Part shown: piece after piece, positions 1 to 46,542 of the stretch
Numbering within the stretch: position 1 is the stretch's first letter
How the letters are laid out: the number at the start of each line of letters is the position of its first letter
Origin: a virus
Length of the DNA: 46,542 nt
IMG/VR virus record: IMGVR_UViG_3300045988_082870
Coordinates: 1 to 46,542 of that record
Strand: one strand, 5' to 3'
The notes under the pieces: generated by a model
What the model was told of the DNA's origin: nothing
The model's database searches: none
What the model saw: the letters and a program-made list of their open reading frames with translations, nothing else
Translations under genes and position numbers: made by a program

Positions 1-55
1 AAATATCACATTTACGTTCTATCTTTGCCATATCAACATTTTTGAAAACAGATAA
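1..55. repeat. 55-bp terminal direct repeat, exact copy of 46488..46542 (circular-closure overlap or short terminal redundancy)
   Basis: Bases 1-55 (aaatatcacatttacgttctatctttgccatatcaacatttttgaaaacagataa) recur exactly at 46488-46542. The repeat includes the ATG and first codons (MAKIERKCDI) of the minus-strand gene 46249..46518. Confidence 0.95.
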
Positions 56-509
56 ACTTTAATTCATATATGCCATTATTTACAGATATAATATAAAAAT
101 TTATCATTTTATTTTCGTTCCCGACATCGTTTACCGAAAATGTAGGATAATCTCCTATTATGCCGCATATATCTACGCTGAAACACTCTATTATTCCATA
201 CTTAGTAAAATAGTTGCTTAAACTGTCATTTACTCTTTTCAATATTTCAATTCCATGTGGGCTAAACATCTTTTTTATTTCTTCCTTATTTGTTATAACC
301 CAACGCATAGGTATCTGCTTTAAAAGATTATTTATTCCTTTGCCTTTTTTTACTGTTTTACCGAAAAAACATTGACTTCGTAGAAAATACATAACCGGGT
401 GACCTTTGTATATAAATGAAAATATATTATTAGTATATAGTGTAACATCATATCCCCTTTCGGTTATTTGCTCTATTTCTTTCGATTTATATATTTTATT
501 TCTTTCCAT
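33..509 (-). CDS. Hypothetical protein (158 aa), part of the small-gene unit fed by promoter B
   Basis: Uninterrupted ORF, co-oriented, with an 11-nt gap to the upstream gene. Visibly more AT-rich than most of the genome. No motif recognised. Confidence 0.6.
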   Translation of the reverse strand: MERNKIYKSKEIEQITERGYDVTLYTNNIFSFIYKGHPVMYFLRSQCFFGKTVKKGKGINNLLKQIPMRWVITNKEEIKKMFSPHGIEILKRVNDSLSNYFTKYGIIECFSVDICGIIGDYPTFSVNDVGNENKMINFYIISVNNGIYELKFICFQKC

Positions 510-520
510 TACTTAAAAAA

Positions 521-940
521 TTAATAATATCTTATTTCTTTATGTCCACAATTAATACAAATAAATTCTTCCATAATTGGAATATTTATACATTCGGATG
601 TATAGCCATCACCATATTGATGATAACATCCGTCTGTGCATTCCATTCGGCAGCCGCATTCCGGGCAGTCGTCCTCGCCAAATACTTGTGCGTTCATAAC
701 CGCATCGTATATCTCCGATGTCAGTTCCTTAATGCCGCACACCTTGAACGAATTAATTACATCTGTAACCGGCGCATCCTCGGCGACACACTCTCTTAGA
801 GAATATCTGTAGAAGTCCGGGCACTCGTATATCGCATTCCGGCGTATAAGGCATTCAATGAACTTTTTAGAAAACGTTATAAATTGTTTTTCTGTAAACA
901 TCTGCAGGGCTGCGACCTGCTGGTTATATTTTAGTATCAT
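521..940 (-). CDS. Cys-rich hypothetical protein with zinc-ribbon-like CxxC pairs
   Basis: 139-aa ORF with the C-terminal motifs CPECGC...C...C and CINCGH. Tightly packed in the operon. Confidence 0.6.
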   Translation of the reverse strand: MILKYNQQVAALQMFTEKQFITFSKKFIECLIRRNAIYECPDFYRYSLRECVAEDAPVTDVINSFKVCGIKELTSEIYDAVMNAQVFGEDDCPECGCRMECTDGCYHQYGDGYTSECINIPIMEEFICINCGHKEIRYY

Positions 941-959
941 AATGTTTATTTTAATTGTT

Positions 960-1181
960 TTAATAAGGTTTTTTAGTTATAACTTCTTCCCCGACCTCGT
1001 ATGACAATAATTTATCAGCAAGCTCTTGCGCCTTTTCAACTGAATCTTTATAGTTTGAGATTTTCCCATACTCGTCAATATAGTTCCAAAGTCCGAATAG
1101 AATTGCGTTAAACAATGAACAATCAATATCATTTATTGAAAATGTGCGATTTTCTCTATTCTCAATTATACTCGTTTCCAT
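960..1181 (-). CDS. Hypothetical protein (73 aa)
   Basis: ORF track; co-oriented; acidic small protein; no motif recognised. Confidence 0.5.
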   Translation of the reverse strand: METSIIENRENRTFSINDIDCSLFNAILFGLWNYIDEYGKISNYKDSVEKAQELADKLLSYEVGEEVITKKPY

Positions 1182-1220
1182 AATTGTATATGTTTTAAAT
1201 TATTTTATTATTTATATTAT

Positions 1221-1260
1221 TTGTTTATGCCGAAGCTTGCGCCCCGGCTGGTTAATTATT
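1221..1260 (-). promoter_or_regulatory. Intergenic GNRA-tetraloop hairpin, copy 1 of a 4-member family
   Basis: The minus-strand RNA reads AAUUAACCA GCCGGGGC-GCAA-GCUUCGGC AUAAAC (hairpin 1229..1248). Two G-U pairs form only on the minus strand. No U-tract follows. Confidence 0.6.
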
Positions 1261-1287
1261 ATTCTGTGTTTAATATATGAATTAAGA

Positions 1288-1467
1288 TTAAAACATAATC
1301 TGAATTTCTGAATTATTATACCCTAATTCATTTGCAATTTCAATAGCTTTTTCGATACTTTCAGCTTTTTCAAACTTTGTAGTTTTTGTTTGGTAATCTA
1401 CGCCGTAGAATGAAACTTTATTACTATGTGCATTGATGCCATTTTTGTGGATTTCTAATAATTTCAT
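1288..1467 (-). CDS. Small hypothetical protein (59 aa), below the ORF-track cutoff
   Basis: ATG at 1467 and TAA at 1288-1290. Translation: MKLLEIHKNGINAHSNKVSFYGVDYQTKTTKFEKAESIEKAIEIANELGYNNSEIQIMF. It fills an otherwise empty gap and is bracketed by leader-type hairpin A and GNRA hairpin copy 1. Confidence 0.5.
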   Translation of the reverse strand: MKLLEIHKNGINAHSNKVSFYGVDYQTKTTKFEKAESIEKAIEIANELGYNNSEIQIMF

Positions 1468-1487
1468 AATTTTATAATTTTACGTTT

Positions 1488-1503
1488 CCGGGCAACCGCC
1501 CGG
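1488..1503 (-). promoter_or_regulatory. Leader-type hairpin, copy A (no adjacent promoter)
   Basis: The minus strand reads GACCGGGCGGUUGCCCGGAAAC: a 5-bp CCGGG/CCCGG stem and a CGGUUG loop. The same motif occurs at 1785, 39380 and 46024. It lies between the stop at 1511 and the ATG at 1467. Confidence 0.55.
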
Positions 1504-1510
1504 TCGGGTT

Positions 1511-1762
1511 TTATTTTACATAAAAAGAAATTTTCAGTCCTCGGCGTAACTTGCAAACGCATTTATCGTCCATGCTTTTGAATGCTCGCTTTATAAACTT
1601 ATTTACCAGCTCAATACCGATAAGTCTTATCAGTCCGGCTACTCCTACGAGCTTGTTTATCTTTTTGCCGTTTGCGTCAAATCCTGCAACTTTTATTCTA
1701 AAGTTAAAGTTAATCTCTCGTGTGTCGAAAAGTAAACCGTTATAAATTGCGAGTGTATTCAT
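1511..1762 (-). CDS. Hypothetical protein (83 aa), first gene after early promoter B
   Basis: ORF track. Preceded by the promoter B / leader hairpin cassette. Confidence 0.6.
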   Translation of the reverse strand: MNTLAIYNGLLFDTREINFNFRIKVAGFDANGKKINKLVGVAGLIRLIGIELVNKFIKRAFKSMDDKCVCKLRRGLKISFYVK

Positions 1763-1784
1763 TTTATTCTTTATTTTATGGTTT

Positions 1785-1854
1785 CCGGGTAACTGCCCGG
1801 TCAGCTTTTTTATTTATCTGCTGCAAAGTTAAAGAAATATTTTAAAAGCACAAA
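1785..1854 (-). promoter_or_regulatory. Early promoter B plus conserved leader hairpin
   Basis: On the minus strand: TTTG (1851..1854), a 19-nt spacer, then TAACTTTG (1824..1831). The leader hairpin GACCGGGCAGUUACCCGGAAAC follows at 1785..1800. This matches the Bacteroidota -33/-7 consensus and is nearly identical to cassettes C and D. Confidence 0.75.
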
Positions 1855-1993
1855 ATATTTTCGCTTAAAATTTTATTTTAACTGCTTAAAAAGTTATTTT
1901 GTGCGAATTTTGCGCCTGTTGCGTTGTTTTATTGTGCGTGGGTGTTTTATCGTCTTTAATATTTTAACGCCGCAAATCGGCTCATTTGGGCTT

Positions 1994-2031
1994 AAACGAA
2001 AACCGGGCATACGTTAGTAACGCATACCCGG
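1994..2031 (-). terminator. Rho-independent terminator after the lysis cassette
   Basis: Minus-strand RNA: CCGGGUAUGCG-UUACUAA-CGUAUGCCCGG, an 11-bp stem including two G-U pairs, followed by UUUUCGUUU. It lies about 50 nt below the spanin stop. Confidence 0.75.
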
Positions 2032-2079
2032 AAATTCTTAAATTATGACTACAGAAAAAAAGGTTTTGCAAATATATTA

Positions 2080-2592
2080 TTATTTTTTTAATTTTCTCAA
2101 TACAAACCAAAAAATAATTACTAATAATAGTACATAAAAACCATAAATCTGTGTCTGCTGAAACCATGATAGTTTCTTCTCTACTTCAACAGTTTTAGTT
2201 ATAACGGTATTCCCGGTTTTAATTAGTGTGCTATCTGTACTTATTATCGGCTTGTCAAATTCTATTGGCTTTTTTTGCGGTTTCAGCCGCAAATCGTGGT
2301 ATAAAGTGCCGTCAGAATTGATATGCGCTGTTGATATTGCATAATCATTTTCCAAATAACTTGTACTGTCGGCGGTTGTCCTTTCTGCCCTTTGTTCGGG
2401 TATATCTAGCCAACACGTATCTTTGACAAATTTCGTTTCTGTCTTGATAATCGTCTTAATGCTGTCATTCGTGATATACGTTGGTATATACTTAGTTTTA
2501 CACCCTAACAATAACGAACATACCACAAAGCCCCATATAATGTTTAATATTGTTCTCATAATTCTTATTCTTGCCAACGTTGACTTTCCCAT
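2080..2592 (-). CDS. Putative unimolecular spanin (lipoprotein signal plus C-terminal TM anchor)
   Basis: An N-terminal signal ends in the lipobox LLLGC. A C-terminal hydrophobic helix IYGFYVLLLVIIFWFVL is followed by RKLKK. The gene sits directly downstream of, and overlaps, the endolysin. An alternative start is Met12 at 2559. Confidence 0.6.
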   Translation of the reverse strand: MGKSTLARIRIMRTILNIIWGFVVCSLLLGCKTKYIPTYITNDSIKTIIKTETKFVKDTCWLDIPEQRAERTTADSTSYLENDYAISTAHINSDGTLYHDLRLKPQKKPIEFDKPIISTDSTLIKTGNTVITKTVEVEKKLSWFQQTQIYGFYVLLLVIIFWFVLRKLKK

Positions 2593-2999
2593 GCTCTCCT
2601 TTTTACAAGACCGGGTAACTTCTTTTTACCGGCATAGACCCAGCGTCGGAACTGAGCCTGTATCTCCGCTGTGGGCGCTTTTGCACGTATCTTTGCAAGT
2701 AAGGTTGAACCTTTAAAAGCATCCACCCCAAGATTATAACAAAAGTCGCAAATGCTTGCAAACTTCGGGTACGTATCAATCTCTGAAATGCCGTTTACAT
2801 ACTTCTCAATCGGTTTAAGGTCTCTTTTGAGCCATTGTTCAGCACGTTCAGGAGTGCATCGTGTAGATGCTGTTACATCCTTTGTTGTTCCGTACCCACA
2901 AGTATATACACCTGCAGGACATTTGTAGGCTTTACTGCTAAAGCCTTCAAACTCCTTGATTTTGTCTAAATCAGATTGTTGTAATTGGTAATTTGTCAT
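2565..2999 (-). CDS. Endolysin, GH24 / T4-lysozyme-type muramidase
   Basis: The motif EFEGFSSKAYKCPAGVYTCGYGTT fits the E-x8-(D/C)-x5-T phage lysozyme signature. The likely start is the ATG at 2999 (MTNYQLQQ). The ORF track extends to 3071, but that extension overlaps the HNH gene. Confidence 0.85.
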   Translation of the reverse strand: MTNYQLQQSDLDKIKEFEGFSSKAYKCPAGVYTCGYGTTKDVTASTRCTPERAEQWLKRDLKPIEKYVNGISEIDTYPKFASICDFCYNLGVDAFKGSTLLAKIRAKAPTAEIQAQFRRWVYAGKKKLPGLVKRRAWESQRWQE

Positions 3000-3726
3000 A
3001 ATATTCCCATTTAAAAAAGTTCTTTGTTTTATTTCTTTTGCCTTGGCAGCACGCAAGAATGCCATGAACACTTGAGTTAGTATTTTCTGCCGCTTCTTTT
3101 ATTGACTTCCATATGTTTATCGTATTTCCATTCATATCTTTTTGAATTACACGCCTGCATCTTGCATGCGTTTTACTTTTCTTTTCTACACCTTTAAATT
3201 TCCACAAGTAACCTTTAACAGATCCGATTTTCCCATTACAGCATTTCGCAATTGACGATGGGCTTACTCCAATAACATTTCCTGCTATCTTTGTTGAATT
3301 GTAAACTTTTATTAAGCGACCGTCTAAATCATATTGCTCAACTGCCTTTTGTATCTTAAAGGCTAATCTTTCTCTTACATGGCTATATTCTATATTGTAA
3401 TTAGGTGTACACCATTCGAGATTTTCAGCATTATTGTCTGTTCTGATTTCGTTTTTATGATTTACATAAGGCAAATTATGTGGATTAGGAACAAATGCTT
3501 CGGCTACAAGACGATGAACTAAATATAATTTGTATGTGCTATTTTTACAAAGGTGTGCCATTTTATACCCTGTTGTTGATGATTTATGTATTTTTACAAC
3601 ACGTTCCGGTATAGTTCTATACCCACCTAAATGTGGTACTTTCCTTAATAAAGATTTTACCCTGCCCAAATTACTTACTTGATACAAGCCTTCATAGCCT
3701 TTAATGTCTTTCCAAATCTCTTTCAT
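2971..3726 (-). CDS. Free-standing NUMOD4-HNH homing endonuclease with C-terminal HTH (IENR1/NUMOD1-like) repeats
   Basis: N-terminal WKDIKGYEGLYQVSNLGRVKS (NUMOD4). HNH core HRLVAEAF...VNHKNEIRTDNNAENLEW. Two C-terminal helix-turn-helix-like repeats (IAGNVIGVSPSSIAKCCNGK and AAENTNSSVHGILACCQGK). AT-rich, inserted between holin and endolysin. Confidence 0.85.
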   Translation of the reverse strand: MKEIWKDIKGYEGLYQVSNLGRVKSLLRKVPHLGGYRTIPERVVKIHKSSTTGYKMAHLCKNSTYKLYLVHRLVAEAFVPNPHNLPYVNHKNEIRTDNNAENLEWCTPNYNIEYSHVRERLAFKIQKAVEQYDLDGRLIKVYNSTKIAGNVIGVSPSSIAKCCNGKIGSVKGYLWKFKGVEKKSKTHARCRRVIQKDMNGNTINIWKSIKEAAENTNSSVHGILACCQGKRNKTKNFFKWEYYDKLPITTI

Positions 3727-3749
3727 ATTGCTGAAATTTAAATTATGCT

Positions 3750-3789
3750 GAAAATGGAAAAAGTGGAAGGGGCTTTCAGCTTACCCCTT
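3750..3789 (-). terminator. Possible weak terminator/attenuator between the holin and the HNH gene
   Basis: Minus-strand hairpin AAGGGG-(11 nt)-CCCCUU followed by CCACUUUUUCCAUUUUC. The stem is only 6 bp. Confidence 0.3.
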
Positions 3790-3836
3790 TCGGTCGGTTA
3801 ATTACTCCGTCCTATCCACTTTGCAAAGGTATAAAA

Positions 3837-4295
3837 TTATTTGCTAAATTCTTTTGATATTTCTTGCAAAATTTTCTTTCCATCCTCCACAGTAGCACAT
3901 TGTATTATTTTCTTTATAACGTCTGGCAAATCTGCGCTGTGGCTCTTCTTGCGCCTACTATTTTCAATTACCGATTTTAGCTCTATTGCTATCACGGCAA
4001 CGCTTCCAAGTAATGTCGCAAACGGAAGTTTGTAAAATTCAAAGAGGCTGCCGATAAGGTCAAACAATAGCGCAAACATTAATACTCGGTAATAATCTCC
4101 GATTTTTACAAATGTTCGCCGATAGCCCTTGCTGTCTATTGGCTCGCCCAACGCCTTTGCAGTATCTCGACCGCTCCAAAAATCTAATATGTTGGCAATA
4201 AAAACAAATGTCCAACATATCATAACTATGGCCAAGCGTACTATTAAATAACACGCTATCGCTTCCATGTTTCGCTGCTCTATTAGTTCAAACAT
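3837..4295 (-). CDS. Holin (phage_holin_4_1-like)
   Basis: 152 aa with three to four hydrophobic helices. The motif IELKSVIENSRRK resembles the SI(L/I)EN signature of the TcdE/holin_4 family. The C-terminus is charged. It is the first gene of the lysis cassette. Confidence 0.75.
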   Translation of the reverse strand: MFELIEQRNMEAIACYLIVRLAIVMICWTFVFIANILDFWSGRDTAKALGEPIDSKGYRRTFVKIGDYYRVLMFALLFDLIGSLFEFYKLPFATLLGSVAVIAIELKSVIENSRRKKSHSADLPDVIKKIIQCATVEDGKKILQEISKEFSK

Positions 4296-4299
4296 AATA

Positions 4300-4378
4300 T
4301 CCTAATAAGTTGTTAATAATGCTTTACAAAGATAGCGAAAATACGAATGTGCGCAAAACAAATAACAACTTATTAGGT
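4300..4378 (-). promoter_or_regulatory. Holin promoter enclosed by a 15-bp perfect inverted repeat
   Basis: On the minus strand: TTTG (4354..4357), a 19-nt spacer, then TATCTTTG (4327..4334). It is flanked by cctaataagttgtta (4301..4315) and taacaacttattagg (4363..4377). The downstream arm ends 5 nt before the holin ATG. Confidence 0.7.
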
Positions 4379-4383
4379 GTAAT

Positions 4384-4911
4384 TTAAATAAAATCATCCC
4401 AAGGTACGGCTTTTTTGCTCCCCAGCACATCGGCAAACCACCTGTTGAAGATTTTTCCGGGATAGCCGTCCGGGTCTGCCGCATCGGCATAAGCCTGTCT
4501 GACGCAATCGGTTTCAGTTTTTAGGCTTACGCCGTAATAGTCCGCATAGTGCATATTAGCCGCATAAGCTATATCGCCCCATGTTATTTCTTCCGGCTTC
4601 GTCAGACCGAAACGCTCAAAGGCTGACTTAACATCGGCAATGCTCCAATGGTGGTTTGCTTCTCCGTGGGCGTTTTGCATCTGCTTGCTTGCCCAGCTTG
4701 CTAAATCGTCAGTGAAATGGCTGCCGTGTTTCTCTTTATACTTTATTAAGCCCTGCATGGCTTCTTCTGAAAATTCATCGTTAAAGCCATTTGAATGCTC
4801 ATGACTATCTTCGTGTTTCTTGCTGTATGTATCTTTTCGGCCGTGTTCTTCTTCCGAAACATGGCCATATATTTTGTATGTTCTCATGGCTCTAACTCTT
4901 AAATTCTGCAA
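4384..4911 (-). CDS. Hypothetical protein (His/Glu-rich N-terminus)
   Basis: ORF track. A more likely start is Met9 at 4887 (MRTYKIYGH), which removes the overlap with the upstream gene. No motif recognised. Confidence 0.6.
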   Translation of the reverse strand: MQNLRVRAMRTYKIYGHVSEEEHGRKDTYSKKHEDSHEHSNGFNDEFSEEAMQGLIKYKEKHGSHFTDDLASWASKQMQNAHGEANHHWSIADVKSAFERFGLTKPEEITWGDIAYAANMHYADYYGVSLKTETDCVRQAYADAADPDGYPGKIFNRWFADVLGSKKAVPWDDFI

Positions 4912-5377
4912 TAAACTTCTGCATCATATCTTGCTGGGCTTTCATCATTTCTTTTAAATCTGTGATTGAGCCCTCAATCTGCCCAAAGCGTTTCTCGTTG
5001 TCCTGCTTCTGCCTGTAAATCGGGTTTAGCTCGGCCAGCAAGTTACTTGCCCTTTCCACTATTTTCTTGTCGCTGTCAACGTTGGCCAATCGCTTTTCGG
5101 CGTTATTCTTCATTGCTTCGACTTCACGTGATAAGGCTTCCCGGTCTGTTGATAGTACAAGATTGCCGGCAAATGTTACTGAAAGGCTTTCCGGGATTGT
5201 GTATGTGGCCGTCTTTCCGTCTACTTCGATATTTACATCAACGACCATTTGCGCCTTGCCGTTAATGGTTTCCATACGTGGAAATGTGTTGCCGGTTACT
5301 TTACCTTGTATATAAGTCATATCCTGCTTATTGAGGATGTGAACTGTATAACCTTGCTGTATGTCTTTGAATTGCAT
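4892..5377 (-). CDS. Hypothetical protein with C-terminal coiled-coil-like region
   Basis: 161-aa ORF. It is the first gene after the terminator at 5385..5417. The C-terminal half is rich in E/K/Q/M. Confidence 0.6.
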   Translation of the reverse strand: MQFKDIQQGYTVHILNKQDMTYIQGKVTGNTFPRMETINGKAQMVVDVNIEVDGKTATYTIPESLSVTFAGNLVLSTDREALSREVEAMKNNAEKRLANVDSDKKIVERASNLLAELNPIYRQKQDNEKRFGQIEGSITDLKEMMKAQQDMMQKFIAEFKS

Positions 5378-5384
5378 AATTTAT

Positions 5385-5417
5385 AATTTTAAAAGACCCT
5401 CATTAATTGAGGGTCTT
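5385..5417 (-). terminator. Rho-independent terminator
   Basis: Minus-strand RNA AAGACCCUC-AAUUAAU-GAGGGUCUU followed by UUAAAAUU. It lies 9 nt below the stop of 5426..5860. Confidence 0.75.
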
Positions 5418-5425
5418 AGTTAAAC

Positions 5426-5860
5426 TTATGATGCAGATGAAGCCGCACCAATAGATATTGTTACGGAATCGTTGATAACATATCCGTATGCCTTGCCGTT
5501 CTTGACACAGGCAATTCCTTGGTCTGTTCCGACCGAAGTTATTACCGGCGTAGATGTCGGCAACGTTGTGCGTCCTTGGAATGCTACCTTAAAGTTTTCC
5601 GTATAAACAAGCGGTTGAGCCTTGCCGCAACATTTGTTGCCGGACGGCACAAGTATTTCTACACGTGCTGTTATTGGCACAAATACGGTGCTGTTGTTCA
5701 GCGTAGGCGTGCCTACGACATAAGTAACTGTTGCGCTCGGCTGGTTGTTATTCAATACGCAAAACGGCTCGCAAAGCCTTTCTTTGAAAGTGAGCATTAC
5801 AGATAGCTGGTTTGCTACCGGGGCGGCTGATAAGCCGACAGGATTTTGATAAACTGCCAT
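5426..5860 (-). CDS. Hypothetical beta-rich, Cys-containing protein (144 aa)
   Basis: ORF track. Second gene of a two-gene unit bounded by the promoter at 6814 and the terminator at 5385..5417. Rich in T/V/N/S, with the Cys motifs CEPFC and KCCGK. Confidence 0.6.
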   Translation of the reverse strand: MAVYQNPVGLSAAPVANQLSVMLTFKERLCEPFCVLNNNQPSATVTYVVGTPTLNNSTVFVPITARVEILVPSGNKCCGKAQPLVYTENFKVAFQGRTTLPTSTPVITSVGTDQGIACVKNGKAYGYVINDSVTISIGAASSAS

Positions 5861-5879
5861 AATTATGCCCTCCTACAAT

Positions 5880-13488: not shown

Positions 13489-16400
13489 TTAGTTGTATCT
13501 GCGTTTTAAATTCTTGTATGTTTCAATAATTCGGCCGCTGCTGTCAACTATATAGCGGCGTTTGCCTTGCTCCTTAATCTCTCGCACATCCTTTTCGAGT
13601 GCCCGGCTGTCAAACTTGCTTCCGTTGACTGATATCGACAGGCCATCACTTGCGAACGCTCCCATGTATTTCTTTTCAAATGTCCCGTTGTTTATGCTCT
13701 TGATTATTCCGGGCAACGCCTTACGGTACTTACGTGTCGATGTCTTGTTGATGATAGCAAAGGCTTCGCCGCCCTCGGCACGCCTGCGCCGGCCGTCCGG
13801 CATCGTGCCCAAATCTACATCGTTACCGCTCTGATGACTGCCGCCCTCGATAAACTCCATACCGCCCTCGCCATATTCTGCATCCTGCATTTTGGTAACT
13901 TGTCGGGCTTTTATCTGTGCGGCCGCAAAGCTCGTCCACATGGTTGCTATTGCGGCAATGGCTGCGGCAATTCCGAGTGGGCCGAGGCCGGCAAATGACT
14001 TCCAAATCTCGGCGGATGCGGTTATAAGGCTTGATGTCTGCGTCAATGTGTCTAACGCCTGCTGCTGCTTCTGCGCCTTTTGTTTTTCTTTCAAAGCCTT
14101 TTGTTCGTTCTTCTTTGCCATTTCAAGCTCCTTTTGGGCGGTGGCGACATCGTTAGCGTAGCCGTTATTTCGAGCTTCAATCTCTGCGTCAACCTTACTT
14201 TGTGCCGCATCGACTTCTTCCTGTGCATTCTGTAACGCCTGTTCTTTTAGTTGTACCTGTGCATCTAACAACGATGATAATTGGCTAATCGAAAAGCCTA
14301 CCGATTCGGATATAGCCTGTTTTTGCTCATCATCCAATTTAAGCCCCACGAGGTCGTATATATCCCGGTGCTGCTTATCGCTCTTTTCGCTCTTTTCGAT
14401 TTCTTTATTTATCGCTGCAATGGTATTTTGTATTGTCTGTATTTCAATATTTTTTAATTTTTTACCTCCATCTTCCGATAATTTCAAAATCTGTTGTAAA
14501 CGTTCTCTTTCAGCCCGTAGCCTAAATCTTGTTTTCTCGCCCTCGGTGGATTCCAATAACGCAAACTCCGATGCGCTCAATGCCTGCTGCAAGTCAAATA
14601 GCATTGTGCTCCGCTCGGTTTGGAATAACTTGTCTTGCTCTAATATCTGCCGGTTATATTTAGCGTTGATGTCTGCTTCGCTCTGCCTTTCCTCTTCGGT
14701 TAGTTGCTTATTGGCAAGCAGTTCTTGCTGCCTTGCGTTCTCAATTAATTGTATGCGCAAATTGTTTTCTTCATGCGAGCCTTGCTCGGCTGCTTCCAAA
14801 CGCAACTGTAATGTCTGCTGCTGCGTCTGCAAATCTCGTTGTTGCTGCTGCACATCCAGGGCGGCTAAATCGCTTGCGAGCTTCTGCTGTTTGTTTTTTA
14901 TTATCTGATTTATATTTTCCCGGCTCGCCGCTGTCAAGTCCTTGTCGTTCTTTAGCTTGTTTTGCAAGTCTGCAACTTCTGCGTTATATGTATCTTGCAA
15001 TGCCTTGCGCTGCCTTTCCAATTCGTCTGTAATTAATTCGGTTTGGCTCTCATATAATTCTTTGGTAATCTTTAGATTATCGCTGTTAATAGTTTGCGTT
15101 CTGTCTTTTGGCGTTCGCTTTGTACGAACTTTTGTTGTCTCTGTCTTTCCGGGCGTTGCTGTTAAACTCCTTACATCTATATTTTTTGCTAATTTTTTAT
15201 TAGCCGTTAATAACGCTGATATTTGTCTGTTGGCTTCTGTTATATCTTCTGTTAGATTATTCACATTTCTTCGTGACGTATTTACGGACGACATTTGAAA
15301 GTCTGCCGCTTCGCCTTGCAAGTTATTATATAGCTTTAACTGCTTATTATAAACGGTTTGAGCCTTTTGTCTTTCTTTCTCTAATTGTGCTCTCTTTTCT
15401 TCCAATTCTAATATTTTTTTAGAATTTTCCACGAGCTTATCTTCTGCGGCTCTCGCCATTGCGCTCTTCAAAATTGCATTGCTTAATTCGTTGTAAGCCT
15501 TTGCGGCTTTACCGGCCAATATTTCTTCATCGCTTATATTTTTAAAATATGCCGGGTATTGTTTTTGCAACTCGTCAACAGCGGCTTTTCTTTCTTCAAT
15601 ACTTCTTGTCGTGTCCTGTGTGGCGTTATAAAGCAAATTAAGGCGCACAACACTTTGCTGCGCTTCTTTTTGGCCGTCCTGCATGGCTGTATTTACGCCG
15701 TCCAATGCTTCTTTCAGATAATCGGTTTGTTTTTCTGCTTTCAGCATTTTTGCGACCCACTCAATTAAATCACCGCCATATACGGTAAGCAATGTTATAC
15801 CCAAAGATATTGCCGTGTTGTATGATAAAAAAGCCTTAGTTACCTGTTTCCATACCGGCACGGTTGCCTGTCCCTCTGCTGCGGCTGCCTTATTTGCCGC
15901 TTTAACCTTGTTTATCTCGTCAACAAGCATAGGGATGTTATTCGATATGGCAAGGAAAAACGTGTTGGCCGAAACGGCGAGAGACGGCAACTCCCTTACA
16001 AGCTGCTGCGCCGATACGCCCAAACCGTCCCATGCTGACTTATAATTACCAACATTTAGCTGATACTTGCCGGTTGCTTCCTGCAAAACTTTCATCTTGG
16101 CATATATTTCTTCCGTTTCCTTGACAAGTTTCTTTCCGGCTTCGGTGTTCTCTCTGTACTCCTGCGACAACTTGTTTAGTTGTATCTTATTTAACGAGTA
16201 TTGCGCTGACAGGGCGTTATAACTGCCGGCTTCTGAATTATTCAGTTTGGCCGTCAACTTGGCGATATTCTGCGCTTCTCGCTGCTGCTCTTTCAGCACG
16301 GCAATTTGTTTTGCGGTTTCGCTGGTCGCAAACTCCAAATCTTGCTGTGCCTTGGTAAGTTTATCAACCTGTGCGGTCGTTTCCCTTATCTTGGTGCGGT

Positions 16401-16575
16401 GTTCCTCGGTTGCTCCGCTCACATTCTCAATGCTTGCTTGCAACTTTATTGCTTCGTTCTTGACATTTTTCAGTGTCGCCGAGTAAGTTTCGTTTAACTT
16501 CTCCAGCTGTGTTATTGCTTGCTCGATTGAATTATCGGGCTGCAACAAATCTGAATATTTTATCGGCTGTTCCAT
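13489..16575 (-). CDS. Tail tape measure protein
   Basis: 1028 aa with very long Q/E/K/A/L-rich coiled-coil regions. A hydrophobic segment GPLGIAAAIAAIATMWTSFAAA lies near the C-terminal third. It sits upstream of the distal tail genes. Confidence 0.85.
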   Translation of the reverse strand: MEQPIKYSDLLQPDNSIEQAITQLEKLNETYSATLKNVKNEAIKLQASIENVSGATEEHRTKIRETTAQVDKLTKAQQDLEFATSETAKQIAVLKEQQREAQNIAKLTAKLNNSEAGSYNALSAQYSLNKIQLNKLSQEYRENTEAGKKLVKETEEIYAKMKVLQEATGKYQLNVGNYKSAWDGLGVSAQQLVRELPSLAVSANTFFLAISNNIPMLVDEINKVKAANKAAAAEGQATVPVWKQVTKAFLSYNTAISLGITLLTVYGGDLIEWVAKMLKAEKQTDYLKEALDGVNTAMQDGQKEAQQSVVRLNLLYNATQDTTRSIEERKAAVDELQKQYPAYFKNISDEEILAGKAAKAYNELSNAILKSAMARAAEDKLVENSKKILELEEKRAQLEKERQKAQTVYNKQLKLYNNLQGEAADFQMSSVNTSRRNVNNLTEDITEANRQISALLTANKKLAKNIDVRSLTATPGKTETTKVRTKRTPKDRTQTINSDNLKITKELYESQTELITDELERQRKALQDTYNAEVADLQNKLKNDKDLTAASRENINQIIKNKQQKLASDLAALDVQQQQRDLQTQQQTLQLRLEAAEQGSHEENNLRIQLIENARQQELLANKQLTEEERQSEADINAKYNRQILEQDKLFQTERSTMLFDLQQALSASEFALLESTEGEKTRFRLRAERERLQQILKLSEDGGKKLKNIEIQTIQNTIAAINKEIEKSEKSDKQHRDIYDLVGLKLDDEQKQAISESVGFSISQLSSLLDAQVQLKEQALQNAQEEVDAAQSKVDAEIEARNNGYANDVATAQKELEMAKKNEQKALKEKQKAQKQQQALDTLTQTSSLITASAEIWKSFAGLGPLGIAAAIAAIATMWTSFAAAQIKARQVTKMQDAEYGEGGMEFIEGGSHQSGNDVDLGTMPDGRRRRAEGGEAFAIINKTSTRKYRKALPGIIKSINNGTFEKKYMGAFASDGLSISVNGSKFDSRALEKDVREIKEQGKRRYIVDSSGRIIETYKNLKRRYN

Positions 16576-16666
16576 ATTAAAATAGGGGTTATTTCATTAA
16601 AATTTTACGCACAAACGGCTTTTATATGCAAAACGTATAATTTACCGGCTTAACCATAAAAGGTCG

Positions 16667-17416
16667 TCATTTCCGTTTCATTTGCTTTGATAGCTTCTTT
16701 AAATAGTCAAAGGCATTATAATATTGCAATACTGTCATTTTGTCGGGCTGTGCCTGTATATTATGGCCTAATATAAGACACGCTTCTTCAAACTGCTTAT
16801 CGTAGGATATTTCAGCACTGCGAATGCCGGAAAAAACTTGCGGCTTTGACAACAATGCCATTTGTATCTCTTTGTCCTTGCATTCTTTCCGCACATCGCT
16901 GCCGTTGATAATGTGTTTTAGCATATATTGCGTGTATTGCTTTAACAGGTCGTAATATTCTTTTATACTTCCGTCCTCAAATCTGCCCGGAAAATACATA
17001 CTTAGCTCTTTGTCAATTTTTTTTTTGACAGCATCCAAAATGCCGTCTAACCACCCTTTTTTAGCTTCTTTTAGCTGCTCCAAAACTCTTTTTAAACCGA
17101 CATCGGTTAAGTCGTTCTGCACCTTGCCGTCTATCTTATAGACAAGTACGGCAAACGCCATGTACTTAGGCGACATTTCTTCGGCAACCAAATATAACGC
17201 CTGTTTAAGATTATTCATTTCTGCCAACGCCATACTTTGGTTAGCACTAACATATATCTTTGCACGCTCTATATGGTTTAAGATGTCATGTAAATCGCTT
17301 CCGACACCGCTGTCAATCAGCATATACTTGTTGTATTTCTGAAACCTTGTTATCGGCATTTCGTCAATAGAGTTGTATATCTCTATTGTGTGGCCGTTGT
17401 ATTTCTTTACTTCCAT
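16667..17416 (-). CDS. Hypothetical helical protein in the tail-assembly-chaperone position
   Basis: 249 aa, immediately upstream of the tape measure gene. The function is inferred from position only. Confidence 0.4.
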   Translation of the reverse strand: MEVKKYNGHTIEIYNSIDEMPITRFQKYNKYMLIDSGVGSDLHDILNHIERAKIYVSANQSMALAEMNNLKQALYLVAEEMSPKYMAFAVLVYKIDGKVQNDLTDVGLKRVLEQLKEAKKGWLDGILDAVKKKIDKELSMYFPGRFEDGSIKEYYDLLKQYTQYMLKHIINGSDVRKECKDKEIQMALLSKPQVFSGIRSAEISYDKQFEEACLILGHNIQAQPDKMTVLQYYNAFDYLKKLSKQMKRK

Positions 17417-17419
17417 ATC

Positions 17420-17713
17420 TTATAATAAATAACGAGTTATCGGAGCTGCGCAAAACGGAATAAATGTAATGCGCCAATCAGCTATAATAAATGAAGCTAC
17501 GATTGCCAAACATAGACAAACCCACCATGACAGGCAAAAATCGCATGAAAACATTTCTGAAATAGTCTTGTGTGCCCTTACTTGTATATACTCCCGGATG
17601 CCTGTCTTGGTAATAAATAATATAACCCAACAGGCAAGCAACGCTATAATTAGCGTCATACACAAAAAGTTAATTAAAATCATTGTTATAGCTATAAAGT
17701 TAATCATTTGCAT
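17420..17713 (-). CDS. Small membrane protein (DUF1360-like CxFCLSxW motif) inside the structural module
   Basis: 97 aa with three hydrophobic helices. The motif CDFCLSWWVCL is reminiscent of DUF1360 membrane proteins. Confidence 0.5.
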   Translation of the reverse strand: MQMINFIAITMILINFLCMTLIIALLACWVILFITKTGIREYIQVRAHKTISEMFSCDFCLSWWVCLCLAIVASFIIADWRITFIPFCAAPITRYLL

Positions 17714-18276
17714 TCCTCCGTAAATTTTAATTCGCCGTCAATACGGATGCCGGCGTATGGTTGCATTAAATACTGTGTGTCTATTTCTTTCAATGAATAT
17801 TCCCTAAATATGTTTTCGGCCTTCTCGTATATCTTGGCCGGGGCAAATCTTGTATTGTCGGGATATGTCATATTGGTTATCGCCCGAAGTAATTGCCGCT
17901 TTATTTCTTCCGTGTTGCGTTCATTTTGTCCCGGGTATATACTTGTAAGGTCATACCAAACAATAAGCGCACAGGGCACAGAAATAGTATTGTACCGCCT
18001 TGGATTGTAATCAATGTTCTGTGGGTCGCTTACAATAAAAAATGAGCGGTTTCTCAAACCCTGCCCCGGCAGCACATTGATGTATTCATTTTTACCAATA
18101 TACACGCCCGGGTAATAGTATTCTTTCCGCTCTCGCTTAGTTACAAGACGCTGCGCCCGGCCAAAAGCATAATTCAGCCACCCGAGCCGGTTTATCAACT
18201 CGTCTTGTATATACGCCAAAGCCCGGTCAATCATAACCGGGTTTTTTTGTTTGGGTGCTTGTGGTAACTTTTTCAT
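17704..18276 (-). CDS. Virion morphogenesis protein (neck / tail-completion region), function unknown
   Basis: 190-aa ORF, translationally coupled to its neighbours. Position is between the capsid and tape measure genes. Confidence 0.45.
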   Translation of the reverse strand: MKKLPQAPKQKNPVMIDRALAYIQDELINRLGWLNYAFGRAQRLVTKRERKEYYYPGVYIGKNEYINVLPGQGLRNRSFFIVSDPQNIDYNPRRYNTISVPCALIVWYDLTSIYPGQNERNTEEIKRQLLRAITNMTYPDNTRFAPAKIYEKAENIFREYSLKEIDTQYLMQPYAGIRIDGELKFTEECK

Positions 18277-18713
18277 ATTCCTAAAATATCTCTTAATTCA
18301 TTAATGAGGTGCGGCAAATAAAAGTTTTCGCAAAGCACTTTTACGTTGACATTCTGCAATCCTAATATTTCCGCTCCATATTTCTTTTGTAGTTCTTCAG
18401 TTTTCCAATCGCTGGCTTTTATCTCGAAGCCGTCCTCTTGGTAACTTATCCAAAATGAGCCTTGCCAATCGAATGTGTCACGCAGTGTCACTCTGTTTGT
18501 CGGCTGTCCCTTGCTCCTTTTTATTTCTACGGTTGCCGGGGCATATTCCGGCGTTATTGGCTTGCCCTCGCTATTCTCGCCCTCGTCATATAGCTGGTAT
18601 ATGTTCATGTCGATTATAGTGTCCTCGGCTTCGATTGTGGCCTGTTCGAGATAGCCGTTTATGTTTTCCTTGAAATTCTCCAGCTTCTCGATTAAATCTG
18701 TTATTCTGTCCAT
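18273..18713 (-). CDS. Virion morphogenesis protein, function unknown (146 aa)
   Basis: ORF track; 4-nt overlap with the downstream gene; lies in the structural module. Confidence 0.45.
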   Translation of the reverse strand: MDRITDLIEKLENFKENINGYLEQATIEAEDTIIDMNIYQLYDEGENSEGKPITPEYAPATVEIKRSKGQPTNRVTLRDTFDWQGSFWISYQEDGFEIKASDWKTEELQKKYGAEILGLQNVNVKVLCENFYLPHLINELRDILGI

Positions 18714-18762
18714 TATATATAATTTTCGTTTAAAGTTGTAATAAATTTCAAGGAAAATTGTA

Positions 18763-20103
18763 TTAAATAGTGGTGTACCTTATGCCATTATTTCGGCACG
18801 GCAAGCAAATACGGTTTATCCCGGTCGTGTCAATTCTGACGGCTTCCATTGCTTTATCAAGCCTGTGTAATATGCCGCTTTTCTTGTAGCCTTGACTATC
18901 GCCGTCAAGTTCATATAATAGTTCGTTCCTGCTGAAATTCTGCTGCATCCTGTTTATACGGAAATTTGGGTTATACGCAAATTCTCGTATCATGTCGGCG
19001 GCAACTTGCAGGCCGATAACATTCTGAAAGGCCTTGCGCTGGTCGACCAAAATAGGCGTCAAATCACATTCGAGCGTTATCTTTAAGTTAAGGCCGTAAT
19101 TTGTCGTATAGGTGTAAACGTTGCCGTCAACATCCCACATCTGCATTTCTTCGCCTGCTGGTGTCTTGAATGGGTGTATCTCCAGGTACTTACTCCAGGC
19201 TTGCCAATTAAGGTAATCGACACGGCTACATGAGGGGCAGGGGCTTTTGCTCCAATCTCGTTCTTTCTGAATAGCCTGCATATCTGATAGCTCTTTTTGG
19301 TTATAAACCAAATACCAGCTTCCGCCTGCATCTGTATCTGCTGACATATACGGCAAGAATAACTCCGGGGTGTCTATCCACTGCATACCGCCGTTCCTTG
19401 TGTAATCGACTTCTATTGTCTTTATGGGTGTCGGTGAGCTGCTGTGCATAAGATACAGAGTAAATCTGCCGTTCTTGTTAAATTGTACGCCCACCTGTTC
19501 AATCCTTAGCGTTACGCCCTCGGCTCTTACCGGCACAATCTCAAAGCCCACGATGCTATTTGTCGGCCTTACTACATTTGCCAAACGGCCTGCGCCGTCA
19601 AATAGTACCTTACTTTCCAATATGTTTCTTGCTGTCCTGTCGGCAAGTTGTGTGCTGTAATAGCTCTCAATGGCTTTCAGTATGCTTGCGGCCGTCTTTT
19701 CTTCAAGCCATTCACTAAACAGGTCTACCGGCTGCCATACATCGGCGTTTGTTTCCGGGTTTTTGTCAGTATTATCGACTAACGCACGATATAGACTATA
19801 TTCGTCCGTTTCCTTTTGATAGTCGTCGTTAAAATCATCGTTTAACGTTACAGGCTTCAATTTTACGACTTTCCCCTTTTTGTAGGGCGTTATCTTATTC
19901 CATTCGTCAAATGTAAGGCGGCTAAATTCCGGGGCAATGCTCTTAATATTATCCAGCGTCAATAATGGGTGTATGTCTTGGAAATACTGTCCGCTCTCAC
20001 TCTGTGTCAAACTGTCAGCTATCTTTAAATCGTCAATGTCATAATTCTGCCGCCAGCCTAACAAATGAATGAATTTACTTTTTATGTCTTCGGCTCTATA
20101 CAT
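18763..20103 (-). CDS. Structural protein, function unknown (446 aa)
   Basis: First gene after the terminator that follows the capsid gene. It contains the CPSCSR and CLPCRN Cys pairs. No family recognised. Confidence 0.5.
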   Translation of the reverse strand: MYRAEDIKSKFIHLLGWRQNYDIDDLKIADSLTQSESGQYFQDIHPLLTLDNIKSIAPEFSRLTFDEWNKITPYKKGKVVKLKPVTLNDDFNDDYQKETDEYSLYRALVDNTDKNPETNADVWQPVDLFSEWLEEKTAASILKAIESYYSTQLADRTARNILESKVLFDGAGRLANVVRPTNSIVGFEIVPVRAEGVTLRIEQVGVQFNKNGRFTLYLMHSSSPTPIKTIEVDYTRNGGMQWIDTPELFLPYMSADTDAGGSWYLVYNQKELSDMQAIQKERDWSKSPCPSCSRVDYLNWQAWSKYLEIHPFKTPAGEEMQMWDVDGNVYTYTTNYGLNLKITLECDLTPILVDQRKAFQNVIGLQVAADMIREFAYNPNFRINRMQQNFSRNELLYELDGDSQGYKKSGILHRLDKAMEAVRIDTTGINRICLPCRNNGIRYTTI

Positions 20104-20112
20104 AGTATTATT

Positions 20113-20147
20113 TATTTAAAAAGGGGATGGGCACTAAACCCACCCCC
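20113..20147 (-). terminator. Rho-independent terminator after the major capsid gene
   Basis: Minus-strand RNA GGGGUGGG-UUUAGUG-CCCAUCCCC followed by UUUUUAAAUAAAU. Confidence 0.8.
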
Positions 20148-20179
20148 AATCAATGAAAAACAAATACACACAGAAAGAA

Positions 20180-21292
20180 TTACTCAGTAACGGCCTTAGT
20201 GTAGACCGGCGATTTGTCACTTGAAACGATTGCAACGTTCTTGACATCACGTGCCGAGCCTGTGCCGATTTGGAACTTCACAATAGGGCTTGCAATCGTG
20301 CTGGGCGAACTGTTGTAAGGCGTTACTACGGCGATGTCTACGGCGAAGCCATAATGCTGTTTGAGATTTCGTGTCATGTCTGTTGACGCATCACCGGCAA
20401 TAGTGTGATAATCGCCTACATCCTCGTAGTAATATGTACCAACAGGCAAGTTAAGCATAGGCAAGTTTTCAATGCCCCACTCGTGGCCTGTGCGTGACCT
20501 TGTGCCCAAAACGCACTCACGCTCAAAGCGGAACAACAGACCAAGCTGGCCACTTGTTACGGCGTAGCCGGTTGCATACTTTTCGCTGTCGTTGCTTACT
20601 TCGTTTGTGAAGTGCAATATCTTATCGTTGTATTCGAGTTGCTTGTTTACTTCGTTGTAAAGCCCTTTTTGCGCCATTTTGCGGATAATGCTCTCTACTC
20701 CGCCGTTACCAACGATGTGTATCGGGTCGTAATAGTCGTTTGCAGCCATTATCGGGTTAATGTCGCCGATAACGCTTTCACGGTCAAGCCAAGGCGCATC
20801 CAATACGTTTCCCGATTTTGTGTAGTTCAATGCGTCCTTAAACACCTGTGTCTTTGCTGCTTCCAATGCTGCTACGCATACGCCGTCCAGCTTCTTTGCA
20901 AACGCATACAGGTACTTATTGAACTTAACTTGAAAATCACGCTGCATGGAAATTTCGTTGTTCATGTAAAGAGCCGGCACGATTGTAAAGCCCCATGAAT
21001 AAGTCGCAAATGTAAACTGATACATTTTTGAATTATTCTCGCTGTCTGCAATCTCAACGCTTCTTGTGTTTCCGATTGTAATGCCGCCGTCATAATCTAT
21101 AACAGGCGTTTCCAATGTCCGGCCAATGCTCTGCTCTGCCTTTTGTTTCAGCTCCGGCGTAATGATACCAGCCGGGTCGTCCGTCTGCTGTTTAAAAACA
21201 TCCAGCGCACCATAACGGCTCGGGCGGAATTCATTTCTGTCTAAATTGCTCTGTGAACGCAAATTTTGCATTCGGGTTGCTAATAAACTCAT
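20180..21292 (-). CDS. Major capsid protein (by position and size)
   Basis: 370 aa. It directly follows the scaffold-like gene and is followed by a strong terminator, a typical arrangement for the most highly expressed structural gene. Confidence 0.65.
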   Translation of the reverse strand: MSLLATRMQNLRSQSNLDRNEFRPSRYGALDVFKQQTDDPAGIITPELKQKAEQSIGRTLETPVIDYDGGITIGNTRSVEIADSENNSKMYQFTFATYSWGFTIVPALYMNNEISMQRDFQVKFNKYLYAFAKKLDGVCVAALEAAKTQVFKDALNYTKSGNVLDAPWLDRESVIGDINPIMAANDYYDPIHIVGNGGVESIIRKMAQKGLYNEVNKQLEYNDKILHFTNEVSNDSEKYATGYAVTSGQLGLLFRFERECVLGTRSRTGHEWGIENLPMLNLPVGTYYYEDVGDYHTIAGDASTDMTRNLKQHYGFAVDIAVVTPYNSSPSTIASPIVKFQIGTGSARDVKNVAIVSSDKSPVYTKAVTE

Positions 21293-21349
21293 AATCTTTG
21301 ATTTTAAACGTTAATAATTATTTTGAAACGTGTTACCCTTGCACGTTAT

Positions 21350-22294
21350 TTATTGCATCGGTAATTTGTCAACATTATTTTCTGTTCGTAGCTTCATTGC
21401 TTCATCCGCAAATTCCTTTGTGCCACGTGCAAATCCTAATGTCATAAGGTGCTTTGCAATCGCTTCGTCTGCCTGTACCTGGTTAGTTATGCCGCTGAAA
21501 TCAAGGTAATTGTTACCACCGCCACCGCCGCCGTTTCCGCCGTGAGTTCCTGCGCCTTGCTGTTTGCGGCCTGTATCAATCACATCTTTCAGCTCTCTTG
21601 TAAGCAGTTCACCCGGAGTGAATGGGTTTAGTTTGTTCTCCGGGTTGTTCATGATATTGCCGGATGCGTCACGGAAAATCAATGTACGTGTGCCATTGTT
21701 CTCCTGCCAATCGGGCTTTGCTGTGCTTAGAATTGTGCGCTTTGCGCTGTCAATGAGCGTTCTCTGCACGCTTTCCGGGTAAATACTTTTGAACTTGATA
21801 CTCTGTAAGGCCTTTCCAAATTCTGCGTCAATTAAGCTATTCTGATACTGCGTATTGAGCGTGTCATACTTGGTCTGCCACTCTTTCTGCTTGTCCTCGA
21901 ATAGCTCTTGCGTGTCTTTGAGTTGCTTCTGTGCATCCTTTAACTGCTGTGCTATTGCTTCGCTGCCTTTGCCCTCGGCAATGGTCTTTTTGTAGCCCTC
22001 AATTTCGGACTGCAACGTAGTTATCTTTGTGTTAAGCTCGTCTGCCCCGGCTGCCTTTGCTTTATAATCGCCCAAAACACGCTTAACATAATCGTAGGAT
22101 TTTTCATCCTGCTTCTTAGCGATACCTGTAACGGACAGCACATCTTTGTCATACTGTCCGTGCAATTCCCCGATGCGGTTGCCTATAACCGTATTTTCAT
22201 CATTCTTTGATAACTCTACGATTGCGCTTACTTGCTCGTCTGTAAGGCTTGACAAACCGGCGTTTGCTCTCAATATTTCTGCTGTTAGTGCCAT
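21350..22294 (-). CDS. Scaffolding protein (putative)
   Basis: 314 aa, K/E/Q/A-rich and helical or coiled-coil in character. It contains the Gly run GGNGGGGGGNN and lies between the portal and capsid genes. Confidence 0.6.
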   Translation of the reverse strand: MALTAEILRANAGLSSLTDEQVSAIVELSKNDENTVIGNRIGELHGQYDKDVLSVTGIAKKQDEKSYDYVKRVLGDYKAKAAGADELNTKITTLQSEIEGYKKTIAEGKGSEAIAQQLKDAQKQLKDTQELFEDKQKEWQTKYDTLNTQYQNSLIDAEFGKALQSIKFKSIYPESVQRTLIDSAKRTILSTAKPDWQENNGTRTLIFRDASGNIMNNPENKLNPFTPGELLTRELKDVIDTGRKQQGAGTHGGNGGGGGGNNYLDFSGITNQVQADEAIAKHLMTLGFARGTKEFADEAMKLRTENNVDKLPMQ

Positions 22295-22297
22295 ATA

Positions 22298-22666
22298 TTA
22301 GATATTTTCTTTTGGATTCCACAATACTTCTACCTTGGTATAGCCGAGCATTTCGGCGATTGATAGGTCTTTTTCGTTTTTCTTGGCCGTTAGCTTGTTG
22401 TACTCCTTTTCAGTGTACATCTGTACAAACGGCTTTGATATCTTTTTGCCTGTGCGCTGGTCGTAATGCTCTTTTTCCAGCCTTACATGGTAAAAGCCTT
22501 TTTCGTCGTCCCTTGGAACGTACTTTTCAGCCGTTTCATCCTGCGTTTCCGCCGGTGTTTCCGTTGTTGCTTCCTGCTGGCTGCTGGTTTGCTCCGCTGC
22601 CTGCTCCTGCTCCATTTGTTCCGCTATCTTGTCGAGCGGCGATGTTTGACTGTTGTTCTTTGGCAT
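22298..22666 (-). CDS. Hypothetical acidic protein (122 aa); start uncertain
   Basis: ORF track. The first 131 nt overlap the 3' end of the portal ORF in another frame. The C-terminal 80 aa look like a normal globular sequence. Confidence 0.45.
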   Translation of the reverse strand: MPKNNSQTSPLDKIAEQMEQEQAAEQTSSQQEATTETPAETQDETAEKYVPRDDEKGFYHVRLEKEHYDQRTGKKISKPFVQMYTEKEYNKLTAKKNEKDLSIAEMLGYTKVEVLWNPKENI

Positions 22667-24347
22667 AATCTTTAAATTTATTGGTTATTACTTCTATTTT
22701 TTTGTTAAGAGTTAAAACACTTCCAAATTCCAATATGTTAATATTTTCCCTCTCAAATCTGTCGACAAAGTTAGCAAAATTTATCTTAATTATCAACATA
22801 ATAGGGTCAATAAGTTGCTTGCTGTATAAATTTTGCACTTCGTTCAATGTCAAATGCCTGTACGGCTCTAATTGTTTCAGCAAATACATCCTTTGCATCT
22901 GTTGTGGGTTGTTGCGGTTTTCCGTAGCGATAATTTGGTCTGAAATCATATCTAACCGGGCTTCGCTTGCGCCGCTTTTCTTGGCTGCGTCATAAATGGC
23001 CTGCAAATCCTCAACGCTATACAAATAGAACTCTGTGCCCCAATTAATGTTTGAGCTGACGAATGCTTCGCCGTACCTTAACCGGCATATCGTATCATCA
23101 ACGAACTTCTGCGCTTCCTCAAAGTTTTTCTTAATGCTGGTTAGGACATTTTTCTTATCCTCGAAGTTGGCAGTTACTTGTCGTTCGTTAATGCTTTCTT
23201 TCTGCTGCACCTCTCCGCCTGTGCCGGTTACTTTCTCGTATATCTCATTTGCCATTCTCTTTTCTTCCTCGACATTATAATCAAGGCTATTGCGGTCTAC
23301 CGTTGTAATTGTTACAGGGTCTTTTAAGTCTGCCGTACCGTCCTTTGGTATCGGGACTTCAATAAATGAGCCTGCCCCGGCGATGTGCTTTGTGCCGCAA
23401 ACCGGGCAACGCTCGACCATACCGTCACGTGTTATCTTATATTCGCCATTTGCGTTGCGCAAAAATCCGCCGTCACAATAATCGCCGGTTTCGTTGTTCC
23501 TAAAACTGCAATCAGCGGCGTAGGCTGAATAAATCGGGTAAGGTGCATATAAATCAAGATGTCTTTTTGATACCCGGAAAAATAAGAGCCAATCCAAATT
23601 GCCTAACTGCGGCGATAATGGACTTTTCTTTATATCCGGCTGCTGCTGTGATAGCGGCGTTGTCCAAAAGAATTTGGCCGGACAATAGCCTAAATTGTGC
23701 TGTACTTCGGTTATCATGTTTCCGACTTTCCCTTTGTCGTCCACTTCAAACACACGCATAAATTCATCGTCAAATGCGGCAATCTTTTTTTCCGGCTGCT
23801 TGAATATTATCCACTCCAAATCATCCCCTTTAGACTTGTAGTCAATAACGTTTTCAATGCCCAAGAAATAGAAATAAGGAGCTGGCCGCTCCGTAACTTG
23901 CTGCGCCGGCATATCTACCACCATAACGCTGTTTATTGCTGTCTGTAATGTCGCCCACCCCTTAGACTTCCATACATTCGGCTCATGCATTATATCGTGG
24001 CGGTAATATTCCCAATCGTCATTTAGCGTGCTGTCTGTAAATTGGTAAGTGACGGCAGGGTTTCTGCCGTCAAATACTCTTTCCAACTCTTGATAAATCT
24101 TAGTAGTTAATTCGATGTTCTGCGTAGGAAATTTGAACAAAGTTAGGAAAATACGAAACTTATCCTTTGGTATTAATTTCTTCACCCATTCGGCAAATTC
24201 TGTGAATGGGGCGGAAATATCCATAGGGTTGATATAGCTTTCTGTGTGAAAGCGCAACCGGGCTTCGTGTGATATGGCCTTTTGAATTAATTGTTTATTC
24301 TTCGGCCGTAGCACTATTTCCTTGACTTGCTCTCTTTGTAATGCCAT
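22536..24347 (-). CDS. Portal protein (putative)
   Basis: 603 aa, located between the terminase and scaffold/capsid genes. The C-terminal tail is low-complexity and rich in G/N/A/S. Confidence 0.65.
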   Translation of the reverse strand: MALQREQVKEIVLRPKNKQLIQKAISHEARLRFHTESYINPMDISAPFTEFAEWVKKLIPKDKFRIFLTLFKFPTQNIELTTKIYQELERVFDGRNPAVTYQFTDSTLNDDWEYYRHDIMHEPNVWKSKGWATLQTAINSVMVVDMPAQQVTERPAPYFYFLGIENVIDYKSKGDDLEWIIFKQPEKKIAAFDDEFMRVFEVDDKGKVGNMITEVQHNLGYCPAKFFWTTPLSQQQPDIKKSPLSPQLGNLDWLLFFRVSKRHLDLYAPYPIYSAYAADCSFRNNETGDYCDGGFLRNANGEYKITRDGMVERCPVCGTKHIAGAGSFIEVPIPKDGTADLKDPVTITTVDRNSLDYNVEEEKRMANEIYEKVTGTGGEVQQKESINERQVTANFEDKKNVLTSIKKNFEEAQKFVDDTICRLRYGEAFVSSNINWGTEFYLYSVEDLQAIYDAAKKSGASEARLDMISDQIIATENRNNPQQMQRMYLLKQLEPYRHLTLNEVQNLYSKQLIDPIMLIIKINFANFVDRFERENINILEFGSVLTLNKKIEVITNKFKDYAKEQQSNIAARQDSGTNGAGAGSGANQQPAGSNNGNTGGNAG

Positions 24348-24507
24348 CGTAGTAATCGAATTGATAAGGTGAATTGTCCGGCAATATCCAGCCGCCGTTA
24401 TTCGGCATTCTCAATATTCGCTCGGCGTGGTTTATTTCAAACTCCTGTGTTTTGCCGTCTGCCGTTTCCAGCTCAACAGTACTTCCGGGCTTGCGTGGTA
24501 TTTTCAT
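24295..24507 (-). CDS. Hypothetical protein (70 aa)
   Basis: ORF track. Its start codon abuts the stop of the upstream gene, and it overlaps the portal start by 53 nt. Confidence 0.45.
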   Translation of the reverse strand: MKIPRKPGSTVELETADGKTQEFEINHAERILRMPNNGGWILPDNSPYQFDYYDGITKRASQGNSATAEE

Positions 24508-25154
24508 TATTCTGCCTTTTTTAAATCAGTCAGTGGGTTGAAGTCATCGGGCTTAATTCTAACGAGTTTGTCGCTCCAATTAGGAACAAACTTCCATTCA
24601 ATGGAGTTGCTGTCCGGGCTTTCAAATCCGCCCAAATTCTTATCTCCGACAAACAGTCCTCTAATTGGTATCGGGCTGTATTTTGTCGGGTTTTTAACAT
24701 CATCGGCAAGTGCCCCAATCATGCCGTTACCGTCTACGAGATAAACGCCCAAAGCTCCCTCACACTGCAAGTTTTTCAACGCTTCGATTGTGTCTTGGTG
24801 TTCCCTTAACAATGAGCCTGTGAAAGATGTCGGCTCTCGGCCAATGTTTATCTCTATACCGTCAAGGGTCTCATTTCCGCCGCCGTATGTTCTTGCTGCT
24901 CCAGGCTCTGTCACTGGTGCATTGATATATGGACTTGGCACTATTTTTGTACCGTCATTTGCGGATAGAAACGCCGTCCAACTCGTCAATTTCGCAATGT
25001 CGTTGCTGTCTTTTACAAATTCATTTTTCTTTCCGGCGGCGCTTTCGAGACGCTGAAAAAGTACCTTTTGAATCTGTCCGAAACTTTCCGGGCAATCGTA
25101 CAATGGTACATCGTTCAAACTTTCTGCCAAAGGGCAATTACAAATCAATCCCAT
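24507..25154 (-). CDS. Beta-rich virion protein, possibly tail-tube/major-tail-like (uncertain)
   Basis: 215 aa with its own consensus promoter. The overall sequence pattern (...PIPIRGLFVGDKNLGG...EWKFVPNW...) resembles tail tube proteins, but I cannot verify this without a search. Confidence 0.4.
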   Translation of the reverse strand: MGLICNCPLAESLNDVPLYDCPESFGQIQKVLFQRLESAAGKKNEFVKDSNDIAKLTSWTAFLSANDGTKIVPSPYINAPVTEPGAARTYGGGNETLDGIEINIGREPTSFTGSLLREHQDTIEALKNLQCEGALGVYLVDGNGMIGALADDVKNPTKYSPIPIRGLFVGDKNLGGFESPDSNSIEWKFVPNWSDKLVRIKPDDFNPLTDLKKAE

Positions 25155-25183
25155 AATCTATTAAATTAAATGTTAAACTTATT

Positions 25184-25249
25184 CGTGGCTTTGGTTTACC
25201 CTTTGCCCAAAACCACGACAAATATACTTTATTTTTTCAATATCTCAAA
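25184..25249 (-). promoter_or_regulatory. Consensus promoter downstream of TerL, with an adjacent 11-bp hairpin
   Basis: On the minus strand: TTTG (25246..25249), a 19-nt spacer, then TATATTTG (25219..25226). It is immediately followed by the hairpin CGUGGUUUUGG-(12 nt)-CCAAAGCCACG (25184..25217). Confidence 0.65.
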
Positions 25250-25255
25250 CAAAAA

Positions 25256-27787
25256 CTAATTTTTTTGCACAATTCCATGCGCCTGTGTAAGTATTTCTCT
25301 TTCAACAATGCCTGTTAGGCAGTCGCTGCAATCATCGTGAGCATTAGCCTTAAAGTTTCGCAAAAACTTTGTTACGGCCTCATAGAACGCCGGATAACGT
25401 GTTTCCCAATCGAACGGCATTAGAATGTGATATGTTACTAAACCGGCGTTCGTAATAATTCTGCTCTCCTTGTTGTCCGTTTGTGTAAACGAATAGATGC
25501 GTGCTGTTGTCTTTGGCTCTATTATCTTTGCAAAGCTCCTGCCGCCGTTGTTGCTCTCTATATATGCGTATTGCGTTGCTTCCCGGTTTAACATCATCGG
25601 CACAGCCTGTGTTGTCTTTTCTATTGGCTCGTCAGTGTAAACTATATCAGTAACGGCAAGGAACATGACGGGGCGGCCATGCTCATCCTTGGCATCCCGT
25701 GATATTATCTTGTTATAACATATTGAACAAAGATAGTCCGAGCCTGTATCTGCGCAATCTGTATAATTACCCTTAGCCACAAGGCTGCCCCAATCTTGCC
25801 ACCTAACATAAGTACGGAAAGGCTCGTACAAAAGGCCAACAGCACTGCCTGGCTGTCCTTGGTACAAGCAATCAAATTGCACCTTATCGAGCTTACGTTT
25901 CGACATCAGGCTTTCAAGGCTGTGTTTGCTCGGCCACAAGGCTTGCCCAAATTCTCGTGGGTCAAAGTCTGTTTTCTCGGTTGTCTTAATCGCTTCAAAG
26001 TTTATGCGTACCCATGCCCCACTTGGTATGTTCTGTAAATCTTCTTTTCGCTCAATGTCGATTACTCGCTCCGTCTTTTCTATCCGCCCCACCAAATCAT
26101 CGCTGTGCCAGCGTGTGAATACGATAAGCTCTTGGCTATCGTTGTGTAGTCGTGTCTTGACTACTGTCGTGTACCATTTCCACGCCGCTTCCCTAATTAC
26201 CGGGCTGTTAGCTTCTTGATAGTCCTTATAAACATCGTCCATTATCATTATGTCTACCGGCTTACCTGTCAGTGGGCCACCACGGCCGACAACTCGCAAA
26301 CTGCCGGTATGGCCGACACACTCTATCACATCGCTGTTACGCTGGTAAACGCTGGCAAATGTAACCTTATTACTACGTGATAAGTAAGTTTGCGGAAATA
26401 GCTCGTTGTATTCCGGGGTGTCGATAATTTTCTGAACATCTCGGTTGAAATCTCGTGCAAAGGTTGTTGAATAGCTGCCTATTGCCACTTTTTTATCCGG
26501 GTTGTTGCCTAAAACAAATGCCGGCAGCTTTCGGCTTGAGCCCTCGGAATTATGCGTTGGGATAAACGTATCGCCAACAAGATAAACGCCGCCCTCAACT
26601 TGGATACAATTCCCATAACCCAAATTATCCCTCTTTTCAATGGCAACAATCGCCCTTTTTTTATTCTTGGATAACGTTGTAATCTTTTTCCTTGGTACGG
26701 CGGTGGGGAATGCCATTGTAGGGTTGAAACAAAGTTGATAAACGACTTTACGGCCTTTTATTCCGCTGGTGCTCGTTTTAGGTACAAAGCTGCATACCAC
26801 TACCGATTGGCCGAGGGAACGGAGCATAAACGCCGCATCGTCAATTATCCTCTTGCTCGTGTTAGATATTGTCACACGTCCGTTCTTTTGGTAAACATAT
26901 CCGTCTGTATCTATAAGGCCAGCAATAACTTGCGCCCTTACCTCTACGGAATTGTATTTATATACATCGGGAATATGCTTGTTATTTATCAAGCCATATT
27001 CCGCCAACTTTATTTGCTTGCCAAAATAATAATATTCAACGCCTGTGTCTTTCTGCGTCCAAAAGCTGGTGGCCTGGTATGGCATTCGCTCTGTTATCTG
27101 ATAGTCCCCATTGCCTATCGTCATTTGCGGTGCGCTACTTTTGCCATCGCCTAACCATGCGCCCAAAGTATATGGGTCTATCTTTACGGTCTTATATGGG
27201 AAATTCACACAAACATTTGCATCAACTTGGTATTTGTATCGACTGCCCCTCTTGCCGCTTCCTCTGTATATGTCGCCACTCGCATAAATCACTTTTGTTT
27301 CCAACGTTTCTTCTTTATGCTTCGACCTATTGAATACCACCCATTCATGATTGCCGTGGCATTCTATACTTGCGCCATCGGAAAATTTTACAACGTATTC
27401 GGAACGTGTTTTTGGCGAAGTCCATAACACTTTTACTGGCTGGCCGTTACGGCCAAAGACATAATCGCCCACAGACAAATCCCCATGCCTTTTTATTCCG
27501 TTCGGCGTGACTACTTCTTGGCTGTCCGATATTTGTTTGCCGTGTTGCGGCGGCATAGTTACTATTAGTTTTTTTATCTTTCCTTTGGCGAAAAGGTTAA
27601 GTACGGTATAATATACCCGGTGGAATGGTTGTATGTCCAAATTCGGCTGCATATAGCGTGCAAAGGCCAACAGGTCATGCCGGGCTGCAACCTTGACAAT
27701 CTCCCGAGGGTTTTCCTGCAAATACTTAACGGCTGATAATAGCTCCTGCCGCTCCTGTTGTTGTTCGTTATTTGCTAAATCTGTCAT
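25256..27787 (-). CDS. terL: Terminase large subunit, interrupted by an intein (precursor 843 aa; spliced about 514 aa)
   Basis: The Walker A loop is split as MPPQHGK / intein / SEGSS. Walker B is VDIMIMDD. The C-terminal nuclease-type acidic motifs are DCADTGSDY and NAHDDCSD. The gene follows TerS. Confidence 0.85.
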   Translation of the reverse strand: MTDLANNEQQQERQELLSAVKYLQENPREIVKVAARHDLLAFARYMQPNLDIQPFHRVYYTVLNLFAKGKIKKLIVTMPPQHGKQISDSQEVVTPNGIKRHGDLSVGDYVFGRNGQPVKVLWTSPKTRSEYVVKFSDGASIECHGNHEWVVFNRSKHKEETLETKVIYASGDIYRGSGKRGSRYKYQVDANVCVNFPYKTVKIDPYTLGAWLGDGKSSAPQMTIGNGDYQITERMPYQATSFWTQKDTGVEYYYFGKQIKLAEYGLINNKHIPDVYKYNSVEVRAQVIAGLIDTDGYVYQKNGRVTISNTSKRIIDDAAFMLRSLGQSVVVCSFVPKTSTSGIKGRKVVYQLCFNPTMAFPTAVPRKKITTLSKNKKRAIVAIEKRDNLGYGNCIQVEGGVYLVGDTFIPTHNSEGSSRKLPAFVLGNNPDKKVAIGSYSTTFARDFNRDVQKIIDTPEYNELFPQTYLSRSNKVTFASVYQRNSDVIECVGHTGSLRVVGRGGPLTGKPVDIMIMDDVYKDYQEANSPVIREAAWKWYTTVVKTRLHNDSQELIVFTRWHSDDLVGRIEKTERVIDIERKEDLQNIPSGAWVRINFEAIKTTEKTDFDPREFGQALWPSKHSLESLMSKRKLDKVQFDCLYQGQPGSAVGLLYEPFRTYVRWQDWGSLVAKGNYTDCADTGSDYLCSICYNKIISRDAKDEHGRPVMFLAVTDIVYTDEPIEKTTQAVPMMLNREATQYAYIESNNGGRSFAKIIEPKTTARIYSFTQTDNKESRIITNAGLVTYHILMPFDWETRYPAFYEAVTKFLRNFKANAHDDCSDCLTGIVEREILTQAHGIVQKN
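26549..27535 (-). mobile_element. Intein with LAGLIDADG homing endonuclease domain (TerL residues 85-413)
   Basis: A block A-like start QISDSQEVVTPNG. Block B reads HGNHEW. The LAGLIDADG motifs are LGAWLGDGKS and IAGLIDTDGYV. Block F reads YGNCIQVEGGVYLVGD. The insert ends IPTHN and is followed by Ser. Confidence 0.8.
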
Positions 27788-27826
27788 TTTGTCAATACTC
27801 CTTATTTTACATAGTGTCAGCTCCGC

Positions 27827-28048
27827 TTATTTTACACTTTTCGCATTTTGCGGCGGTTTTGGTTTCCATTTGTCGCAAGCCGGCTCGCTGCGCAACCTCT
27901 TGCGGCGTTCCTCGTATGGGCATTTTAAACAAATCGGGTTGCCGTTTACATCGAGGTTTTTAAATTCGTATGAAAATTCGCCCCATCCACACTCGCCGCA
28001 TACGTGCTTTCTGTACTCCGGGACTTGCTTAATCTGTTTCTTTGCCAT
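27827..28048 (-). CDS. Small zinc-ribbon protein between TerS and TerL
   Basis: It contains CGECGWGEF...CLKCPY. The likely start is the ATG at 28048 (MAKKQIKQ); the track ORF extends to 28111 inside TerS. Confidence 0.55.
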   Translation of the reverse strand: MAKKQIKQVPEYRKHVCGECGWGEFSYEFKNLDVNGNPICLKCPYEERRKRLRSEPACDKWKPKPPQNAKSVK

Positions 28049-28712
28049 TTTTGCTCTCCTCTTGTCTTTTATTAAATTCTGCGTCTTGTAACTTATAAGC
28101 CATTTCGACAATCATATCCATAGGTAAAGCATTTACATCATATTTTGCTCCTGCCGGGCTTTCTTCCTTTGGCGGCTCATTATACACATTCACGTTTACC
28201 GGGGCGTTATAGCCTAATAGTTTCGCCCGGCGTTCTTGTACTTTTAACAACAAGTCCAAAAATCGAGGGTCGCCGTTTGTCGTTTCCAAACTTCTTTCGG
28301 CTAACTGTCCGCCGGTTGCGATATGGTCGTCAATGCTTCCGCCCTTAATCTTAGTCTTTCGCTTACTTCCTTTGCTTGCTTCCCATGCTGCCCATAGCTC
28401 CACCTCTATCTTGTCGAGCTTCTTGAGCTCTAACTGCATATAATTATCAATATCGGTAAACCGTTCTTTTTTCCACTCGGCTAATACCGAGTTTATGTCT
28501 TGATATACGGTCTTGTACGTTATAGTGTATGTTAGGCCGTTCTCGTGGTTTGCTTCGTTTAGGCGGTCGGCAATATCTCTGTAAGTATGGCCTTTTACAA
28601 ACAGGTTAGCGCAAAACCTCTTGTCTGCTTCTCTTTGCTCGACTGTCCTCTTTCCGCCTTTCATCTTTTGGTTTGCCTTGTATCGTGGATTGCCTTTTGC
28701 CCAGGGGTTCAT
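28029..28712 (-). CDS. terS: Terminase small subunit (putative)
   Basis: 227 aa with an N-terminal HTH-like region (GHTYRDIADRLN). The segment GDPRFLDLLLKVQERRAKLLGYN is typical of TerS oligomerisation regions. It lies immediately upstream of the TerL region. Confidence 0.7.
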   Translation of the reverse strand: MNPWAKGNPRYKANQKMKGGKRTVEQREADKRFCANLFVKGHTYRDIADRLNEANHENGLTYTITYKTVYQDINSVLAEWKKERFTDIDNYMQLELKKLDKIEVELWAAWEASKGSKRKTKIKGGSIDDHIATGGQLAERSLETTNGDPRFLDLLLKVQERRAKLLGYNAPVNVNVYNEPPKEESPAGAKYDVNALPMDMIVEMAYKLQDAEFNKRQEESKNGKETD

Positions 28713-28855
28713 ATTTGTTACTCTTTTAAAAATGTTGTGAAGTTATTTGAAGTAAAATTCTCTCACAATCGTTTCAAACTTTTTAAGTATGTAATTTATC
28801 CGATTATGAGAGAAAACGCCACAGACGGCTTCATATTGGCCGCACTGTCAAGCTA

Positions 28856-29275
28856 TTAAGATGTTTTACTTTCTGATGCTGTTTCCTGTGCCCGGCTTTT
28901 TTCCTGTGCTTCGGTCTGCTGTTCTTCTTCGCTTTCTTGCATTAATGGTGTTGTTTGGCTCGGATAAATTCCGTTGTCTGCGTCATTGATTAGTATATCG
29001 TAGTAATCGGGTAAAACCGACAGGAAATCATATAGCTTATCCTCGTTAGTGCTTATAATGCTTATGGCCGTGCAATTTTCCTGTGGAAATGTCGTTGCGG
29101 TCAGCGTCATTACATCTGTAATGTAGCACATTGAAAATATTCCATTGTCTGTTGCGTCTGTATAACTTAATATCTTAACGCCTATATCTCCGAAAACCTT
29201 TTTAAACTTGGTTTTAAGCTGGCTTACGCTATTTATCCAGCCCGAATAATTCAATATCTTGGCTATCATATTCAA
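28856..29275 (-). CDS. Hypothetical protein with acidic C-terminus (139 aa)
   Basis: ORF track. It overlaps the methyltransferase 3' end by 47 nt. Confidence 0.5.
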   Translation of the reverse strand: MNMIAKILNYSGWINSVSQLKTKFKKVFGDIGVKILSYTDATDNGIFSMCYITDVMTLTATTFPQENCTAISIISTNEDKLYDFLSVLPDYYDILINDADNGIYPSQTTPLMQESEEEQQTEAQEKSRAQETASESKTS

Positions 29276-30746
29276 TCTTTTTAAATTGTTCCCTAATTTT
29301 GCTTTGCTCTCCCTTGAAAAACACTAAAACGTTTTTATTTACCGAAACGACCTTGCGGCTGTCAATGGCTCTGTTTATTTGGAAATTATGCTCACCTTTG
29401 AAAAACACTAAAACGTTTTGGTGATTTTTGGCTATCTTGCGCATTTCCATATACTTCCCGGCTCGCAGTGCTGTGCTCGCTCCGCTTTCTATTAAGATAA
29501 GTTCGTTATAAAGCCCTGCGCCGTGTTTCTTGAAAATACGCTTTATATCGCCTACGAAATCGTAGTAAAAGCCGGTTTTCTTGTTTCTTACATCGCCTAC
29601 TACAACAACTGCAAATCTATTTTCACGTAAACATTTCAATGCGCCGGCAAAACCGTTTTCCAAAATATTCAAAAATGCTTCGTAGGTTGCGGCGTTGCTT
29701 GCGTCATTAGGTAAATCGCTGTAATGTTCCAAATCGAAATATGGTGGGCAACTCATAACCAAATCCACGCTATTTTCTTCGAAATGGTTTGCTACGTTCT
29801 GCCCATCGTCAAGAATATAATTTACTCGTAAGTTAGGAAAACGCTGTAATATCTTGTTGTTCTCCTGTACCTGTTCCGGGCGTATTTCTATACCTGTAAA
29901 ATCGTTTCCTAAATATCCGAAAACTAAGCCTTTGTAAACATCGCCGGCGAAAGGGTCTATTATCTTACATCCGGGATAACCAAACCAACGTACTATTATT
30001 TCGGATAATACAGGGTCAAATATACTCGTTCCGCTGCCCAATGCCTGCGCTTCGACTTTTCGTTTTTCTTCTTCTGAAACAAATCGCTCTAAATATTCGG
30101 CAAAGGATATTCCAAGCTCTTTGCGTCTTAATTTGCTGCGCTCGTAAATCGTCTTATACTTTAATTCCGGGCTTTTCATGTTAGTGTCTTGGCGGCTCTC
30201 TCCATTCGCTCCAATAATCGCTTTCCATTGCTTTTTGCGCTGCTGCCAATATCCTTGCCGTGTGTCTAATATACTAAACGGCGGTATAACGAATTTATCC
30301 AATAGCGAAACATGGTTACTTGCCGTTTTCTTGACCTTTTGTTCTTCGAGCTTGGTTAAGCCCCAATCAACCAAATTCATACTGTCGAACTTATCCTCAA
30401 GTATGTCGAAATCCCAATCTCCGCCGAGGGCGTTTGCCGTGATGTTTGCCTTTTCTCGCTGTTTTTCATCCCAGCGCACCTGTCGGTAATTTAATTTTTG
30501 GCCGTCAAATATGACATATCCCCATGCAACTGTGCCCTGCTTATTCGGTGTGTCGTATTTTTCTACGATGTCGATTTGGCACTTGTTTATGTCAATAACC
30601 CTGCTTCGCTGGTTGCCGGAAATAATTTCATCGCTATTTAAATCGTGTACTATTCCCGACAAGTCGCCAAGTTCTTCAATGTTAGCTTTTAATTTAGCTA
30701 ATTGTTTTTCGCTTATTTTTCGTGGATTTTTATTGTACTGCTTCAT
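29229..30746 (-). CDS. ParB-like nuclease domain fused to an N6-adenine/N4-cytosine DNA methyltransferase
   Basis: The N-terminus (KLKANIEELGDLSGIVHDLNSDEIISGNQR) is ParB/Srx-like. The SAM motif I is IIDPFAGD and the catalytic motif IV is SCPPY. The C-terminal motif NVLVFFKGE occurs twice. Confidence 0.8.
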   Translation of the reverse strand: MKQYNKNPRKISEKQLAKLKANIEELGDLSGIVHDLNSDEIISGNQRSRVIDINKCQIDIVEKYDTPNKQGTVAWGYVIFDGQKLNYRQVRWDEKQREKANITANALGGDWDFDILEDKFDSMNLVDWGLTKLEEQKVKKTASNHVSLLDKFVIPPFSILDTRQGYWQQRKKQWKAIIGANGESRQDTNMKSPELKYKTIYERSKLRRKELGISFAEYLERFVSEEEKRKVEAQALGSGTSIFDPVLSEIIVRWFGYPGCKIIDPFAGDVYKGLVFGYLGNDFTGIEIRPEQVQENNKILQRFPNLRVNYILDDGQNVANHFEENSVDLVMSCPPYFDLEHYSDLPNDASNAATYEAFLNILENGFAGALKCLRENRFAVVVVGDVRNKKTGFYYDFVGDIKRIFKKHGAGLYNELILIESGASTALRAGKYMEMRKIAKNHQNVLVFFKGEHNFQINRAIDSRKVVSVNKNVLVFFKGEQSKIREQFKKIEYDSQDIELFGLDK

Positions 30747-30771
30747 GTTACTGCTATTTTTTCGCTAAATG

Positions 30772-30802
30772 CAAAGTTACATCTTTTTTTGGAAAAAGCA
30801 AA
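30772..30802 (-). promoter_or_regulatory. Consensus promoter for the methyltransferase / packaging genes
   Basis: On the minus strand: TTTG (30799..30802), a 19-nt spacer, then TAACTTTG (30772..30779). It lies 25 nt upstream of the ATG at 30746. Confidence 0.65.
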
Positions 30803-30825
30803 GCCGGAGTAAAAACTTCGGCTTT
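30800..30825 (-). terminator. Hairpin after the ASCH gene, possible terminator overlapping the -33 box
   Basis: The plus strand reads aaagccggag-taaaaa-cttcggcttt. The minus-strand RNA has one A-C mismatch and is followed by GCUUUUUCC. Confidence 0.35.
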
Positions 30826-30830
30826 TCTTG

Positions 30831-31298
30831 TTACTTAACGATTGGATTTTTCAGACTTCGAGGATATGGCATTATAACGCCTTTTGTATATATGAGGTTG
30901 TAAATACCCAACTGTCCTTTTACAGGATATTCTATAGCTCTGCGGATGTCACGCAAAAACCACCCAAAACCGCCCTTTTCTTTCGCTGTGGCGGCTTCTG
31001 TTTCTGCCAGCTTAGTGTTTCCCCACTCTTCCGGCGTAAGCTCCGACAGCGGCTTGCAATCGTATAATTCGGCAAATGCAAGCGTGCAGCCGTAGCCGGG
31101 TATGCCGTCATTCCGTCCGTCTTTGCTGGCGCATATAAGGAGCTGCCCCCGGTACTTGGTCGGCTTAGTCCTCACTTCGATTGTTTTCTCTCCGCTGGCT
31201 ATCATGCCGGCGTATGGCTGTTTAACCGACAAGGCCTTGAACTTGTCGTGAAATATCGGGTCGTATTCTTCTGCCTTGTACTGCATTATTCTTCCCAA
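30831..31298 (-). CDS. ASCH (PUA-like) domain protein
   Basis: The segment ALSVKQPYAGMIASGEKTIEVRTKPTKYRGQLLICASK is a typical ASCH N-terminal beta-barrel signature. Confidence 0.7.
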   Translation of the reverse strand: MGRIMQYKAEEYDPIFHDKFKALSVKQPYAGMIASGEKTIEVRTKPTKYRGQLLICASKDGRNDGIPGYGCTLAFAELYDCKPLSELTPEEWGNTKLAETEAATAKEKGGFGWFLRDIRRAIEYPVKGQLGIYNLIYTKGVIMPYPRSLKNPIVK

Positions 31299-32029
31299 TT
31301 TAATGTTATAGTGTCAATGGTTTTTTCGTTCACATATTTAAGAGCTTCATCTTTACTTTTGTATGGACCAATTATTACAACATTTCCACATTCATCTTTT
31401 TGAATGTTTACCCATCCTTTTTTCTTTTCGGGGCGCATAAATAAGTTATCCTTGTTTTCGGGCTTATTAAGATTATTAACGCCCTCAACCGTAAATGCTT
31501 CGAGGTATTCTCCGTTTTCATCCTCTACGGCGGCGGCTATCGGATAATCTTTATCTTTTAAATCGTAACATAGAATACGCACATTTCGCTCATCTCCTGT
31601 GCATATTGCACGGCCTTGCTTTGCCGCTTCCAAATCAAATTTCTTTAAATTATTTTTTTCCATTATTGTTTCTTTAATTTCGATATAAAAAGAGTTTCTT
31701 TCATGTTTGTGCTTAGGTATTAAGCATTTATTACCTTTACGGAAGCAACAAAAATAACAACTCGTGTTTGGCTTTGCCGCCTTGATTAATTGTACTTTTT
31801 TCCCATTAATTATTGTGGGCGCACCAATATTTCTAAGTTCCACGTAGAAAACGTTTCTTCCGTCATTTCTTGTAAATCCTGCACAATCGCCAAACTCTCT
31901 GCATAGTGTTTCACTGCCGGCTTCGGCAATACAACAATTAATACACCGGGATAAATCAGCAATTTGATGTTCTATACACTGATACCATTTGCCTTCACGT
32001 TCAAACACTTCTCCGACTTTGCGCTCCAT
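31286..32029 (-). CDS. Hypothetical two-domain protein with Cys-rich N-terminal half
   Basis: 247 aa with multiple Cys pairs (CINCC, CREFGDC, CYFCC). No family recognised. Confidence 0.55.
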   Translation of the reverse strand: MERKVGEVFEREGKWYQCIEHQIADLSRCINCCIAEAGSETLCREFGDCAGFTRNDGRNVFYVELRNIGAPTIINGKKVQLIKAAKPNTSCYFCCFRKGNKCLIPKHKHERNSFYIEIKETIMEKNNLKKFDLEAAKQGRAICTGDERNVRILCYDLKDKDYPIAAAVEDENGEYLEAFTVEGVNNLNKPENKDNLFMRPEKKKGWVNIQKDECGNVVIIGPYKSKDEALKYVNEKTIDTITLNWEE

Positions 32030-32030
32030 A

Positions 32031-32318
32031 TCATTTTTTATTTAAGGGTAAAACATCGTCAACAACTTGCAAGCTGTCAACTTTCTGCTGGTACTCGTAG
32101 CACCTCTTTATCGCCGCATCTCGTTCTGTTCTCGCCTGTCCGGCAATTACTGATGATATGACAATTAATATAACTGCTTCGGCTGCCATGAAGTAATATG
32201 GGTGCTTGTGTACGATATTAGCATTTGCTACAGACTGTGCAATAGTCTTTATTCCTGCCCAAATTAGGGCAAAGCCTGCCTTTGTGCATGGCTTGTATGT
32301 AATCATTTTCTCTTCCAT
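32031..32318 (-). CDS. Small membrane protein (95 aa)
   Basis: It has the hydrophobic helices GFALIWAGI and AVILIVISSVIAG. Confidence 0.5.
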   Translation of the reverse strand: MEEKMITYKPCTKAGFALIWAGIKTIAQSVANANIVHKHPYYFMAAEAVILIVISSVIAGQARTERDAAIKRCYEYQQKVDSLQVVDDVLPLNKK

Positions 32319-32527
32319 TATGGTATTTGTTTTGTTACTTTGAAAACCGGGATAAATAGCAAAATGTAATACGTTGTCTTATATCTCGCCTGCCCGGTTT
32401 CCGGGTTGAAATAAATAATCTTTCTGCGTTTTATAATTAGCAGTCTTGACGCTAATATAAGTAATGCCAAGACTGCGTTTACTGCTATTCTTAATTTGTA
32501 ATGTTTCATATCAGAACGGTAAATCAT
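32318..32527 (-). CDS. Small membrane protein (69 aa)
   Basis: It has the hydrophobic helices AVNAVLALLILASRLLII and YYILLFIPVF. Confidence 0.45.
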   Translation of the reverse strand: MIYRSDMKHYKLRIAVNAVLALLILASRLLIIKRRKIIYFNPETGQARYKTTYYILLFIPVFKVTKQIP

Positions 32528-32864
32528 CTTCCGGGTCGGGCTGTGCTTCTTCTGTTACTTCTGCCTGTTTAGCCTTGACAGGCGATAATGAGCCGACTAT
32601 TGGAATTGCCTTGCGCTCGTCCTCTGTCATGCGCTCATATTCTTCTTTTTGCAACGTAGGCTTTATTATGTGTGTTTGCCCATACTTCTCTTCCTTGGTC
32701 GCAAATACGCTGAAATCTTGGTAAATGCCGCCCTTTTCCGACAGGAAAATATTGTTTTCTTCTACCGGGATAAGTACACACTTAACTTTGCCTGTCTTGC
32801 CCTGTATGTTTGCCACGCCTACTCTCTTCAGCTTGGCATAGTCTATTTTTAAATTATAATTCAT
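32511..32864 (-). CDS. Short SSB-like protein with canonical acidic DDLPF tip
   Basis: 117 aa. The C-terminus PDPEDDLPF matches the SSB C-terminal protein-interaction tip (D-D-[DI]-[IL]-P-F). The preceding linker is disordered, and the N-terminus is a small beta-rich domain. Confidence 0.55.
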   Translation of the reverse strand: MNYNLKIDYAKLKRVGVANIQGKTGKVKCVLIPVEENNIFLSEKGGIYQDFSVFATKEEKYGQTHIIKPTLQKEEYERMTEDERKAIPIVGSLSPVKAKQAEVTEEAQPDPEDDLPF

Positions 32865-32904
32865 AAAGTTGTTTTATTTGTTTTCAAAAATAAGGAAATT
32901 TTCT

Positions 32905-33066
32905 TTATATTTCCTCTAATTTCTCATTTTTCTTAATATATTCTATTGCTGTGTCAATAGCTTTGCCGATTTCTTTCGGCTGGGGCATTGGTATGTCTGC
33001 CCCTCTGCGCCAGCGGTTGTAATGCTGCAATAGCTTTACTGTTTCTTTAATGTCCTGTTTCGCCAT
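32905..33066 (-). CDS. Small hypothetical protein (53 aa), below the ORF-track cutoff
   Basis: ATG at 33066 and TAA at 32905-32907. Translation: MAKQDIKETVKLLQHYNRWRRGADIPMPQPKEIGKAIDTAIEYIKKNEKLEEI. It fills the gap upstream of the SSB-like gene. Confidence 0.5.
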   Translation of the reverse strand: MAKQDIKETVKLLQHYNRWRRGADIPMPQPKEIGKAIDTAIEYIKKNEKLEEI

Positions 33067-33293
33067 TTTAATTCATCCTTATATTTTTTAGTTTTAAATA
33101 TAATCTTATTTGATATTTTGTCAATAATAATATCTGCTATTAATACCCATGACATAAGGCTAAATATAATTATAGCACAGATGTCTGATATTGTAATGTA
33201 ATGTTGCCTTTTTATTTTTATATATACTAATAATGCTGCGCTAATAGCATAACCGGCTAAGTATAATAATAGTATTTTCATTTTACTGCCCAA
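33036..33293 (-). CDS. Small membrane protein (85 aa, 2 TM)
   Basis: It has the hydrophobic helices ILLLYLAGYAISAALLVYI and ICAIIIFSLMSWVLIADIII. AT-rich. Confidence 0.5.
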   Translation of the reverse strand: MGSKMKILLLYLAGYAISAALLVYIKIKRQHYITISDICAIIIFSLMSWVLIADIIIDKISNKIIFKTKKYKDELKWRNRTLKKQ

Positions 33294-33585
33294 TCAAATC
33301 TTTAACGTATGCCCAGCGCTTGGTGTTAGCTGAATCATAGGTGTAGTCTAACTCGAACTCGCCATTGTTTAGTTCTATTAGCATTAAATATAAACTTGGC
33401 TCGCCGTTATTTGGCTTGTGCCATACGTTATTTATGCACAACTTTACGCACTGCGTGCAATTTATTTCTCTGTGAGCCATTTCTATTGCTCTTATAGCAT
33501 CTGCCTTTGCCACCATTTCGCATGAATGATGTTCATATCCGTTATCGTTGATAACCTTTGATTGTATAAATTCTTCTGCTGTCAT
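33283..33585 (-). CDS. Hypothetical protein (100 aa)
   Basis: ORF track; overlapping stop/start junctions with both neighbours. Confidence 0.55.
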   Translation of the reverse strand: MTAEEFIQSKVINDNGYEHHSCEMVAKADAIRAIEMAHREINCTQCVKLCINNVWHKPNNGEPSLYLMLIELNNGEFELDYTYDSANTKRWAYVKDLIGQ

Positions 33586-33914
33586 AATTTATTTATATCT
33601 GTTTTGCTTTGTTCTTTTATGTCATTAAAATTAAAGTATAGAGTTTTATGATACAACTCTGCTGCTCTTTGTTCAAGTAAGCAGCCCTCTGAATACTCCC
33701 AGCCGTCAAGGAACAGCACAGCATCACATTCAAGCAACGCTGTTATGTCTTTACCCATGTGTTCAGCGTAGGAAGCATCCGGGTTCGGTGATACTTCAAG
33801 CGGTGAAACTGCCGTATGTCCTTTCTTTTCGATAACTCCGGCTGCGAATATACAAGACGCTTCTACTTCTTCCATATCTCTCCCGGTTATGGGTAAACTT
33901 ATGTATATTTTCAT
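33582..33914 (-). CDS. DUF4406 / nucleoside 2-deoxyribosyltransferase-like protein
   Basis: The sequence MKIYISLPITG...SPLEV...CDAVLFLDGWEYSEGCLLE fits the DUF4406 pattern. The likely start is the ATG at 33914, which overlaps the upstream stop as ATGA. The track ORF extends to 34067. Confidence 0.65.
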   Translation of the reverse strand: MKIYISLPITGRDMEEVEASCIFAAGVIEKKGHTAVSPLEVSPNPDASYAEHMGKDITALLECDAVLFLDGWEYSEGCLLEQRAAELYHKTLYFNFNDIKEQSKTDINKL

Positions 33915-34258
33915 TGCTTTTTGTTTTTTAATTTTTCTATAAGTGCATCTGCTATCATAACTGATTTCTCGGCCACTTCTTGGGCGGTAAATCCTTGTTC
34001 CCGGCCTATTACTATAATTAAACTTTGCATCGCCGCCGTGGCCGCATTTGCCCTTATCGTGCGCCAATCTGTATAAGGTGCATAATCGGTTACAGTAATA
34101 TAATCGCTGCCGATATTATACTGTGTTCCGTCCGGCATTTCGCACACATAATAGTAATCACCCACTCCACAATAGCCGGTTATCATTTCGACTTCCGTGC
34201 CTATTGGCAACGTACTGTTATCGTTTAACTTATATTCTTTGTTTAATATTCCTTTCAT
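33911..34258 (-). CDS. Hypothetical protein (115 aa)
   Basis: ORF track; packed in the operon. Confidence 0.55.
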   Translation of the reverse strand: MKGILNKEYKLNDNSTLPIGTEVEMITGYCGVGDYYYVCEMPDGTQYNIGSDYITVTDYAPYTDWRTIRANAATAAMQSLIIVIGREQGFTAQEVAEKSVMIADALIEKLKNKKQ

Positions 34259-34259
34259 G

Positions 34260-34781
34260 TTATTTTATTTTATTTAAGTCCAAAAACCAACCTTTGCCAA
34301 ATCTTAACTTAGCTATTTTTATAGCTTGTTCCACAGCTTCTTTTTTCGTATTAAATGCGTTTGTCCTATATCCAGGGTGATAACTTTGCCATCTTATAGG
34401 GTCTTGTCCAATTTCTTTCTTTGATAATTCACGCATAACCTCTATTTTATAAATAGGGTCATATTTCCCACTGTTATTCCTGCAAATTTGTGAAAATTCT
34501 TCACAAATATAACCCATGTGGGTTGTTATATTTCCATTGTTATCTTTAGTTAATAATCTTATACCGTCAGCAATTATTGCAGCATAATAGTGTACTGCTC
34601 CGGCTGCAATACCTCGAAAAGTAGATATATCAATTCTTACTTTACGTGGTTTGTTCGTTTCGACATATATATCGGGTCTTGTTTTTATTTTTAAGTCCAA
34701 ACCATAATCAACAGGTATTACATCGGGATAATTTCCGTCATCATAAGATAAATGAACTGCTTCTTTTAATGTCATAATCAA
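34260..34781 (-). CDS. Hypothetical protein (173 aa)
   Basis: ORF track; AT-rich; no motif recognised. Confidence 0.55.
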   Translation of the reverse strand: MIMTLKEAVHLSYDDGNYPDVIPVDYGLDLKIKTRPDIYVETNKPRKVRIDISTFRGIAAGAVHYYAAIIADGIRLLTKDNNGNITTHMGYICEEFSQICRNNSGKYDPIYKIEVMRELSKKEIGQDPIRWQSYHPGYRTNAFNTKKEAVEQAIKIAKLRFGKGWFLDLNKIK

Positions 34782-34792
34782 TTATTTTTTAT

Positions 34793-35497
34793 TTAATCAT
34801 TATTATTTAAATCTTTTGCCTGCTGCATAGCATAGCCCCACGCCTTTGGGTCTGCCAACTTATTGATGATAACTTCGCATCCGTTTCGGATATTAGTATC
34901 TGTCAACAAATCAATGTCGCCGCTTATACAAGGTTTCATGAGCGCATCGGCCATTACTGACAGGCGATGATTTATTGCCGCACAATTCAACGATTGGATG
35001 TTCGCCTGTGCGCTGCATTTCTCTCCGGCCTTGCTAAACACGTTGTATCTTATGAACTTGCGGCTAACCTTATCGACATAGCTCTTGGCGTTGCTGGCTA
35101 TTGCTTGCGCTATTAGTATTAAGGCGAACGCATGGCGATATTCTATTCTCGGGTATCGTCCGAGATAGTTTGAAATGGCAACGTGTAATTTGTTTATGTC
35201 CGGCTCTATAATTCCGTACATCGAATTACCGAAATCAGCCATCCACGCCGCATCATCCTGTTCTCTTAACTGTTCTTTTATCGCCCTTGACAATCTTGTG
35301 TTTTCCTTTTTTATTGCAGATATAGAGCCAAGTACTTTGTACTTTATCAAATGTGGGCATTCTTCTTCCAGCCTGTCGATTGCGTCTGTTGCTATTATCA
35401 TCGTCATGTGCGCCATTGCGGCCGCTCCGTATATAGCCGCCATATATTCTTTGCGGCTTTGCTCTACAAGCATATTAGATATTAAGTCCTTAACCAT
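34793..35497 (-). CDS. Hypothetical helical protein (234 aa)
   Basis: ORF track; no motif recognised. Confidence 0.55.
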   Translation of the reverse strand: MVKDLISNMLVEQSRKEYMAAIYGAAAMAHMTMIIATDAIDRLEEECPHLIKYKVLGSISAIKKENTRLSRAIKEQLREQDDAAWMADFGNSMYGIIEPDINKLHVAISNYLGRYPRIEYRHAFALILIAQAIASNAKSYVDKVSRKFIRYNVFSKAGEKCSAQANIQSLNCAAINHRLSVMADALMKPCISGDIDLLTDTNIRNGCEVIINKLADPKAWGYAMQQAKDLNNND

Positions 35498-35823
35498 TAT
35501 TTTTCGTTTATTAATTCGACAAATCTTTTAACATAATCACAATTTTTAATCGTGCAGCTAACATGGCCGATACGATTATAACAGCAGTTCCAATTCGGAC
35601 ACGCCCGGCGATGTGCTTCAATGGCCTTTTGCTTTATATCCTCAATTTGCTTTCTTGCTTCTTGTTCATGACACTTAACGCCTTTTTTGAAGCCGTCCAC
35701 AAATGAATTTGAACATACTTGCATATATGTTTCCGGGCACACCTTGTGCGCTTTCAAGACCGGGCATTTAGCGCAAGCTCTACTGTTGCCATTTGCCCTT
35801 TTTGCTTCTTTCGTCACATTCAT
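35497..35823 (-). CDS. Cys-rich hypothetical protein (108 aa)
   Basis: Eleven Cys, including CAKCP and CPNWNCC. Confidence 0.55.
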   Translation of the reverse strand: MNVTKEAKRANGNSRACAKCPVLKAHKVCPETYMQVCSNSFVDGFKKGVKCHEQEARKQIEDIKQKAIEAHRRACPNWNCCYNRIGHVSCTIKNCDYVKRFVELINEK

Positions 35824-35826
35824 AGG

Positions 35827-36198
35827 TTACTTCAATTTTGGGTTTTCAAACAAATATTCAAATTTCGCATCGCTCCAGCCTGCTGCGTGGTTGAGTGCTT
35901 TCCTGTCCTCGTCATGTACAAACTCATACCAGCCTGTTGTGCTTCCGGGCATTCCGCCGGTCTTTCTGTTTAATTTCATCTGCCGGCCAACAATATAACG
36001 TGCGTACTTAATATATTGGCAGGTCGGCGTAATACTCTTTATTCGTACTATCGAGCCAACGCCGGGCGTTTTCGGCGGTATTAATAATTCCATTTTTTGG
36101 CCGTGTGGCGTTTTCTTCTGAAATATGTGTAATCTATTACCGTTGTACCCGAACGCCTGTGTACGGGGCTTATTTTCGTTCAAATTCTTAATTCTCAT
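35827..36198 (-). CDS. Hypothetical basic protein (123 aa)
   Basis: ORF track; 4-nt overlap with the upstream gene. Confidence 0.55.
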   Translation of the reverse strand: MRIKNLNENKPRTQAFGYNGNRLHIFQKKTPHGQKMELLIPPKTPGVGSIVRIKSITPTCQYIKYARYIVGRQMKLNRKTGGMPGSTTGWYEFVHDEDRKALNHAAGWSDAKFEYLFENPKLK

Positions 36199-36680
36199 TT
36201 CTCTTTGTCTTTTATGTTGTAATCACTTTTAAGTTCTGCGATTATTTTCTGATTTTTCTCGTATATCCTCATGGCCTTGCGGTTTCCATTTTCCCATTGG
36301 TTGTGATGTTCCAAACAAAGGATATTTATGTTTCTCGGGTCGTTGGCCATTTCCGGGTTGCCGCCACGTGTCATTATATGGCTGCAAAATGTAGCCGAGT
36401 AATATTGTAACGGCTTTCCGCACTCCTCGCAAAAATGCGGTTTGTTTTGCCAAATCCAACGGAAAAACTTCGCATCCGCCTTGCGTATGTCTTTGCCCCG
36501 GCTGCCAAAATAACGCTCCTGCAATTCTTTGCGTAACTTAATATCAACTTTGAAATATCTATTAGGCAGGAGAGGCTGATATCCTCTCCTGTTTACAAAG
36601 TCATATTCGGCCTTAGTCGTCAGTATTATCTGTTCCATTTTCGCTCCATTCTTCTTTGCCCATAGGCTCGCCAAATTCAT
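36195..36680 (-). CDS. HNH / NinG(Rap)-like endonuclease
   Basis: The segment CEECGKPL...FCSHIMTRGGNPEMANDPRNINILCLEHHNQWENG shows a CxxC zinc knuckle plus His-Asn-His-type core. The real start is probably Met15 (36638). Confidence 0.55.
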   Translation of the reverse strand: MNLASLWAKKNGAKMEQIILTTKAEYDFVNRRGYQPLLPNRYFKVDIKLRKELQERYFGSRGKDIRKADAKFFRWIWQNKPHFCEECGKPLQYYSATFCSHIMTRGGNPEMANDPRNINILCLEHHNQWENGNRKAMRIYEKNQKIIAELKSDYNIKDKEK

Positions 36681-37218
36681 CGAAGATTTCTAACTGCGCC
36701 TTTTTGTTTTTAAACAGGAACAAATAAACTTCACGCTCTATCTGTCCGACTATTTCTTCCATATCTATCTCAAAGCCATACAGGGCGTCTGAAAACTTCA
36801 TACGGTGAGTGTTTATCGCCATTTTCTGATTGTTTGGCGATATTATCGTGCCGGTTAGTACTACTCCGACATTATCATCCTTGCCGGATAGGCTCAAGCC
36901 GATTACCTTAATGCTGGCCAATATCGTTTCTGTTAGATTTTTGGCTAATGCAATTTGCGCCTTTGTGGCCTTGAATTTCTCGTCTTTTACAGTTCGCTCA
37001 AACATATCTAAGTAAAACACTTGTGCGATGAATGGCTTTAGTTTGTCGAACAACTGCTGCAAGTCCGGGTGTATATCCTTGCTTGATGCGAGGTGATAAT
37101 TTTCCCTGTAAATCTCTTCGCCGCACTTTTCTTCAACCTCGAAGTGGACATCAAGTCCGCCGCCGTTGATAATTTTTACTTTGCTTAGATAAAAAGCACT
37201 TTCATTTGGTGTTTTCAT
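36613..37218 (-). CDS. Hypothetical protein with acidic C-terminal tail (201 aa)
   Basis: ORF track. It lies two genes downstream of the SMC-like ATPase and is preceded by hairpin copy 4. Confidence 0.55.
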   Translation of the reverse strand: MKTPNESAFYLSKVKIINGGGLDVHFEVEEKCGEEIYRENYHLASSKDIHPDLQQLFDKLKPFIAQVFYLDMFERTVKDEKFKATKAQIALAKNLTETILASIKVIGLSLSGKDDNVGVVLTGTIISPNNQKMAINTHRMKFSDALYGFEIDMEEIVGQIEREVYLFLFKNKKAQLEIFDEFGEPMGKEEWSENGTDNTDD

Positions 37219-37225
37219 TATTCAT

Positions 37226-37270
37226 TCATTTATGCCCTCGCTCGCCCTGCCGAGCTTGGGCGGTTATTAT
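37226..37270 (-). promoter_or_regulatory. Intergenic GC-rich hairpin, divergent 4th member of the GNRA-hairpin family
   Basis: It has the same flanks (AUAAUAACC ... AUAAAU) around GCCC-AA-GCUCG-GCAGGG-CGAGC-GA-GGGC (37234..37261). Confidence 0.45.
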
Positions 37271-37707
37271 ATCGTAGCAGGGTCGTCAATTATTACATAA
37301 CAATTTTCAGCCATGAGCTGTTTTATTGTTTCAATATGTTCTATAAGTTCGGAATTGTCCAAGTCTTTAACTTCTCGCAAGACGCTCATATATTGGCCGC
37401 TGTCCGGGTCTGCCGTCTGCAAGTGCATTATGGGCGACATCTCACGCAGCCACCGCTCTGTCTGCTCGTCCGTCTTTCTGTCGCCGCTCTCCCACAAAGC
37501 ATGCCTGCACCTCGGTACAACATAATTGAAATAATAGCCTTTCAATGCTTCTGATGTCTTTGGAGCATACACCCGGAATGTAGCTATTATCCGGGTGTTT
37601 GGCCAATTCTTGCAAAAGTCTTTCAGTTCTTCCATATACATCGAGAGCCGGCCGTCATTCGTTATACGGCCGCAAATCTCAATCGTGTGCTTCTTCATAC
37701 TTTTCAA
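37267..37707 (-). CDS. Hypothetical protein (146 aa)
   Basis: ORF track. It overlaps the ATPase 3' end by 29 nt. Confidence 0.55.
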   Translation of the reverse strand: MKSMKKHTIEICGRITNDGRLSMYMEELKDFCKNWPNTRIIATFRVYAPKTSEALKGYYFNYVVPRCRHALWESGDRKTDEQTERWLREMSPIMHLQTADPDSGQYMSVLREVKDLDNSELIEHIETIKQLMAENCYVIIDDPATI

Positions 37708-39121
37708 CTCTTAATTCATCCTGCTCTCTTACTACTTGCTCAACAAACCCCTGGAAACCGTTATCTTTTGCGAATTTTACAAGGGCTTCGAGCTTCTTCT
37801 TTCCCAAACTTTCGCCCCGGGCGATGCGGAAAACCTTAACTTTGGGGTTTTTGGCAATTATAAGTTTCGCCGCAACTTCCATTATTTGGCTATCGCTTAC
37901 CCTGCCGGCAACAAATGGTATGCCGTTAAGCTCCAAGCCATCCTCGGTAAATGTAAGGCCGTTTATTGGTATCTCCGATTTGTTGATATAATTCTCTCGC
38001 TTGTCGGCAAGCTCTTTCAGCTTCTTCTCGTGTCCTGCGACCTTGGCCGCTGCTGCGTTCTTGTCGTTCTCGGCCTTAGCGTAGTCGGCAACCTTTCGGT
38101 GCATCTCGTTGTGGTGCTTGGCGTTTGCGATAAGTTCTGTTACATCCTGCGGCTTGTTGTTCTCATAGTCCTGTAACCACTTATTGCAGTTATTTCGCCG
38201 GTTTATTGCATCGGCTTCTTTCGCCTTAACATCGTCTATTAGTGCCCTGTAATCGGCTATTGTCTTAGCCTTTTCGTTGTCAATATTATTTATCTTTTCA
38301 TTGTATTTGTTTGTTAGCTCCTCAATAGCCCTGTCAAGCTCTGATTTGGCGTTTGCCTTTTCTTGCTCTGCGGTTAATTCTGCGTCTTTTATTTGCTGCT
38401 GATAGTCCTCGATTAATGCCGGCGTGTCGGCAATGGTCTTTTCACGTTCTTCAAGTAACTGCCTTACTGATTTAGCTTTCTCGTCTAACTTCACGGCCTG
38501 CGCCTGCTGTTGCATTAATGCTTCCATGTCTATTTCTTCGGCATATTCTTTTATATCGGCCGGCGTCACTTCCTGTTGTATCTTTGCAAATACGCCGGTG
38601 TACATCTTTAATTCGGCGTTATCCGTCTTGCGCTGTTCCTTGATTTGCGATACCTGTGCGTCTATATCGGCAATGGCCTTTTGCGTTTCCTCGCTTAGTA
38701 AAGATTTTACGATTTGCACCTGTTTGCGTCTGCCCTCGGCCGTTTCGCTCCACGCCACAAACTCGTTAGCGTCAAAGTCTTGATAGCCGAAAATATCCTG
38801 TAACGCTGTTATTCGGTCAGACCTCAGCCCGGTGTCCTTGCTGGTTATTGTTATCGTGCCCCGGGGATTTGCCTTTGTCATAGATAACTTCACTTCATAT
38901 TCTTTGCCGTCATCTCCAACAATTATCTTTGCATATCCTTTGTCCTCGCCGTTTCGTAACACTTCGTCACGGCTGCCGGTTAGCAAAACCATTATTGACT
39001 TTAGCAGGGTGCTTTTGCCAAGCTCGTTTTCGCCGGTAACCAAATAAACGTTGCCGTCAAAATCACTCGTAAATTCCTTAATTGCTTGGAAATTCTTTAA
39101 TTCAATTCTTTTAATATACAT
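37679..39121 (-). CDS. SMC/Rad50/RecF-like ABC ATPase with a long coiled-coil insert
   Basis: The N-terminus is IKRIELKNFQAI...VYLVTGENELGKSTLL (Walker A). A coiled coil of about 250 aa follows. The C-terminal part has a signature-like RVSDSQ and a Walker B-like GFQGFVEQV. Confidence 0.75.
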   Translation of the reverse strand: MYIKRIELKNFQAIKEFTSDFDGNVYLVTGENELGKSTLLKSIMVLLTGSRDEVLRNGEDKGYAKIIVGDDGKEYEVKLSMTKANPRGTITITSKDTGLRSDRITALQDIFGYQDFDANEFVAWSETAEGRRKQVQIVKSLLSEETQKAIADIDAQVSQIKEQRKTDNAELKMYTGVFAKIQQEVTPADIKEYAEEIDMEALMQQQAQAVKLDEKAKSVRQLLEEREKTIADTPALIEDYQQQIKDAELTAEQEKANAKSELDRAIEELTNKYNEKINNIDNEKAKTIADYRALIDDVKAKEADAINRRNNCNKWLQDYENNKPQDVTELIANAKHHNEMHRKVADYAKAENDKNAAAAKVAGHEKKLKELADKRENYINKSEIPINGLTFTEDGLELNGIPFVAGRVSDSQIMEVAAKLIIAKNPKVKVFRIARGESLGKKKLEALVKFAKDNGFQGFVEQVVREQDELRVEKYEEAHD

Positions 39122-39128
39122 ATCTCTC

Positions 39129-39166
39129 GGTTTTATGCCGGGGTTGCCCCCGGCTGGTTATTTATT
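39129..39166 (-). promoter_or_regulatory. Intergenic GNRA-tetraloop hairpin, copy 2
   Basis: The minus-strand RNA reads AAUAACCA GCCGGGG-GCAA-CCCCGGC AUAAAACC (hairpin 39137..39154). It lies between the stop at 39170 and the ATG at 39121. Confidence 0.6.
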
Positions 39167-39169
39167 ATC

Positions 39170-39358
39170 TTAATAATTTTCAAAAATATCCATTGCAGTA
39201 CAAAGACTTGGCATTTCTTCTTCTTGAATTATTTTTCCACGTTTTTCCTCTACAAAAAACATTCCTTGGTTTATGCCGGTTTCGTCATATCTTTCTTCAA
39301 TCCTAATATTTGTGTTGTTTTTTGAAATTTTACATGCTACAATTTTTATACGTTTCAT
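39170..39358 (-). CDS. Hypothetical protein (62 aa), first gene after early promoter C
   Basis: ORF track; AT-rich; bracketed by the leader hairpin and the GNRA hairpin. Confidence 0.5.
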   Translation of the reverse strand: MKRIKIVACKISKNNTNIRIEERYDETGINQGMFFVEEKRGKIIQEEEMPSLCTAMDIFENY

Positions 39359-39379
39359 ATTTCTTATTTTTAACAGTTT

Positions 39380-39452
39380 CCGGGTAACCGCCCGGTCGGC
39401 TTTTATTTCTTATTTCTGATGCAAAGATAAAGAAAAATTTTAAATACACAAA
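39380..39452 (-). promoter_or_regulatory. Early promoter C plus conserved leader hairpin
   Basis: On the minus strand: TTTG (39449..39452), a 19-nt spacer, then TATCTTTG (39422..39429). The leader hairpin GACCGGGCGGUUACCCGGAAAC follows at 39380..39395. Confidence 0.75.
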
Positions 39453-39470
39453 ATATTTTCCGTATTTTTT

Positions 39471-39713
39471 TTAGAAAAAATATTGCTGCCGGTCGAATAT
39501 CCGTTCTAATATCGCATCGACATCATGCTCCAGCTTTTTACTTGTTTGCAAAACGTTCTTATCTCGTGTTGCGAAATATCTGCGCTGCGCATGGCGCATA
39601 TCTTTTACCAACGATGCAAACTTATCTAATGTTATTTCGCCTAAATTTTGCGCACAACCGTTTGTTTCCATTTCTTCGTGTACTTTATTGTATTTGTAAT
39701 TTAGCGTCCGCAT
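39471..39713 (-). CDS. Hypothetical protein (80 aa)
   Basis: ORF track; last gene of the unit that begins at promoter D. Confidence 0.55.
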   Translation of the reverse strand: MRTLNYKYNKVHEEMETNGCAQNLGEITLDKFASLVKDMRHAQRRYFATRDKNVLQTSKKLEHDVDAILERIFDRQQYFF

Positions 39714-39728
39714 ATCGTAAAAAAACGG

Positions 39729-40277
39729 CTATTTTTTAAAAAGACTATTTATTACACGATTTGGTAAATTTTGTTTTACCCAATCCGGGTCGTTTTTCAA
39801 TTTCAACCGGCCGGCGTGCATAATCAATAACGCATCGGCATTCCACAGGGTCGCTTTAACAGTCGGATAATAATGTTGTGCGGCTCTCTTATACCTGTTC
39901 TTGCGCTCTGTCTTTTCTTCGTCCTGCTTCCGTAACTTCAACGTTGATTGCCATGTCATAGGATGTACTTGTATGTAAGGAATATCCTCAATCTCAAAGT
40001 AATCTTTTAGCTGCTGAAACGCAGATAATAACTGCTGTATTCGGAAAGCCTTTCCGGGGTTTGCGTTAACATCATCTGAACGTAACTGTACCTTTTCGAT
40101 GAATATTATCGGTTTTTTTGCTATCTCCTTGACATATTGCAAAAATTCTCTTATGTCGGCGATATTCTTCGGCATTCTAATTACTTTGACATTATTCCCG
40201 GGGCGATATAAGGCAATGCCGCCATTTGCTCCTGGGTCAACTCCTATAACTGCATCAAAATTAAAATCTGTTTCCAT
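39729..40277 (-). CDS. RuvC-like Holliday junction resolvase
   Basis: The N-terminal VIGVDPGANGGIAL motif carries the catalytic Asp of the RuvC/RNase H fold. A downstream acidic residue lies in IIFIEKV, and the size is about 180 aa. Confidence 0.65.
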   Translation of the reverse strand: METDFNFDAVIGVDPGANGGIALYRPGNNVKVIRMPKNIADIREFLQYVKEIAKKPIIFIEKVQLRSDDVNANPGKAFRIQQLLSAFQQLKDYFEIEDIPYIQVHPMTWQSTLKLRKQDEEKTERKNRYKRAAQHYYPTVKATLWNADALLIMHAGRLKLKNDPDWVKQNLPNRVINSLFKK

Positions 40278-40473
40278 TCCAATTCTTTTTTAAATTATTT
40301 TTTTCTTGTTCTGTCAAATCCTCACAAAATACATTTGCCGTGACATTTATGGCAAAGGATGTTAATTGTCGCTGCTGCTGTTCTTCGCTGCTGTTGCTCT
40401 TGGCTATATAACGCAATATCTCTTTCAGCATTGCATTGTTTTCACGTAAAAGCCTTATTATTTCTTCATCCAT
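40261..40473 (-). CDS. Hypothetical protein (70 aa)
   Basis: ORF track; overlaps both neighbours. Confidence 0.5.
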   Translation of the reverse strand: MDEEIIRLLRENNAMLKEILRYIAKSNSSEEQQQRQLTSFAINVTANVFCEDLTEQEKNNLKKNWNGNRF

Positions 40474-40660
40474 TTTGAAATTCGTTAATTTGGTTTTCTA
40501 TTTGTTCATTTGTCTTTGGCTTAAAATTAGGGCATTTACCCATGTCCCCATAACTAATCATAACAATTACAGGAAACATCAAACCATGTGCGCACTCCCT
40601 GCCATATCTGTCTGCAAATGTACAATCTTCGCACCTGTTATTTATGTTATATGCTGCCAT
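40466..40660 (-). CDS. Small Cys-containing hypothetical protein (64 aa)
   Basis: ORF track; contains CEDC...C...C. Confidence 0.5.
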   Translation of the reverse strand: MAAYNINNRCEDCTFADRYGRECAHGLMFPVIVMISYGDMGKCPNFKPKTNEQIENQINEFQNG

Positions 40661-41524
40661 TTATAAATATTTATCAAGTTGTATTTCATTTAGTATATAC
40701 TCGTCAAATGCCTGTAATATTGTGCGCTCCTGCGCAACAATATATGCTTTGTCGTTTACATCCGGGTGCTTCGCTCCGAGATGTCTTATACATTTTCCGA
40801 CAAAGTCGCCAATTAGTCCGCTATGCACATCTTGCATTAATAAGCGCATAGCCTGCCGCTTGTCGGCTTCGGTTATATCTATGTCGTCAATTATATTAGC
40901 CCGGTTTAACTCTCGGTATATAAGGTGATTATTTGGCCATGTCGGTTTTGTTCCTAAATACTTATAATGCAAATATGCCAAATAAACGCTGTGCCTTATA
41001 TCGGCAGTCGCACTACTCTCTAACTTCTTCGGCTCGGCTGTTATGCCGTTCTGATAGACCTTTGCAATAACTTCATTTTTTAGTCCTAAATATGCTTTTA
41101 AAACTCTTGAAAAGTATTCAATACCGAAACGGTTGTAATGTTGCCTTTCCGGGTTTCCGCTGCTGTTTAACGGCAAATAATTATCAAGCTGGCCAACTTG
41201 CAACAGCTCAAATGCTAACTTTACTTCTTTCAATGTGAAGCCGTAAAAATATTTTTTTAATGTTTCACATAATTTCATTTTGAGATAATTCCATTCCGTC
41301 AAATTAGGCTTAACGAAACCGACATCTATCGCCGTATAATTAAGTATAACGGACATTTCGTCTACATACTTATCGGCTGGTATGTCTTTTATCTTGACCG
41401 ACATCGAAGCACGCAATACATCATTTTCAGTGTCTGTCAATTTGCCTTGTAAGCCGGATGCTAATTGCTGCCAGGGCTGTATGCTGCTGCCATTTGTTTT
41501 AATTAATTCGTGCTCCATAATCAA
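40661..41524 (-). CDS. Replication-module protein of unknown function (287 aa)
   Basis: Its ATG overlaps the stop of the initiator gene by 4 nt (41521..41524), so the two look translationally coupled. There is no Walker motif. It occupies the position of helicase-loader/accessory proteins. Confidence 0.5.
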   Translation of the reverse strand: MIMEHELIKTNGSSIQPWQQLASGLQGKLTDTENDVLRASMSVKIKDIPADKYVDEMSVILNYTAIDVGFVKPNLTEWNYLKMKLCETLKKYFYGFTLKEVKLAFELLQVGQLDNYLPLNSSGNPERQHYNRFGIEYFSRVLKAYLGLKNEVIAKVYQNGITAEPKKLESSATADIRHSVYLAYLHYKYLGTKPTWPNNHLIYRELNRANIIDDIDITEADKRQAMRLLMQDVHSGLIGDFVGKCIRHLGAKHPDVNDKAYIVAQERTILQAFDEYILNEIQLDKYL

Positions 41525-42474
41525 AAATCATTATGTAAATATCGCATCATATCGTTATATTCTTTATCGCTCATTTGCCCGGTGGTGCGGCTCTGCTTCC
41601 ACTTAGTATATTCTTCCGGGGTGTTTGAAAATACTACGCCCTGCCATCCGCCGGCAATACTCTTATCTATCAGCTCGCTGGCAAACTCCAATTCATACTG
41701 CGACAACTTGTTTAAATTCATTTGTAATGCCGCCAAGGTCTTTTTTTGCCATTTTGGGCTACACGCTAAAATAAAGAATTTTTTTCTAAATTCGGCATCG
41801 TCAAACGGAAAAGTAAGGCTTTGCATCTTTTTCGCTACAGTATCGTATGTTTTCCGAGTTACGCCTATCTGCTGCGGTGTTACGCCGTACAATACCATTT
41901 TCCCGGCTTCACGAAAAAGGTCGGTTTCGCACGATTTCTCGTGCGGATAATTTATATTATCAGCTATATTATTTTTGTCTATATTATCCCCTATATTATC
42001 ATTACCTATAATATTAGGGTCAACTTTGTTTACCTCGGTAAGTAAACTTTGTTTACCTCGGTGGTCAACTTTGTTTACCTCGGTAAGTAAACTTTGTTTA
42101 CCTCGGTGGTCAACTTTGTTTACCTCGGTAAGTAAACTTTGTTTACCTCGGTGGTCAACTTTGTTTACCTCGGTGGTCAACTTTGTTGACTCCGTTAAGC
42201 AATCAAAATTAAAACGATAATAGCATTTCTTTCCAAATTTGCCCTCGTTCCAAACTTCTTTCTTTTCTATAATGCCACGTTCAACAAGTCGTGATAATGT
42301 CGTCAAAACATTTTGCTTGCTGGTGCGTGTCCAATCCATCATATATTGCGTGCTGCCATAATACCAGCTTTCATGGTCTTGCGAAAAGCCAAATATCAAT
42401 GATGCAATTATAAGCTCCGACCCTTTTAAGTCCAAGCCCATACAAATTTCTTTAGGTATTATTAAATAGTTCAT
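41521..42474 (-). CDS. Replication initiator / replisome organiser with wHTH N-terminus and embedded iterons
   Basis: The N-terminus GSELIIASLIFGF...NVLTTLSRLVERGIIEKK is wHTH-like. A 15-aa unit TEVNKVDHRGKQSLL is repeated three times and is encoded by the iteron array. Confidence 0.7.
   Translation of the reverse strand: MNYLIIPKEICMGLDLKGSELIIASLIFGFSQDHESWYYGSTQYMMDWTRTSKQNVLTTLSRLVERGIIEKKEVWNEGKFGKKCYYRFNFDCLTESTKLTTEVNKVDHRGKQSLLTEVNKVDHRGKQSLLTEVNKVDHRGKQSLLTEVNKVDPNIIGNDNIGDNIDKNNIADNINYPHEKSCETDLFREAGKMVLYGVTPQQIGVTRKTYDTVAKKMQSLTFPFDDAEFRKKFFILACSPKWQKKTLAALQMNLNKLSQYELEFASELIDKSIAGGWQGVVFSNTPEEYTKWKQSRTTGQMSDKEYNDMMRYLHNDF
42022..42196. repeat. Iteron array (putative replication origin) inside the initiator gene
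   Basis: There are seven perfect copies of the 18-nt unit aactttgtttacctcggt at alternating 23- and 22-nt spacing, giving three full 45-bp super-repeats (42022..42156) followed by one more perfect copy. A degenerate eighth copy (aactttgttgactccgtt) follows. Confidence 0.85.
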
Positions 42475-42785
42475 TTTTGTAATTTTTTAGTAAATGTAAA
42501 GCCGTCTATATTATGATTTATTCCTAAATCTTTTCGCCTTATGATAATACCTTTTTTCTCTAAATTTTTCATTTGATGTCTACAAACATCATAGCCCTTA
42601 AAAGTATAAGGCAGTTTTTCTACAATGTCCCGGTATGTATATTGATAATATTTTTCGCCTGTCGGTAGTATTATACAATAAGTTTCTTTTGCATAGGCGT
42701 ATAACACAGCAAGCCAAAAACTTTCACGTAATGTTAATTCATTATCTGTGATGAATTCCGGGTTAATTATTATTGGTTGTTTCAT
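42471..42785 (-). CDS. wHTH-like DNA-binding protein (about 104 aa from the ATG at 42785)
   Basis: The C-terminal segment CRHQMKNLEKKGIIIRRKDLG resembles the recognition region in the initiator N-terminus. The track ORF starts at GTG 42884, which lies at the predicted transcript start. Confidence 0.5.
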   Translation of the reverse strand: MKQPIIINPEFITDNELTLRESFWLAVLYAYAKETYCIILPTGEKYYQYTYRDIVEKLPYTFKGYDVCRHQMKNLEKKGIIIRRKDLGINHNIDGFTFTKKLQK

Positions 42786-42838
42786 ATAAAAAAATAAGCT
42801 CGACATGGGGCTACCACACACCCACGCCGAGCAATTTT

Positions 42839-42894
42839 CTAACGTTAGCAATATTTCAAACGGTGGTAGTCGTTTGTTTTCCACTGCAAATATA
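42839..42894 (-). promoter_or_regulatory. -7 box (TATATTTG) with a palindromic leader element CTAACGTTAG
   Basis: The -7 box is at 42887..42894 on the minus strand, with no -33 TTTG at the canonical distance. A perfect 10-bp palindrome lies at 42839..42848 in the leader. Confidence 0.4.
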
Positions 42895-42925
42895 ATAATA
42901 TTTTTTTATATCCGAATTATTTTGC

Positions 42926-43642
42926 TTATTTTTTTGTCGTCAGCATTTTAATTGGCTGCTTCGCTTCATTTATCTTGTTAATATTAGCTTCGCTCTCATT
43001 TGGAATGATACTTACAACCGGGTATCGGCTTTTATCTCCGGGCTTTTGGCTCTTGGCAAATTGTACGTTAAGGTCAAATATAATTCCTTTGACAAATCCG
43101 TTACTTTCCAAAATTGCATCAAATGTATCTCTTATGTTGGGTATGGTGCTTGCTGTGCCTTTTGTGGCAAACTGCCAAACGCCGGCCACGCCCCGGACGC
43201 AAGGTATAATGAAGTTTAGCGTTAAAATGATATTCCAGCCCTCGCCTGTGCGCTGGTATTGGCTGTTAGGGTAACGGCGTTCAATGTCTTTCATTAAATT
43301 AGGGTAATCACTAATTTTCAGCTCTTGGTACTCCTTACCGTTCCAACACTTGTAAGTTTCGCCATCACCTGTTGCCAACAAACGCCCCTCATTATCCCGG
43401 TACTCGTAACGTTCGCAACATACTTGCTCTGCGCTGTCTGACGGAAATACTATTTGTATCGTCTGCGGCTTCTCGCCATAAGCCGCCGTAAACAGTGCAG
43501 CGTACTTGCCTGTCGGTATGAAGTAATCTACGCTACGAGGATAGCCTTTTGCGTCCTTATATCCTATCTTTATGTTACCGACCCGGGGCAAAACCAAATG
43601 GTTTCGCTCCGCTGCCGGTCTATTTATTATTCTGCCTTTCAT
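42926..43642 (-). CDS. Hypothetical protein in the position of a single-strand annealing partner of the exonuclease
   Basis: 238 aa. Its ATG overlaps the exonuclease stop (ATGA). No ATPase motif and no family recognised; the function is inferred from gene order only. Confidence 0.4.
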   Translation of the reverse strand: MKGRIINRPAAERNHLVLPRVGNIKIGYKDAKGYPRSVDYFIPTGKYAALFTAAYGEKPQTIQIVFPSDSAEQVCCERYEYRDNEGRLLATGDGETYKCWNGKEYQELKISDYPNLMKDIERRYPNSQYQRTGEGWNIILTLNFIIPCVRGVAGVWQFATKGTASTIPNIRDTFDAILESNGFVKGIIFDLNVQFAKSQKPGDKSRYPVVSIIPNESEANINKINEAKQPIKMLTTKK

Positions 43643-45225
43643 AAATCTAAATCATTATCAAGTAATGCACTTACGTTATTTTTCGCCTTTTTGGCCGTTT
43701 CTTTTGCCTTGGTGGCTTTTTCGACCTTTTTCGGTTCAGTTGTCCGCTCCTTTGCTTTCGGCTCGTCAGACGGCTTCATTTTGCTGTCTTTTCGTGCATA
43801 CATACGAGGAACGCCTTTTTGCGCTTCTGATGTCCTTTGGTTTCTTGTGCCATAATTAATGTTATCCCGATGTGTTATATATTCCAAGTTGGAAATAGCA
43901 TTATTTGCCTTGTTTTCGTCTTTGTGATTTATCTCCATATTTTCGGGCGGCACGCCTAAAAATGCCAAAGCAACAAGGACGTGAACACGCTTTGTAACTC
44001 CGCTTACACAAACGTGATAATATCCTGTTTTTTCTAATTGTGGCTTCAATATATAAGGCTTTTCCCTTGTATGTCCGTACTCATCAATCAAGCTCCTTAT
44101 TTCTCCATTCTCGCTGGCTTGATACTTACCATCATACCCAGGTATATCTTTCCAAATGCAATCGGTCGTATCGTCTTGCATTTTCTTCTCCATATTCCGC
44201 CTTTTTACAAGCTCCGAAAGACTTATTACGCAAATGTTATTTTCTGCGTGATAATCGTCAAAATTTATAACTCCCGAACAAGATATAACAGTATTATCTC
44301 TTTTCGCATCCTCTATTTGAGCAAGTTCGATTAAATAAGGTAATTTAGCCGCATTCTTGCTATTGGTTTGGTCTTTGAAATTATACGTGGGTGTATCTCC
44401 ATTCCATAATTTTGGACTCCAATTAAATACACGCTCAACAGGGTATTGCTCAAAATTCATGTTCCACATTTTCATGTATGCATGGAGTTGTATTTCGTGT
44501 TCCTCGAAAAAGCCTTTGCGTCCCGATTTGAAGTCGATTATTGCTCTTATTCGGCGTTGCCGCTTGCTTTCCTTTGGTTGCCCTGCCTTTACGCCTGTTT
44601 TATAAACATCACCGAAAAAGCCCTTTTCCTCAACGGTTATTTCGGCTACGAGGTCGATTGCCCCTGCATATCCATCTTCGGGGTTTGTCAACACCAACTC
44701 GATTGCTAACGGCTTTAAATCTACATCGTGTGCAAATTGTGCAAATGCCAATATATCTCTTTTTATATCGTCAGAATAATCTATAAAATCAATGGGCAAT
44801 TTCTCGCTCTCAATATATGATTTCAATTTATCTCTTATCTCATTTAGGTCAAAAGTTCGTTCTATTAAATACCTTGCTATCTGTGAATGCAAGAACGTTC
44901 CATACGCCGCACGCTCGGCTGCGTAACGTCTGCTTTCGTCATACCCCATATCTGCTATCCATTTAACAAGCTGCGGCGATGTCGGCAGTGTCTGTTTAAT
45001 CAGCGTTGTAACGCTTACATAGAATTGCGGCTCTCCATTTTCGTCAAATGTGTAATAATAGCGGTGGCCGCTGCTGTCTAATCTGTAAACCGGCTCGGGC
45101 TGCTCCTGTAATGCGTCAGCGTCAAAAAATTCTGCCTTAATTTCTTCGGATGTCATGCCCGGTGCAATTTCAAATGCCGGCTTCGTTGTTAATTCTTCCT
45201 GTGTGATTTGTTCTTGATTTTCCAT
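43639..45225 (-). CDS. PD-(D/E)XK (RecB/Cas4/YqaJ-type) exonuclease fused in frame to a NUMOD4-HNH endonuclease module and a basic tail
   Basis: The nuclease core motifs are GTFLHSQI, AGAIDLVAEI, IIDFKSG and QLHAY. Residues 356-462 are IWKDIPGYDGKYQASENGEIRS...HVLVALAF...INHKDENKANNAISNLEY. A Lys-rich tail ends LLDNDLDL. Confidence 0.75.
   Translation of the reverse strand: MENQEQITQEELTTKPAFEIAPGMTSEEIKAEFFDADALQEQPEPVYRLDSSGHRYYYTFDENGEPQFYVSVTTLIKQTLPTSPQLVKWIADMGYDESRRYAAERAAYGTFLHSQIARYLIERTFDLNEIRDKLKSYIESEKLPIDFIDYSDDIKRDILAFAQFAHDVDLKPLAIELVLTNPEDGYAGAIDLVAEITVEEKGFFGDVYKTGVKAGQPKESKRQRRIRAIIDFKSGRKGFFEEHEIQLHAYMKMWNMNFEQYPVERVFNWSPKLWNGDTPTYNFKDQTNSKNAAKLPYLIELAQIEDAKRDNTVISCSGVINFDDYHAENNICVISLSELVKRRNMEKKMQDDTTDCIWKDIPGYDGKYQASENGEIRSLIDEYGHTREKPYILKPQLEKTGYYHVCVSGVTKRVHVLVALAFLGVPPENMEINHKDENKANNAISNLEYITHRDNINYGTRNQRTSEAQKGVPRMYARKDSKMKPSDEPKAKERTTEPKKVEKATKAKETAKKAKNNVSALLDNDLDL
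43840..44160 (-). mobile_element. NUMOD4-HNH homing-endonuclease-like module embedded in the exonuclease ORF
   Basis: It is a paralogue of the free-standing HNH gene 2971..3726, with the same NUMOD4 and HNH_3-type motifs in the same order. This segment is locally more AT-rich than the nuclease-domain part of the ORF. Confidence 0.7.
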
Positions 45226-45237
45226 AATTCTCTCGGT

Positions 45238-45396
45238 TTATTTGTGGTTAAAAAATGGTTTTACGGTCAAACAGGGTATTGCGATAAACGCTAAACCCGG
45301 GTTTGCGATACTGTTAATTAGTAATATAATGCCAAAGGCTCTCATAACGGCTGCAAAGCCCTTTTCGCTGCCTAATAATTGTGATATTCTTTTCAT
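45238..45396 (-). CDS. Small hydrophobic protein (52 aa), below the ORF-track cutoff
   Basis: ATG at 45396, directly after the stop of the HTH gene; TAA at 45238-45240. Translation: MKRISQLLGSEKGFAAVMRAFGIILLINSIANPGLAFIAIPCLTVKPFFNHK. Confidence 0.45.
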   Translation of the reverse strand: MKRISQLLGSEKGFAAVMRAFGIILLINSIANPGLAFIAIPCLTVKPFFNHK

Positions 45397-45397
45397 G

Positions 45398-45631
45398 TTA
45401 CTTGTTACTTAGTCCAAACAAAAAATCGGCTGATACGCCTGTTTCTTTACATATTGTTACAACCCATTCGGGGTTTACTTTTTTCGTCACGCCGCTGGCA
45501 AGGTTTGTCATGTTTACCGTCTGCGCTTCCGGCCTGCTGTTTGGCCATATTTTCTTTGCCAAATCTTTTTTGTAAATCTTTTTTCCCCGGCTCTCGGCGA
45601 GGGCGATTGCTTCGTTAATTTTCAGTTCCAT
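45398..45631 (-). CDS. Cro/XRE-like HTH regulator (77 aa)
   Basis: Its size, position as second gene of the first early unit, and the segment ...VVTICKETGVSADFLFGL are typical of the HTH_3 family. Confidence 0.6.
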   Translation of the reverse strand: MELKINEAIALAESRGKKIYKKDLAKKIWPNSRPEAQTVNMTNLASGVTKKVNPEWVVTICKETGVSADFLFGLSNK

Positions 45632-45639
45632 TGTTTTGT

Positions 45640-45680
45640 TGTTTTATGCCAGGGCTTGCGCCCCGGCTGGTTATTATTTA
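45640..45680 (-). promoter_or_regulatory. Intergenic GNRA-tetraloop hairpin, copy 3
   Basis: The minus-strand RNA reads AAUAACCA GCCGGGGC-GCAA-GCCCUGGC AUAAAACAA (hairpin 45648..45667). One G-U pair forms only on the minus strand. Confidence 0.6.
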
Positions 45681-46003
45681 TCAATTTCTATCTGTATGCA
45701 AAATGCAGCCTTTGAACATACTCGGCCGTCATTATACTCTCTGTGTACATCAATGCAGTATAATATATTTGAATAAACCTTCATATACTTTTTTATCATT
45801 GCTATAAGTTCGTCAAGAACTGCGCCTGTCATGAAGTCCCGGTCTATACTTACAACTTTCAATATATGCCATTTGCCGGCTGTTACTTTCAAAACTCTAT
45901 ATGACGGCTTATCTCTATATTTAAAGATGCTGGTTATATCATCTATTTTTTTATGAATGTTATGAGTAATCTTTTCTAAATTTGTGTGATTAATCGTTTT
46001 CAT
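45674..46003 (-). CDS. Hypothetical protein (109 aa), first gene after early promoter D
   Basis: ORF track; bracketed by the leader hairpin and the GNRA hairpin. Confidence 0.55.
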   Translation of the reverse strand: MKTINHTNLEKITHNIHKKIDDITSIFKYRDKPSYRVLKVTAGKWHILKVVSIDRDFMTGAVLDELIAMIKKYMKVYSNILYCIDVHREYNDGRVCSKAAFCIQIEIDK

Positions 46004-46023
46004 ATTTATTATTTTTTATGTTC

Positions 46024-46095
46024 CCGGGTAACCGCCCGGTCGGCTGTTGTTCTTAATTATGCTGCAAAGATAAAAAATATTTTTTAAAGCACAAA
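46024..46095 (-). promoter_or_regulatory. Early promoter D plus conserved leader hairpin
   Basis: On the minus strand: TTTG (46092..46095), a 19-nt spacer, then TATCTTTG (46065..46072). The leader hairpin GACCGGGCGGUUACCCGGGAAC follows at 46024..46039. Confidence 0.75.
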
Positions 46096-46117
46096 ATTTT
46101 ACTTTAAATAATTTGAT

Positions 46118-46166
46118 ATAAAATAAAAATGCCATGCACCCGAAATAGCGTGTAACGGTGCATGGC
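46118..46166 (-). terminator. Strong rho-independent terminator
   Basis: The minus-strand RNA forms a perfect 10-bp stem GCCAUGCACC-(16 nt)-GGUGCAUGGC followed by AUUUUUAUUUUAU. Confidence 0.8.
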
Positions 46167-46201
46167 TGCGCAGTAACCGAGAGTGTTTGGTTTATTGCGC
46201 T
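46120..46201 (-). ncRNA. Candidate ~80-nt phage sRNA (own promoter, two hairpins, own terminator)
   Basis: The transcript predicted from the promoter at 46203..46233 begins at GCGCAAUAAACC... A first hairpin spans 46168..46200 and the terminator hairpin follows. There is no ORF. Confidence 0.45.
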
Positions 46202-46202
46202 A

Positions 46203-46233
46203 CAAAGGTACTTATTTTCTTGTAAATACCAAA
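46203..46233 (-). promoter_or_regulatory. Consensus promoter driving the candidate sRNA
   Basis: On the minus strand: TTTG (46230..46233), a 19-nt spacer, then TACCTTTG (46203..46210). It lies 16 nt below the stop of 46249..46518. Confidence 0.55.
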
Positions 46234-46248
46234 TCTTTTAGTGTTTAT

Positions 46249-46518
46249 TTAATCATGTATGCCCAAATCCATATCGCCCCATTGGTCGAAATCTGCTGTG
46301 TCATAGTCGCCAAAACTCTGCGGCGGATACTCAATCCAATTTTCCCGGCGAATATTGTTTAATGCAACCCGGCGAGGGTCATATCCGGGTTTGCTGCGTT
46401 CTCTTTTTTTTGCCGCACAACTCTTTGAACAACACTTGCCCCATCCTCTTTTCAAATCTCTTGTGTCGGCCATATATATTCGGCCACAAATATCACATTT
46501 ACGTTCTATCTTTGCCAT
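46249..46518 (-). CDS. Small zinc-ribbon (FCS-like) protein, last gene of the promoter-B unit across the circular junction
   Basis: 89 aa with CDICG...GKCCSKSC. Its first 31 nt also appear at window positions 1-31 because of the terminal repeat. Confidence 0.6.
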   Translation of the reverse strand: MAKIERKCDICGRIYMADTRDLKRGWGKCCSKSCAAKKRERSKPGYDPRRVALNNIRRENWIEYPPQSFGDYDTADFDQWGDMDLGIHD

Positions 46519-46542
46519 ATCAACATTTTTGAAAACAGATAA
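46488..46542. repeat. Second copy of the 55-bp terminal repeat
   Basis: Identical to 1..55. Confidence 0.95.

Follow-up and report, generated by a model that had tools for sequence, protein, structure and literature searches.

A full-length intein with a class 3 signature splits the ATP-binding loop of a phage large terminase subunit

The large terminase subunit (TerL) encoded by IMG/VR virus record IMGVR_UViG_3300045988_082870 is split inside its ATP-binding loop by an intein. The window, meaning the whole 46,542-nt stretch that we analysed, is a complete circular genome assembly of about 46.5 kb. The closest relatives of the phage infect Bacteroides, Parabacteroides, Alistipes, and Porphyromonas, in keeping with the likely Bacteroidota host named in a first-pass annotation made from the sequence alone. 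We consider it highly probable that the insert is a functional, full-length class 3 intein with a LAGLIDADG endonuclease, placed at the Walker A Lys/Ser bond (a slash marks the bond throughout) in the TerL of a complete B124-14-like, gut-type Bacteroidota siphovirus.

Results

The terL gene is interrupted between Walker A Lys and Ser

The TerL precursor is encoded on the minus strand (25256..27787; 843 aa and a stop codon), as are all features described below. An in-frame insert of 987 bp separates Walker A residues Lys84 and Ser414. The N-extein (TerL residues 1-84; 27536..27787) ends with PPQHGK (27536..27553), its part of Walker A; the 329-aa intein spans TerL residues 85-413, Gln1 to Asn329 in intein numbering (26549..27535); and the C-extein (residues 414-843; 25259..26548) begins with the Walker A Ser-Glu and contains Walker B (DIMIMDD, residues 512-518; 26234..26254) and an RNase H-like nuclease domain. 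Deletion of residues 85-413 leaves a 514-aa protein with PPQHGKSEGSS. A natural intein-free allele, P0002/L001, is exactly 514 aa long, has the junction PPQHGK/SEGSS, and is 93% identical; its DNA is colinear with the window, with 99.3% nucleotide identity up to 27536, and resumes at 26546, so that the insertion is defined exactly. The mapping of the insert within the 843-aa frame given in the first-pass annotation thus proved precise, and the restored Walker A (PPQHGKSE) and 514-aa product that it foresaw exist in nature.

Uninterrupted alleles are common: PQxGK/S is contiguous in 101 of 121 related TerL cluster representatives, and the remaining 20 carry an insert at the very same bond, each with the H/W/C/T/H/N/+1S residues described below. 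This coincidence of position and signature is far beyond chance. Hence terL displays what generally identifies an intein, a precise in-frame insertion in a conserved motif that is uninterrupted in relatives. An alternative intein start at Ser87, which would gain a nucleophile, was rejected, as it would leave HGKQI/SEGSS whereas the 101 empty alleles read GK/S.

The host protein has the Walker A, Walker B, and C-terminal nuclease domain of a large terminase, and its matches in cultured phages bear TerL annotation. Removal of the insert strengthens the match to Pfam Terminase_6N from 6.5e-5 to 1.1e-8 and makes it span the junction (residues 78-248 of the spliced sequence). NCBIfam TIGR01630 is also matched, at 43.2 bits (cut-off 41.65); the Terminase_6C and T7 RNaseH-like models score under their cut-offs.

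The insert combines a predicted HINT fold with a LAGLIDADG endonuclease

The AlphaFold (AF2) model of the intein (pLDDT 90.7, pTM 0.89) is matched by Foldseek to PI-SceI (E 1.7e-19, TM 0.72, probability 1.00). Probability 1.00 is also reached by TliVMA, MchDnaB-1, MsmDnaB-1, gp41-1, and a Hedgehog autoprocessing domain, and PI-PfuI and I-DmoI are matched as well. When the mini-inteins matched are ranked by E-value, and also by identity (27-29%), the class 3 structures MchDnaB-1 and MsmDnaB-1 come first. Once the endonuclease is taken out in silico, only the two solved class 3 inteins, 6bs8 (4.7e-10) and 6rix (3.2e-7), align over the full length, with H/W, C, and THN in register; the remaining PDB intein matches are to gp41-1 only, whose engineered WCT variant outscores the wild type. 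The splicing models of Pfam and NCBIfam (Intein_splicing, Hint, TIGR01445/01443) gave no significant match to the insert, the only hit being Hom_end_hint at E 0.11, so it is the fold prediction and the sequence search of the PDB that carry the HINT assignment. Together, modelling and sequence comparison identify the insert as a HINT fold with a LAGLIDADG endonuclease.

The homing-endonuclease (HEN) domain lies at 26666..27220 (approximate limits) and exceeds the Pfam cut-offs for both Hom_end (6.7e-9) and LAGLIDADG_3 (1.3e-8). The two LAGLIDADG motifs noticed at first pass are present (LGAWLGDGKS, residues 208-217, 27137..27166; IAGLIDTDGYV, residues 288-298, 26894..26926) and align to PI-SceI. 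Both retain the catalytic Asp, within an alpha-beta-beta-alpha-beta-beta-alpha fold, and an alignment of 42 sequences shows these residues to be conserved. The alignment extends over the GDG, DSDG, and KNIP elements of PI-SceI and includes its Lys301, the equivalent of which is Lys270 (26978..26980).

The splicing blocks carry a class 3 signature

Tori et al. 2010 (PMC2807308) characterised class 3 inteins by a HINT fold, the lack of Cys, Ser, or Thr at position 1, Trp at B:12, Cys at F:4, Thr at G:5 followed by His-Asn, and Ser or Thr at +1, and by a mechanism in which the block-F Cys forms a thioester branch and splicing is lost when Cys F:4 is mutated. Each of the fold and sequence features is found in the insert. 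Block A (QISDSQEVVTPNG; 27497..27535) starts with Gln85, which directly follows Lys84 at the boundary set by the intein-free allele and offers no nucleophile. Block B (GASIECHGNHEWVV; 27335..27376) contains His147 (B:10) and Trp149 (B:12), along with a lineage-specific Cys143-His144 at B:6-B:7. Block F (YGNCIQVEGGVYLVGD; 26570..26617) contributes Cys394 (F:4), the predicted initiating nucleophile, and block G (TFIPTHN/S; 26546..26569) contains Thr411 (G:5), His412, and Asn413, followed by Ser414 (+1). The key residues and short motifs listed at first pass (HGNHEW, 144-149; NCIQVE, 393-398; PTHN, 410-413) are all where they were placed, and the assignment to the class 3 type gains weight from the WCT residues, the non-nucleophilic residue 1, and the PDB class 3 matches. 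Alignment to intein blocks and class 3 exemplars puts H147 and W149 in register with H65 and W67 of the class 3 intein Msm DnaB-1, Cys394 with its Cys118, and T411-H412-N413 with the PTHN of 6bs8 and 6rix.

The signature is nearly invariant in relatives. His B:10, Trp B:12, Cys F:4, Thr G:5, and the terminal His and Asn occur in 74/74 complete relatives, with Ser (72) or Thr (2) at +1. In the nearest 140 relatives (50%-cluster representatives), WCT is intact in 139, with Trp in 139/140 and Cys F:4 in 140/140, and +1 is Ser in 130 and Thr in 10; Thr G:5 and the terminal Asn are invariant in both sets. Position 1, by tallies computed here from the relatives, is Leu in 57, Gln in 36, Ala in 14, Glu in 13, and Lys in 8 of the nearest 139 WCT relatives; Ser and Thr are absent from this position in the 74 complete relatives, and Cys occurs in only 2/140 of the nearest. 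The Gln1 singled out by the first-pass annotation is therefore real but not special. A point on the other side is B:7, where the intein, like 119 of the 140 closest relatives, has His and not the Asp found in DxxH of the mycobacterial inteins.

By every sequence criterion of Tori et al., then, assignment of the insert to class 3 is supported. The WCT signature alone does not prove mechanism, because a WCT graft onto a class 1 intein gave no splicing (PMC7664689). The intein might instead splice without class 3 chemistry, with Ser414 attacking the Lys84-Gln85 bond directly, as in the class 2 intein KlbA, or in some other way, and with Cys394 merely structural. A missing nucleophile at residue 1 is common to classes 2 and 3, and a block-F branched intermediate is not visible in a sequence. 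However, class 2 inteins do not have WCT, and Mja KlbA has Asp at F:4 (PMC2807308). The near-invariance of W, C, and T, the finding that the sequence search retrieved no solved homologues other than proven class 3 inteins, and the role of Cys F:4, absolutely required in the class 3 prototype MP-Be DnaB (PMC2807308) and catalytic in Msm DnaB-1, likewise make this route very unlikely.

Class 3 splicing is our preferred reading, and we propose the following scheme from what is known of the homologous inteins MP-Be DnaB and Msm/Mch DnaB-1. The 843-aa precursor would be translated with a broken P-loop. Cys394, activated by His147 together with Trp149 and Thr411, would attack the Lys84-Gln85 bond to give a block-F thioester branch, from which the N-extein would be transferred to Ser414. 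Cyclisation of Asn413 would free the 329-aa intein, and an O-N shift would complete the 514-aa TerL with PPQHGKSE restored. Since the P-loop is broken in the precursor and regained by splicing, packaging would be expected to require splicing.

Purifying selection and the state of the genome argue for a working element

Compared with its orthologue in L003, the intein has a dN/dS of 0.079 overall (HINT-N 0.027, HINT-C 0.015, HEN 0.178). Purifying selection is very strong on the splicing blocks and still clear on the HEN domain. These values bear on whether the insert could be decaying or non-splicing and TerL and the genome defective, as might be imagined for a metagenome-type assembly that comes with no phenotype. 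Such decay is extremely improbable: besides the constraint on the splicing blocks, the 843-codon frame is intact, the catalytic residues are complete, and the genome is complete and circular. Orthologues of the intein are carried by the plaque-forming phages B124-14 and BK649P1, and for B124-14 infectious particles from an intein-bearing genome are already implied.

Occupancy of the insertion site varies between near-identical alleles

Extein pairs that are 95-100% identical differ in occupancy, being intein-free or carrying either a Gln1/Glu1-type or an Ala1-type intein, and presence or absence differs even between exteins of 99-100% identity. The Gln1/Glu1 and Ala1 types alternate in at least six extein backgrounds. 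Homing would explain this patchy distribution: during co-infection, the endonuclease would cut intein-free terL (CCGCCGCAGCACGGAAAG/AGCGAGGGCTCAAGC) and the element would be copied in. The mismatches that separate the window from the empty allele L001 are grouped no more than 12 nt away from the junction. The synonymous junction codons (AAA/TCC in intein-bearing versus AAG/AGC in empty alleles) were considered as a mark of co-conversion, but the pattern fails across ten alleles, distant ones among them, and co-conversion can thus be read only locally; what holds is the clustering of junction mismatches in the trio of the window, L001, and L002.

An intein that splices but has an inactive endonuclease, and that spreads by vertical inheritance or ordinary recombination, is the most serious alternative, although we regard it as unlikely. 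In its favour, dN/dS of the HEN domain is six to ten times that of the splicing domain, one relative (P0057) has a shortened 269-aa version of the intein, and the junction codons are inconsistent across distant alleles. Against it stand the retained LAGLIDADG motifs, catalytic Asp pair, and Lys301 equivalent, a HEN dN/dS (0.18) that still denotes purifying selection, the variable occupancy at 99-100% extein identity with two intein types in several backgrounds, and the concentration of mismatches at the junction. An active homing endonuclease is thus the reading that we favour.

Discussion

The observation adds a new example to an intein type that is rare but already described. The class 3 mechanism and insertions in P-loops and TerL have been reported (PMC2807308, PMC5222942, PMC6195587, PMC7664689, PMC5050341), and class 3 inteins in phage TerL P-loops in particular were published in 2010, when Tori et al. 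noted class 3-type inteins in phage terminase large subunits, mostly in P-loops (PMC2807308), in 2016 (PMC5050341), and in a preprint (bioRxiv 10.1101/2025.01.02.630785). TerL is rich in class 3 inteins that contain a LAGLIDADG HEN, and of the 287 class 3 inteins on record most sit in TerL and Cas4 (PMC5050341; bioRxiv 10.1101/2025.01.02.630785). The present intein leaves knowledge of intein mechanisms unchanged. Modestly new are class 3 TerL inteins in Bacteroidota phages and the sharing of one site by two different inteins and empty alleles. A literature search on inteins in Bacteroides phages or Porphyromonas terminase returned nothing relevant, and megablast found no counterpart of window positions 1-25000 among 50,697 phage records.

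The closest solved relatives, Msm DnaB-1 (6BS8) and M. chimaera DnaB-1 (6RIX/6RIY), which are the top PDB sequence matches, share with the insert a P-loop GK/S or GK/T site, a +1 Ser, and the HINT fold. They are 139-145 aa mini-inteins of a bacterial replicative helicase that lack an endonuclease and have Ala1 and a DxxH block B, whereas the insert has a full LAGLIDADG domain, Gln1, and C-H-x-x-H in block B and resides in a phage TerL. The DnaB intein of mycobacteriophage Bethlehem, compared by description and not retrieved here as a close homologue, resembles the insert in its non-nucleophilic residue 1, WCT, +1 Thr/Ser, full length (341 aa), and phage origin, but its first residue is Pro and its host protein is a DnaB-like actinobacteriophage helicase. 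The TerL inteins of Kelley et al. 2016 (PMC5050341) and Gosselin et al. 2025 also lie in the ATPase domain, including the 'classic' site that follows the invariant P-loop Lys (Lys/Thr or Lys/Ser), but come from Actinobacteria hosts and from the Terminase_1 and Terminase_6-like TerL of unrelated phages. PI-SceI (the VMA1 intein) and other HINT plus LAGLIDADG inteins (1EF0, 1VDE, 7QSU, 1DQ3) have the same two-domain architecture, LAGLIDADG motifs, catalytic Asp pair, and Lys; PI-SceI differs in being class 1 (Cys1, Asp-type F:4, Cys+1), in an extra DNA-recognition region, and in an identity of only 16-18%.

Work on class 3 inteins has up to now dealt almost exclusively with Actinobacteria and the phages that infect them, and the present intein widens their range to the abundant Bacteroidota siphoviruses of gut and mouth. 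Near-identical terL genes with empty, Gln1, and Ala1 alleles form a natural system for homing, intein replacement, and co-conversion. We also considered a more far-reaching possibility, namely that C143-H144, a pair conserved in the Gln/Glu/Leu1 subfamily and situated three residues ahead of the catalytic His147 (C-H-x-x-H), forms with Cys394 a metal- or redox-sensitive site that conditions TerL maturation, and, as a separate idea, that two inteins competing for one site make up a three-allele system with the empty allele. This more novel reading is speculative and, in our judgement, improbable. In Msm DnaB-1, the closest solved relative, a disulfide that engages the catalytic Cys stops splicing reversibly; its redox partner, Cys48, corresponds to Glu in this intein. 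If the first idea were true, TerL maturation and packaging would be conditional on the reducing, low-zinc cytoplasm of the anaerobic host. The Gln1-type, Ala1-type, and empty terL alleles of the second would be open to study with phages B124-14 and vB_BfrS_23 on B. fragilis GB124. The recorded host is B. fragilis for B124-14 and B. fragilis GB124 for vB_BfrS_23, which makes it likely that one strain supports both.

Intein orthologues are also present in cultured phages and in Porphyromonas prophages. TerL of Bacteroides phage B124-14 (YP_005102508) has a Glu1 orthologue at the identical bond, and BK649P1, BF486P1, and Porphyromonas phage 005a/b carry orthologues as well. These proteins belong to the same TerL family, share the K/S bond and the intein lineage, which is marked by ELSDST... 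or QISDNQ..., HG[KN]HEW, and GNCIQVEGG.YLVG.TF.PTHN/SEGS, and are 53-58% identical to that of the window over exteins and intein. Their deposited records read 'terminase large subunit' or 'hypothetical protein' and have no intein feature; the unannotated inteins in B124-14, BK649P1, and P. gingivalis phage 005 are of consequence for annotation, for phylogenies and size expectations based on TerL, and for work in which these terminases are expressed.

The P-loop insert and its boundaries

The terL ORF (25256..27787, minus strand) encodes 843 residues. The first-pass annotation had described an intein at TerL residues 85-413, which correspond exactly to positions 26549..27535, and every residue and motif quoted in support is present where it was located: Q85, HGNHEW (144-149), LGAWLGDGKS (208-217), IAGLIDTDGYV (288-298), NCIQVE (393-398), PTHN (410-413), S414 and DIMIMDD (512-518). 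Deletion of the insert leaves a 514-aa TerL reading ...PPQHGKSEGSS..., as had been proposed, and strengthens the Pfam Terminase_6N match: with the insert it covers residues 418-577 (E 6.5e-5), without it residues 78-248 across the junction (E 1.1e-8).

Searching with the TerL sequence spliced in silico returned 6,789 relatives, intein-free alleles among them. The second-best relative, P0002 (514 aa, 93% identity over 100% of the query), is empty at the same junction (PPQHGK/SEGSS). Its DNA, locus L001, shares 99.3% identity with the window as far as position 27536, and the alignment picks up again at 26546; because the two are colinear on both sides of the gap, the window differs from L001 by a single clean 987-bp insertion. 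A MAFFT alignment of the window and 120 cluster representatives contains PQxGK followed directly by S in 101 sequences and inserts of 269-329 aa at exactly the K/S bond in 20. Since the last residue is K in the N-extein but N in the intein, no shift of the boundary is possible.

Fold and class of the intein

The middle of the insert matches Pfam Hom_end (6.7e-9) and LAGLIDADG_3 (1.3e-8). HMMER comparison with PDB sequences aligns both LAGLIDADG motifs and the preceding KxIP to GDG, DSDG and Lys301 of PI-SceI, and the N- and C-terminal parts of the insert to 6BS8, the DnaB-1 intein of M. smegmatis. An AlphaFold2 model built from a 42-sequence alignment (mean pLDDT 90.7, pTM 0.89) matches PI-SceI (E 1.7e-19, TMq 0.72), TliVMA, PhoVMA and PI-PfuI over the whole molecule in Foldseek searches of the PDB. 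The top mini-intein matches, which also have the highest identity (27-29%), are the class 3 inteins MchDnaB-1 (6RIX/6RIY) and MsmDnaB-1 (6BS8), and the endonuclease lobe matches I-DmoI. Thus the HINT fold, on which reading the insert as an intein depended, was found by both sequence and structure comparison.

Class 3 inteins have a non-nucleophilic residue 1, co-varying Trp B:12, Cys F:4 and Thr G:5 (WCT), and Ser or Thr at +1; an obligate block-F Cys forms the first branched intermediate (PMC2807308, PMC5222942, PMC7664689). Cutting out the endonuclease in silico leaves a splicing domain of 147 aa. It aligns end-to-end with 6BS8 (E 4.7e-10; residues 8-147 against 8-139 of the chain) and with 6RIX (E 3.2e-7), in a register that places H147/W149 on H65/W67, C394 on the catalytic Cys and THN on THN. 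The only other PDB intein matched is gp41-1, whose engineered WCT version outscores the wild type. All 74 complete relatives, drawn from several host proteins, keep His B:10, W, C, T, H and N; S follows the intein at +1 in 72 and T in two, and K precedes it in 73. When 1.84 billion cluster representatives were scanned exhaustively with HMMER, 582 relatives reached E<=1e-30; at E<=1e-10 the number rose to 11,715. Among 140 complete domains from the top matches, WCT is present in 139 and G/K at -2/-1 in about 130, while position 1 is L in 57, Q in 36, A in 14, E in 13, K in 8, Cys in 2 and another residue in 9. Gln1 is therefore ordinary for this subfamily. By all sequence-level criteria the insert is a class 3 intein, as first assigned, with the block-F chemistry predicted.

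Cys143-His144 (block B:6-B:7; 27356..27361) lies upstream of the catalytic His147, creating a C-H-x-x-H motif adjoining the proposed nucleophile Cys394. Cys occurs in 84 and His in 119 of the nearest 140 relatives; Ala1-type inteins lack the pair, as do mycobacterial class 3 inteins, which have DxxH. The two residues might constitute a metal or redox site.

The orthologous Gln1 intein of locus L003 is 89% identical in nucleotides. Against it, dN/dS is 0.079 for the intein overall, 0.027 in HINT-N, 0.015 in HINT-C and 0.178 in the endonuclease; that of the C-extein is 0.149. These values speak for a functional element.

Tori et al. (PMC2807308) had already recorded class 3 inteins in large terminase subunits of phages, and for the most part in P-loops. 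The P-loop Lys/Thr position is a 'classic' insertion point in mycobacteriophage TerL, where class 3 inteins occur (Kelley et al. 2016, PMC5050341), and a 2025 survey of actinobacteriophages lists 287 class 3 inteins, chiefly in TerL and Cas4 (bioRxiv 10.1101/2025.01.02.630785). Inteins of this sort are already present in PHROGs TerL families, with phrog_36964 matching the insert at 6e-32. No paper on terminase inteins of Bacteroides or Porphyromonas phages turned up in our literature search. The original observation and its interpretation are both correct; the intein is not of a new kind, and what is new is the host phylum and the unannotated orthologues in cultured phages.

Alternative alleles at a single site

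In the cultured Bacteroides phage B124-14 the corresponding TerL bond is occupied by a Glu1 intein (PPQTGK/ELSDST...HGKHEW...GNCIQVEGGVYLVGETFVPTHN/SEGSS). The inteins of BK649P1 and Porphyromonas phage 005b are of the Gln1 kind, and vB_BfrS_23, BKO1-3 and PD491P1 have empty terL genes. Database labels call these TerL proteins terminase or hypothetical protein, nothing more. The Ala1 type (ALPI[ED]TPILTT..., AAHEHLW, VNCIQVEGGMYLAG..PTHN), likewise class 3 and ~35-40% identical to the window's intein, makes up 10/20 P-loop inserts of the TerL family. One example is the relative P0001 (L002:3001-5514; on a 46,434-bp contig of ENA ERZ809137), in which a different class 3 intein of 323 aa (ALPIETPILTT...AAHEHLW...VNCIQVEGGMYLAG..PTHN; ~37% identity) occupies the identical Lys/Ser bond.

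Occupancy is sporadic even at very short extein distances, which speaks for a mobile element. Inteins and empty alleles are paired at extein identities of 100% (P0075, Ala1, and P0068), 99% (P0069, Gln1, and P0064) and 99% (P0112, Glu1, and P0095), and different inteins at 97% (P0070, Gln1, and P0071, Ala1), 96% (the window and P0001) and 95% (P0061, Glu1, and P0063, Ala1). Three alleles at a single homing site make a tractable natural system, the most useful by-product of this analysis.

The few hundred nt flanking the junction are 97-99% identical between the window and L001. Within the first 500 nt of aligned extein (junction at nt 252), five of eight mismatches lie <=12 nt from the junction, a cluster that could reflect either co-conversion over a short tract or divergence of the target site. 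More distant alleles do not show it consistently. The junction codons, CAA CAC GGC AAA/TCC in the window (26546..26548, 27536..27544) and CAG CAC GGA AAG/AGC in L001:10243-10257, differ synonymously.

Other inteins and endonucleases in relatives

The TerL relative P0007 (L012:501-3017), like P0026 and P0039, has an empty P-loop and, at a second site in the AHDD motif of the nuclease, an intein of class-1 type (Cys1, Cys+1), with AHDDACDALTG as the predicted spliced product of P0007. The middle of this intein contains no in-frame endonuclease fold. An inner same-strand, out-of-frame 216-aa ORF (L012:2252-2902) encodes treble-clef zinc fingers and an HNH_3 domain (Pfam 5.6e-15); some 650 nt are thus translated in two frames. 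Homing endonucleases lying out of frame within inteins have been reported only recently, from actinophages. At the second-site position (25310..25354, TerL residues 812-826) the window reads ANAHDDCSDCLTG and intein-free relatives ANAHDDAPDALTG; two extra Cys flank the site in the window and might relate to past intein occupancy.

About 50 clusters of dCTP deaminase (P0149-P0207), which is not a P-loop NTPase, contain a related class 3 intein behind a GK dipeptide (28-30% identity; ARLEGK/ALALDTPVPTP...VRCIQVAS..FIPTHN/SSLGR). Further hosts are RecA, DnaB and UvrD-type helicases.

Genome, host and neighbouring genes

An exact 55-bp direct repeat at the window ends (1..55, 46488..46542) argues for a circular assembly and a complete genome of ~46.49 kb. 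GC content is 40.8%, all ORFs of at least 150 aa but one are on the minus strand, and the window contains no tRNA genes. Megablast of positions 1-25000 against 50,697 records of known phages gave no match. Cultured-phage TerL matches, all <60% identical, come from phages of Bacteroides, Parabacteroides, Alistipes, Elizabethkingia and Porphyromonas, and the nearest genomic copies of the intein are in Bacteroidales and Porphyromonas MAGs. Because of these matches the suggested Bacteroidota host is well supported, at phylum level only.

Immediately upstream of terL, the close relative at L002 carries a T5orf172/MUG113 gene (L002:2448-2996), possibly a free-standing endonuclease. In the window this space is a gap of only 240 nt, with a CxxC-rich 94-aa ORF (27827..28111, minus strand; no PHROG match). 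The 227-aa gene directly upstream of terL (28029..28712, minus strand) matches phrog_645 'Rnase E', a label shared by B124-14 and BKO1-3; a gene in this position is annotated as small terminase in Porphyromonas phage 005b and has an Sf6_terminase match in L003 and L012. The window's gene may be a mislabelled TerS. A 505-aa ParB-N-like/DNA methyltransferase fusion (29229..30746, minus strand; phrog_498 at 1e-102) shows an apparent internal duplication, with KNxxVLVFFKGE twice near the C-terminus.

Follow-up and report, generated by a model that had tools for sequence, protein, structure and literature searches.

A phage-restricted hairpin repeated between stop and start codons in the operons of a group of Bacteroidota siphoviruses

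A group of Bacteroidota siphoviruses carries, between the cistrons of its operons, a short GC-rich hairpin (hairpin B) that folds on the sense strand, is conserved among the phages and restricted to them, and has a regular place in the order stop codon, hairpin, A-rich box, ATG, with flanks that are largely generic. We describe it from the window, by which we mean the whole stretch of 46,542 nt that was analysed (IMG/VR record IMGVR_UViG_3300045988_082870), and from related phage loci. Hairpin B is a case of a familiar kind, the repeated intercistronic stem-loops of phage and bacterial operons, and the evidence points at present to no new mechanism. A literature search returned no description of such hairpins in Bacteroides phages, and the family appears to be undescribed so far. 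The reading that we favour, tentatively, is that hairpin B may act after transcription, as an intercistronic barrier to RNA decay or as a processing determinant. The phage clade is abundant in human-gut viromes, with hundreds of contigs of ~45 kb and isolates on Parabacteroides, Bacteroides and Alistipes. The phylum Bacteroidota is not known to have Shine-Dalgarno (SD)-based initiation, Hfq or 5'-3' exonucleases. As a conserved element that is simple and open to test, hairpin B offers a way into the post-transcriptional control of gut Bacteroidota phages.

Results

All long ORFs of the window lie on the minus strand. The encoded proteins match siphovirus tape measure, portal, terminase and capsid families, the portal being 47–56% identical to the portals of Parabacteroides, Croceibacter, Bacteroides, Alistipes and Elizabethkingia phages, and these matches identify the window, at the level of protein similarity, as a ~46.5 kb Bacteroidota siphovirus of the B40-8/PDS1-like group; the collection of isolate phages held no close DNA relative. 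The Bacteroidetes-type promoter TTTG-N17-21-TAnnTTTG occurs nine times on the coding strand of the window and twice on the opposite strand. Searching the window against the Rfam covariance models gave no match at gathering score, a permissive Rfam search of 39100–39480 gave chance-level matches only (E >3), and a search of the window for tRNA and tmRNA genes found none.

A sequence-only reading of this DNA had described four intergenic minus-strand hairpins as one family, and the sequences do read as described: the pattern TAACC-N0-3-GCC-N8-30-GGCATAAA has exactly four matches in the window, all on the minus (coding) strand, and none in 100 shuffles, the chance expectation being none (Table 1). 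Three copies close with a GCAA loop, and the fourth has the longer, bipartite stem that was ascribed to it (GCCC-AA-GCUCG-GCAGGG-CGAGC-GA-GGGC), in which an outer GCCC/GGGC and an inner GCUCG/CGAGC helix (4+5 bp) are separated by an AA/GA internal loop. The statement that the copies differ by changes between G-C and G-U pairs holds for those changes, but copy 2 is also one whole base pair short. Each of the four sense-strand folds is a single hairpin (z = -3.2 to -4.5), more stable than its antisense counterpart by 1.8–6.4 kcal/mol. The tail 3' of all four stems is AUAAA(A/C), with no U tract. An intrinsic terminator is thereby rejected, as it had been before; canonical hairpin-plus-U terminators occur elsewhere in the genome.

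Several further candidates were tried and rejected. In a two-block promoter reading, with TAACC as -35 and CATAAA as -10, the block spacing is 16–27 nt and tracks stem length while the pairing is kept. An antisense terminator flagged by a scan on the plus strand (hairpin plus UGGUUAUUUA) would have A.C mismatches in place of the G.U pairs, and the antisense folds are weaker. A hairpin-less site at 22673–22692 with the flanks UAACCA and AUAAA, considered as an 'empty site' and evidence of insertion, scores at chance level (E about 0.9). Helix 45 of 16S rRNA is likewise a UAACC-preceded, GNRA-capped GC hairpin of roughly 8 bp, a resemblance to which we give no weight.

Table 1 Hairpins and associated genes in the window
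Feature	Position	Strand	Sequence or description	Upstream context	Downstream context	RNA folding, sense; antisense (kcal/mol)	Bits
Hairpin B copy 1	1224..1254 (stem-loop 1229-1248)	minus	GCCGGGGC-GCAA-GCUUCGGC, two G.U pairs	39 nt past stop of ORF 1288-1467	47 nt before ATG of ORF 960-1181	-14.8; -8.4	44.7
Hairpin B copy 2	39132..39160 (stem-loop 39137-39154)	minus	GCCGGGG-GCAA-CCCCGGC, with UAACCA 5' and AUAAA 3' of the stem-loop	15 nt past stop of ORF 39170-39358	15 nt before ATG (39121)	-17.4 (z = -3.3); -15.6	53.7
Hairpin B copy 3	45643..45673 (stem-loop 45648-45667)	minus	GCCGGGGC-GCAA-GCCCUGGC, one G.U pair	directly preceded by UAA-UAA tandem stops of ORF 45674-46003; stop-to-stem 6 nt	16 nt before ATG of ORF 45398-45631	-18.4; -13.2	48.4
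Hairpin B copy 4	37229..37266 (stem 37234-37261)	minus	divergent, bipartite	5 nt past stop of ORF 37267-37707	15 nt before ATG of ORF 36613-37218	-18.4; -16.6	18
Hairpin A, unit 1 5' UTR	46024..46041	minus		23 nt after promoter 46065-46095	20 nt before ATG of ORF 45674-46003		
Hairpin A, unit 2 5' UTR	39380..39397	minus		promoter 39422-39452	21 nt before ATG of ORF 39170-39358		
Hairpin A, unit 3 5' UTR	1785..1802	minus		promoter 1824-1854	22 nt before ATG of ORF 1511-1762		
Hairpin A, intercistronic	1488..1505	minus	GACCGGGCGGUUGCCCGG	between ORFs 1511-1762 and 1288-1467	20 nt before ATG		
SbcC/RecF-like ATPase gene	37679-39121	minus	gene next downstream of copy 2				
ASCH-domain protein	30831-31298		putative RNA-binding (protein scan)				

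In the protein collection the ATPase gene adjacent to copy 2 has some 1,945 homologues, and we examined 80 viral loci around this gene, two closer relatives and four isolate genomes. A covariance model built from 12 copies, a check that the sequence-only reading had proposed with its four, revealed both conservation and covariation in related phages. The model gave 142 and 116 further matches in related loci, nearly all co-oriented with the genes, and places hairpin B in >200 loci of related phages, among which is the isolate Parabacteroides phage PDS1; a syntenic copy precedes the ATPase gene in >70 related loci. In the model-fitted alignment 98.4% of cells are standard pairs and five of the seven pairs show double changes, values of pairing and covariation that none of 500 shuffles reached, and slid controls collapse. 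The site before the ATPase gene, for instance, has GCCGGGG/CCCCGGC in the window and GCCUGG/CCAGGC in locus L017, a compensatory difference, and in L118 and L120 both stems of copy 4 show covariation, the outer stem having U-A for C-G and the inner stem C-G for U-A. By inspection, the 43 distinct cores contain nine G.U/U.G pairs against one A.C (GCCAGGGG…CCCCGGC) plus a few other mismatches; a script tally gave nine G.U/U.G pairs and one C.A, in a doubtful member.

These comparisons support the pairing of hairpin B, and the sequences indicate that it folds on sense-strand RNA, because of the G.U bias and the asymmetry between sense and antisense folding energies. A role in sense-strand DNA is conceivable as well, G.T being tolerated in single-stranded DNA too. 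Two claims that had been made from the four copies alone, that the pairing favours the minus-strand (sense) RNA and that the copies form a conserved cis-acting RNA element, are thus borne out by the weaker antisense folds, the G.U bias and the comparative covariation.

The stem usually consists of 7–8 bp, all G/C, in the form GCCGGGG/CCCCGGC, and ranges from 6 to 9 bp (6 in L017), with 3 bp left in L120. Stem and base-flanking residues are almost invariant at unrelated junctions and in phages whose ATPases are about 52% identical. The same stem is capped by GCAA, GAAA, GGAA, GUAA, GAGA, GAAC, GCAG, UUCG, UUCGU, UUCGC, CGCAAU or A-GCAA-U, and occasionally by longer loops; GNRA loops are the most frequent, and loops differ even at orthologous junctions. 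The loop subtype tracks the downstream gene, with GCAA or GAAA before the ATPase gene, UUCG-type loops before a gene of 123–125 aa and CGCAAU before one of 67–71 aa. Since unusually stable tetraloops are enriched on an all-G/C stem, the alignment points to selection for stability and not for a loop sequence read by a protein. The conservation of the stem beyond the needs of stability hints at sequence-specific recognition or frequent copying.

A strict motif scan of viral contigs found at least 120 stretches, mostly in contigs of ~44–46 kb. The same motif is present in 6 of 185,579 species genomes, five of the six being phage-like contigs in MAGs, four of them of 45.6–46.6 kb. From the strict motif and the covariance matches, hairpin B is therefore widespread in the phage clade and absent from host chromosomes. 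A collection scan with loose flanks (TAACCAGCC-N10-16-GGCATAAA) gave 23 matches, mostly chance and hairpin-less, the real ones lying only in L007, L010 and L017. Four copies are present in PDS1 (2735–2775, 3149–3191, 10835–10871 and 44266–44305), of which one immediately precedes the holin gene at the end of the late operon, and L083 has several in series within a single operon. In Elizabethkingia phage TCUEAP2 the core CCGGGG-GAAA-CCCCGG is retained between different flanks, Croceibacter phage P2559S has UAACC-GCCCC-N3-GGGGC-AUAA, and the genome of PD482P1 is without the family.

Hairpin B also marks the junctions of cassette exchange. At the junction between hairpin and ATPase gene, the upstream 300 nt fall into eight unrelated clusters, with no detectable similarity in 750 of 2,775 pairs, while the downstream side is 92% alike. 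Of 2,835 distinct site pairs, 2,382 have nothing in common but the hairpin; 147 pairs share the 3' side only and 51 the 5' side only, in a sampling anchored on the downstream ATPase gene. In L118, whose ATPase is 83% identical, an inserted 115-aa gene separates the hairpin from the ATPase gene; a duplicated 'AACCGAUAnAAU' leader (initiation region) flanks the insert, and the ATPase gene itself has no adjoining hairpin. In L120 (ATPase 86% identical) the hairpin is cut to GCC-GAAA-GGC, with 3 bp; its upstream gene is shared with L087 of the 52% clade, and the 3-bp remnant is common to both clades. Given such gain and loss among close relatives, hairpin B is a portable element of cassette junctions that no single junction needs.

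The upstream stop codon mostly ends 3–9 nt before the stem (83 distinct contexts), and the UAA of UAACC is the stop of the upstream ORF or an in-frame tandem stop (UAA-UAA-CC, UAG-UAA-CC). From the end of the stem to the next start codon there are 14–17 nt in 78 of 82 contexts, the exceptions being 19, 46, 47 and 50 nt; the 47-nt exception is copy 1 of the window, whose spacing is atypical. Over 303 genes, taken from five of the group's phages, the position profile has U at -15 (44%), A at -14 to -11 (53–65%) and A at -3 (60%), and it remains unchanged once hairpin-linked genes are removed. It matches the determinants A-3, A-12 and A-13 of SD-less initiation in Flavobacterium johnsoniae, where bS1 lies near nt -12 to -15 (PMC6847099). 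Because the spacer to the start is 15–17 nt, the AUAAA flank coincides with this generic A box. The shared flanks that had been assigned to the family are present, but not specific to the hairpin: to judge from these profiles they are largely generic translation signals, and the specific remainder is the CC(N) spacer with the hairpin. Canonical terminators in the same genomes also end 14–19 nt before the next ATG, and the spacing is therefore as expected from tight packing of any stable structure against a region kept unpaired. Most genes have no hairpin, and the promoters at 30772–30802, 25219–25249, 7679–7710 and 4327–4357 are hairpin-less as well; the hairpin is therefore no general requirement for initiation. 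For annotation it is a useful landmark, marking a gene end with the true next start about 15–17 nt on.

Copies 1–3 come after the first small ORF(s) of three early units and copy 4 lies two genes deeper in unit 2 (promoter 39422–39452), which agrees with the earlier placement of three copies behind the first small gene(s), about 15 nt (two copies) or about 47 nt before an ATG, and of a fourth further inside its unit. The three units start from TTTG-N19-TAnnTTTG promoters, and promoters and 5' UTRs are near-identical. Each of the three 5' UTRs holds one member of a second, related family of conserved hairpins (hairpin A, GACCGGGCRGUURCCCGG; GACCGGGCGGUUACCCGG), about 23 nt past the promoter and 20–22 nt before the ATG. 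The first small genes are bracketed by hairpins A and B, as by 39380..39397 and copy 2. The intercistronic arrangement of hairpin A recurs in L083 and PDS1. Comparison of the small early ORFs with one another gave no convincing homology, and their proteins have no Pfam match and no evident arginine-rich motif, an absent match being no proof of absence. Kissing of the hairpin A loop (CGGUUA) with the 5' flank of hairpin B (UAACCG/A) was considered and rejected: the A loops of relatives are CGGGUU, CGGGUA, CAGAUA and CGUUUU, and those relatives keep the UAACC flank unchanged.

Discussion

If hairpin B is a decay barrier or processing determinant, the phages would wedge it into the smallest untranslated gap, between the upstream stop codon and the SD-less, A-rich initiation region. 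RNase J is absent from Bacteroidota; decay there depends on RNase Y and on the RNase E/G family, the cuts falling before A (PMC10234816), and a decay barrier fits a phylum with endonuclease-driven decay and no 5'-3' exonuclease (PMC10234816). In such a scheme, once these endonucleases had cleaved the single-stranded A/U-rich spacers, hairpin B would halt exonucleases moving 3'-5' or shield the segment next to it. Transcript levels of the promoter-proximal small early genes, which lie between hairpins A and B, would then differ from those of the replication and recombination genes that follow, and the landing pad of the next gene would stay unpaired. As a by-product, ~30 nt of identical sequence could provide a crossover point for the exchange of gene cassettes.

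Some observations run against a decay barrier. The hairpin type travels more with the downstream gene (147 against 51 pairs, in the ATPase-anchored sampling), and this 3'-side bias counts against the barrier because a pure protector of upstream 3' ends is not expected to show it. Stability alone would by no means call for so conserved a stem sequence, the 5' UTRs that hold hairpin A offer nothing upstream to protect, and loss or truncation in close relatives makes the effect dispensable at a given junction.

Alternatively, the hairpin could be a translation element that marks the 5' edge of the A-rich pad, as a standby or positioning structure for 30S subunits (with bS1) unable to use an SD sequence, which we consider possible but unlikely; as a further option, it might uncouple downstream initiation from ribosomes that terminate 3–9 nt upstream. 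The end of the stem abuts the A box at about -15 to -11, near the mRNA positions -12 to -15 at which bS1 is found in Flavobacterium (PMC6847099), and its distance to the start is nearly constant. The subtype correlates with the downstream gene, and hairpin A takes an equivalent place, 18–22 nt before the ATG, in three 5' UTRs. However, ordinary terminators keep a similar distance of 14–19 nt, so that genome compaction explains the spacing, and most genes and several promoters do without a hairpin. Copy 1 of the window sits 47 nt from its ATG, and the ATPase gene manages without a hairpin in L118 and with 3 bp only in L120.

Rather less probable is that hairpin B is an operator, recognised by a sequence-specific RNA-binding protein or endoribonuclease that the phage encodes. 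This factor, which would repress or activate translation or process the RNA, would read the ACC/A flanks together with the invariant lower stem and would switch the expression of early genes. The near invariance of the GCCGGGG/CCCCGGC stem and its base-flanking residues across unrelated junctions and diverged phages argues for it, the absence of the motif from host genomes makes a host factor with host targets unlikely, and the window does encode a putative RNA-binding protein with an ASCH domain. Against this, PD482P1 lacks hairpin B and yet encodes both the ASCH protein and a conserved early 83-aa protein, and no candidate protein co-varies with the presence of the hairpin. Between PDS1, which has hairpin B, and PD482P1, which has none, four small proteins differ, and a single negative genome is too few to conclude from. 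The small early proteins are without a recognisable RNA-binding domain, loops vary freely and copies are dispensable between close relatives. We regard as doubtful the broader proposal that hairpins B and A together form a sequence-specific RNA operator or docking module, whose helix would be read by a phage factor or serve as a platform for the SD-blind Bacteroidota ribosome. If true, it would mean a private way of marking or switching the translation or processing of selected cistrons, and a structural surrogate of the SD sequence.

It is equally doubtful that hairpin B is a transcriptional signal, a U-tract-less pause site or partial terminator (attenuator) that would lower read-through into downstream genes and that an antiterminator might relieve at a later stage; this is the nut-like idea taken broadly. 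A strong GC-rich hairpin forms in nascent RNA, and in the window three copies come after the first small gene(s) of early units, as nutR/tR1 follows cro in lambda; like a lambdoid nut site, hairpin B is small and often has a GNRA loop. Unlike a nut site, it is tightly packed against the next start codon, its loop is variable and copies occur in series, as in L083, as well as before the late holin gene of PDS1. Its tail is AUAAA(A), while these phages use hairpin-plus-U terminators elsewhere, and the minus strand from 46 kb to ~30.8 kb contains no canonical terminator, which leaves nothing to antiterminate over that stretch. The 5' flank holds only UAA and CC(N), with no boxA-type element and nothing resembling CGCUCUUA, no N-like protein was recognised among the small early proteins by Pfam match or arginine-rich motif, and the hairpin is lost, displaced or shortened to 3 bp in phages with ATPases 83–86% identical. 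The boxB/nut analogy drawn in the sequence-only reading thus fails, and a lambda-style nut role is unsupported; the alternatives that it named, an RNase processing or stability determinant or an element linked to translation, stay viable.

Least probable of all is a palindromic linker acting at the DNA level, without RNA function, spread by cassette recombination (PeSL- or REP-like) or folding in single-stranded DNA: the hairpin is often the sole homology between junctions and marks mosaic breakpoints, a cassette was inserted with a duplicated initiation region in L118, a remnant is common to two clades and the phage has genes for an exonuclease, an SbcC-like ATPase and a RuvC-like resolvase, but orientation is strictly with transcription, placement is strictly outside ORFs and the initiation region, the G.U bias favours the transcribed sense strand (though sense-strand DNA tolerates G.T), stable tetraloops are enriched and the scanned proteins include no transposase or RAYT-like gene.

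Among known systems, RNase III sites of the T7 type resemble hairpin B in being conserved structures between consecutive early genes of a phage operon, and cleavage at the T7 early sites leaves a protective 3' hairpin. RNase III substrates are, however, about 20 bp or longer with an internal loop (about two helical turns), and an assignment to this type is rejected on the stem of only 6–9 bp (4+5 bp in copy 4). The rpsA leader of E. coli is an SD-independent initiation region in which hairpins are separated by A/U-rich single strands, and hairpin B likewise stands immediately 5' of an A/U-rich single strand before an SD-less start codon. It differs in that one generic hairpin is reused before many unrelated genes.

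By behaviour, we judge the closest systems to be the PeSL cassettes and the stabilisers of the REP type. PeSL (promoter-early stem-loop) cassettes of T4-type phages are composites of a terminator-like stem-loop and an early promoter, with a short shared sequence that is proposed to mediate modular shuffling (PMC2839356, PMC4122927). Hairpin B is similarly a repeated intergenic stem-loop flanking small variable early ORFs at mosaic junctions. Unlike PeSL it has no U tract and no adjacent promoter: no TTTG-N17-21-TAnnTTTG promoter adjoins any hairpin B, and the early promoters are followed by hairpin A.

Intercistronic stabilising stem-loops include the REP hairpins, of the E. coli malEFG type, and the C(UUCG)G and other tetraloop hairpins between T4 cistrons. 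Hairpin B is not a REP/RAYT repeat, because it is confined to phages (the strict motif hits in species genomes being phage-like in five of six cases); it also comes as a single hairpin rather than in REP pairs, and neither a transposase nor a RAYT gene is among the scanned window proteins. Two features set it apart from the REP and T4 stabilisers alike, the near-invariant stem and the fixed geometry of stop, hairpin, A box and ATG in phages of a host phylum that does not use SD sequences. In other respects it resembles them, being GC-rich, very stable, enriched in stable tetraloops, present at many junctions and dispensable at each. As a stable, U-tract-less, sense-strand hairpin between cistrons of one operon, hairpin B has the form of this class, and it may, like its members, shield neighbouring RNA from exonucleases and shift relative mRNA levels.

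Early promoters and hairpin A

The promoters heading the three early units are almost identical to one another, and the A/T-rich sequence upstream of them is also conserved (see table). Hairpin A, the second conserved hairpin family of the window, occurs four times against an expectation of 0, and three of the four copies lie approximately 23 nt 3' of these near-identical promoters, with start codons following 18–22 nt downstream of the hairpin copies. The promoter-like sites at 30772-30802, 25219-25249, 7679-7710 and 4327-4357 lack hairpin A. In related phages the CCGGG/CCCGG stem is inverted to CCCGG/CCGGG or replaced by CCAGA/UCUGG or CUAGG/CCUAG, and despite these stem changes the flanks GA…RAAC are unchanged.

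Coordinates of features in the window and, where named, in related viral loci
Feature	Position	Strand	Remarks
Early-unit promoters	46065-46095, 39422-39452, 1824-1854	minus	Bacteroidetes-type, TTTGTG-N-TAnCTTTGCA
Hairpin A copies	1488-1505, 1785-1802, 39380-39397, 46024-46041	minus	consensus GACCGGGCRGUURCCCGG
Terminase large subunit	25256-27787	minus	843 aa
ParB-like nuclease domain fused to N6/N4 DNA methyltransferase	29229-30746	minus	
ASCH-domain protein	30831-31298	minus	putative RNA-binding
Recombination exonuclease gene	43639-45225	minus	C-terminal NUMOD4 + HNH_3 module, residues 357-455
Purine motif examples	window 39122-39131; L083 9640-9655; L115 10872-10878		many further loci

Sequences upstream of start codons

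At window positions 22673-22692 (minus strand), immediately upstream of an ORF at 22298-22666, both flanks of the type that surrounds hairpin B, the intercistronic hairpin, abut without a hairpin between them (AGUAAUAACCA|AUAAAUUUA). With an E value of about 0.9 its score is no better than chance, so the site is probably mere stop and A-box (A-rich initiation signal) context, not an empty insertion site. In the related locus L024, a GC-rich, structured-looking non-coding stretch of approximately 190 nt (3760-3957, equivalent to L017 12611-12800) sits immediately upstream of the hairpin B copy found in front of the SbcC/RecF-like ATPase gene. It terminates in a tRNA-like T-arm/acceptor sequence (…GGUUCGAAUCCUGCCGAUACCACA); as a tRNA, the stretch scores 22 bits with the Rfam tRNA model, below threshold, and ARAGORN finds none.

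A purine motif (AGAGCG, GAGAG or CCGAGAG) recurs 3–12 nt upstream of start codons, preceding many unrelated genes in the phage group of the window, and may be a phage-specific initiation signal.

Other genes and repeats

The ASCH-domain protein is kept in all phages compared. In the terminase large subunit, Hom_end and LAGLIDADG_3 domains (residues 272-359) precede the terminase N-terminal domain (residues 418-577), a layout that suggests an intein or homing-endonuclease insertion; the relative L118 has these domains too. The exonucleases of the relatives L118 and PDS1 (a Parabacteroides phage isolate) are about 415–447 aa long, so the NUMOD4 + HNH_3 part of the window exonuclease looks like a fused homing-endonuclease-like domain. 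Upstream of its replication genes, L118 also carries tandem repeats of ~45 nt (~5300-5617; aaagttgaccaccgaggtaaagaaagtttacccagcgaggtaaac) that adjoin an assembly gap; these repeats are iteron-like and may mark a candidate origin.

Follow-up and report, generated by a model that had tools for sequence, protein, structure and literature searches.

A conserved family of predicted small RNA genes in Bacteroidota phages with complementarity to early-gene translation initiation regions

The window analysed here, namely the whole 46,542-nt stretch of IMG/VR virus record IMGVR_UViG_3300045988_082870, is a complete, circularly permuted phage genome with a 55-bp direct repeat at its termini, and its minus strand carries essentially all long open reading frames (ORFs). 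The Bacteroidota-type promoter pattern TTTG-N17-21-TAnnTTTG occurs 11 times in it against 2.6 expected (none of 100 shuffles reached 11), and nine of the 11 matches lie on the coding strand. Between the last and first operons, adjoining the replication/recombination module, lies a short intergenic unit equipped with a promoter and an intrinsic terminator; the operon downstream of it has its own promoter. The features of the region are as follows:

46251..46249, minus strand: stop codon of the 89-aa gene upstream of the unit
46203..46233, minus strand: promoter of the small RNA (sRNA), sigma-A Bacteroidota type, a perfect TTTG-N19-TACCTTTG
46233..46230, minus strand: -33 element TTTG of this promoter, followed by the 19-nt spacer
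46210..46203, minus strand: -7 box TACCTTTG of this promoter
46200..46168, minus strand: hairpin 1, GCGCAAUAAACC / AAACACUCUC / GGUUACUGCGC
46169..46183, minus strand: invariant family core CUCUCGGUUACUGCG
46183..46175, minus strand: proposed seed CUCUCGGUU, the 3' half of the loop plus the first 4 nt of the 3' arm
46118..46166, minus strand: intrinsic terminator, hairpin 2 (perfect 10-bp stem GCCAUGCACC/GGUGCAUGGC) and U tract
46166..46157 and 46140..46131, minus strand: stem arms of hairpin 2, with a 16-nt loop between them
46130..46118, minus strand: U tract AUUUUUAUUUUAU, directly after hairpin 2
46118..46198, minus strand: predicted sRNA transcript of about 77-81 nt, with its 3' end in the U tract (46130..46118)
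46095..46065, minus strand: early promoter D, beginning 22 nt past the U tract of the unit
42926..43642: gene for a Gp3-like protein (Pfam PF18897), 2.5 kb downstream of the unit

The initial annotation of this region had described a perfect TTTG-N19 promoter on the minus strand at 46203..46233, a hairpin at 46168..46200 running into a perfect 10-bp stem with a U tract (46118..46166), and promoter D about 20 nt further downstream, and each of these elements was recovered at those positions. Two details needed revision. The promoter was rightly placed below the upstream gene, at a distance of 15 nt from the stop codon rather than 16 nt, and the anticipated size of about 80 nt stands, with a different predicted start: since the sigma-A box of Bacteroidota spans positions -12 to -5 (PMC9723704), G46198, the fifth nucleotide after the box, is a more likely start than 46200. 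Hairpin 1 is predicted to fold into an outer helix (GCGCA/UGCGC), an inner helix (AACC/GGUU) and the 10-nt loop AAACACUCUC, with one bulge or mismatch. The minimum free energy of the unit is -30.1 kcal/mol, compared with -15.4 +/- 2.5 kcal/mol for shuffled sequences (z = -5.8; none of 200 as good). Hairpin 2 was not picked up by a simple terminator scan because its 16-nt loop exceeds the limit of 8 set in that scan. That no ORF intervenes between promoter and terminator was likewise borne out. The only ORF touching the unit is a mechanical one of 39 aa (46016..46135), which starts within the 3' arm of the terminator stem and runs over promoter D and which we do not regard as a credible gene; no ATG occurs upstream of the terminator's 3' arm in the window unit or in the relatives checked.

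Comparison with known RNA families returned nothing of note: Rfam 15 gave no match at gathering score in the window, in Parabacteroides phage PDS1, in Elizabethkingia phage TCUEAP2 or in related locus L380, and only chance-level matches in the window and relatives at E-values up to 10, and ARAGORN found no tRNA or tmRNA in the window region. A search of cultured-phage DNA with the 943-bp region gave no match, nor did a search of IMG/VR with exact hairpin patterns. The 109-aa protein encoded downstream has no IMG/VR relatives; the 89-aa protein encoded upstream has relatives, but their downstream context differs. Exact-protein look-ups retrieved near-identical copies only (L043-L045), without informative variation, and the unit is identical in two of these, the independently assembled contigs L043 (ENA, 48.1 kb) and L044 (Logan). 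The core 15-mer, when compared with 185,579 species genomes, gave only chance matches in random taxa with no enrichment of Bacteroidota, and we infer that there is neither a host homologue nor a conserved host gene with an extended complement. A metagenome scan with the window-type 18-mer gave five chance matches and no further members of the window's lineage, and PD691P4-type phages gave no match in the stretch examined, which ends at the record end. An attP or tRNA-fragment reading of the unit was considered and rejected, given that there is no tRNA similarity and that the core is not enriched in Bacteroidota genomes.

Relatives of the unit were reached through the Gp3-like protein, for which IMG/VR holds 351 relatives at about 67% identity; 80 loci were fetched by means of this protein, so that the choice of sample did not depend on the RNA pattern. 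Short-word comparison of the fetched sequences returned a 15-nt exact match, CTCTCGGTTACTGCG, in the corresponding intergenic region and on the strand opposite the genes. On that strand, L047 carries the -7 box TAATTTTG, the hairpin CGCAUAACC...CUCUCGGUUACUGCG, and a GC-rich hairpin CCCCCGGCG...CGUCGGGGG followed by UUUCUCUUUU; judged from its sequence, this element is the same cassette as that of the window, inverted relative to the neighbouring genes. The 15-mer core is exact in 69 of the 80 protein-fetched loci and has one mismatch in two others. It is absent from eight, and in at least seven of these the sequence upstream of the protein match is shorter than 3 kb; the sole near-match in L049 differs at three positions, has no cassette around it and looks unrelated. 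A TAnnTTTG box stands at the equivalent distance from the conserved RNA in all 71 protein-fetched relatives with the locus, L099 being a single-base exception.

Taken over all searches, at least 182 related loci carry the cassette, in 85 distinct versions, although many of these loci are closely related and the number of independent lineages is perhaps 5-8. The architecture common to the 85 versions includes (i) a TAnnTTTG box, (ii) 3-4 variable nucleotides, (iii) a conserved A followed by CCGCAU(N)ACC, (iv) a loop ending in AUCGCUCUC, (v) GGUUACUGCG, (vi) a short linker, and (vii) a GC-rich hairpin with a T tract, the invariant core of the first hairpin being (AU)CGCUCUCGGUUACUGCG. A covariance model built from 30 members found all 73 loci tested, with scores of 47-94 bits, the window unit scoring 47.3 bits (E = 6e-10). 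Alignment demonstrates that conservation begins at the predicted +1 (ACCGCAU...), whereas the four preceding nucleotides after the box vary, and that the flanking intergenic DNA is much less conserved than the promoter and the 15-19-nt core.

The two hairpins, whose persistence in related genomes had been proposed as a check on the unit, are both retained, in different ways. Both helices of hairpin 1 are invariant in 66 distinct family members, so that covariation within the gut family neither supports nor contradicts them; the two-helix form is also predicted in PDS1, L055, TCUEAP2 and L139. At the position of the terminator, relatives carry at least eight unrelated GC-rich hairpins, all of which fold and all of which are followed by a T tract, and the terminator helices covary across the family. 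Folding of family members gave this two-hairpin shape throughout, at z values from -4.2 to -5.5. The sequence GUUAC recurs within the loops of otherwise unrelated terminator hairpins.

Six cultured phages, whose hosts belong to four genera and two bacterial classes, also carry the cassette without any annotation of it: the Parabacteroides phages PDS1 and PD491P1, the Bacteroides phages C1_85S2P and BKO1-3, the Alistipes phage AS73P1, and the Elizabethkingia phage TCUEAP2, in which an exact core (ATCGCTCTCGGTTACTGCG) is joined to an unrelated terminator (69 bits). In PDS1 (MN929097.1) the predicted RNA occupies about 4390-4475 of the minus strand, with its box at about 4480. A variant cassette with the box TATATTTG, the core CGCUCUCGGUAUAUCUGCG and a terminator of its own is carried by the marine Croceibacter phage P2559S. 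The P2559S core was found in four other IMG/VR contigs; three of them have variants of this type with their own terminators, and in the fourth (L381) the core was rejected as a chance match, lacking both box and terminator.

The orientation of the cassette differs among these phages. It lies opposite the gene strand in 69 protein-fetched loci and three cultured phages, and 94 further loci divide into 89 in which it is opposite the genes, none in which it is on the gene strand, and five that are ambiguous; it is on the gene strand only in the lineage of the window (L043 and L044 included) and in the marine P2559S group. The order of promoter, core and terminator is always kept and all three flip together, and, whichever way the cassette points, its RNA is complementary to the motif that precedes start codons. 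Flanking inverted repeats that would mark a site-specific inversion were not found, AT-rich chance pairs being all that was seen. In relatives, only the terminator tail reaches the end of the convergent gene. Inversion of the whole cassette with its internal order intact marks it as an autonomous RNA gene. A leader RNA, attenuator or put-like element is ruled out by the 69, 3 and 89 loci in which the cassette stands opposite the downstream operon. A cis-antisense RNA of the OOP/Sar type was also rejected, as the window unit is intergenic, lies on the gene strand and has no fully complementary target.

No other sequence in the window, on either strand, comes within three mismatches of the 19-nt core, and in the absence of a second near-copy there is no long antisense target. 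Short complements of 7-11 nt are found instead. The loop had been singled out in the initial annotation as a possible contact with 5' UTRs, and together with the 3' arm it does have a complementary motif at the initiation regions of early phage genes. The 9-mer AACCGAGAG, the complement of the seed CUCUCGGUU, occurs twice on the mRNA strand of the window against 0.18 expected, each time 2-4 nt before an ATG. The predicted sites and their genes are:

45230..45238, minus strand: predicted site 1, AACCGAGAG, ending 4 nt before the ATG at 45225
43639..45225, minus strand: gene of site 1, a 528-aa exonuclease/HNH protein
39124..39132, minus strand: predicted site 2, AACCGAGAG, ending 2 nt before the ATG at 39121
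37679..39121, minus strand: gene of site 2, a 480-aa SbcC/RecN-like ATPase
30747..30754, minus strand: possible weaker site, GCAGUAAC, directly before the ATG at 30746 of a ParB/methyltransferase gene

Among the 81 translation initiation regions of the window, site 2 ranks first by duplex energy (-17.9 kcal/mol) and site 1 second (-17.0 kcal/mol), both with z of about -3. The weaker site complements GUUACUGC in the 3' arm (-14.1 kcal/mol) and, at 8 nt, is near chance level. A whole-genome scan of duplex energies did not single out the sites, the results being dominated by GC-rich coding stretches, and was replaced by counts of contiguous complements and a ranking restricted to initiation regions.

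Complementarity at the same position recurs in relatives. The exonuclease site is kept in L043, and the ATPase initiation region contains a 7-10-nt complement of the sRNA core in all 34 tabulated sequences (33 besides the window); in TCUEAP2 the ATPase gene has a 9-nt complement, CGAGAGCGA. In P2559S, all six sense-strand copies of ACCGAGAG are located 2-5 nt before annotated ATGs, and the sole antisense copy is the sRNA gene itself. In PDS1 the complement is AGAGCGAUG and takes in the start codon; such sites precede gp_23 (RecN-like, ATG 10879), gp_39, gp_40 and an unannotated ORF at 3199. When initiation regions are defined as -20 to +5, those complementary to the sRNA of the same phage over 9 nt or more number two in the window, four in PDS1, one in TCUEAP2 and six in P2559S, and shuffled cores reached these counts in 6, 2, 99 and 0 of 2000 trials, respectively; the enrichment is marginal in TCUEAP2, where it rests on one site. 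K-mer counts made blind to the sRNA likewise demonstrate the positional bias, with CGAGAGC falling in initiation regions for eight of its nine sense occurrences in P2559S and TAGAGCG for four of four in PDS1. A site of at least 9 nt was found in only 30 of 71 partial loci, in which about 10 kb per locus was searched.

The loop of the window sRNA reads ACACUCUC compared with AUCGCUCUC in the family, and the window targets use the matching shifted register (AACCGAGAG vs AGAGCGAU). Over all loci, the loop flank (CAU/UAU/AAU) covaries only weakly with the ATPase site, and only this register shift in the window is clear. Upstream of start codons the motif is always in sense orientation at a distance of 2-6 nt from the ATG, in many cases past an intercistronic hairpin and far from promoters. 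The motif could also have a function of its own, for example as an operator bound by a protein or as a target of an RNase. Target pairing leaves the invariant ACUGCG and CGCA of the hairpin 1 stem unexplained; these stem nucleotides and the recurrent GUUAC may both point to a further partner.

We conclude that the unit of about 80 bases is very likely a real small RNA gene that has so far gone unannotated, and the proposal of a discrete, non-coding regulatory sRNA unit of this size is strongly supported by the 182 or more loci, the six cultured phages and the inverted cassettes; no transcript has been observed for any member. The window unit, where the family was first recognised, is a member of an sRNA family widespread in Bacteroidota siphoviruses, and it represents a new RNA family within a known kind, that of phage-encoded base-pairing sRNAs. 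From complementarity and position alone, and without expression data, the sRNA probably controls translation of several early genes of the phage. On balance we favour an autonomous sRNA gene of about 80 nt whose product acts in trans as an antisense RNA on early-gene initiation regions, a reading in which we have some confidence and in which transcription, pairing and the sign of the effect are all inferred.

Under this reading, host RNA polymerase with the primary sigma factor would start transcription about 5 nt past the TAnnTTTG box and stop at the intrinsic terminator. The RNA is predicted to fold so that its 5' hairpin displays (AU)CGCUCUC in the loop with GGUU opening the 3' arm, followed by the terminator hairpin. 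The exposed sequence would then pair in trans with a purine-rich motif located 2-6 nt upstream of, or overlapping, start codons (AACCGAGAG in the window, AGAGCGAU(G) or CGAGAGCGA in relatives), the genes concerned being an early DNA-metabolism set represented in the window by the exonuclease and the SbcC/RecN-like ATPase. Pairing over -12 to +3 would be expected to block 30S binding, which makes translational repression the most likely outcome, the direction again being inferred; such repression could fine-tune these genes within their polycistronic early mRNAs or turn them off later. The sRNA would in this way be the RNA counterpart of a multi-target translational repressor.

A broader claim is that a single sRNA family, extending from phages of human-gut Bacteroidales to those of marine Flavobacteriaceae, is a master post-transcriptional regulator of a phage regulon, read through a dedicated motif at the position of the Shine-Dalgarno sequence in a phylum that lacks Shine-Dalgarno use, Hfq and ProQ. 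If so, Bacteroidota would gain their first described phage sRNA, one equivalent in RNA form to T4 RegA, and this sRNA may also bind a protein through its invariant stem. We advance this only tentatively, as something that falls a little short of an even chance.

It remains conceivable, if unlikely, that the sRNA is real and that its main partners lie elsewhere, either among host mRNAs or among proteins of host or phage origin, such as an RNA-binding protein, a defence component or a nuclease, that it binds and sequesters. The 19-nt core, including ACUGCG, and the 5' arm sequence CGCA are invariant across phages of Bacteroides, Parabacteroides, Alistipes and Elizabethkingia, more than pairing at initiation regions calls upon, since that pairing uses only part of the core; the recurrence of GUUAC in unrelated terminator loops and the weak site enrichment in TCUEAP2 are also compatible with such a partner. 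Host mRNAs gain no support from the 15-mer scan of the 185,579 species genomes, which bears on extended complements only and not on short seeds, and neither kind of partner explains why, in four lineages, complements of the core cluster immediately upstream of phage start codons.

A function at the level of DNA, with the core serving as an operator for a phage regulator or as an origin-associated or packaging site, and with the promoter and terminator either incidental or driving transcription through it, appears improbable. Its position between the last and first operons beside the replication/recombination module would suit such a site, as would the recurrence of the motif near gene starts, in the manner of operators, and the ability of the cassette to work in either orientation, as many DNA sites do. 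The -7 box and terminator nevertheless invert together with the core in every lineage, conservation starts at the predicted +1, and terminator stems have been exchanged for unrelated sequences that remain terminators. Moreover, the motif copies at start codons have the sense orientation without exception, at 2-6 nt from the ATG and far from promoters, and the cassette copy is always their complement in its own direction of transcription, which RNA pairing needs and a DNA site does not. Finally, we consider it very improbable that the unit merely terminates or insulates an operon, its promoter being fortuitous, or that it serves the downstream early operon as a leader or attenuator (a put RNA or riboswitch-like element). 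In favour of such readings, its hairpin and U tract lie about 130 nt past the last gene of the upstream unit in the window, where they would stop read-through, and it sits just upstream of promoter D. Against them, the cassettes of about 160 relatives face away from the operon downstream and run counter to the one upstream, with the U tract on the wrong strand for the flanking genes; the promoter and 15-19-nt core outlast the flanking intergenic DNA in conservation; and a chance promoter would not persist in Elizabethkingia and Croceibacter phages. The promoter-terminator insulator offered as an alternative in the initial annotation is not supported as a primary function, as an insulator needs no invariant core of 15-19 nt.

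The favoured reading, a trans-acting antisense sRNA, has counterparts in the hosts and in other phages. Bacteroides encodes intergenic trans-acting sRNAs, for example GibS of B. thetaiotaomicron, with a sigma-A promoter, an intrinsic terminator and a seed that acts near start codons (PMC7366714). The phage sRNA resembles these in its TAnnTTTG-type promoter, Rho-independent terminator, size range (roughly 80-150 nt), lack of coding capacity, conserved single-stranded seed and predicted pairing near start codons in a phylum without Shine-Dalgarno use. It differs in that it is encoded by phages rather than by the chromosome, has no sequence or Rfam relationship to any described RNA, has a seed that is displayed by a hairpin loop and not by an unstructured 5' end, and has the phage's own genes as predicted targets.

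Among phage RNAs, lambda OOP RNA (77 nt) and P22 Sar RNA (68/69 nt) are small antisense RNAs (PMC12197685). They and the phage sRNA are alike in size, in having their own promoter and terminator, in being phage-encoded, and in pairing at or near the translation start of phage mRNA, which for the sRNA is a prediction. OOP and Sar are encoded opposite a single target to which they are fully complementary, whereas the sRNA described here is intergenic, has matches of 7-11 nt to several dispersed targets and, unlike them, is found in apparently lytic Bacteroidota phages. The C4 RNA of P1/P7 and the CI RNA of P4, which are processed from longer operon transcripts and serve lysogenic immunity, have loops that pair in trans with short leader or ribosome-binding sites of phage mRNA at more than one site. 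The sRNA differs from both in possessing its own promoter and terminator and in its predicted targets, which are DNA-metabolism genes. In T4, the RegA repressor and the RegB endoribonuclease are proteins that recognise a short motif common to many early-mRNA initiation regions and so control these mRNAs post-transcriptionally; this is a functional analogy only, as the recognising factor here would be an RNA.

In the literature searched, no sRNA has been described in Bacteroidota phages; a 2025 review of phage sRNAs has no entry from this phylum (PMC12197685), and the PDS1 paper contains no RNA analysis. The mode of action of sRNAs on mRNAs where Shine-Dalgarno sequences are not used, as in this phylum, has been called an open question (PMC7366714). 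Phages of Bacteroidota rank among the most abundant of the human gut and RNA-based regulation in them is uncharted, and the family provides a compact test case, consisting of an RNA of about 80 nt, an invariant seed of 9-19 nt and few predicted targets. Strand-specific RNA-seq of PDS1-infected P. distasonis already exists, in which host genes were analysed (PMC12118408), and PDS1 is one of the six cultured phage-host pairs that carry the family; RNAs shorter than 100 nt are under-represented in standard libraries. In the current annotations of these phages, hypothetical protein genes are placed across the RNA gene.

A conserved leader hairpin, (A)GCCGACCGGGCGGUUACCCGG(G/A)AAC, occurs at four positions on the minus strand of the window. 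At three of them it lies directly downstream of near-identical early-type promoters (46095, 39452, and 1854), and an analogous hairpin is found downstream of the early promoters of relatives. An intercistronic module, AAUAACCAGCCGGGG(C)GCAAGCCCUGGCAUAAA, in which a hairpin is followed by GGCAUAA, is present in three copies, one of them directly upstream of the ATPase target site, where the sRNA is predicted to pair. The same hairpin-GGCAUAA order precedes several initiation sites in relatives, and the module may serve as an element for processing or stability.

Sequence elements identified in the window.
46039..46020, 39395..39376, 1800..1781, and 1503..1484, minus strand: leader hairpin copies
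~45680..45644, ~39170..39133, and ~1260..1225, minus strand: intercistronic hairpin-GGCAUAA module
46156..46152 and 46177..46173: GUUAC copies
2076..2003, minus strand: possible second promoter-terminator mini-unit

The predicted sRNA of the window contains GUUAC twice, once within hairpin 1 on its 3' arm and once in the terminator loop (CCGUUACACGC). Two mutually unrelated versions of the terminator in relatives (GCGUUACUUC and CUGUUACGU) contain GUUAC as well. Its recurrence is unexplained; GUUAC may be a second recognition motif. In the possible mini-unit, TATATTTG directly follows the stop of gene 2080..2592, and ~37 nt further on there is a 13-bp stem, CCGGGUAUGCGUU-ACU-AACGUAUGCCCGG, followed by UUUUCG. 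This arrangement could encode a further small RNA, or could merely be an operon terminator combined with a chance box.

In public annotations, hypothetical protein coding sequences overlie the sRNA cassette, including gp_10 and gp_11 of Parabacteroides phage PDS1. The start annotated for gp_11 (4430) precedes both the early promoter and the leader, and is therefore probably mis-called. A small conserved ORF (MNKTK..., 71-97 aa), which is without annotation in PDS1, has a strong site, UUUAGAGCGAUG.

Public records and fetched loci concerned.
L366 / MN929097.1 (PDS1), ~4385..4500: cassette overlapped by annotated coding sequences
OR296437.1, OP172815.1, OK632025.1, and OP172640.1, equivalent places: cassette overlapped by annotated coding sequences
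L373 (PDS1) ATG 3199, L046 1678, and L056 1176: MNKTK... small ORF

A 55-bp terminal direct repeat (1..55 = 46488..46542) shows the genome assembly in the window to be complete and either circular or circularly permuted, such that, across the junction, gene 33..509 directly precedes the 89-aa gene (46249..46518). The Logan assembly SRR5091596 is broken within the leader of promoter D, between the end of L044 and the start of L045 (both near-identical to the window), which share a 25-nt overlap in repeated leader sequence; this is most likely a graph break due to the four leader copies.
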